DNA of 51,043 nucleotides from Ginglymostoma cirratum (GCA_024137785.1 JAHRHZ010000085.1:2902975-2954017), one strand, 5' to 3'; shown: positions 1 to 51,043, counted from the first letter of the stretch. The notes: a model not told the origin generated them from the letters alone. Program-made: numbers and translations.

Positions 1-426
1 TTTCAGATAGACGTGGTCCTGGATTTGGAAGGAGCTATCTCAGAATATTTAGTGAATTTCTGCAGTGCATCTTGTAGAAATTGACAACGTGCTGTGTCAA
101 AACATCACTGCAGCCACCCATCCTGTATGTGCTGATTTGTCAACAACAGAATGTGCTTGTGCACAGAGTAGTCCCAATGAAGACAGTATCCCAAACAACG
201 GATTTTCTGATGAAGGGTTTAGGCCCGAAACGTCAAGTTTTCCTACTCCTATGATGCTGCTTGACCTGCTGTGTTCATCCAGCCCCATGTTTGTTACAAC
301 GGATTGTTGTTTTTTGCTCTCTTTGCTTCGATTTAGGACCCCAGCTGCACATTGGATTACTTCACGCCCAATCACATTAAACAATTCCATCGATTTATTT
401 CGCGATCACATCACAAGTTACCGATT

Positions 427-725
427 GGGTGGCATGGTGGCACAATGTTGGCTCAGAGCACCAGGGACCCAGGTTCGATTCCAGCCTCAGGCGAGAGTCT
501 GCATGGAGGTTACACATTCTCCTCGTGTCTGCCCGAGTTTCCTCCAGGTGCTCCGGCTTCCTCCCACAGTCTAAAGATATGCAGGTCAGGTGGATTGGTA
601 ATGCAAAATTACCTGATGTGAAAAGAATCGGTGGGTGAGCCTGAGCAAATGTGAGGTTACGTGGGTTCGATGGGATGCTCTTCGGAGGGTCTTAGATGAG
701 CTACAAGACCACTCGTCGCGCTGTA
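427..725 (+). mobile_element. tRNA-derived V-SINE (HE1-like)
   Basis: GGCATGGTGGCACAATG...GGTTCGATTCC A/B boxes, then the V-domain 'TTTCCTCCAGGTGCTCCGGCTTCCTCCCACAGTCTAAAGATATGCAGGT'. Confidence 0.85.
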
Positions 726-2889
726 ACTGTGATATGAATCAAAGTCAGGAGCACTTTATACAGAGTTTGGACGACACTAGGGTTTATTAAATAATTGATA
801 TAAATTGATGAATATTTACCCTGGTCCATTGGGTAGGATCTTTTTCAAAGGGTCAGTACAGACTCGGTGGAACGAATGGGCTCTTTCCGAACTGTCGGGA
901 TTCGAAGTTGTTGACTCGTCTAAAATGAAAGTGAACATTCAGCTTTAGCTTATCTCTAAAAGAATAGACGAAGTCCGCACGTGTTCAAAAGATGCTATTT
1001 TTCCTTGGAATGTTGATGTCGACTTATTCAATAAGTCTCGCACTGCATACACCCATTAGTTTCCAACGTAAGAGCCTCATGTGAGAAATGTATCATGATG
1101 CTTCGAAGACAGCTGCTACATTGAAATGGTAATTGAAAGGGTCTTTGGTCATTCAGTGACAATGTACAAGCACATCATATTCGGAAATAAACTGAAGTCA
1201 CTTCAAAACACATAGGCTTTTTTTTTATCTTTTTACGCACAACGCATGAGCAGAAACGCTAAATAGACTGTTCGTTCCACTGACTCAGAGAGCAGCCAAT
1301 GAACCAGCGACATTTCGGTTTATTGTGCAATTCGTCCCACTCAGCCGACCGGACAAGCAAGTGGAAACATTCTCGAGTTCACCTCAGGTCACGAAATACA
1401 ACTTCCCTCTACTGCAGGTTTCATACTTCTATTAAAAAGTTCCAAACACTTTTATTTCACACTCTCGGGTTTGATCAGTTTTCGCTTTGGGTGTTCGTAT
1501 TTCGTAATGATAAAGAGCACAATAGCTGGCGCCCTTTGCTCTGCACACAAAACATACGACCACCAGTGGATCAGCTCAACACAGCATTTCTCGAATTTGA
1601 GAATTGATGAAAGCAGCTCAATTATTGAAGATCAGGGCTTCAGGGCCACACACATGTTTATCCGTTGGTCTTTCCGCACAGCCGCAGACAAACACCTGTC
1701 TGACAATATGGACAAGTGTTCGTTCCGTCCTGTCCCAAACAAACACAGAAAGGAGGGTCACTGGACTCGAAACATTAACTCGGTTTTCTCGCCACTGAGT
1801 TTCTCCCGCGATGTATGTTTTTGTTTCAGATCTCCAGTATCCGCAGCTCTTTGATGTCTGGTCCCAAAATTAGAGCAGGAGCTCATTACAGACAATTAAC
1901 TTCACAGATTCTACTCTCATGCATAATTCATAATGAAGAATGTTTAATGTAACAATGCCATGAGCAATCCAATGCATTAATATCCCGTGATTTTTTTTAT
2001 TTTTATTTTCTGCCCGGCTCTTCATGTTATTTCCAGACATCATTATCTGGTTGCTTTTTGAAATGAAACTGACAAGACAACATTTATTGTCATGCTTTCA
2101 CGGAATGTGGACGTTGTTGGCTCGACCAGTATTTATTGGAAACACCTAAATGCCCCTGAGAAAGCCGTCTCGGGCTGCCTTCTTAATCCGCTATCGGCAA
2201 CATGGCGCAGATACACGGAGTGAGCATTTGGGGAGGGAATACAGGAGGGTTTCAGAAACAGGGCAGGGGATTGCTCTGTGTTGATTCATGTCGTTGCTTG
2301 GAAGTGCATTACTTCTCACTAAACAGTCGAATTCAAGAGTTTGCTGAAATCTCGCTACTTGCCTGAATGGCTGCAGCTCCCACAGAACTGAGAAGGACGG
2401 CATCAGGATAAAGCAGTGAAACTGACAGACAAGACATTCATTGTCTTCAAGCTTCAAGAAAGAAACTCTGTCTCTGAGATTAATTGTCAGAGATTCCTCA
2501 TAAACAAAATGTTATTCACTATTATGTGTTTGCACTGGATATGTTAATTGAACTTGTCTCAATTGACATCTAAAAGCGGTTTGTAACCAAAGAGCAGGTG
2601 CAGACTGAAACAATCACTGATCTACAACTTTACACGCATTCCATGACCATGGTGATGTCTTGGATTTGATGGATTTCTGAGCGAAATATTCAGTGCAGCG
2701 TCTTCGTGAACGTCAGTGGGTGTCTCCGCCACGGAAAGTGGAAACTTTGTACTACGGCTCTCCGAAACATGAGCAAAATTCAGCAAACCCACATCATTCA
2801 CCAACCGGCGTGCCAGCAACCTCACTTAATGAGACAGACCGCTCCCTGCAAGACATGTCAGAAATCACACTGCTCCAGGTTATCGTGCA

Positions 2890-3128
2890 ACAGGTTTAAT
2901 TGTAATGACAAGCTTTCGAAGCGCTGCATTTCACCTGAAGAAGGAGCAGCGCTACAAATGCTTGTGATTTCAAATAAACCTGTTGGACCATAATATGAGA
3001 TAACAGGTGCAGAGTTGGATGAAAACAACAGGCCAAACAGCATCAGAGGAGCAGGAAGGCTGACGATTCGGGCCTTGTTGTGTGACTTCTGACTTTGTCC
3101 GCCCCAGTTCAACGCCGGCACCTCCACC
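2890..3128. mobile_element. Penelope-type short repeat with a nested second fragment (about 2996-3074) found only in copy A
   Basis: 'cacctgaagaaggagcagcgc...aaataaacctgttggac' plus inserted 'gagataacaggtgcagagttggatgaaaac...', which is absent at ~35575. Confidence 0.6.
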
Positions 3129-3289
3129 GCAAGAAATAAGAACATTGTGTTTTTACACAATTAAGTCATTGATCTAACAGCCACGGCAAAGATTCATTAA
3201 GTTGAATGCACGATTTACGTTAGTTATTGAATGAGCCCTGGTATCTTTCAAACCCAAAATAAATTACTAACGCCTTTGAGTCACAGCGC

Positions 3290-3570
3290 AGTGCCTCTAA
3301 CCTCTGAAGAGCATCCCACCCTATCCCTGCTACCCCACCACACCGCCACCCGGCATTCCCGCTGCTAAACCGCCTTTGCCTGCATATCCCTGTGCACTGC
3401 GGACAATGACCAATCCACCGGACCCGCACATCTTTGGGCTGCAGGAGAAAACGGCAAAATCCTACTCAGACACGGGAAGAATGTGCAGACATGACACAGA
3501 CAGTCACTATCTGGAACACGGATCCCTGGCACGGGGATTCAGCAGTGCCAACGACTGAGCCACCGTGCCA
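3290..3570 (-). mobile_element. V-SINE (HE1-like)
   Basis: Ends in 'ctgagccaccgtgcc', the reverse complement of the SINE head; counterpart at 35800-36090. Confidence 0.85.
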
Positions 3571-4107
3571 ATGAAACATGTGTTTCCTTTGAAAGGTCCT
3601 CAGTTGTATCCTGTGGCTGAATTGAAATTCAGAGAAAAATGTTCTCAAAGAAAGGACATTATCGTTATGCGGACCCGGGTAAAATAATCGAAGGATGAAG
3701 TTTTGTATTGGTCCGGCCGATATTGCACCCAGGTCCGGTGAGTCATGTGAATGGCTACGGACTCTGACAGTAGCTTCACCTTCTGGGCCGAGATTCTGTT
3801 ATGACTGCAGTTGTCTATCTGTGTTATCATTTCCGCTCACTGTTACCGCAAGAAGATGTTATATGCAAACGCATGCATGTTGTCCACTCGGCGAGGAATT
3901 AGTCACGTGCTTCTTGACTTCATCTCGACGCAAGTGCTTAAAATCGATGCATAACTGATTTTACAATAAGCCTTCATTAGTTCTCTTTTTATATTCAATA
4001 TATGATCTGCCAGATTTTCTTTGCCACGATGCGAATGGATCATCTTGGAACTTATGTTTGTTGAATATTTCGTATCTAGGTACATGTTTCTTCTTGCAGT
4101 GTTTGAA

Positions 4108-4216
4108 ATGTTCTTTATCAAGACGGAAGAATCATTGAACTCATATTTGACGGATAATCGGAGACTTTACTCGCTTGTATTTCTCGTCAGTTTTGCTTGT
4201 CCTACGAATCCTCTCG
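4108..4216 (+). pseudogene. Copy A leader (signal-peptide) exon
   Basis: ATG at 4108, ...RRLYSLVFLVSFACPTNPL, then a phase-1 G|GTAAGT donor at 4216/4217; the start codon is uncertain. Confidence 0.65.
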
Positions 4217-4376
4217 GTAAGTGTAAATAAAATGCGACAATTCGGTTTGAGGAGAAATTCAGATCGTGGAGCAGAATTCAAAGAGCAAGGCATGCTAATT
4301 TGCTGCTGTGTGTGTATTGAATTAATTATGTTATTTCATGTTGCAGTTCATATTCCCTGTATTCTTTTGTTAACAG

Positions 4377-4688
4377 CTCCTGTGTGCCCTTAGGACAATG
4401 TTGCTGCGGATATTATGCAAGTAAAGGCCCTGATAAATGCAACAGCTATCCTCCGATGCCTTTTCTCCTTCGAACTCATCCTTTCAAACACTGAGGTTTT
4501 CTGGTGGCGAGAAAGTCATCCGACGGTTCTGAAAGAAGGCAGCAGAAAACTCTTCAAAGTCATGAAACGTAGAGCATACCTCCATCTCTTCAATGTGACT
4601 GTCCTGGACGCTGGAACATATTACTGTAGAGCCAAAACTCAGCAACAAAAGGGTTCTGAGAAACAAGCTACTCAACTTGTTGTCTACG
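4377..4688 (+). pseudogene. Copy A Ig V-like exon (312 nt)
   Basis: taacag| acceptor; ILRC...VFWWRE...LHLFNVTVLDAGTYYC; G|gttagt donor; in-frame TAG at 4391-4393 (TTG in copy B). Confidence 0.9.
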
Positions 4689-5384
4689 GTTAGTGTCACC
4701 CTCGTAAACGTTACATCTTGGTTCCAGTGCGCAGTGAATGCGAGTTAGCAGTTACATTTTCTTAAATACATACAGTGAATATAAAATCGCTCACTTCTTC
4801 GGAACGACGTGTTCAATAATGTGATTAAAAAAGAAAGCATCACCAGCGACACTATGCACTTAAGATATTGCACTGTATCAGCAAATGGTATTTCAATTTG
4901 TGTTGCATAGAAAGCTAATGCAAGACTTCCATGTGAAACACTTTTTACAATTTAAGCATGGAGTAACAGAATGTATTGTCTCGAGGTTACCGGCAATATT
5001 AAGCACTTTAAACGTCTTTTCATTTTCAACTTTGAAAAACCAAATTCTTATTCCCCTCGTTTGGACTGCTGCTGTCTCATTTTCAATGATTCAGTTCCCA
5101 AACTCCTGATTGCAAGGAATCTACGGTATGAAAACTCAAACATATTAGTAAGAATTAACATGGATACGACGTAGTATTCAATTTTGCTGAACGTACAGGT
5201 GATGTATCAATTGCATTAGGAGGTCGCTACATGATAAAAGTAATAGCAACCCCGACCAATTTAAAAATGACGATCAATGCAGCTGCCATACCCTGAAGTA
5301 ACAATTGGTTAGTTCATGAAATCGTTTAAGTTTTGGGATAGAAGTCCAATGTCCACATTTATGTGAATTTTATTGACAGTGCTG

Positions 5385-5680
5385 CTTCACCAGCTCCACT
5401 AAAATTGTATTGATCCGTTCCGAAGACGATTCATTCAAGCTGCAATGCAGGACATCTGGCTTTTATCCGGAAGACTTTAACCTTATTTGGCACAGAAAAG
5501 GTACACAAATTTTCACCGGTTTTGGAAATGTAACACAGGCAAAAGGAGAGGGACTTTATGAAGTGGTCAGCTCCTTGGATGCGCCAAAGATACCTGAAAG
5601 TGACACAGTCTACATGTGTCAAGTATACCACGTTTCGAGCTCATTTCCAGTAAATGCCAGGTGTACCATGAAGAAAGAAG
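5385..5680 (+). pseudogene. Copy A Ig C1-set exon
   Basis: LQCRTSGFYPEDFNLIWHRKG...GLYEVVSSL...VYMCQVYHVS; G|gtaaga donor; acceptor mutated (tgcag to tgctg); 1-nt deletion near 5404 relative to copy B. Confidence 0.9.
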
Positions 5681-6024
5681 GTAAGATTCTATGACACGTT
5701 GTGCGTTAATCTTTCAGACATTGTTTAAAAAGGTTGACAAAATAGAAAGTGATTACTACAGTCATTTGCCTCTGATTCTGTCAATCCCGAAATTTGACAT
5801 TATTTCATGGTTAAAGTTTTCCTTTCTTCAACTTATTCAGAACGTTTTCAGACTATTGTCAGGTGAGGTACTGCCAAAAGTGAATATTCGTCATTGAGAA
5901 GTCCCATAATTTTAATCACACACACAATGTTGCAACTCATTTCCGAAGATACATTCAGCGCTAAATTCAATAATTGGATACTTTAAAGAGGTACAATGAG
6001 ATAGAGAGGAAAATCAGTCAATAA

Positions 6025-6670
6025 ATGTGGAGCTGGAGAAACACAGCAGATCTGCGAGCGTCCGAGGAGGAGGAAAGTGAATGTTTCGGTTCGAAATGTT
6101 AACTTTCCTGCTCCTCGGGTGCTGTCTGACCTGCTGTGTTTTTCCACTCCCACATTCATTGATTCCAGCTTCCAGTATCTGCAGTGCTTACCGTCTGCGA
6201 GAGGAGTATCATCAGGTTATACAGAACAAAAAAGCCCTTTGGTCCATTGCTTGCAGCCCACCTATTTTCACTAATCACACTTCCCAGCACTTCGCCCATA
6301 GCCTTGAATGTTGTGACATTTTAATTGCTCGTCCACGTACATTTCTAAAAGGTTTCCGACCTGCACTACCCTCCCAGGCAGTGCATTCCTGATACCCAAC
6401 ACACTCTCGCTGAAAAATAAATCCTCCATTTCGCTCTAAACCTCTTGCCTTTCCCTCTACAATTATGACCTCAGGTTATCAACCTTTCAACTAAAGCGAA
6501 CAGTTACTTTTAATCCACCCTGTCCCTGCCTTCATAATCGTATACTCCTCAATCAGGGCTCCCCTCAAGCTTATCTGCTCTAAAGAAAACAATCCTTTCT
6601 TCTACAGAAATTTCACAGCTAAAATGTTCCAAACCAGACAGCATCCTTGTGAATCTCCTCTGCACCCTCC
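6025..6670 (-). mobile_element. Penelope-type fragment followed by a CR1/HER1 LINE 3' fragment
   Basis: 'ttcctgctcctcgggtgctgtctgacctgctgtg'; CR1-like 'ccttgtgaatctcctctgcaccctc' and 'ccctcccaggcagtgcattcc'. Confidence 0.7.
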
Positions 6671-6766
6671 CTCATTATCAAATATTTCACATTGTTAGGC
6701 CGAAAGTATCTAACGGATCCTTTTAAGGTGTGATTGAAATGATAGCATGAAGACGCGCACTTATTA

Positions 6767-7106
6767 TGTAGTTAATTTTTTCGGTTAATACTTCATTCCT
6801 ATGTGAATTAATAGTTGATATTTTAAATTATGGATATATATGTTAAAGTCAAATGGTTAGGTTACTCAGATATATGTCTAAAAAGTAATTCTCATAATGC
6901 CTTTTGAACTCAGCAGGAACTTTGGCGATTCTGTTTCCCACTCAGCCAAGGTCATGCAGTTACCTCCCAGCCAACAAAGTCCGTTTTTATACTGACCCTG
7001 AAATTTTCCAATTGTCTTCAATTGCTGATTTCCATGTGTAATTATCCCTTAATGATTGACCCTGAACGGAATGGTTTGAAGATGCCACTTTTCAGCCCAC
7101 ACTACA
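6767..7106 (-). repeat. ERV 3' LTR, copy A (internally deleted)
   Basis: Shares 'ttgtcttcaattg...catgt...taatta.ccct' and the terminal 'cactaca' with 12687-13458; lacks the ~230 nt seen at 39430-39660. Confidence 0.65.
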
Positions 7107-7109
7107 GAA

Positions 7110-9480
7110 CATTCATTGATGTCTTCAAAATAGATTATCAAACCTTATACACGCATATACATTATGCTCAATAGCTACACTTTCGCTATACATGCTGTAT
7201 AGTTTGCTGGCCATTACACAGGGACAGGAAAACGAGAAGCAAACAGTGATAAATAATACAAACAGTTGGATACCATAAGAGTGAGAGTACTGCTGAAGCT
7301 TTTGGCGACTACCCGTTAAATATGACTCACTAATGATGCATGGTATGGGTTCCTAAATCGTCTGCTTTGTGAATCAATTAATCATGGCTGTAAGTCATGG
7401 CAGTTGCTTGCTGGAAGAATCCATGGTGTACTGTTGACAAGTGAGAACTACTCTGCTGATGCTTGATGAGGAAAGCCCGCAATTTCTTAAATATCACATG
7501 TGGAGGTACCCCACGCGATACACATTTACCGCCTCCCATTCTTTGATTTTGTCGTGTTTATATCTAATTTCATCAGAGATGACAGATATTTTGTCTCGAA
7601 AGAAGTTGGAAGATAGTTCCAGAGATAGTAGAAATTGCAGATGCTGGAGAATCTGAGATAACAAGGTGTAGAGCTGGATGAACACAGCAGGCCAAGGAGC
7701 ATCAGAGGAGCAGGAAGGCTGACGTTTAGGGCCTCGACCCTCCTTCAGAAATCGGGTAGGAATATGGGGTTCTGAAATAAACAGGGAGAGAGGCGGAGGC
7801 GGATAGAAAATGAATATAGGAGAAGGTAGGTGAAGCGGAGACAGACAGGTCAAAGAGGCGGGGATGGAGCCAGTAAAGATGAGCGCAGGTGGAGAGTTAG
7901 GGAGGAGATAGGGCAGTGCAGGGAGGATGGACAGGTCAAGGGGGTGGTGTGAGGTTAGTGGGTAGGTGATGGGGGTGGGGGTTGAGGTGGGAGGAGGGGA
8001 TAGGTGGGAGGAAGGACAGGTTAGGGATGCGGGGACTAGCTGGACTGGTTTCGGGATGCGATCGGGGGAAGGGAGATTTTGAAGCTTGTGAAGCCCGCAT
8101 TGATCCCATTGGGCTGCAGGGATCCCAAGCAGAATATAAGTTGCCGTTCCTGCAACCTTTGGGTGGCATCGTTGTGGCACTGCAGGAGGCCCAGGATCGA
8201 CATGTTGTCTGAGGAATGGGAGGTGGAGTTGAAATGGTTCACGACTGGGAGGTGCAGTTGTTTAGTGCGAACTGAGCGTATGTGTTCTGCAAAGCGGTCC
8301 CCAAGCCTCTGCCTGGTTTCCCTGATGTAGAGGTGGCCAAAACGGGAACAAAGCAACCAAAAAATAATACCCCTCATCCTCACGTACCACCCCACCAACT
8401 TTTCAGGCATTTTCTGAAGAAGGGTCCCGACCCAAAACGTCAGCTTTCCTGCTCCTCTGTTGCTGCCTCGCCTGTTGTGTTCCTCCAAGTCCACACTGTG
8501 TTATCTCAGACTCCAGCATCGGCAGTTCTTACTAGCTCTGAGTGAAATATTTCCCCACCTTTGCGCCATATTACAATCATCCAGTAAATTGGCCTCAACC
8601 ATTTGGTTCCGGCACTCGTACTGTCTACATTAACTATAAGATAGCGGAACTATTTGCCATAACCAGCTCCACACTCTGTTATCTTGAGAAAGAGAAGTGG
8701 CATATCAGGTCTTTTGGCTATTGTTCCCAGTGGGTGTAAATTGTTTTTATCCAGCCATTTGCCATAAAACACAGGTGTCCACGGCTTATCCGCAACAGAT
8801 GAGGGAGGGTGATAGACTGGCACTATAGTTACTGCTATGTAGTATTTTTTAAAAATCAGCATGACATACTCTGACAGCTTAATTACTCGACAACAAATCA
8901 GGCATAAGCGCTAAGTTAGTTACGGGGAGGTGGAATCATTGTTTCTAAATCAACAGGAGTCCGGATTGTAATAAATTGGTTTCTTGACGTCTTTGTGCAT
9001 TTTACAATGTATTAGATTAGCTTTCGGCACGAAGATTTATTTCGGTGTGATGCATTTCGTGAACGGTGCTATTAACAAACTTCCAAACCTTGTCGGTGAA
9101 AAACCAATTTGGTAAATCTCTGTGGGCTAATGGTTTGGCCCACACAGCAAGTAGTTTATTCGCTTTCTTAGTTACTTGCCCAGCTTTAGCAATTCTATTT
9201 TATATTGTCTCAATACCCATGGAAGTGAATACGCCTATACCAACCTCTGCTCAACCCAGAATAGCGACGGGTACATTTCTCCTGCCTCGCTTCTGTAATG
9301 TTGATCGTGTGTCTACCGAGGGGCAGTGGGAAATTTATTTATTTACATTGGTTATCTCCACTGTCACGGTTAAAACAAAATTCGGTTTCATGTACAGGTG
9401 TAATACAACTACTGAATACGGGGTAACTGTATGAATTCATGGCTCAGCACAATAATTCCCAAGATGGTTTACTCCCCTTT
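7110..9480 (-). pseudogene. Degenerate ERV env
   Basis: Furin site KRGRR followed by fusion-peptide-like NVPVAILG*AEVGIGVFTSMGIETI (~9290-9205); C-terminal HH**VIFNG*SPKASAVLSLLWYP plus hydrophobic anchor (~7340-7215). Confidence 0.75.
7620..8540 (-). mobile_element. Penelope-like retroelement fragment with a GIY-YIG endonuclease relic and inverted termini, inserted in env
   Basis: ORF 8036-8494: GIIFWLLCSRFGHLYIRETRQRLGDRFAEHIRS...PVVNHFN...LGSLQPNGIN; 7630-7752 is inverted relative to 8410-8530; absent from copy B. Confidence 0.9.
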
Positions 9481-9489
9481 ATCTCTGTA

Positions 9490-10400
9490 GCAACATCTCC
9501 CTGAGGCGCTGTCTCCCAAAGTCAGAGTAAGAAACCAGTTCTGTGGTGAGGTGTAATTAGGTTAAAAACTGGAACATAAACAAAGTTGCTGGAAAAGATC
9601 AGCAGGTCTGGCAGCATCTGTGGAGGAGAAAACAGAGTTAACGTTTCGGGTCCGGCGACCCTTCCTCAGAACTGGTAATTAGGTAATTAGGTTAAGTGAG
9701 GGACATGCCTTCTCCAATTACCTAAAATCGCCACAAGGCTTTGGGCCATTTCTTTAGCCGTCTGGGCTTGCACCTAACTGATTTTATCTCTCACTTTGTC
9801 AGGAATCACACTCTCTCCACGGCCCATTGTATTCTCAGCAAAATAACACACCGGCTTGATCCCTGGATTTTTTTATGATTAACTTCCAGCCTTTATTCCG
9901 TAGGTGCTGAGTCAAAGTAGTCTTATCTTCGTCTATTGCTTCCTCTGTAGCGTCACGTAGCAATGTATCATCAATATGAAGGGCTGTTATATCGCTGGAG
10001 AGAGGGAACATCTCCAGATCCTCTCTATTAAACCATGGCAGAGAGTTGGAATGTGCAAGTGGGCCCCTGCAATCTACAAACTGTGTGCTCTCTTCTGTCC
10101 CATGTGAAAGCATATTGATTCTGTGAATTCACATCAAGGAAATGAAAGTATTCAGGAGGTAGATTCCGGCAAAGCACTCATCAGTTCCCAATGACAGTTG
10201 CTCCGGTAATGTTACAATCTCTGGGAGAGCCACTGCCAACGCTGGGGCGTGTTGATTTAACCGTCAGTCATCGACAGTCATTGTCCAGTTACCACCTGTT
10301 TTCTGTACTGTCCACACAAGGCAGTTATACAGGAAGACAGCTGGTCATACAACCTTTGCTTTCACTGACCCTTCAGTCGTGTCTGTGATCTCCTTGTGCC
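9490..10400 (-). pseudogene. Degenerate ERV reverse transcriptase (RNase H/integrase not seen)
   Basis: LAHSNSLPW...ITALHIDDTLLRDATEEAIDEDKTTLTQHLRNKGW; copy B reads ALYIGHILLRGPSEE...HLRDKGWEVNPEKIQRPS, an ERVL-type RT pattern. Confidence 0.85.
9566..9674 (+). mobile_element. Short Penelope-type insertion with duplicated target 'gtaattaggttaa', copy A only
   Basis: Absent at ~41395 in copy B; flanking sequence duplicated. Confidence 0.75.
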
Positions 10401-11950
10401 CTCAATAGTGCTTACCGTTAACAATTCGCGAAGGGAATGGAATGTATTGGGGTTCCCACTCAGCTTTCCCAACTACCGCATTCATCCTTCCTACGCCAAA
10501 TCAGAACTTTCCTGTTGGGTTCCATATTTCCATCCCCCTCACAACATCCATCCCAACTATATTTTCATTTATGCTGCGTATTAAGTCAGATACCATCCGC
10601 GGTGGTGTATTCCCATTGCCAATCGCACCAGTGTCTGTAGCGCCGGTCTTTCTGCTCTATCAAATCTGTTTATACTCATTTTAGTTCCCACATGTATGGA
10701 AGATATTGAACAAGACCACAACGTGCTGTTTATTTCCATTTCTCCAATGAATTGTGATACAGATGTATGGCCTCTCGACCCGAGTCGACTCTCCCTTTTA
10801 GTCACATCTCAGTGCCCTGGCCACTTTCCCAGTCAAGGGGATTACTCACTCGCCATATCTGCTCCAGTTCCTCGCATGTCGGGCACAGAAGGAACTCTGA
10901 TTTATCCTTCTTTTTTTTTCTGGGAAGTAACATCTATATCAAAATTGGCGTCTCACACCATGGAAGGGTTTTAACTCCCCTTTGGTCAATGACTGGATTT
11001 ACAAATCTTCTTCCAGAGGGAACATATAACACTGGTGGCGAAACCATGAATTTTCAGTCTATTTCTGACCTGCCTGTGCCTATTTTCCACAAAACAGAAA
11101 ACATCTCATTTTGCTGATTTTCTTCATTCGCTTCCTGTCCTTCCCTGCGTTTCCCTTGTTACCGCTCTCCTGCATGAGCTTGGCGCACTTCTGCATCCAA
11201 TAAATGTCTAAAGAACATTAAAACTTCACCGCCTGGTCTACTTGATCTGGCTCCAACATTGCCAGCAGCGTCCCTCTGAGATGCGTTGGTCCATTGTACA
11301 TGAGCTGGATTCTCATTGCGTTGTGAAAGCTCCTTGGTCCATCCCTGGAAATTGTTGATGTACAATCCCGTTGGTGCAGCTAACTCCAAAATCGGGCACT
11401 TCCCCGTGATATTGTACGCCACGGGACAGCTTCCTGCTCCCAATCCATGAGTGGTCCAGATACTTAGTTCTCACTGCTATGCGTGCCTAAGCATCTAATG
11501 CTCCTGTTCCCTGTGATCCATGTACAACATTCTGTGTGGCTGTGTATGGAGACAAGGCCCCTCATTATTGAGAGAAACATTAGAAGCCGTAGAGTCCCGC
11601 AGCTGGGTCATCCAAGCTCCCAGTACCCTGTTTTGTCCCAAATCCTGTAATTCTGTCAGTTAGTAATCCCGCACAATGCAAGCATGGTGTGGGGCCTGCT
11701 GGCCGTGCCCCTTAGCTGTATTAGTTACTAACGGGCGCGCAAAGGGGCACATTATCACCATTAGGGTCTCCTTCTCGATCAGTCTCCTCGTACTCCAAAT
11801 CGGACGAATATGAGTCCCAGTGATCGGGGACAAGCTGAAGCAAAGAAAAAGGGCACTTTAGCTCGATTCACTTTCCAAATTGTTTTTTTTTCCAGGCTAG
11901 CACACCTTTTGTGCTGCAATGAAGCAAATTTGCAGGTTAGACAGTTTGAC
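10400..11950 (-). pseudogene. Degenerate ERV gag-protease region
   Basis: Protease-like 'RGTGADMA' at ~10850-10875; gag-like 'WEQEAVPWRTI' at ~11410-11442 and 'FPGMDQGAFT'. Confidence 0.6.
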
Positions 11951-12686
11951 CGTCTGTTCTTACCAGACCGGCAGTTAGACACACCATTGTTCTGCCCTTC
12001 TCAAACTCCGATCACTGAATCTGCACTATCAACATCCTTTCCACCCAAGCACTCCAACACCACCCACCCATCATTGTATAAATGCTGCCCACCCCAGACT
12101 TTACCACGACTGATGAAGGGTCGCCGAGACCCGAAACGTCAGCTTGCTCTCTTTCCATGGATGCTGCCTGACCCTCTGTGATTCCCAGTACTTTTTGATT
12201 TTGATGCAGGCTATAGTAGTCTGCTTCTACTCGTCTTTATCTGCTCTTACCCGAGTGGTCCGAGCTGCCCTCGCCAGCGCAGTGGTCAATGTCCCGTTCG
12301 CCAACCTTTAAATCTCGCACCTCCCGGGGCAGCATACGGGAGGCCGCTCAGCAGGATCCACTCCATGTGGGTAATGCCCTTGGTTTGCTTTGGGACACCT
12401 ACCGCCCCCAGACAGCACTTAGTGGCATAAAGTAATCCCTTGGGATTCTGCTCCTAATCCCTTTCCCAAAACTAAGTGGTCCTGCCACAGACGACCGATC
12501 ACTAACTCACTGAACCAATTACTACAGGACCATCCCAGACACAGAATGCTTCCACAGCCAAAGTATCCTTCATTTCCTTCAACATTTTGCTTCGACCCTG
12601 CACGCAGCACCAAATATATTGTTCGGTTGAAAGTACCCAACTGGCGCTTTAAATTCTGGTCACAATGATTACTCGGTGCTTCAATA

Positions 12687-13458
12687 TGAAAAATTTATTG
12701 GGTTGAAGTACTTAATACAGAACTGAATTACAACTGAGAGACAGTAAGAACTGGCGATGCTGGAGTCAGAGATAACACAGTGTGGAGCTGGATGAACACA
12801 GCAGGCCAGGCAGCATCAGAGAAGCAGGAAAGCTACTTTTCAGGTCAGGATCCTTTTTCAGAAATGAGTTTCTGAATTTCCGAAGAATGCTCCCGACCGA
12901 AACGTTAGCTTTCCTGCTCCTCTGATGCTGCCTGGCCTGCTGTGTTCCCCCAGCTTCACATTGAATTACAACCGTTCGTTTACACTACACATGTATGTTA
13001 AAGCTAACCGGTGACGTTAACCTACTGAGGTATATATTAAACATGTGAGTTTCACACTGTCCTTCCGCTCCCCGGGGACGTGAGCGATGGCGGGACTTGG
13101 AGCTCTATCTCCAATTCCACGGAGCTTGCCTCACTCCCAATAGTGAAAGTACAATGTGTGGGGCACAGTCTCCGATATTAAAGCTGTTTTGAATTTAATG
13201 TTACATGCTGTTTTACTGTTTGGTCGGGTTTTCAGAACTTCTCCATGCATTCCACTGTGCAAAAACAGACTAAACACTTTCAAGGTGCTTCCTTTTTAAC
13301 TGCACAATATTGTGTTTCGCTCCAAGCCAAAAGATGCTGCTTTGCAATAACCTTGTAATTTTCTACTTGTCTTCAATTGCACATTGTCATGTCCAATTAA
13401 CCCTGAACGAATCATTCTCATGCTCTGCTTTGCAGACAGCTTTAATCCCAACATTACA
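12687..13458 (-). repeat. ERV 5' LTR, copy A, interrupted by a hairpin insertion
   Basis: TG at 12687, minus-strand AATAAA (tttatt, ~12694-12699), terminal 'cattaca' at 13458; homologous to 6767-7106, 39263-39845 and 44339-45120. Confidence 0.65.
12735..12961. mobile_element. Palindromic (fold-back) Penelope-derived element with an 11-bp TSD
   Basis: TGAATTACAAC at 12724-12734 and 12962-12972; the arms 'gaacacagcaggccaggcagcatcagag' and 'ctctgatgctgcctggcctgctgtgttc' are reverse complements. Confidence 0.85.
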
Positions 13459-13469
13459 CCTTTTCATAG

Positions 13470-14505
13470 TGTCGTCACGAGAACTGCACACAGTACTCCC
13501 GCTATGGACTCACTAAAGCCCTGTAAAAGTTCAATGTAACTTCTCTCCTCCTATAATCTGTACCATTCCAGACAAAAGTATGTGCCCTGTATGTTTCTCA
13601 ACCATCCTACTAATCTGCCTTGCCACCTTCAGTGATCTGTGAACAAGAAGTCCAAGGTCTTCCTGTTCTTCTGAGCTTCCTGTGTCTTGTCATTCATTGA
13701 ACAGTCTCTTCTGTTGTTATTTCTCCCAAAGCCCATTGAATATCTTCTAATACATTCAGAAACCAATGAGGCCGAAGGTGAAGCCCCCATTCATCATAAT
13801 ATAAACATAGTTTGGTCATTTTTGTGTACATTGAATGTGGTATTTACTGGGAGGACATTTATTGTCTGTAATTAATTGCCAAGAGAGCAGTTAACAGCCA
13901 TCGAAATGGCAGGGAGTCACATGCAGGCCAGTTAACAATGGCAGAATTACTTCCAGCAAGACATGAGTAAACTGCGTAGACTTAGTGTCATAGGTATAAA
14001 TAGCATGGAAACAGACCCTTCATTCCACCTCATCCATGCCTACCAGATATCCTGAATTAATCCAGTCCCAGTTGCCAACATTTGGTCCATATTCATTCGA
14101 ACCCTTACTGTTCATACACCCATCCAGATGCCTTTTAAATATTGCAATTTTACCAGCCTCTACCACTTGGTCTGCCATTTCATTCCAAACCCACAACAAT
14201 GTGGTTTGCGTGAAAAAATTGACCCTTGGATCTCTTTTAAATCATACCCCTGCCACCTGAAACCTATGCCATCTAGTTTTGGACTCGTCTACTCTGGGGA
14301 AAATAGTGATTATCCATCCTATCCATGGCCTATGATTTTACAGACCTGTATAAGGCCAGCCCACAGACTCCAATATACCAGAGAAAATGACTCCAGCCTA
14401 TTCAGCCTTTACTGATTGCTCAAACCCTCCAACTATGGTAACATCCTTGTAAATCTTTTCTGAACGCTTTCAAGTTTATCAACATCTTTCCTGTGGCAAA
14501 GAGAT
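13470..14505 (-). mobile_element. CR1/HER1 LINE 3' fragments
   Basis: 'agaactgcacacagtactcc', 'catggaaacagacccttc', 'aacatccttgtaaatcttttctgaac'. Confidence 0.8.
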
Positions 14506-14579
14506 AAGTGTTTTGAAGACAAATATTATTCCAGGTTTTTATGGAATTCAGATTACACCATTTAGCTCGAGTTGCTCTA

Positions 14580-15090
14580 TCATAGAAAAGATATCATGAA
14601 CCGAGAAATTGCGCAAATGAGAATTCCTCGGCTGCTACGTGGACTGGAATATTTGCGTGATGAGAAGAGGCTGGATAATGTGGGCTTTCTTTCCCTCGAG
14701 AATAGGAGACAGAAGGGTGACCTTATAGAGGTCTGAAAAATCATGAGAGGCAGAGGTAAGTAGATAGCTAACAGTTTTTCCCCAGGTTAGTAGACTCTCA
14801 GACGAGAAGGCATAGGTTTAACATAAGAGAGGAGAGAATAGAAAGAACCCAGAGTAGCAATTTTTTCACACAGAGTATGGTGCATGTCTGCAAAAGTCTG
14901 CCAGAGGTAGTGGTGGAGGCGAGTACAATTTTGTCATTTAAGAAACATTTGGACAGGTGGATGGAAGGTATGGGTATGGAGGGATATGCACCAAACGTAG
15001 GCAAATGAGACTAGTTTAATTGTGAACTCTGGGCGGGAAAGATAAGTTGGGCCAAAGGGTCTGTTTCCGTGCAGGAAACCTATGTGAATC
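14580..15090 (+). mobile_element. CR1/HER1 LINE 3' end
   Basis: 'agggtgaccttatagaggt...aaaatcatgagaggc...ttgggccaaagggtctgtttccgtgc'. Confidence 0.8.
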
Positions 15091-15650
15091 TCTGATATAG
15101 CTCCACACATCCAGTAGCTCGAGTTTATATTCCCCATTCATCATAATGCCACGTATTTGATTAAACATTAAACATAGAGTCACAGATGATTGGGTCGTAG
15201 CTGCAGAGACATTCAAATTACTTCAAAGGAAGTTCACCTCTCCGGAAAACCCAAACAAACCTGAAAGCATGTTCCATTACGTACTTTTTTCTGACTTTAA
15301 TCTCTATGCAATCCAATTCAACTCCCACAAAACAATTTAATATTTTGCTCCATAGCTTCGCAAGCTGAACACTTATTGAAATTAGCGCTACTCCCATATA
15401 TTTTAATTGTGTCATTAGTTGAGATACTTTTATCATTTACCTATTTTTCTGAGTTCCAAATATTTTGTTCCCAGCTGCATATGGGTTAGCTGAACAAAAA
15501 GACAGCAACATTGAAATGCCGAGACTTGATGTACTCTATGTATCGTATAAGCAAGGCTGTACAATTGGCAATGATAGACATGACATTTAAACCTGTGTAT
15601 TTTCAGTTTCTGTTCTAACTCCTAATTTTGAATTTATATTAACGTTACAG

Positions 15651-15757
15651 ATTTTGCCTCTAAAATCAGTGTTTCAATGACTGACAGTTGTGCCATTCAC
15701 GCACTTGCAATTCTCATACTGAACGTGATGATTTTCAAGGGTTCTTTATCTCCAAAG
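15651..15757 (+). pseudogene. Copy A transmembrane exon
   Basis: ttacag| DFASKISVSMTDSCAIHALAILILNVMIFK; 7 nt shorter than copy B; donor is GC (gcatga) versus GT (gtatga) in B. Confidence 0.75.
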
Positions 15758-16174
15758 GCATGAATAGGACAGAAGTGACTCATTGAAATTAGTGTAATTG
15801 GGAGCTGAATTTCTGAATTGTCCAATTTAAACAATTATTTTATGTGAAACCTCTTTCAAATATATACCTTGCTTCGCCTCAAATATGAAGTAAGAAGATT
15901 TGAAATTTCCATTTGCGAACTTGTATGAGTGTAGGTGAAAATTGTATTGATGAAAATCATTGTTGAAAGAAGTTTCTGTAGCTTCAACCCTGAAAACATG
16001 AATTCAAAGCATCTGTGTGTCACGTTTAGAGCTGTATTACAAAACTGTTGTTCCTATTTTACCCTGTTTACAAACACCGATTAATAGTTGAATTGCTATC
16101 GGTTTTTTCGTTTTGCTTATGCGTACAAATATCAGCTTTTATTGTTGGTGAGTAATGTCATTTTTATTTCTCAG

Positions 16175-16223
16175 GTGGGGGAAAGAAAAGAAATCAATCA
16201 ATCGAACTCAATATGAAGATGTG
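16175..16223 (+). pseudogene. Copy A cytoplasmic exon 1
   Basis: ttttatttctcag| acceptor; ...SINRTQYEDV; donor lost (ttgagg versus gtgagg in B). Confidence 0.65.
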
Positions 16224-18074
16224 TTGAGGCCAATTTCCTTCATTGTGTTTATTTTAATTTTCAAGTCTATTTGAACAATTTAAGCTCAGAACACAAATGT
16301 ATATTTCTGTACAGTCAGAGAGAGTCTTGAAAATTTCATTAGTTCTCAAAAACACTACATCAGCTGAATAAAAACACAATTGAGAAAATAGAAAGTGGTA
16401 AGAAGTTTCACGAACTGCTGCAAGTGTTTTAAATCTTCAAACATAGTTACCAAGTAGCATTGAGTTTTGTTTTCATTTGCACTTACCAAGTGACAGTATG
16501 CAGAAAAATTTTGCCACGTTGGTTACAGACATTATAATCAATGTTGATCACATTGTGCTGATGACTGTTTTGAATGGAAGTTTTCCAGGTGCAAATTGCG
16601 ATGATTGTTCCCTCCTCCCTTTCTACGCTGTTCAAAATAAATTCATGCATTAGTCTGAGTTCGGTGATTTTGTCTGACTTCTACCAAGCCACTTTACCAA
16701 AGAGCTCAATATATTATGCAGACAGCTTGCACAAGTTGGCTTCCTTTGAAAGCTTTTATCGTAGGCTGTCTCTTGGCTTGTGCAACGTGTTGCAGCACCA
16801 TGGAATCTTGGAAAATAAAATAATCAAGCTGCAGTAATGCAACCCTCTCTCATTTTTTAATTTTCAACATGTGAATATCAGTGACATGTGAGAGGCAGCT
16901 CCCTATCTGTGGCACCTGAAAAAGAGCAAGTGGGACTTATTCAGGAATAAGAGTTTGGCAAAAGTTGAAATCTTTGGTTGACCACACCAATGGACACAGC
17001 GCAATTACACATATTTATTCTTGACTACAGTTGAATGCAGAGCACACCAGCTGATTCCCTCTTCAAATGCATTTTAAAGCAGTTAAAGTCTTTAAATCAA
17101 TTGGACCGCTTTATTATCTCTGTTTCAGTCGTGGATCTGAATTTGTTTTTTAAAAAATTTCATTCTCCTTCGTTCAGTAAAATACTGCAAAAAGTGGTCG
17201 ACTCTTTCTTTGCATCTGATACCTGCAACTCCCTCCCTGACAGCAATGTTGCTAAATGATCTGGACTGCAGTCAAGAAAGCTGGTGTGCTGCTGGACTCT
17301 TAATAGGCAACAATTATTGGCGCCAAATACTGGCCTTGCCTGTGAGGCTCACGTCCTATTAAAAATAGTACGTCGTGCAAAATAGACCCACCTACATTCT
17401 GCAGGTGCAGAAAAACTTAAATTCCTTTCTTGGAGGTCTTCAGAAAAATATGTCAAAGAATTTATTCCAATACTACACGTTTTTCTCTGAAAATGTTGCA
17501 GCTGCACTGCTGTAGGAGACAGAATAAAGTCCTTTGATGGACAGGTGATTTGCTCAGCCTGTGTTTTATTGATCCATGAACCGTGGATCAGATGGAAAGA
17601 GAAAACAAAATTATCTATGATTGAGAAATACTTCACAGAAGACCAAACAGTCCATTTTAGAGCACTGAAATATTGTGGTTTACGTTTTAAACAAAAGTCA
17701 CATTTTTTCATTGTCACTCACCTGACCATTTTACACCCTAAAGAGTTGACACTTATTTGACTTAAAACATCAATAATTTACTTTAAACATACGATCTGGC
17801 ATCAGGTACACCATGCAAATTCTTTGAAAGTGCCCTGTACCTTCGCCTTCACTTCACACTTCAACTCCTTCATTTATGACCGTTGAGATGGCCCATTGAA
17901 ATCATTACCTTTCCTATTCAGAGGAGAGCAGGGTGATTCTAAAATTAATTTTCTAATTGCAGTGTTCAGGACAGTTATTCTTCTCTCCAATTGACCTACT
18001 AAAATATCTAATTTAAAGTGAGGGAATGGTTAGCCAAATCCTGCACCATCTATCCTCCGAATGAAAGACATTCG

Positions 18075-18815
18075 TAACAAAAGCAGAAATTGCTGGAAAA
18101 GCTCAGCAGGTCTGGCAGCATCAGGGGAGAGAAATCAGAGTTAATGTTTCAGCTCGAGTCACCCTTCCTCAGATAGATGTTACTCACATATTTCGAATAG
18201 TTGCCACTTATTATTTTCGTATGAAGCAGCGGGACCTGTGATTGTTTTATATCATTCTTACACAGAGACAAATTTATTTTTGGTTTATTGAGTTAACTTT
18301 ACTGCATGCTCAATTTGTAGCAGAACATAATAAAACAAGAATTCACCTCTCAGAATTAAAAAAAAAACTAATTACATTGAACTGACGAATGCAAACTTTT
18401 CGGCAGAACATTGCGCAATTGCAGCATTTCCCTGGTAACTTTAAATTAAAATTCTCTTACCATTAATAGTATTGAAAAATAATGTTTACTTGTGATTCGG
18501 TGTGATTTTCCTGGCAAGAAACAGTTCAGAGTAAGAAACTGTAAATTTTAATGATTGTAACGAAGTGTTAGCAAAGTCAGTATAACAATCTGTCGGAACA
18601 AATTACTGCAGATACTGAAAACAACAAAGGCTGGAGATCACAGTAGATCAGACAGCATCCAGGGAGAGAGACTAAGCTATAATTTTGAGTATAGATGTCT
18701 TTTTTATCAGAGCTCTGATGAAGAGTCATTTAATCTGGAAACATTAGCTTGCTCTCTGTCGACATGGGAATTGTCTGACCTGCCCTGATCTCCGGCATTC
18801 ATTGTTTTCAGTACA
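18075..18815. mobile_element. Two Penelope-type short repeats (about 18078-18172 and a hairpin at 18600-18812)
   Basis: 'gctggaaaagctcagcaggtctggcagcatc'; central 'ctctgatgaagagtca' with inverted arms. Confidence 0.65.
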
Positions 18816-18904
18816 ATAAACTAATTGTTCATTTTAAGAATGCACAATTGTCTCTTTACTCCAAAACAAAATAATCAAATAAATGATTCATCTTGACTTT
18901 CCAG

Positions 18905-19033
18905 AGAAAACGAGAAATGCCTGAGGATAAGCTGACATCTGTTGCTCTTGATCAAGTTGGTTCTGAGGATGGAATAATGTCTAAACAACAGGAAGAAATC
19001 ACAATCTATCAACGTACATTTAAGATCATATGT
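18905..19033 (+). pseudogene. Copy A cytoplasmic exon 2 (ITIM Tyr lost; 3' boundary uncertain)
   Basis: ctttccag| RKREMPEDKLTSVALDQVGSEDGIMSKQQEEITIYQ; copy B has LTYAAL at the same position. Confidence 0.7.
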
Positions 19034-19164
19034 GTAAATAATAAGTTTGTTTCTCATAATTAGTTGATTTTGAGCTGATATTTAATTATCTTTGTGTAAT
19101 TTTCAACTAGAATGATTTAGATGAGTCGGAATTCAACTTCAATGTTATTTTTCAAACAAAACAG

Positions 19165-19273
19165 AGAATGGCAAATTTACATTGCTCTGAAATTCAGTGA
19201 TTCCAGCACATCATCGAAACCCAAGCACCGAGAAATAAGTGCAGTGTACACAGCAGTGAAAAGCAGCCACTAA
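19165..19273 (+). pseudogene. Copy A terminal cytoplasmic exon
   Basis: EWQIYIALKFSDSSTSSKPKHREISAVYTAVKSSH*, an ITIM-like plus ITSM-like pair; TAA at 19271-19273. Confidence 0.7.
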
Positions 19274-20559
19274 ATTGAGTAAACAAAATACATTTAAAGG
19301 AAACAAGCACAGATTTGATCACAGATTTTTTTTTATCAGTTTTAAGATGTTATTTTTCTAGTCTAAACTCAATCAGAATTTTGCAAATATGCAGATGAAC
19401 TTCTTCCTTTTAAGTAATGTCACCTGGATCAAGTTCATTTCAGCTTTAAAATTCATGCAACAGGAAAACTAAAAATTGCAATTGAATTATTTCCATCTGT
19501 CAAGGAACTCCTTATTCCCTTTAAAACTGCACGAAGATCGACATATTAGCCATTAAGATAATTATTGATTAGTTTTCTCTGAGCTTGTATACCGTCAGAT
19601 ATTCATCATAATTCTGTTTGGACTGGCAACACGGGCAACGCTGATACTTTCTTTCCCTTTCTCCAGTCTCTGCATTTGACCGAGAATTGATGGGCTTTAC
19701 GGTGATAAATGTTCATGAGGTTTCTGTTGGTTAACTGTCTTTAACTTGTTTGTGTTTCACTGTCTTTTTAGCATGAATTGATACTTCATTCTGCTAACTT
19801 TGTGGCAGTAGTTTTGACTCTGTTTGTACTTTTGCTGTTGCTGTGAGAACAGTCATGTTGATTTTTCCTTGTCCAGAAAGCTGAAGTGATCCAATTACTA
19901 ATCTGTCTAATATTTTGATGGTTCATTTTGCTTAGTTAATTTGCTTAAGTTCATAATTGGTAGTTTCTTCTTCAAATTTTAATTCAATGTAAAGTGGCAC
20001 CGTGCCCAGACAGTGCAGACTGATGCTCCATCCTTGATCACCCATTATTTAGCATTGCACTCTCATTGTAATATGGTAGAGTAGGACAAGATGGCATGAA
20101 TGATGAATGTTTCTGAATCATGAAAATGTGTTCTTTATTGAAGTGGGAATAAAATTAGAGAAAAAAATCAATTTACATTTGAACAAATCGTGTTGATGTC
20201 TGCGTAAGCAATTCTTTCAGTACATTTGTGCATTCTATTCTCAGAAATGGCATAGAACTTACAAAGATTCCAAATAAATTACAATGAATCACCGTTAATA
20301 TTGTGAACTTTTCTCCACACTCAATTGATCAGGAAAATTCAGCAATCTAATCCATCAACATTGCTGAATTGTCAATTTGCTGCTGACATGAATGCTTTCT
20401 GAGGCTTGCGTGTCAAAATCTTACAAATACAAAATCATGAAAATGAATTATCAGTCTGAAGAGTTTTGAAAGAATGCTTGGAAAGTTGTGAATTGGCGAT
20501 GGATAGGCAACCCAGATGATGACAAATTCCGTTTGTCTTGTGGGAAAAAAAGGTGGACA

Positions 20560-21030
20560 GATGCAAGGAAGAACAGGTTGGTTGATAGAAATGTATAAAA
20601 TATTGTGGGCTCTTGACATGTTAGACTTGGAGATGTTTCCCTCTATGGGAAAATGTGGAACTAGTGATCATGGTTTTAAAAAATCAGAGTTAGACCATTT
20701 AAAACAGCGATAGACACCTTTCTCTCACAGATGCCTGAGTCTTTAGAACACTCTTCCGAAAAAGGTAACAGAAGCAAGGTTCTTGAATACTTTAAAGTCA
20801 CAAATTAATAAATCCAGCGGAGAAAAGTGGTGAAAGACTGTGAGGAGTGCTCTTTGAATGTAATCAAGAGGTTACAGTCAGATTCATGATGACCTTGTTT
20901 GAACAACTTTTTTGATTTGGTGTCCCAAATCGACTGCCTTCCCATACCAGTCATTTTATTGAAAGTCAGGAAAAACAGAGCAGGCGAGAGAGACTGACTG
21001 GCCTACCCTTGGTTCTAATTCCACTGTTCA
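20560..21030 (+). mobile_element. Old CR1-type LINE 3' fragment
   Basis: 'ttgatagaaatgtataaaat...gatgtttccctctatggga...gcctacccttggttctaatt'. Confidence 0.6.
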
Positions 21031-22824
21031 TATGAACCTCTGCTGATTTCCTCATGTGTAAATAAAAATATTGATATGGGGGAACTGGGGGAAATCATAT
21101 ATTGCTTTGGATTTTAAACAGCTAAATCATAACATTCCACAAAGGAGTTTATGATGAAATAATCATACTCATGTGGGTGTCGGGTGAATTTATTGCCTTA
21201 CAATGAGCATACTTTTGTTGTCTTTAAACAAGAATTGTTGGTAATTTTTCAGTTGCAGATATCTTACTGTTTCATGTTCTGTAACATTAACAGTGTTTCT
21301 TCCTGTGTCACATATAAGATCAGTAAGCACATAAACATTAATTCATTCTCTGAGTGTATAAGGTTAGCTGATGGGCAACAAACAGAAAGCAGATTTTTAA
21401 AGAAGAATCATGTTTGGCACTGTGGAGTCGAACTGATGGGGTGAAGCAAAATTCTGAGTTTGGACATCAGCTATTTCAGTTTGATGTCAGCTAAAAACGA
21501 AGGAGCCTTTGGTAATGTATCGACATTTACTCACCATGAAATTTTAGGAAGCTAAGTGAGTGAGTCTGCATTTAAGGCTGTGAATAGGATACGAAACCAT
21601 GTAAACCAATTTTGCTGAAGTGTTGGTGTGGGAGCGTATTGCCAACTGGGGACAAAGACTCAGGAGACAGGCAGAAAGATGTTTATTCAAATAAAAACCC
21701 GTTGATGCAGGGAGAGTGCCAAAGAATCTTCCCTGAATCGAAAGGGAGATCAATGACCCACGCTGATTTTTCCAGTCAAAGTACAGCATTTTACATATTT
21801 TCGATGAAAATATTCCATTGCTGCTTTGTCACTGTCCTTGCCCATTAATCCATATGCGCAATCCCGTGGGACGCCTAATCAAGAATGGGCAATCCCATGG
21901 ACAGCCCCAGGTTCCCATGATCTTATGGCGATTACCAGACATTGTAATCTCTAGGCCTTGGGATCTTTCTACATATCCTATTCATTCATGTTTCAAAGTT
22001 ACTGGCTACACTCCTTCAGACCTGTCTCAGGCTTGAGTTCTATTATACATTGTATTACATGTGCTTTCTTTTATCAAATTTAGCCAATCCTCTAATATTT
22101 ACATTGTACAAATTAGATAGTAATAATACAAAAGACAGTTAGATTTAACTCGCAGCTATCAGATTAATTTCTATTAAAAAGTTACTTATAAAATGTAAAG
22201 TTGTACAGCAATTTGTACTGTAAGCACTTTGTAATTAATGGGTTGTGAACAATTCGTCTTGCTCAGGCAGTAAGACGAAATGTTTCCTGAGGCTAATTAA
22301 CTTTCACATGTAAATTTAAGTACTTCTCCCTTCATGCTTGTATTGTACTTTGGTTATATTTTAAAACTACTTTTATGATGAAGGAATTCGGAACTAGACT
22401 CTGTTTAATTTTGCAAGTAGCTTCAAAGAAGCAACTATTTATGACAAATTAACTTTATCTTGTAGTTTTTGCAGCTGCTAGGACATTCAAGGAATTTAAT
22501 CTAGCTGGATCATGGTCTGAGACTCAGTCTTGGAGTTATTTGTTGACTAGGACCATCGTCCTTTCATTGGAGGCTGGGAGTACTTACTTATCCATCCTTT
22601 GGCACCTTCTTATCAGAACTGTCTCAGATGGTCGGTGATCAGGCTCTTTTGCTGACCTTTGAATAGTCTTGTTCAAAAGTTCCAGTGAGATTCAATTAAT
22701 TGCGAGAGCAGGCTTTCCCATTTTGTTTTAGTCCTTGCCGGCCATTTTGTGCCTTTCAAACGTTTGCTACTTTGCTGAAGCAGGTACGGTCACATTGTAA
22801 GGACAGGTACTGGTCACCCCCACA

Positions 22825-23115
22825 CTTCTTTCGCAATAGTGTGACATTTGCTAGAAATGAGCCTGAAACGTGATGCACTTGACAAGTGTAAACTGTGTCG
22901 CATTCGACTGCCTCTGACACTTCTGAGGTGCTGACAACCTCAAAGTCCGTTGGTGTTTACTTGTTGCTCATTTCTAACTCCAGTCAAGACTTTTGTATTG
23001 TTTTTGTGCCAAGTAAGATCGAAGTCTTTTGGATAAAAGGCAGAAGTCCTGCACTGCAGAATGAAAGAAGCGTCTTCCAATGGTACCGGCACAATTTTCA
23101 GGGGAGTTAGTGAAG
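22825..23115 (-). pseudogene. Relic C: Ig C1-set exon
   Basis: acaatgcag| SLTPLKIV...LQCRTSAFYPKDFDLTWHKN...NGL, frameshift, then EVVST...VYTCQVHHVS; donor missing. Confidence 0.85.
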
Positions 23116-23769
23116 CTGCATTGTAAATCATATAATTCAGATAAATATAAACATCAGAATCCTACTCCAAAACTTCAATGATTTAGTGAACAAACCATCT
23201 GTAATTTTAGGGCACGCTTTTTCCATGAGTTGTCGTTATTTGTTAGGAGTAAATATTACATTTATCATATAACGACTCTGTCCCCTCCACTCCCCAAAAA
23301 AAGCGATTGATGCACCATTCCCAAGTTCAGCAAATTTGGTTTCTAACTTATATATTAATTATTACAGATATATTTGGGATATCATTCTGCATCCTTCTCA
23401 TAACAACCAGTTTGGAACTCGATTCAAGATCATAGAACTGCAACAGCCACAGTTCAAACGATGGGATAAGGAAATTTATTTTCAATTAGACACAGTATAT
23501 TCAAAATATACAATACTGCAGATGATATCTGCATCATTTCAAATTGTTTCCCGATGCTTAGATTAGGAAAGGAAAATGGGTGGCTTCAACGTTTGTTATT
23601 CACTTGTTCTGCAATAAATGCATTTCAGTACAATTTTCTAATTAAGTTAGAAATACAATTTATACTGTGACAGTTTCTACAAGTTTCTCACATTGCTGAT
23701 AATTTCATGTTAAAGATATTTAATGTTCATGTGAAATGCAGCTAAGACACCATGTTTGTCTGCAGTCAC

Positions 23770-24073
23770 ACTATCTCCAGTAAGTTGCACAGCAGTTTCT
23801 TTCCCAACCGTTCGATGTGATACTTGATGACACAATAATGTGTTCCAGCGACCTGGAACGTCATATCCAGAAGATGAAGGTCGGCTGCTCCTGTAACGAC
23901 GGTGAATAACTTTCTGCTATCCTCCTGCAGAAAGGTATTATTACCTTCTTTCCACCAGTAAGCAGCAATATTTGAATGGTTAATTTTGAAGGAGAGAGGA
24001 CATAGCACGAGAACTGTCTTATTGGTGACTCATCTGCGATCCGGTTTTACTTTGGCTGAAATGCCCACAGCAG
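23770..24073 (-). pseudogene. Relic C: Ig V-like exon
   Basis: gatag| AVGIS...*VTNKTVLVLCPLSF...AYWWKEG...LHLLDMTFQVAGTHYC; TGA at 24030-24032; 3' frameshift. Confidence 0.85.
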
Positions 24074-24239
24074 CTATCAACTAAGGAAACACACTGAGAT
24101 TAAACAGGAAGGATGGTCTGTACAAATAACATCCTTGTTCCAGGTCATTGATCCAATAGCAGTTTACCATGCTTAATTGACTAATTCTCCAATTTTTAAA
24201 CTACTGTCCCCTTTGAATGTCATCTTTTCTTTCCCCTAA

Positions 24240-24730
24240 CACAGCGGCAAATGAGCGCTGTGAATACTAAACATGCAAAAAAGAACACAAAATTAAGGGT
24301 AACAAAATTAGAGTGATTGTATTGCTGAAGCGTGCGAAGACCACCGCTGAAATATGACCCACCAATGATGTACAGTTAGTGTTCTTAAACTGTCTGCTTT
24401 GTGGTAGAATTGATCATGTCTGTAAGCCATGGCAGCTTCTTGTCATAAGAAGCCATTATGTACTGTTGCAAAATAAGAACTAATCTGCTGATGCTTCGCA
24501 AGGAAAGCCTGCAATTTCTTAAAATTAACATGCGCAGTTACCCTACTCAATGGATTGGTGATGCAATATACCTTTATCTCATGCCATTCTTTGAGTATGT
24601 GCTGTTCATATGTAATTGCATCATAGATAGAATAAATTCTGTCCCTAAATAAGTTGGTGTGTGGTTCCTCTCTCTTGTCATTAAGATGGATTATGTGAGT
24701 CTCTCTCATTTGGACTATGGCTGCCATAGT
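24240..24730 (-). mobile_element. Isolated ERV env 3' fragment, same family as 7200-7620 and 39950-40360
   Basis: Nucleotide similarity ('gatcatgtctgtaagccatggcag', 'gcaatttcttaaa'); ORF 24443-24727 ...HVNFKKLQAFLAKHQQISSY matches HVIFKKLRAFLIKHQQSSSH in copy A. Confidence 0.75.
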
Positions 24731-25039
24731 TTCTACGATAGAGAATCCTGTTCCGAACTGATTGCAAAGAGATGGATGCAGATTAACATCTCAAACGTAT
24801 TTGCATTAATTAATATTTATATAAGATAGAAAATAATTTTTCTGGACTTGGAAATGGTGCCTCAATTGCATTAGGGGTGTTGCTGTCAGATGAATTTATT
24901 ATTTATTCCAAGCAAATAAAAACTACCAATGCAAGAACCATGCCCCAAATCTACAGATGGCTTGTTCATTAAATCATTGAAGTTTTGGATTAGTACACTA
25001 ATGTTTAGATTTATCTGAATTATATTATTTACAATGCAG

Positions 25040-25324
25040 CTTCACCAGATCCCTTGAAAATTGTGCCAGTATTGTCAGAAAAACCTTTATCTCTGCAGGA
25101 CTTCTGCCAATGACCAAAATGACTTCAGTGTTCTTGGCACAAAAACGGTACAAAAATCTTGATTGGATTTCGAAATGAACAAGTAAAGAGCAACGGACTT
25201 TGTGAGGTTGTCACCTTCTTCTATGTGTCAGGCGCTGGCGAGTGCTGCACAGTTTACACTTGTCAAGTACATCATGTTTTTGGCTCATTTCCAGCAAATG
25301 TCAGTTACACTGTTGCAAAAGAAT
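25040..25324 (+). pseudogene. Relic D: heavily degraded C1-set exon
   Basis: acaatgcag|cttcaccagatccc; WHKNGTKILIGFRNEQVKSNGLCEVV...VYTCQVHHV; the upstream intron from ~24750 is homologous to the V-C1 intron of A/B. Confidence 0.8.
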
Positions 25325-25450
25325 GTACAACCCTATGACTCTGACAAATGATATTCAAAAAAAAAATCTGTTTGTGAATATGATATTCAAGCCTGTTTAT
25401 GTCTGGTTTACGCTCCAGTTTCTAATTTTGATTTTACATCAACCTGACAG

Positions 25451-25561
25451 CTTTTGCCTCGAAAATCAACGCTGTTATGATCATTGGATCTGTCCATGTT
25501 GCATTTGCAATTATTCTGCTCTCCTCTACGATCGGGATGTTTCTATTCATTATATTCAACG
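25451..25561 (+). pseudogene. Relic D: transmembrane exon
   Basis: tgacag| FASKINAVMIIGSVHVAFAIILLSSTIGMFLFIIFN; homologous to 15651 and 47424; donor mutated (atatgg). Confidence 0.75.
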
Positions 25562-25970
25562 ATATGGCTAGTAATATCCATGTTAAATGAAATATTTAAC
25601 AGGCAGGTACTGAGGAAAATTTGCAATGAAGTTTCACATAATCGGGATCCCACATTCTGCATTGGACAATTATAATAACCATTGGAAGTGAAAATATGTC
25701 AAAACACATGATTTGCTTCAAATCAAATGTCAGGCTTCAATGCGGCCGTTGCAGAGTTACACCTGCACGAGTGAACTTCAGTTATAAGATGGTGCTTCTG
25801 CAGGGTCAACTCATAAAACCTCATTTAATAAATGTATTCATGTCCATGACATTGAGATATATTGAAAAAAAAAGTTGCCAAATTAAAAACCTACACACAA
25901 AAAAAATTACATTCAGTTTCATTGGCTTGTGCATGGATGCAAATACCAATACTCTCTTGTCAACTCATAG

Positions 25971-26034
25971 AAATTTCATGGCACACCAGGCACGCAGAAA
26001 ATAAACAAAAAATCCAACAGGAATGGAAGGTGAG
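25971..26034 (+). pseudogene. Relic D: probable cytoplasmic exon 1
   Basis: Ends NPTGMEGE|gtaagg, aligning with NRTQYEDV|gtgagg; 5' boundary uncertain. Confidence 0.45.
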
Positions 26035-29000
26035 GTAAGGCTATTTTGTTTGCTGCATCGGCTCTGTTTTGCAATCTAGCTGTATGATACCTTTCACCAA
26101 AATTGAAATATTTGAACCACTTTTATAAAGTCTGATAAAATAGACTTATTTTCACTTTTAACACATGATAGTTCAGATGTTTCATACTGTTAACTGTCAT
26201 TTACAATTTGCAAGGCCGCTTTGCTGGTTCCTTTGTGAATACCAAGCTATACCACGCTAGGGGGAAGAACAGGTTTTTTTTGAGGAAGATTATCAAGGAG
26301 GAACACTCCTTCTGAATTATAGACATGTAGCTGAAAATAAACTCAATAATGCCAGCCTCCTTCATGCACCATTTGCATGAGTATATTCCATGTCCTTCGC
26401 TCTATTATTAAATTACAGAGACACACTCTAGCAAATCATTACTTACGCTGTGCGCACTGTCTCTTTCACAAGATGGATTGCTTCATCAATTTGTAGATGT
26501 AGGTTCTTCTCTCCGTCAGCACAACAATCTGTGGTTGTGAGCAGCTTGGAAAAAAAAACAATTTGCAGCTGTGGTGTGCATTTGTTACTATTCGGGACAT
26601 GAATGACGTTGAGAAAGTCAAAAACATTATACCGTTTAAACTTCATGGAAAGAGCAAAGCTGGATGTATTTGTGATCAACTGAGAACATGTTGATACAAG
26701 AGAAAGGTGACGACAGCTACTTCCAAACAAACATCACAATCACACACTTTAGTTTGGGACTACAATAAGCCCCGGGTGGGAACAGTGGGATTGTTTGCCT
26801 TAATATGCATCTTTGGTGCAATTGGATTCTTAAGAACAGCTCAACAGAATTTTGGTTCTGAAGAATAGTCACGAGATCTGAAATGTTAACGCTGCTTTAT
26901 CTCCACAAGTGCTGATGGAGCGGCTGGGATTTTCCAGAAATTTCTGCTTCTGTTTCTGATTTACAGCTTCTGCAGTTCTTTCTGTTTTCTTTTGTTTAGA
27001 GTTTTGGTCTCGGTTGCTGCTGTTGTTCTTTATTCACCAGATTTATTTTTCATTAAAATTGTTTGAATTAAATTCTCAACAGGACAGTTCCATACAACTG
27101 CTCAAGTTTACTCGTTTAGAGAGCTGAATGTTGGTAATTAAAGAGTAGAAAAACAGAAATCATATCTGTCTGAAAAGTTGCATTGTTTCACATGCAGTCC
27201 TCCAGTTACAGATTCAAGTATTTCATATTAATGAGCAGCATTATCAAAATCAGAGGGCGTTTAAACAGCAGTTAATTATATTGATTTGTTCTTTAGAAAA
27301 TAAAGAGCTAACAGATATAATGGTAATTTATTTTGTTGCAATCTACACGGCCATGTCCTCCATTGTATTATTGGGACACTTTCCGAACTTGATGAAGAAA
27401 CTACCAAATAGAAGTTGACAACTGCAGAGAAAGCTTTGCAACTTCAGGTGTCTCTCGAGCATTCTGTGGAAATACACTGGACCTTTGCCTCAACTTTTAA
27501 ATTTCTCAGATATTGTCTCTCGATGGGCTATCGACATAAACACCTTTTCCTTACAGGAGGCAACTTATTTCATGTGTGTTTTACGTCTTAAGAGGCGTTT
27601 AAACCATTTTTAAAGCTCTGATGATCATATGTGAACGCAGTGAATTCTGCATGTGGGGGAAACTCTCGTGTTAATATAATTGTTGCACTGTGTATACGTT
27701 GGTAAAGAGGAAGAAAAGTTACTGAAAACAAAAAAGTGCTGGTGATCACAACGGGTCAGGCAGTATCCATGGAGAGAAAAGTCAATACACACAATTGGCA
27801 TTTTTTTACTTTTCTTTCTGAATACAGTCAAAAGTTATTCAACAATATTTTCAAAGTAAATTTAAACAAATTCCGTTTTAATTTCAATATAAATTGCGTT
27901 TCATCAGACCATGACAGAGTGCAATTCTGTTGAAGAAGTTTCTTATCTGAAACTTTTAAATATCAAACTAATGAAAAAAAAACATTTTGTTTTCCAGGGA
28001 ACTGGATGCGTACAGAGTTCGTCTGCTAAATTTCATTATATTGAAAAATGAAGTTTATTCTGAGATGAAACAAATGTAAACTATCTGTCCACTGGCGAGA
28101 AGGAGATCGGAACAGAAACTTTAGACGATTAAGGCTGCACTTCTTGTTAGCAACGCCAAACATCACAAATGTTGATTACAATATGGATGCTTCACTCTTG
28201 GCTTCAGAAAATAAACTTAACGGATGATAAACATGAACAGCATACAAGATAAATATATAAATGAATTCAAACTGATATAACTTTTTCTTGATCTGGTAGA
28301 TTCCCAGGACGATGGATTTCTGAAACAGAAGAAAAGACTCGGTCCAAAAATGTATTGCTTTGCTCGGGACTTGTGTAGGCACATTTATTGGGTTAATTAG
28401 AAAAAGCTAGTTTTGAGATGAGAGTGGAACTATCTCTGAGACTTTTTCTTCAATGTTATCTGAGGAAATATAAAATCAATCTACACACTGTGTTAACAGC
28501 TGAAACACAGTACAACAGACAAAAAACAAGATAGGTTAGTTGGCTCAAATTTGAATGCGCCCCAGCTATTGTCAACAGCCAAACACAAAGGAACCATTTT
28601 AATTATAAGCGGCCGGAAACCAGCTGATAAATTAAGAAAACAAGAATGTGCTCGAAAGATCCAAGTAATTTGTGTAGTATAGATATCTTTGCTTATGCAC
28701 TTTATTCAGCTACTGTCTGCCCATAAGCCTTCATGTAGCTTAAAAAAATGTTCAAAGAGTTATTTTCTTTCATCAATGTTTCATGAATCCATGCTTTTTC
28801 TGACTGTTTTACTGATTTTAATTAATAGCTGACAATCTGTTTGCAAAATATTATTGTCAAAATACGTGCACGACATTGTTGCCCATCATCCACACATTTG
28901 AGGCCAATGTGGTATTCTTGATCCGCCAGGGATTTCGGGCCATCATTCTATTACAATCTAGCAGGACAAGATCAGATGCTAAAAATTTGTGACAAAACAT

Positions 29001-29169
29001 TTTCATCCATAGCCGCTGGCAGAGAGTATTCTGGTATTTACAAATGGAGGAATAGCGTGCAAGGGCAAGGAGCTTATGCTGAACATACTCAGCACATAAA
29101 TACATGAACACGCAGAAAACATGCATCAGACCTCAGCCAGAAATGGTAGTCATTTCTGGAAATAACATT

Positions 29170-29610
29170 ATAGGAAGATGTGAATGCAATGGAGAGATTG
29201 TAAACAAGGGTTACAAGACATGTTGCAGGGTTGAGAAACTTCAGTTATGAGGATAGGTTGGTGAGCTTGGGATTGTTCGCATGTATAGAAGTGGGCCAAG
29301 AGGGGTTGCGGTACAATGTTCAACATAATGAGAGGTCTGGGCAGAGTAGATAGGGGAAACTGTTCCCATCATTGTCAGTAAATTGGATAACTGGAAGTAA
29401 ATTACTTCATTTTTTAAAAGTTTCCAGAAAGGGAATAATCAGGCTTTTAAAAGAGATGGATACCTGTCACAAAATAAGACAGACAGATGAAGTCATAGAT
29501 AGTGGGTTCATTTTTCTGAAGAAAGGTCCAGACCTGAAAGTTTAGCTTTCCTGCCCCTCTGATGCTGCTTGGCCTGCTGTGTTCATCCAGCTCTGTATCT
29601 TGTTATCTTA
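29170..29610. mobile_element. CR1 fragment and Penelope-type fragment
   Basis: 'cagttatgaggataggttgg...gggaaactgttccc'; 'ttctgaagaaaggtccagacctgaaag...ctgctgtgttcatccagctc'. Confidence 0.6.
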
Positions 29611-30179
29611 GATGAAGTCATATCTCTTAAGATGCAGCACAAAGAGACAAAGTGTGAGTCAGGATTTGATGAATCGAAGAGAGACTTGGACATCAACATT
29701 TTAGACTGGATCCAATATGGATTTTAACGTGGTCTTCTATTTTACTTACAGCACTGTTGGTAACATATTCATTGTGAGCAGTTAGAGTGATTCATAAACT
29801 TCAATTCTTGCATGGTTGTACAAAAGCCAAGAGAAGTATTTTTAAACAATTTGGAGAATCAGCCAAAGTGGCAGTGAAGATGAGCAAAATGAAGCAAACT
29901 TGGTTGTGAAATAAATGTTTCTTTAATGTGATTGTATAACCATAGTTATGTCTATTTTGGAGAAACTCAGGTGAGGCACAGACAACGATGTAGAGCAATG
30001 TTCCTCTGACATTATAAAGTGAAACTTGCATCCATCTTTATGATGCCTTTCAACTACTTGTTGTGAAATTCTCCAAAGGTCACCACCTACATTCCCAAAC
30101 TACATACCAATTGGTCTGTGGCAGCTAAGATATCATGCATGTCAAATAGTAAATGCAGCAACTGATAGGATTGTTTGGT

Positions 30180-32110
30180 CAATTTCTCAGCGACCAGGTC
30201 AGGTGTGTAATTTTACGTACAGCAACATCCAGTTGTGAGAGGTGTTTAACAATGAAACAACTTACTGGAGTAGGCGGCTCCACAAATATTCTCACTCTTA
30301 ATGATGTGGGAGCCCGACTCATTTTTGCAAAAGATGAGGCTGAATCATTTCCAACAAACTTCAGCCAGAAGTGCTGAGTGGATGGGCATACTGACCTACT
30401 CAAAATATCTAAAGCATCACTAATGCTAGTCATCAGCTAATTCAGTTCACTCTACATGATATGACTGAATGCTGCAAAGGTTATTGGCTCTGACAACAGT
30501 CCAGCAATAGTACTGAAGACATATACTCCAGATATATCGGGGTCCCTAGACAAGCTGTTCAAGCACAGCAGCATTACTAGATTCCACCAGACAATGTCGA
30601 AAATTGAAACAAATAAAAACAGAAATTGCAAGAGAGACTCAGTAGGTCTGGCAGTTCTCTGGATAGAAAAACAGACTTAACATTTCATAACTGAAGAAGT
30701 TATACCACATTCAAACATTCTATCTGTTTCTCTCTGCAGCGTTCTCTGTGTTTTATACCTGCCATGAGGGAGGGTGAGTCCAGATGCCGAGGATGCTGTT
30801 TTAAAATTAGTGGTTGCATTTTTGGACAGAGATGAGGATTTTTATTTCCTCTGAGGAAAGGACACAGGGTAAATCCAACCCAACCCATTACTGCCCTATC
30901 AAGATCGTCTTCTTCATCTGTTAAAAAATGGCTGAGGTCCACAGTGCGAGCACTGGTCCTTTGATAGCACAGTCAATGATACCCTGTTCAATTTCCACAG
31001 TTATTGACCTCATTAGTGACTTGGATCAGGTTGTACAGGACTTTGGTGAGGCCACTTTTGGATTACTGTGCACAATTCGGGAAGAATATTACTCAACTGG
31101 AGAGGGCGCAGAACAGGTTTAAAAGGATGTTACTGGGACTGGAGCAGTTGAGTTATGAGGAGAGACTGGATAGGCTGGGACTCTTTTCCACTGGAGCATA
31201 GGAGGCTGAGGGGTGATGTTATAGATGTTTATGAAATCATGTTTCGATGAGGTGAGTAGCAGACGACTTTCCCCTCGGGGAGGGAAATTCAAAACTTGGG
31301 ATCACATTTTAAGGTGAGAGCAGAAACATTTTAAAGGGACCTGAGAGGCACCATTTTTCACACAGAGTGTGGTTTATTATGGAATAAACTGCCAGAGGAA
31401 GTGATAGATGCAGGTAGAGCTACATAATTTAAAGGAAATTTGGACAGGTACATGAATAGTAATGGTTTTATCGATATGGGCCTCGTGCAGGCAAATGGGA
31501 TATGTTTGGTTTGGAAAACTTGATCGGAATGGTCATATTGCACAGTTTATTTCCGTGCTCCATGACTCAATACAAAAAAAAAATCAACTAATGATGAGGT
31601 AAGAGTGACAGGTCTTGATAACAAGCTGCATTTAATTGGGTTTGGCATCAAGGATCCCATACAAAACTGAAGTGAATGGGAATTGAGCGAAATCTCCAGA
31701 GGTTTGAGTTATAATTATCACGAAGGGAGATGGGCCAGATTGTTGGATTTCAGTCATCTCATATCTAGGATATTTCTGATGGTGGCCCTCAGGTTTTATT
31801 TCCTCAGCCCAAACTTCTTCATATCCTTCATCAAAAACCTTCCCTCCACTATTACACCAGTGTTAGTGACATCCACTGGTAATTGCACAATGATCAGCAG
31901 TATTTACATGGCCTCAGTTACTGGAAGTGTCCAAGAGCAAATGTGGTAAAACCTGAACAATGTCCAGGTGTGCGCTGACAAATTCAGGAATCTTTGAAGA
32001 TCACCTTCCAAATCCATACCCACTACTGTCTGAACGTAACCACCTGTATATTGCCATCCATCTGATTTGGAAAGTTATCATGGGTCCTTCAGCGTTGCTA
32101 TGTCAGTGGG
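30180..32110 (+). mobile_element. Nested degenerate CR1-type LINE fragments with a Penelope-type insert (~30610-30740)
   Basis: RT-like relics; ORF 31004-31201 RLYRTLVRPLLDYCAQF...LERAQNRFKRMLLGLEQLSYEERLDRLGLFS is a typical CR1 C-terminus. Confidence 0.75.
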
Positions 32111-32445
32111 AGGTGGGATATTGGCTTAGTGATTAGCACAGTGCCAGGACCCGATGTCGATTCCAACCTTGGGTGACCGTCTGGGTGGAGTTTGCACATT
32201 TCCCTGTGTCTGCGTGTGTTTCCTCCGGGTGTGCCGGTTTCCTTCTACTGTCCAAAGATGGGCAGGTTACGTGCATTGGTCATGCAAACTTGTCCATGTT
32301 GTCTGGGAATGTTCAGGACAGTTGTATTAGCCATGGGATATACAGTGTTACAGGGATAGGGTTGGGGGTGTGGGTCCAGTAGGGGATGTTCTTCAGGGGT
32401 CGCTGTGGAATCAATAGGCCAAATAGCCTGCTTCCACAATGCTTT
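32110..32445 (+). mobile_element. V-SINE (HE1-like)
   Basis: 'gtggagtttgcacatttccctgtgtctgcgtgtgtttcctccgggtgtgccggtttcc'. Confidence 0.85.
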
Positions 32446-33064
32446 AGTTTCTTCTTTTGTGTTAATTTTGGAGTACATCATCTTGATTGGTAATATATTC
32501 CTTTTTACTGCCTCCTGTTGCCCGTTGTGCCTTTCTCTGTCCCTCATTTCCCTTATTCTTATTTTCCCTTCTTCACTTGTATTTGCTTTTGATAGACAAC
32601 ATCTTTCCACATGTGATCCTTCGCCCCCACTATTCAGTTTAAAACCTTCTCTATTTACCTAGTTATGCTAGCCACAGGAGCACTGGTCCGAGCATGGTCC
32701 TGGCCAATGACAATAGTGCAGTACGTTTGAGCTGGGAAGCCTGGGTTCAAGTCTCGCTTCCCATTAATGAACATTTATATTGCACACCATTGTTGCTGCA
32801 ACCTTCCTGATGTATATGTTGCACCAGATATAGATGTGGTGTTGCACAACCTGCATTAATTCCTTACATATTCAACAAGGCTTAGCCACTGTCATGCCTT
32901 TTAATGAAGTTACACATCAATGGTAATCAAATCATCCTTCACAATTCTGTGTTTTCCTTTGTTTGGCTTTAGGATTCCAACTCTACATTGGATTACTTCA
33001 CTTCCAATCCGAATAAGTAATTCTATCAGTTTATTTATAGATGCCATCACAAGGTTCCATTTGT

Positions 33065-33355
33065 GAGGCATGGTTGTTAGCCTCATAGCGCCAGCGACTG
33101 GGATTCGATTCCAGCCTCGGGCATCTGTCTGTGTGGAGTTTGCAGATTCTCCTCGCGTCTGCGTGGGTTTGCTTTGGATGCTCTGGCTTCGTCCCACAGC
33201 CTAAAGATGTGGAGATTAGGTGGATTGGCCTGGTGTGTGTAGGAGAGGTGGGTGAGCCACAATAAATGTGGGGTTACGGGGATTGGGTGGGATGCTCTTT
33301 GCAGTGTTGGTATAAACTCGATGGGCTGAAGGGCCTCCCAACTCACTGTAAGGAT
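33065..33355 (+). mobile_element. V-SINE (HE1-like), counterpart of 427-725
   Basis: 'gattcgattccagcctcgg...gtgtggagtttgcagattctcc'. Confidence 0.85.
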
Positions 33356-35799
33356 TATATGAATCAAAGACAGTAACACTTTATTTGGTGTCGGGACAAT
33401 ACAAGGGAATATTTAATTATTGATGTAAATCATATATTTAATGAATATTCACGCTGGCCATTGGGTGGGATGTTGTTGGTAACGCCGGTGTACCGTCGAT
33501 GGGCCGAATGGGCTCTTTATGCACTTTAGCGCTTCTAAGTTCATGTCTTGTCGAAAATCACGATTTATTAACGTTCAGCGATCGTTTATCCATGAAAGAA
33601 TAAACAAAGTTCGCACGTGTTCCTAACGTAATATCATTCCGAGAATTTTGAGGTCGACTTATTCAGAAAGCCTTGCACTGGATACTACCATTATTATCGA
33701 ACATGAAAGCCTGTAGTGAGAAACGCAGGATAATATTTTGAAGGCCAGGCACAATCAGAGGAGCAGGAAAGCTGACATTTCGGGTCAGGACCCGGCTGCT
33801 CTGATTCTGCCTGGCCTGCCGTGTTCCTCCAGATCCACACTCTGTTAACTCAGACTCCAGCACCGTATGATTTTTTGAAGATAGCTGCTGCATTGAAATG
33901 GCGATTGAAAGGGACTCTGTCAATTAAACACATGCACCTCATATTCTGACATGAACTGAAGTCACTTCGATGTACAAACGCAATTGTTTCTTTTTCTTTT
34001 TTATGCACAGCGTATTAGCTTAAGCACTGAATGGACGTGTTCGTTCTCCTGACTGACAGAGCAGCCGATGAGCCAGCGACATGTCGGTTTCTAGTGCAAT
34101 ACGTCACACTCAGCCGAGCGGGCAAGCAGATGGAAACCTTCTAGAGTTCACCTCAGGTCACGAAATACAACTTCGCTCTCCGGCAATTTTCATACTTCTT
34201 TTAAAAGAATTCCAAACACTTTTATTTTCTACTGACTAGTTTGATCAGTTTTAGCTTTCAGTTATTTATATTCCGTAACGATAAACAGCACGATAGCTGG
34301 CGCTCTTTGCTCTACAGACAAAAAGTATCTGATCCGACCACCAGTGGATCAACTCAAAACTATTAAGCTTCTCCCGCAATGTCTGTTTTTGTTTCAGATC
34401 CCCGGTGTCCGCAGCTCTTTGTCTGATTCCTATCCCAAAATATAGCAAGAGCTCATTCCACCCAATTAAGTTCACAGCTTCTACTCTCATGCATAAGCAG
34501 AAAAGTGGAAATTTTATTTAACACTGTTACGACCAAACCAACGCATTAATAGCTCGTAAATCTTGTTATTTCTTCTTTTATAATGCTCCGTTAGATATTT
34601 TATGTTCTTTCCAGACATCAAAATAGGGTTGGCTCTTGAAATGAAACTGGCAACATAAATTTTATTGTGTTGCTTTCACGGAATGAGGACGTTGTAGGCT
34701 GGGCCAGTATTTATTGGAAACACCTAAATGTCCCTGAGAAAGCCGTCTTGGGCTGTCTTCTTAATCCGCTGTCGTCAACGTGTCGCAGAAACACCGAGTA
34801 AGCAGTTGGGGAGGGATTACAGGAGGGTTTCAACGACAGGGCAGGGGATCGCTGTTTGTTGACCATGTAGTTGCTTGGAAGTGCATTATTTCTCTCTAAA
34901 CAGTAGAATTCAGGAGTTTGCTGAAATCTCTCTACTTGCCTAAATGGCTACAGCTCCCACAGAACTGAGAAGGACGGCATCAGTATAAAGCAGTGAAATT
35001 GACGGACAAGACATTCATTGTCTTAAAGCTTCCAGAAGGAAACACTGTCTCTGAGACTGATTGTCAGGGCTTTCTCAAAACAGTGAATAAACAAAAGGTT
35101 ATTCACTATTATGTATTTGCACTGGATATGTTAATTGAACATATCTCATTTTGTGACCAAATGTGTTTTCATAACGAAAGAGCAGGATCAGACTGAAACA
35201 GTCACTGATCTACAACTTTACATGTGTTCCATGACCAATATGATGCCTTGGATTCGATGGATTTCCCAGCGAAATATTCAGTGCAGCGTTTTTGTGAATG
35301 TCAGTAGGTGTCCCCACCAGGCAAAGTGGAAACTTTGTCCCACGGGTGCTCGAAGCATCAACAAAATTATGCAAATCCACATCCCTTGCCAAGCGGCGTG
35401 CAAGCAACTTCATACAATGAGACAAACGGCAAACTGCAAGAAATAAGTCAGAAGTCAGACGGCAGCAGGTCATAGTCCAACATGTTTATTTGAAATCACA
35501 AGCTTTCGGATCGCTGCTGCTTCATCAGGTGAAGTGCAACGCTCTGAAAGCTTGTCAAATACACCTGTTGGACTATAACCTGATGTCTTGTGACTTCTGA
35601 CTTTGCCCACCTGAATCCATCACCGGTACCTCCACCGCAAGAAATAAGAATATTACGTTTTTACACAATTAAGTCATTGGTAGAAGAGCCAGGGCAAATA
35701 CTCATTCAGTTGAATGAATGATTTCCATCAGTTACTCACCAAGTCCTGGTATCTTTCCAACTCTAATTAAATTACAAATGGCTTTGAATCATAGAATCC

Positions 35800-36090
35800 C
35801 TGTAGGGTAGTGCATCGACCCTCCGAAGAGCATCGCACCCTATCCCCGTTACCCCACCACACCACCACCCCGCATTCCCACGGCTAACCCACCTTTGCCT
35901 ACATGTCCCTGGACTCTGCGGACAATGGAAAAGCCAGCGAACGTGCACATCTTTGCGCTGCTGGAGGAAACGGCAAAAACCCACTCAGACACGGGAAGAA
36001 TGTGCAAACCCCACACAGACAGTCACCAGCTCGAACACGGATCCCTGGCACAAGGAGGCAGCAGTGCCAACCACTGAGCCACCGTGCCAC
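35800..36090 (-). mobile_element. V-SINE (HE1-like), counterpart of 3290-3570
   Basis: Ends in 'aaccactgagccaccgtgcc'. Confidence 0.85.
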
Positions 36091-36630
36091 CAAAACATGT
36101 GTTTTCTTTGAAAGGGCCTCAGTTGTATCCTGTGGCTGAATTGAAAATCTGAGAAATATTTTCTCAAAGAAAGGATATTATCGTTGTGTGGACACGGGTA
36201 TAAAATTGAAGGATGGAGTTTTGGTATTGGTCCGGCCGATATTGCACCCAAGCCTGGTGGGTCATGTGAGTTGATATGGACTCTGACAGTAGTTTCACCA
36301 TCTCGGGGTTGATTTTGCTGTAACTGCAGTTGTCTATCCGTGTTATCATTTCCGCTCACTGTTACCGCAACAAGATCTGATGCGAAAACGCATGCATGTT
36401 GTGCACTCGGCGAGGAATTAGTCACGAGCTTCTTGACTTCATTTAGACGCAAGTGATTAAAATCGATGCATAAGTGATGTTGCAACAAACATTCATCAGT
36501 TCTCTTTTTATATCCAATGTCTGATCTGCCAGATTTTCTTTGTCGCTATGTTTGTGAGTGGATCATTTTGGAACATATGTTTGTTATCAATTTCATATCC
36601 AGGTACATGTTTCTTCTTGCAGTGTTTGAA

Positions 36631-36739
36631 ATGTTCTTTATCAAGACAGAAGAATAATTGAACTGACATTTGACGGATAATCGGAGACTTTTTTCGCATG
36701 TCTTTCACATCAGTTTTGATTGTCCTACGAATCCTCTTG
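36631..36739 (+). pseudogene. Copy B leader exon (disrupted)
   Basis: Same 109-nt length as copy A; TAA at 36655 and a TGA shortly after; donor GTAAGT changed to ATAAGT; hydrophobic core degraded. Confidence 0.65.
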
Positions 36740-36905
36740 ATAAGTGAAAATAGTACAGTTAGGGCAGAAATTCAGATAGTGGAGCAGAATTTAAAGAGCA
36801 AGACATGCTAAATTGTTCCTGTATGAGTGCATTGGATTAATTATGTTATTTCATGGTGCAGTCCAACTTCCCTATTTAATCAGGGTATATTTCTTTTGTT
36901 AACAG

Positions 36906-37217
36906 TTGCTGTGTGCACTTTGGACAATGCTGCTCTGAATATTATGCAAACAAAGGCCCTGATCAATACAACAGCGATCCTGCGATGCGATTTCTCCTTC
37001 GAACTCAACCTTTCAAACATAACGGTTTTCTGGTGGCGGGAAGGTAATAAGATGCTTCTGAAGGAAGACAGTAAAAAGCTCTTCAAAGTCATGAAACGGA
37101 GAGCCTACCTTCATCTCTTCAATGTGACTGTCCTGGATGCTGGAATATATTACTGTGTAGCCACAAATCAGCACAGAACGGTTGATGACAAACACGCTGC
37201 GCAACTTGTTGTCTACG
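36906..37217 (+). CDS. Copy B Ig V-like exon, intact frame (312 nt, phase 1/1)
   Basis: AVCTLDNAALNIMQTKALINTTAILRCDF...VFWWREG...LHLFNVTVLDAGIYYCVA...QLVVY; AG and GT intact. Confidence 0.85.
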
Positions 37218-37905
37218 GTTAGTGTTACCACAGTAAACGTTAGGCCTTAGTTCCAATGGACAGTGAACGTGAGTTAGTAATTAAATTTTTTAAAATATAA
37301 GTGAATGTAAATCATTCACTTCTTTGGAACAACATATTCAAAAATATGGAAACAAAAACAAAGGATCATTAGTTCAGCAGTTGCTGAACTACGCAGTTCA
37401 GCAATTGCACTCTATCAGCAAATGGTATTGGAATTTGTGTTGCATTGAAAGCTGATGTAAGACTTCCAGGGGAAGCACTTTTTACGATTTAAGCGTGGAG
37501 TAACAGAGTGAATTGTCTGGAGGTTATCAGCAATATTAAGCACTTTAAATGCAATTTTATTATCAACTTTGAAAAGCCAAATTCCTGTTCCCCTCATTTT
37601 CTGTGATCCAGTGGCCCAGCCGCTGATTGCGACGAGCCGACAGTATGAAAACTCAAAGATATTTGTATAAATTAATATAGTCACAACGTAGTCTCCAATT
37701 TTGCTGAACATAACGGTGATGCATCAATTTCATTAGAAGGTCGTTACATGATAATAGTAATAGCAACCCCTACGAGTGTAAATAATGACGATCAATGCAG
37801 CTGCCATACTCAGATATAGGAGTTGGTTAGTTCAATCAACAGTTTAAGTTTTGGAGTCGAAGCGTAACATCCACATTGATTTAAATATTGTTATTTACAA
37901 TGCAG

Positions 37906-38211
37906 CTTCACCAGCTCCTCTGAAACTTGTATCAATACATTTTGAAGACCCTTCATCTGCTTCTTTCAAGCTGTTATGCAGGACATCTGGCTTTTATCCA
38001 GAAGACTATAACCTCACTTGGCACAGAAACGGTACACAAATCGTCACTGGATTTAAAAATGTAAAACAGGCAAAAGGTGACGGACTTTTTGAAGTAGTCA
38101 GCTCCTTGGACGTGCCAAATATACCCAAACGTGATACAGTGTACATGTGTCAAGTACATCACGTTTCGATCACATTTCCAGTAAATGCTAGCTACATTCT
38201 GACAAGCGAAG
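37906..38211 (+). CDS. Copy B Ig C1-set exon, intact frame (306 nt, phase 1/1)
   Basis: SPAPLKLV...LLCRTSGFYPEDYNLTWHRNG...DGLFEVVSSL...VYMCQVHHVS; tgcag| acceptor and |gtaaga donor. Confidence 0.88.
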
Positions 38212-39262
38212 GTAAGATTGTGTGACACGGTGTACATTAATCTTTCAGATATTGTTTTAAAAAGGTTGACAAAGTAGAAAGTGAGTACTACAGTCAACTG
38301 CCTTTAATTGTGTCAATCCTTAAATTTAGCATTATATGGTTAAAGGTTTATTTTCTTCAGCTTATTCCGAACATGTGCAGTATATTGTCACGTTGGAGAC
38401 AGCCAATAATGGATATTCGTCATGCAGAGGTCCAATAATTTAGATTAAATACAAATGTTGCAATTCATTTCGGAAGATAAGTTCAGTGTTAAATTCAAAA
38501 ACTAGAAATGTTATAAAGGGGCAATGTGAATAGGGAGGAATATCAACAAATGTGGAGTGGCAAACGCTCGAAAGGTTTCCGTTGGAAATGATGACTTTCC
38601 TGCTCCTCGCGTGCTGTCTGACCTGCTGTGCTTTTCCACCTCCACAATTATTGATTGTAGCTTCCAGCATCTACAGTCCTTACCGTCTGTGAGAGGAATA
38701 TCATCAGGTTATACAGCAGAGAAAAAGCCCTTTGGTCCATTGGGTGCAGCCCACCTATTTACACGAATCACACTTTCCAGCACTTTGCGCATCGACTTGA
38801 ATGGAATGACATTTGAAGTGCTCATCCATGTACATTTCTTAAAGCTTTCCGACCTGCACTACCCTCCCAGGCAGTGCATTCATTTTACTTAACACCCTCT
38901 TGGTGAAAAATCAATCTTCAATTTCGCTCAAAACCGCTTGCCTTTCCCTGTACAAATTATGCCCTCTCTTATTCACCCTTAAACTAAAGAAAACAGTTGC
39001 TTTTAATCCACCCTGTCCAAGTTTTCATAGTCATATACACTTCAATCAGGGATCCCCTCCACCTTTTCTTCTCCAAAGAAAATAGTCCGTGCTCTTTCAG
39101 AAACGTCACAGCTGAAATGTTCCAAACCAGACAGCATTCTGGTGAATGTCTTCTGCACCCTCTCCAGTGCAATCAAATCTTCCCGTATTGTTGGGCCGAA
39201 AGAATCTAACAGATTGCTTTAAGGTCTGATTGAAATGATGACAAGAAGACATGTGCACTCAT

Positions 39263-42200
39263 TGTATAGCTAATTTATTTAGTTCGTACTTCGTAAGTAT
39301 ATGAATTAATAGTTGACATTTTAAATTGTGGATATATTTTAAAGTGAAATGGTTAGGTTAATCCACTCAGATATATGTTAAACATATGATTCTCATACCG
39401 TCATTCAGACTCGGCGGGGTCTTTGGCAATGGCAGCACTTGGAACTCTGTCTCAGATTCCACGGTGCTCGTCTCACGAACTTCAGCCCAACGGTGAAAAT
39501 CCAATCACTGGGACAAATCCCCGATATTAACACTGTTCTGAATCTACTATTACACGATAAGCACCATTTCATAGCACTTACAGTACTTCTCCTGGTATTT
39601 CACTGTACAGAAATCAAGTTGGAAAAAAAGACTTGCGGGATGGCTTCTTTTTAACTGCACATTATAGTGTTTCCCACCCAACCAAGGTCATGCAGTTACC
39701 TCCCAGCCAAAGAAGGCCGGTTTTACACTAAATTTACACTAAATTTTTCACTTGTCTTCAATTCTGATTTTCATGTCCAATTAACCCTAAATGATTAACA
39801 CTGACTAGTTAGATTTGGTTATGTCATTTTTAAGCCCAGACCACACAACATCCATTGATGTCTTCAAACTCGATTATCGAACCATAATACAAGCATGTGC
39901 ATGCTGCTCAGTAGCTATAATTTGGTTTTTCATCCTAGATAGTTTACAGGCATTTCAAAGGTACATAAAAACAAGAAACAAGCAATTAACAATAATATAG
40001 ACAATTGAATACCATAGCAGTGAGAGTACAGCTGAAGCTTTTGGTGACCAGCCGTTAAATACGCTCCACTAATGATGCATAAAAAGGGTTCCTATACTGT
40101 CTGCTTTGCGAATCAATTGATCATGGCTGTAAGTCATGGCAGTTCTTGATGTAAGAAGCCATGGTGTACTGTTCCCAAGTGAGAAATAATCTGTTCATGA
40201 TTGGCAAGGAGAGTTTGCAATTTCTTAAATATCACATGTGGAAATACCCTACCCGATACACAGTTATCGCCTCCCATTCTTTGATTATATGGTGTTTATA
40301 TCTATTTTTCTCAGAGAAACATGTATTTTGTCCCTAAATAGATTGGCAGATGGTTCTGCTGTCTTATCATTCAGGTAGACACTGTGTGTTGGAATCCAAT
40401 ATGTGGTTCAGGCCAATTTCTTAGATGTTATTTCTTATTTCTTATCATGTTTCAAAGGTAAGGAAATTTAAGGGGCATAACAGGCCTTCTGGCTATTGTT
40501 CCTAGTGGGTCTCATTGTTGTTATTCAGCCATGTGCCAAAAAACACAGGTGTCCCCGCAGCATACCCCGAGACAGATGAGGAGGGTGATGGACTGACACC
40601 ATATTTGCTGCTATGTACTTGTTTTTTTTAAATGGCATGACGTGCTGAGACAGCGTAATTACTATTTAACAAATCAAGCAAAAATGTTAACTTGGTAATG
40701 GTGAGGGGAAACATTTGTTTCCAAGACTACAGGTTTCCCGATGGCAATGCATTGGTTACTTTAACGTCTTTGCACTAAAACTATACCGCTCGAGCAGATT
40801 ACAATGTATTCAGTTAGCTTCAGCACGAAGATTCAGCTGGATGTTATGCAATTCCTAAACGGTGCTGTTAGCAAACTTCCAAACCTCGTTGGTCAAAAAC
40901 CAATTTGCTAAATCTCTATGGGTTAATGGTTTGGCCCACACAGCAAGTCGTTTATTCGCTTTCTTTGCGACTTGCCCAGCTTTAGCAATTCTATTTTATA
41001 TTGTTTCAGTACTAATGGAAGTAAATACGCCTATTCCCGCCTCTGCCCAAAAAAGAATGACGACGAGTACTTTCTTCCTGCCTCGCATCTGTAATGTTGT
41101 TCGTGTGTATATCGAACAGCAATTGGGAAGGTTATTTATTTCTAATAGTTATCTCCACTGTCACGGTTAAAACAATATTCGGTTTGGGGTGCAGTATCAT
41201 ACAACTGTATGGCATTTCATGGAGATGAATTCATGGCCCACCATAATAATCTACAAAATAGTTTAACCCCGTTATCTCTGCGGCATTTTGACAAACCAGC
41301 TAATCACCCTGCATATGCACCACTGCCAGGCAACATCTCCCTTTGGCCCTGTGGCCCAAAGTCCGAGTAAAAAACCAGTTCAGTGGTGAGGTGTAATTAG
41401 GTTAAGTGAGGGACATGTCTTCTTCAATAACCTTGCATTTCCACAAAGCTTTGGGCCATTTCTTTAGCGGTCTGGGCCTGAACCTCGCTGGTTTTATTTC
41501 TCACTTTGTCAGGAATAACAGGGTGTCCCCGGTCTATTGTATTCTCAGCAAAATAACACAACAGCTTGGTCGCTGGATTTTCTCAGGATTAACTTCCCAG
41601 CCTTTATCCCGTAGGTGCTGAGTCAAAGTAGCTATGTTTTCGGCGATTGCTTCCTCTGAAGGGCCACGTAGCAATATATGACCAATATAGAGGGCTGTTA
41701 TATCGCTGGAGAGAGGGAACATCTCCAAATCCTGACTATTAAACTGCGGCAGAGGGTTGGAGTGCGCAAGTAGCCCTGCGCAACCTACAAACTGTGTGTC
41801 CTATGCCCTCTCGTGAGAAAGCAAACTCATTCTGTTAATTCCCATCAAGGGCAATTAAAACTAAAGCGTTAGCCATGTCGCCTGCGGCAAACCATTCATA
41901 AGTTCCCAATGACAGTGATTCCAATAATGTTACAATCTCTGGGAGAGCTGATGTTAACGGTGATGCGTGTTGGTTTAAACGTCAGTCATCAACCACCATT
42001 CTCCAGTTCCCGTCTGGTTTCTGAACTAACCACACAAGGCAGTTATACCGGGAGAAGTAAGTGATACGACCCTTGCTGTCACTGACCCTTCAATAGTGTC
42101 TGTGATCTCTTTGTGCCCCCAATACAGCTTACCATTAACAATGCGTGAAGGGAATGGAATGTATTGGGATTCTGACTCAGCTTTCCCAACTACCATATTC

Positions 42201-45120
42201 ATCCTTCGTACACCAAATCATGACTTTCCTGTTGGGGTCCCTATTCCCATTCCCCTCACAACATCCATCCAGACAATATTTTCGTTTATGCTGCATATTA
42301 ACACAGATACCATCCGCGGTAGTCTATTCCCCATTGCCAATCGCACCAGTGACCGCATCGCTGGTCTTTCAGCTCTCTCAAAGCTATTTATAGTCATATT
42401 AGATCCCACATGTCTGGAAGATATTGAGCGAGACCACAAGGTGCTGTTAATTTCAATTTTGTCAATGAATTGTGATAGGGATGTTTGGCCTCTGGACCCT
42501 TGAGTCCACACTCTCTTTTGGTAACATCTCAGTGTCCCGGCCACTTTCCCAGTCGAGGGAAGAGGCATCTAAATCAGAATTGGTGTCTCACACCATGGGA
42601 GGGGTCAATGTCCCCTTTGGTCCCTGACCGGATTAACAAATCTACTTCCAAAGGGAACACATAACACTGGTGGTGATACCATGCATTTTCTGTCTATTTC
42701 GGACCTGTCGGTGCCTGTTTTCCATAAAGCATAGACATTTTATTTTGCAGAGTTTCCTCATTCGCTTCCCCTTCTTCCCTGGGTTTTCCTTGTTACCGAT
42801 CTCCTGCATGAGCTTGGCGCACTCGCATCCACCAACTGTCGAAACAACATTACAGCTACACCGCCTGGTCTGCCCTGAGCTGGTCCGTACATTGCCAGCA
42901 GCGTCCATCTGAGATGAGTTGGTCCAAAGTGCATGAGCTGGATTCTCATTCGGCTTGTGAAAGCTTCTTGGTCCATCCCTGGAAATTGTTGATGTACAAT
43001 CCCGTTTGTGTAGCTAACTCCGGAATCGGGCACTTCCCTGTGATATTGTACGCCACGGGACAGCTTCCTGCTCTCAATCTATGAGAGGTCCCGATATTTA
43101 GTTCTCACTGCTATGCGTCTTCATGCAGTGAATGCTCCTGTTCCCTGCGCTCCATGGAGAGCATTCTGCGTGGCTGTGTGTAGAGACAAGGCTCCTCATT
43201 ATTGAGAGAAACATGAGGTATCACGGAGTCTCACAGCCGGGTTATCCAAGCTCCCAGTGCACTGCTTTCTGCTGGAATATTTTTCCCCAAATCCTGCAAT
43301 TCTGTCAGTTAGTAATCCCGCACTATGAGAGCATGCTTTGGGGGGCCTGCTGGCCTTGCCTCTTAGCTGTATTAGTTACTAACGGGCGCGCTAAGGGGCA
43401 CATTATCACCATTAGGGACTCCTTCCCCATCAGTCCCCTCGTACTCCGAATCAGATGAATATGAGTCCCGGTGATTGGGGACCAGCTGAAGCAAATAAAA
43501 AGGACACTTCAGCTGGATTCACCTCCCACTTTGTTTTTTTTCCTGCACGCCCGCTCTTTGTGCTGCAATGTGGCCAATTTGCAGGTTATCCCGTTTGAAA
43601 GTCTGTTCTTACCAGTCCGGCAGTTAGACACACCATTGTTCTGCCCTTCTCATATTCCGATCACTTAATGTGCAATGTCAACATTCTTGCTCCCACAGCA
43701 CTCCAACTCCCACTACAGCCCCCAACACCCAAAATTGCATACGTGCTGCCCCCTCCAGACTTCACCAGCTCTGATGAAGGGTGGTCCAGACCCGAAATGT
43801 TAGCTTGCTATCCCTCCATGTGACCCGCTGTGATTCCCAGTACTTTTTGTTTTCATTACAGGCTGGACGAGTCTGCTTCTACTCAGATTTATCTGCTCTT
43901 TCCTAAGTGGTCCGAGCCGCCCTCGCCAGCACAGTGGTCAATGTCCCATTCGCCTCCTTGAAATCTCGAACCTCCCGGGGCAGCAGACGGGAGGCCGCTC
44001 AGCAGGATCCACGCCACAGGGGTAGCGCTCTTGGTTTGCTTTGAGAAACCTACTTCCCGCAGACAGCCCTTCATGGCACAGAGTAATCCCTTGGGATTCT
44101 GCTTCTAATCGCTTTCCCAAAACTAATTGGTCCTGCCACATACAACCGGTCACTAACTCACGGAACCAATTATTACAGGACCTTCCGAGACACACAATGC
44201 TTCCACAGCCAAAGTATCCTTTATTTCCTTCAACATTTCGCTCAGACCCCACACGCAGCACCAAATATATTGTTCGGCTGAAAGTACCCAACTGGCTCTT
44301 TAAATTCTGGTCACAATGATTACTCGGGTACTTCAATATGTATAATTTATTGGGCTAAAATACTTAATACAAAACTGATTTACAACTGAGAGACAGTAAG
44401 AACTGGCGATGCTGGAGTCAGAGATAACACAGTGTGGAGCTGGATGAACACAGCAGGCCAGGCAGCATCAGAGGAGCAGGAAAGCTACTTTTCGGGTCTG
44501 GATCTTTTTTCAGAAATGTGTTTCTGAATTTCCGAAGAATGGTCCCGACCGAAACATCAGTTTTCCTGCTCCTTTGATGCTGCCTGGCCTGCTGTGTTCA
44601 TCCAGCTTCACATTGAATTACAACCGTTCGTTTACACTACATATGTATATTAAAGCTAACCGGTGACGTTAACCTACTGAGATATATATTAAACATGTGA
44701 GTTTCAAACTGCCATTACGCTCCTCGGGGATTTTGACGATGGAGCTTGGAGCTCTACTTGGAGCTCTATCTCCAATTTCACGGCGCCTGTCTCACTCCCA
44801 ACAGTGAAAGTCCAATGAGCGGGGCACAATCCCCGATATGAAACTTGTTTTGAATCTAATGTTACGTGCTGTTTCACCGTTTGGTCGTATTTTCAGCGCT
44901 TTCCCACGCATTCCACTGTGCGAAAACAGGTTAAAAACACTTTCAAGCTGTTTCCTTTTTAATTGCACAATATTGTGTTTCCCTCCCAGCCAAAAGTTGC
45001 TGCTTTGCAGTAACCTGGTAATTTTCTACTTGTCTTCAATTGCACATTGTCATGTCCAGTTTACCCTTAACGAATCGTTCTCATGCTCTGTTTTGCAGAT
45101 AGATTTAAGCCAACACTACA
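39263..45120 (-). mobile_element. Endogenous retrovirus, copy B (LTRs about 39263-39845 and 44339-45120)
   Basis: Collinear with 6767-13458; RT ORF 41534-41728; env cleavage region MRGRKK|VLVVILFWAEAGIGVFTS at ~41090-41015; the protease motif region is deleted near 42560. Confidence 0.85.
44386..44612. mobile_element. Palindromic Penelope-derived element, counterpart of 12735-12961
   Basis: Same arms; TSD tga(t/a)ttacaac. Confidence 0.85.
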
Positions 45121-45129
45121 CCTTACTAG

Positions 45130-46870
45130 AGTGTAGTGACGAGAACTGCACACACTACTCCCGCTGTGGACTAACTAAAGTCCTGTAAAACTCCAATGTC
45201 ATCTCTCTCCTCTGATCATCTACACCATCCCAGACAATAGCATGCACCCTGTAGGTTTCTCAACCATCCTACGAATCTGCCTTGTCACCTTCAGTGATCT
45301 GTGAACAAGAAGTCCAAGGTCTTCCTGTTCTTCTGAATTTCCTTGTGTCTTGTCATTCATTGAGCAGTCTCTTCTGTTGTTATTTCTTCCAAAGCCCATT
45401 GAATATCTTCTAATACATTCAGAAACCAATGAGGCCGAAAGTGAATGTCGCCATTCATCATAATATAAACATAATTTGTTCATTCTTTTGGTGTACATTG
45501 AATGTGGTATTTACTGGGAGGACATTTATTGTCTGTACCTAATTGCCAAGAGAGCAGCTAACAGCCATCCAATTTGCAGTGAGTCACATGCAGGCCAGTT
45601 AACAATGGCAGAATTACTTCCAGCAGGACATGAGTAAACTGAGATAACAAGGTGTCGGGCTGGATGAATACAGCAGGCCAAGCAGCATCATAGGAGCAGG
45701 AAAGCTGGACGTTTCGGGCCTAGACCCTTCATCAGAATCATTAGTAAACTGACTGTTTTTTGTGTCATAGAGATAAATAGCATGGAAACAGACCCTTCAT
45801 TCCACCTCATCCATGCCTACCATATACCATGAATTAATCTAGTCCCATTTGCCAACATTTGGTCCATATTCATTCGAACCCTTCCTATTCATACACGCAT
45901 CCAGGTACCTGTTAAATGTTGCAATTGTACCAGCCTCTACCACTTCTTCTGCCTTTTCATTCCAGACACACAACAATGTCGTCTGCGTGAAAAAGTTGAC
46001 CTTGGATCTCTTTTAAATCATACTCCTGCCACCTGAAACCTATGCCCTCTAGTTTTGGACTCGTCTACCCTGGGGAAAATAGTGATTATCCATCCTATCC
46101 ATGATCTATGATTTTACAGATCTGTATAAGCCCAACCCACAGCCTCCAACACTTCAGAGAAAATGGCTTCAGCCTATTCAGCCTTTCACGATTGCTTAAA
46201 CCCTCCAAACATGGTAACATCCTTGTAAATCTTTTCTGAACGCTTTCAAGTTTATCAACATCTTTCCTATAGCAAGGAGATCAGTGTTTTTAAGACAAAC
46301 ATTATTCCAGGTTTTTATGAAATTCAAATTACACCATTTAGCTCGAGTTGCTCTATTATAGAAAAGAGATTATTGAACGAGAAAGTCGGCAGATAAGATT
46401 TCCTTGGATGCTACATGGACTGGAAGATTTGAGTTATAAGGAGAGGCTGGATAGTGTGGGCCTTCTTTCCTTAGAGCATAGAAGATGAAGGGTGACCTTG
46501 TAGAGGTCTGAAAAATCATGAGAGGCAGACGTAAGTAGGTAGCTAACAGTTTCTCCCCATGATAGGAGAGTCTCAGAGGAGACGGCATAGGTTTAATGTA
46601 AGAGGGGAGAGATACGAAAGAGTCCAGAGGAGCGATTTTTTTTCACATAGAGTATGGTAAATGTCTGCAAAAGTCTGCCGGAGGTAGTGGCGGAGGCGAG
46701 TACAATTTTGTCATTTAAGAAACACTTGGACAGGTGCATGGATGGGATGGGTATGGAGTGATATGGACCAAACTTAGGCAAATGAGACTAGTTTAATTGT
46801 GAAAACTGGGCGACACGGATAATTTGGGCCAAAGGGCCCGTTTCCGTGCTGTAAACGCATATGACTCTAT
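45130..46870. mobile_element. CR1/HER1 LINE fragments in both orientations plus a B-specific Penelope-type insert (~45640-45737)
   Basis: Collinear with 13470-15090; the insert is flanked by duplicated 'agtaaactg'. Confidence 0.75.
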
Positions 46871-47423
46871 GACATAGCTCCACACATCCAGTAGCTCCAG
46901 TTTATATCCCCTGTTCATTATAATGCCACGTACTTGATTAAATACTAAACATAGAGTCACAGATGATTGGGAGGACTGCAGGGAGATTGAAATTATTTCA
47001 ATGGAAGTTCACCTCTACGGAAAACCCAAGCAAATCTGAAAGCAGGTTCCATTATATACTTTTTCTGACTTTAATCTCAATGCGATCCAATTCAGCTCCC
47101 ACCAAACAGTTTAATATTTTGATAAATAGCTTCGTCAGCTGACCACTTATTGTAATTAGCTCTATTTACATTTATTTTAATTGTGTCATTAGTTGAGATA
47201 CTTTAATCATTTACCTATTCCTCTAAGTTCCAAATACTTTGTTTCCAGCTGCACATGGGTTAGTTGAACAAAGAGACTGCAACATTGAAATGCTGTGACT
47301 TTATGTACTCTATGCATCGTATGTGCAAGGCTGTAAAATGACAATGATAGATATGATATTTAAACCTGCGTATTTTCAGTTTCTGTTCTAATTCCTAATT
47401 TTGAATCTATATTAACATTACAG

Positions 47424-47537
47424 ATTTTCCCTCTGAAGTCACTGTTACTATGGCTGCCAGTTGTGCCATTCGTGCACTTGCAATTCTCATATTGACCGTG
47501 ATGATTGCCAAAGGTGTTCTGTTCTTTATCTCCAAAG
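47424..47537 (+). CDS. Copy B transmembrane exon (114 nt, phase 1/1) with an intramembrane Arg
   Basis: ttacag| DFPSEVTVTMAASCAIRALAILILTVMIAKGVLFFISK G|gtatga. Confidence 0.78.
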
Positions 47538-47953
47538 GTATGAACAGAATAGAAATGACTCACTGAAATTAGTGTAATTGGGAGCTGAATTTCTGAATTG
47601 TACAGTTTAAACAACTATTTTCTATGAAACCTCTTTCAAACATGTACCTTGCTTCACATCAAATATGAAGGAAGAGGATTTGAAGTTTCACTTTGCGAAC
47701 TTGCATGAGTGGATGTGAAAATTGTATTGATGAAAATCATTGCTGAAAGAAGTTTCTGTAGCGTCATACCCGAAAACATAAATTCATAGCATCTGTGTGT
47801 AACAATTAGAGCTGTATTGCGAAACTGTTGTTCCTATTGTATCCTGTTTACAAACACCGATTCGTAGTCAAATTGCTTACGGTTTCTTTGTTTTGCTTAT
47901 GCGTACAAATATCAGCTTTTATTGTTGGTGAGTAATGTCATTTTTATTTCTAG

Positions 47954-48002
47954 GTGGGGGAAAGAAAAAAAATCAATCAATCGAACTCAGTATGAAGATG
48001 TG
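47954..48002 (+). CDS. Copy B cytoplasmic exon 1 (49 nt)
   Basis: ttttatttctag| ... |gtgagg; reads GGGKKKNQSIELSMKM in phase 1, or WGKEKKSINRTQYEDV in phase 2. Confidence 0.65.
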
Positions 48003-50603
48003 GTGAGGCCAATTTCCTTCATTGTGTTTATTTTAATTTTCAAGTCTATTTGAACAATTTAAACCAGGAACACAAATGTATATTTCTATAAAGTCAGAGA
48101 GAGTCTTGAACATTACATCAGCTCTCAAAAACACAACAAACGGTTGCAACTGTTTTAAATCTTCAAACATAGCTGCCAAGTATCATTGAGTCTTGTTTTC
48201 ATTCGCACTTACCAAGTGACAGTATGCAGAAAAATTTTGCCACGTTGGTTACAGACATTATAATCAATGTTGATTGCATTGGACTGATGACTGTTTTGAA
48301 TGGTAGGTTTCCAGGTGCGAATAGCGATGATTGTTCCCGCCTTCTTTTCTACGCTATTCAAAATTCATTCATGCATTAGTCTGAGTTCGGTGATTTTGTC
48401 TGACTTCTACCAAGAGACACTACCAAAGAGCTCAATATATTGTGCAGACAGCTTGCACAAGTTGGCTTCCTTTGAAAGCTTTTATCGTCGGCTGTCTCTC
48501 GGCTCGTGCAACGTGCTGCAGCACCAGGTATTCTTGGAAAACAAAATAATCAAGCTGTAGTGATGCAACCCTCTATCATTTTTTAATTTTCAACATGTGA
48601 ATATCAGTGACATGTGAGAGGCAGCTCCCTATCTTTGACACCTGAAAAAGAGCAAGCGGGACTTATTCAGGAATAAGTGTTTGGCAAAAGTTGAAATCTC
48701 TGGTTGACCACTCCAAGGGACACAGTGCAATTACACATATATATTCTTGACTAAATTTGAATGCAAAGCACACCAGCTGATTACCTCTTTAAATGCATTT
48801 TAAAGCAGTTAAAGTCTTTAAATCAATTGGACCGCTTTTTTATCTCTGTTTCAGTCGTGGATCTGAATTTGTTTTTTTAAAAAATTTCATTCTCCTTCGT
48901 TCAGTAAATTACTGCAAAAATGGTCGACTCTTTCTTTGCATCTGATACCTGCAACTCCCTCCCTGACAGCAATATTACTAATTGATCTGGACTGCAGTCA
49001 AGAAAGCTGGTGTGCTGCTGGACTTTTAATAGGCAACAATTATTGGCGCCAAATACTGGCCTTGCCTATGAGGCTCACATCCTATTAAAAATAGTACGTC
49101 GTGCAAAATAGACCCACTTACATGCTGCAGGTGCAGCAAAACTTAAATTCCTTTCTTGGAGGTCTTCAGAAAATTATGTCAAAGAATTTACTCCAATACT
49201 ACACATTTTTCTGTGAAATTGTTGCAGCTGCACTGCTGTAGGAGACAGAATAAAGTCCTCTGATGTACAGGTGCTTTGCTCAGCCTGTGTTTTATTGTTC
49301 CATGAACCGTGGATCAGATGGAAAGAGAAAACAAAATTATCTATGATTGAGAAATACTTCACAGGAAACCAAAGGGTACATTTTAATGTACTGAAATATT
49401 GTGAATTAAGTAATAGACAAAAGTCACTTATTTTCCATGTCAGTCACCTGACCATTTTACTCCCTAAAGAGTTGACAATTTTCTAACGTAAAACATCAAT
49501 AATTTACTTTAAACATACGATCTGGCATCAGGTATACCTTGCAAATTCTTTGAAAGCGCGCTGCATCTTCATCTTCACTTCACACTTCGACACCTTCATT
49601 TCTGACCGTTTCGATGGCCCATTGAAATAATTACCTTTCCTATTCAGTGGGGAGCAGGGTGTTTCTAAAATTAATTTTGTAATTGCAGTGTTAAGGACAG
49701 TTAATCCTTCTCTCTAATTAACCTCCTAAAGTACCTAATTTAAAGTGAGGGAATGGTTAGCCAAATCCTGCACCATCGATCCTCCGAATGAAGGACATTC
49801 GTATGAAAAGCAGAAATTGTTGGAAAAGCTCAGCAGGTCTGGCAGCATCAGGGGAGAGAAATCAGAGTTAAATTTTCAGCTCGAGTCACCCTTCCTCAGA
49901 TAGATGTTACTCATATATTTCGAATAGGTGCAACTTATTATTTCAGTCTGAAGTACCAGGACCTGTGATTTTTTATATCATTATTAAATAAAGACAAATT
50001 TATTTTTGCTTTATTTAATAAACTTTACTGCATGTTGAAAATGTGGCAGAATGTAATAAAACAGGAATTCACCTCTCAGAATTCAAAAACCTACTTACAT
50101 TGAACTGATGATTGCAAACATTTCGCCTGAACACTGCACAATTGCAGCATTTCCTGGTAACTTTAAATTAAAATTATTATAAGATTAATAGTACTGAAAA
50201 ATAATGTTTACTTGTGATTCGTTGTGATTTTTCTGGCAAGGAACAGTTTAATGATTGTAATGAAGTGTGAGCAAAGTCAGTACAATAATCTATCGGAACA
50301 AATTACTGCAGATATTGAAAACAACAAAGGCTGGAGACCACAGTGGATCAGACAGCATCCTTGGAGAGAGAGTAAGCTAAAATTTTGAGTATAGATGGCT
50401 TTTTATCAGATTTCTGGTGAAGCGTCATTTTGTCCGGAAACATTAGCTTGCTCTGTCTCTATGTCGGAATTGTCTGACCTGCTACGATCTCCGACATTCG
50501 TTGCTTTCAGTACAACAAACTAATTGTTCATGTTAACAATGCACAATTGTCTCTTTACTCCAAAACAAAATAATCAAATGAATGGTTACTCTTGACTTTC
50601 CAG

Positions 50604-51043
50604 AGAAAACGAGTGGACCAAAGAAAACAAGCAACGGCACGATGACTCAGTGGTTAGCATCGCTGCGTCACCGCGCCAGAAAACCCGGGTTCGATCCCAG
50701 TCTTGGGCGACTCTCTGTGTGGAGTTTGCACATTCTCCCCGTATCTGCGTGGGTTTCCTCCGGCTGCTCCGGTTTCTCCCACAGTCCAAAGGTGTGCAGG
50801 TTAGGTTGATTGGCCATGCTAAATGGCCCGTAGTGTTCAGGGACGTGTAGATTGGATGGGTTGTAGGGGGTTGTGTCTGGGTGGGATGCTCTGAGGTTCG
50901 GAGTGGAATTGCTGGGACTGAGGGCCTGTTTCCACAGTGTAGGGATTCTAGTCTATGCCTGAGGATTAGCTGACATATGCTGCTCTTGATCAAGTTGGTT
51001 CTGAGAATGGCATAATATCTAAACAACAGGAAGAAATCTCAAT
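50604..51043 (+). pseudogene. Copy B cytoplasmic exon 2, split by a SINE; retains ITIM LTYAAL
   Basis: ctttccag| RKRVDQRKQA [SINE] MPED*LTYAALDQVGSENGIISKQQEEIS; TAG at 50967. Confidence 0.75.
50635..50954 (+). mobile_element. Relatively young V-SINE (HE1-like), copy B only
   Basis: Full head 'ggcacgatgactcagtggttagc...gggttcgatccc', V-domain and CR1-like tail 'gggcctgtttccacagtgtagggattcta'; absent at 18915. Confidence 0.92.

Follow-up and report, generated by a model that had tools for sequence, protein, structure and literature searches.

Several described receptor systems resemble the shark genes analyzed here. SIRP proteins have a V-C1-C1 architecture, and their tail carries four tyrosines in two repeated units. 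SIRP-beta1 has a Lys in the middle of its transmembrane (TM) segment and works with DAP12, LILRA and PIR-A are receptors of the Arg/FcRgamma-CD3zeta type, and the ectodomain of KIR2DL4 consists of the C2-type domains D0-D2.

The following descriptions reflect the accessible parts of the sources cited. KIR2DL4 couples to FcR-gamma, and a 9A/10A run switches its tail (PMC6288254, PMC1318474). Pairing of a TM Arg with the Asp of an adaptor is described for NKp46 and NKp30 (PMC6514059) and for KIR2DL4 (PMC1318474). In mammalian KLRC, KLRI, KLRB, KLRA, and PIR, the signaling halves of paired receptors predate speciation while the ligand-binding halves have been homogenized within species, a process termed 'merohomogenization' (PMC3210942). 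Other nonrearranging VJ-C1 genes are mentioned in sharks, with no mention of SIRP in the accessible part of that paper (PMC10751288). A literature search with little coverage of subscription journals found no description of the shark family that is the subject of this report. By analogy with these systems, copy B and its cluster would be a new shark instance of the known paired-receptor design.

The window and its receptor family

The window, that is, the whole stretch of 51,043 nt from Ginglymostoma cirratum that was analyzed, holds two large related units, A at about 1-19 kb and B at about 33-51 kb, plus the remnants C and D. Its features are as follows.

4029..19273, plus strand: copy A, a pseudogene of the Arg lineage with a leader frameshift, a stop in V, and deletions in C1 and TM
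22845..24024, minus strand: copy C, broken V and C1 remnants
25040..25561, plus strand: relic D, a broken C1 and TM remnant with Val (GTT) at the Arg/Gly position
36548..36602, plus strand: copy B leader exon, 55 nt, ATG and GT donor intact
36800..37200, plus strand: low-divergence tract covering the V exon of copy B plus some 100 nt of the intron before it
36906..37217, plus strand: copy B V-type Ig exon, open
37906..38211, plus strand: open C1-set exon of copy B, with its two Cys and its Trp retained
40300..44700, strand unassigned: mosaic crossover zone in the copy B C1-TM intron, from informative-site counts
47424..47537, plus strand: copy B stalk/TM exon, 114 nt, splice sites intact
47471..47473, plus strand: copy B Arg codon CGT, exon residue 16 (ancestral form, Gly)
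47954..48002, plus strand: copy B tail exon 1, 49 nt, with an A-run at 47965-47972
50604..50613, plus strand: copy B tail exon 2, 5' piece, whose first A completes a TGA stop
50614..50954, plus strand: SINE-like repeat inside copy B tail exon 2, inserted at the same place as in g3584
50955..51043, plus strand: copy B tail exon 2, 3' piece, in which a TAG at 50967-50969 precedes the LTYAAL ITIM

The stretch 4030-4215 was ruled out as a leader, the true leader being 55 nt long. A gap of 3000 N follows directly after position 51043 and splits tail exon 2 of copy B; comparison with paralogues makes its flanks appear nearly contiguous.

A search of the shark's own genome with the TM region returned 25 matches. 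The roughly 1.2 Mb examined around them, which is part of the interval, gave 30 modeled loci, of which 29 include a TM exon and 23 have the V, C1, and TM exons together; loci are named g plus their position in kb. In the family layout, leader, V, C1, and TM exons are followed by a tail in three exons, of which the first has 44 or 47 nt and the second 111 nt; every model and relative has a single C1 exon. The four Tyr motifs of the ancestral tail are found in g2219, g2555, g2686, g2829, and g3667. By script, the leader-to-TM frame is intact in 7 of the 23 complete loci, namely, g2219, g2555, g2893, and g2273, which have Gly at TM-exon residue 16, and B, g2301, and g84b, which have Arg. With an in-frame ATG 12 nt further on, g84a is probably an eighth intact locus. 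A core C1 residue is lost in g2273 (Cys) and g84b (Trp). At least 15 of the 23 complete loci are broken; N gaps leave several loci without exons, and the ectodomains of g3584 and g3667 fall in an N gap. Among these clustered genes, the ligand-binding domains are near-identical, as expected of paired receptors. On the inhibitory side, g2219 and g2555 are intact and combine four Tyr motifs with Gly16 and with the Lys29 that is found in all 31 TM rows of the family.

Word-indexed protein searches with the V exon alone gave no match; a profile search did match. The named relatives among its 16 matches come from sharks and rays only, with the closest in carpet sharks, and their database labels include uncharacterised, SHPS-1-like, SIRP-beta-1-like, B7-H6-like, and others. 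The family ectodomain gave Ig/V-set and C1-set matches, both below the curated cutoff for V-set. Sequence, profile, and fold searches of solved structures returned generic Ig domains, with no SIRP chain among the matches listed. The family resembles SIRP-alpha and SIRP-beta1 in joining a V domain to a C1-set domain and in its four-Tyr tail of two repeated units, but it has one C1 domain where SIRP has two and thus lacks the V-C1-C1 architecture. Because of this single C1 domain and the lack of a SIRP match in the structure searches, we do not file the family as SIRP.

Further V-C1 genes lie at 1.96-2.13 Mb (L125-L134) and 9.6-9.9 Mb of contig G000:C85 and at 6.7-7.5 Mb of contig C84; a J-like NGTG motif is present in those examined and has been lost from the A/B subfamily. 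A second, apparently older V-C1 receptor of the Arg type, with an HLIYRS motif and a short tail, is located at about 1.907-1.918 Mb of G000:C85 (L123, L124). It has counterparts in bamboo shark, catsharks, and sevengill shark, and ray relatives have a WIVRG motif. In horn shark, an inhibitory family member (P0152, XP_067906072.1) has a duplicated ITIM exon pair and hence eight Tyr motifs.

The transmembrane arginine and the shortened tails

At TM-exon position 16, 10 loci encode Arg, 17 encode Gly, and A encodes His; an indel makes g2169 unreadable, and a 'His' there was discarded as an artifact of that indel. The 11 loci of the Arg lineage form one branch nested among Gly loci (91/89 in the intron-only tree, 97/95 with exons), and residue 16 is Gly in both horn shark models and Arg in the zebra and epaulette shark models. 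Since the Arg clade is nested among Gly copies and the horn shark models have Gly, Gly is the ancestral state. Relic D was rejected as an outgroup: its TM finds its best match in Gly-type genes, and a search for its tail exons found none that was convincing. Since D is a decayed remnant with a Gly-type-like TM, its Val is not considered ancestral. The Gly-to-Arg change happened once, in an ITIM-bearing Gly ancestor. With 36 columns and 3 changes, the TM protein tree offers too little sequence to separate out the Arg group between species, and the proposed cross-species orthology of Arg16 rests on position and on the shared exon 2 shift.

The Arg codon starts with a CpG, which is kept in 10 of the 11 copies. 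At intronic CpG sites of the same clade, the mean share of copies keeping the dinucleotide is 37%, and none of 12 sites reaches 90%; at CpG sites defined by the outgroup, 10% are kept, with 0 of 7 reaching that level. These controls are few and were ascertained differently from the Arg codon, and with that reservation the retention of the CpG points to selection on Arg. The best 19-residue hydropathy window of copy B spans residues 17-35 and starts just past the Arg, and that of g2219 is identical; the Arg of copy B may sit at the membrane edge.

Basic residues also occur elsewhere in this segment. g84a (G000:C84, 5.8-12.6 kb, L096-L097) combines Gly16 with an Arg that arose independently at residue 12 of the TM exon, and a separate 2-nt deletion in its tail exon 2 has left it with one ITIM, possibly a second origin of the layout with Arg and one ITIM, or else decay. 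The horn shark model P0023 (XP_067905013.1) has Arg at residue 15 and stops after tail exon 1, and it may be incomplete; it adjoins a Gly paralogue of 87% identity whose tail contains Tyr.

Spliced to the 49-nt exon and on to the exon after it, the TM exon of copy B leads into a tail of 16 residues that contains no Tyr and ends in the junction TGA. Five splice forms of this tail were tried and none yields a Tyr; exon skipping, read-through, and a neighboring acceptor were all ruled out as ways to rescue the frame. The in-frame paralogous exon measures 47 nt, and the change falls within the A-run at 47965-47972; in the ancestral frame, the exon would read a TQYEDV motif. The 49-nt form is common to B, A (16175-16223, with a dead donor and with tail exons 2 and 3 present), and g3584, so the exon of copy B is real and old. 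B and g3584 also have in common the insert in the ITIM exon, which is about 340 nt long and gave no match in an Rfam search. Past the 3000-N gap, beyond the window, the exon 2 donor of copy B reads GA. If the exon 2 intron is left unspliced, the stop of copy B would escape nonsense-mediated decay, as it would then lie at the last junction.

No Arg-clade copy (0/11) has the full tail, although no exon 2 or 3 was recovered for g2341, and long tails with three or four Tyr occur in 8 of the 18 other loci. The basal Arg pair, g84b and g2715, has a 48-nt exon 1. The other Arg branch has a 109-nt exon 2, by which the three distal Tyr are dropped, and keeps the first ITIM if exon 1 is 47 nt long. This one-ITIM form, the conserved one of the Arg genes, is represented by the intact g2301, the broken g3536, and zebra shark XP_048402851.2, whose tail closes with the same shifted peptide. 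The combination of Arg and an ITIM-free tail holds for B, while g2301 and zebra shark P0154 retain one ITIM.

Shifts in tail exon 1 are widespread. Within one and the same tail type, 3 of 6 Gly copies and 7 of 11 Arg-clade copies have a shifted exon 1 (P = 0.64). Shifted tails make up 10 of 17 type I tails versus 0 of 12 type II tails, whose exon is built differently (P = 0.001). Exon 1 length changes at least five times on the tree, and whale shark P0163 combines Gly with a shifted, truncated tail. The A-run is a slippage hot spot, and as Gly copies of the same tail type are shifted equally often, the shift is not specific to Arg, which is much older than the tail shift of copy B. Part of the Arg lineage has gained a Tyr in tail exon 1 through a His-to-Tyr change (YEDE/YEDV; window positions 47954-48002, g2301, and g3017), which is in frame in the intact g2301. 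We take this motif to resemble an SH2 docking site.

The first-pass annotation had read the codon as CGT in B and CAC in A and had given Val for D, had described the Tyr-free tail that ends in a junction TGA, and had placed a TAG and an inserted repeat in the ITIM exon, all of which we confirmed. It had also described a 1-nt frame mismatch whose position could not be fixed from the window. The mismatch is real, but it consists of an exon 2 nt too long, not 1 nt short, and comparison with paralogues does place it, in the A-run. A homopolymer assembly error was ruled out as its source, with 49 nt at three loci and a G interrupting the run in copy A. The proposed co-occurrence of TM Arg with short tails is borne out in that no Arg-clade copy has the full four-Tyr tail, and intact paralogues with a TM Arg do exist (B, g2301, and g84b). 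Arg genes with an in-frame ITIM tail, which would have spoken against that proposal, occur in part: one ITIM may be kept, the full tail never. That the frameshift converted the receptor is not supported, however, given that Arg is far older, that the conserved Arg form retains an in-frame ITIM, and that Gly copies are shifted as well.

Exchange of ectodomains and the structure of copy B

The V+C1 tree conflicts with the TM-tail tree. In the former, a single clade of Arg-tail genes is rejected (AU test, P = 9e-76), and so are the ectodomains of A and B as sisters (P = 3e-6); the TM-intron tree in turn rejects a clade of B and its ectodomain partners (P = 1e-7). The groups in these AU tests were named after the first tree had been seen. 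The 'A/B ancestor' posited by the first-pass annotation is therefore not upheld for the genes as a whole, A and B having only the TM-tail half in common. In the V+C1 tree, g2301 pairs with g2219, B with g2555, g3073, and g3479, g2507 with g2859, and g2618 with g84a, and four Arg tails adjoin Gly genes. The same is seen in zebra shark, where the V domain of XP_048402851.2 (Arg, one ITIM) is identical to that of the inhibitory, four-Tyr XP_059507783.1.

Informative sites along copy B follow the same division. Up to 40.3 kb they favor the Gly/ITIM trio by 330 to 63, between 40.3 and 44.7 kb they are mixed, and beyond 44.7 kb they favor the Arg-lineage copies A and g3017 by 125 to 7. Copy B is a chimera that joins an ectodomain shared with inhibitory paralogues to an Arg-type TM and tail.

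Against three Gly/ITIM-type paralogues, the V exon of copy B has 1 private change in 279 compared sites, with no amino acid change over 220 sites. The quiet tract covers V and about 100 nt of intron and has 1 private change in 375 sites versus 5.8% in introns. It may reflect conversion restricted to V and/or purifying selection; since it reaches into the intron, conversion alone could explain part of the low V divergence. The cluster resembles merohomogenization (PMC3210942, as described in its accessible part) in that its signaling halves predate speciation and its ligand-binding halves have been homogenized time and again within species, but it differs in belonging to cartilaginous fish and in showing whole-ectodomain swaps plus a V-only tract.

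Fate and predicted function of copy B

Copy B has an unbroken 278-codon leader-V-C1-TM frame with no stop and every splice site intact, as well as eight N-glycosylation sequons, and structure prediction gives its V domain a normal Ig fold (pLDDT 82). In simulations, a neutral frame of this kind survives in 2% of cases, or in 15% at half the divergence. The private changes in C1 comprise 13 replacement versus 6 silent ones, and those in the stalk 3 versus 0; with most loci broken, the open frame may also be that of a young pseudogene. A search of sequencing runs listed no match recorded as RNA. A contig from run X1, which was guessed to be RNA, covers leader and V; it differs from B at 45 places and agrees with A at 25 of the 31 sites listed. 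As it is closer to A than to B, it speaks only for a relative. Among the matches listed from two contig sets searched with B, there was no contig identical to it and no exon joint, so these sets are silent on its expression. The first-pass annotation had regarded the locus as a 'fossil' of an inhibitory-to-activating conversion. The derivation of Arg from an ITIM-bearing Gly ancestor stands, and 'fossil' is right for A and D, but because of its unbroken frame and a V domain almost unchanged from that of its inhibitory partners, the word is wrong for B.

In design, KIR2DL4 comes close, with an Arg near the outer TM end, a single ITIM, and a tail-switching A-run (PMC6288254, PMC1318474, in the parts accessible). 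Shark g2301 and zebra shark XP_048402851.2 resemble its 10A form and B its 9A form, but the KIR2DL4 A-run ends the TM exon and is allelic, whereas the shark run lies in the next exon and differs between paralogues. The shark genes are not members of that group either, their V-C1 ectodomain being unrelated to KIR-type Ig. NKp46 and NKp30 (PMC6514059, accessible part) likewise have an Arg in the outer TM and a short, motif-free tail, but their ectodomains are different, and the shark Arg can be traced to a Gly-to-Arg change within an inhibitory family.

Taken as a whole, the Arg lineage is likely to be the family's activating-type partner. We give about even odds to activating signaling by copy B itself, in which its Arg would pair with the Asp of an adaptor of the FcRgamma/CD3zeta type. 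Adaptor-coupled activation is favored because of the Arg-Asp pairing of NKp46 and NKp30 and because a CD3zeta/FcRgamma-type TM exon with Asp is present in the genome (G000:C32, 158728-158814, L121; the only PF11628 match in the search). The sequences show an ancestral form with Gly and four Tyr motifs, which underwent the single Gly-to-Arg change that is also seen in the zebra and epaulette shark models. Early tail losses followed in both Arg sub-branches, either through a 2-nt deletion ending tail exon 2, with one ITIM left, or through a +1 shift in exon 1. Ectodomains were swapped repeatedly between Arg-tail and Gly/ITIM-tail genes, with B arising by crossover in the C1-TM intron. In the branch of A, B, and g3584, a +2 slip in the A-run removed the last motifs, and the downstream exons decayed afterwards (SINE, stops, dead donor). 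In the proposed scenario, selection would maintain the Arg and the V domain, and copy B is predicted to be expressed, to share the ligand of its inhibitory twin g2555, and to activate through the ITAM of the adaptor. More tentatively, and with somewhat less confidence than doubt, we propose that sharks have repeatedly grafted one long-lived, activating Arg module onto inhibitory V-C1 ectodomains, with the A-run as a KIR2DL4-like switch that turns a dual, one-ITIM graft into a purely activating one and B as a live end product; each stage of the path from inhibitory to activating receptor would then be legible at a single locus.

It is also conceivable, if unlikely, that the Arg lineage is truly of the activating type while B is recently dead or dying, its +2 slip being ordinary birth-and-death decay. 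The recurrent changes in exon length, as common in Gly copies, the concentration of shifted tails in type I, the broken state of the sisters A and g3017, and the weak constraint on the C1 and stalk of B all fit such a history. Against this, the frame of B has stayed open since a shift that it shares with A, which has since gathered many lesions, neutral survival is low in the simulations, and V lacks replacement changes. Copy B might instead be expressed and not signal, as a decoy or as an unstable, 9A-like competitor for the ligand of its inhibitory twin. Truncated tails do occur with Gly too and are conserved to whale shark, and the tail-less KIR2DL4 9A is described as unstable at the surface and without an IL-8 signal in 293T (PMC1318474, accessible part); we nevertheless think this improbable, since a decoy would have no need of the CpG-bearing Arg that is retained throughout the lineage.

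Two further explanations concern the position of the Arg and the integrity of the assembly. The Arg could cap the outer end of the helix and shift its register, bringing Lys29 into the bilayer, where it would couple to an adaptor of the DAP12 type. Lys29 is indeed invariant and lies inside the best window of B, but the inhibitory members have it too, g2219 has the same best window, and a DAP10-family search gave no match, which makes this coupling very improbable. That chimera B is an assembly join of the ectodomain of one locus to the TM and tail of another is suggested by the N gap that holds the ectodomains of g3584 and g3667 and by the g3667 tail, an outgroup of the trio to which the 5' half of B is an outgroup. 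We give such a join hardly any credence: the window is free of N, the switch is a 4-kb mosaic with no sharp join, the identity of B to g3584 and g3667 in this zone is only about 87-94%, and exchanges of the same kind are seen again at other loci and in zebra shark.

If the adaptor-coupled reading of copy B and its lineage is true, the pathogen-driven paired-receptor design, its homogenization, and a KIR2DL4-like intermediate would extend to cartilaginous fish, which are the oldest jawed vertebrates alive, and would do so in a family whose database labels go no further than uncharacterised or SIRP-like. The matched pairs B/g2555 and g2301/g2219, together with the two zebra shark proteins with identical V domains, bear on whether activating twins are long-lived modules or short-lived derivatives.
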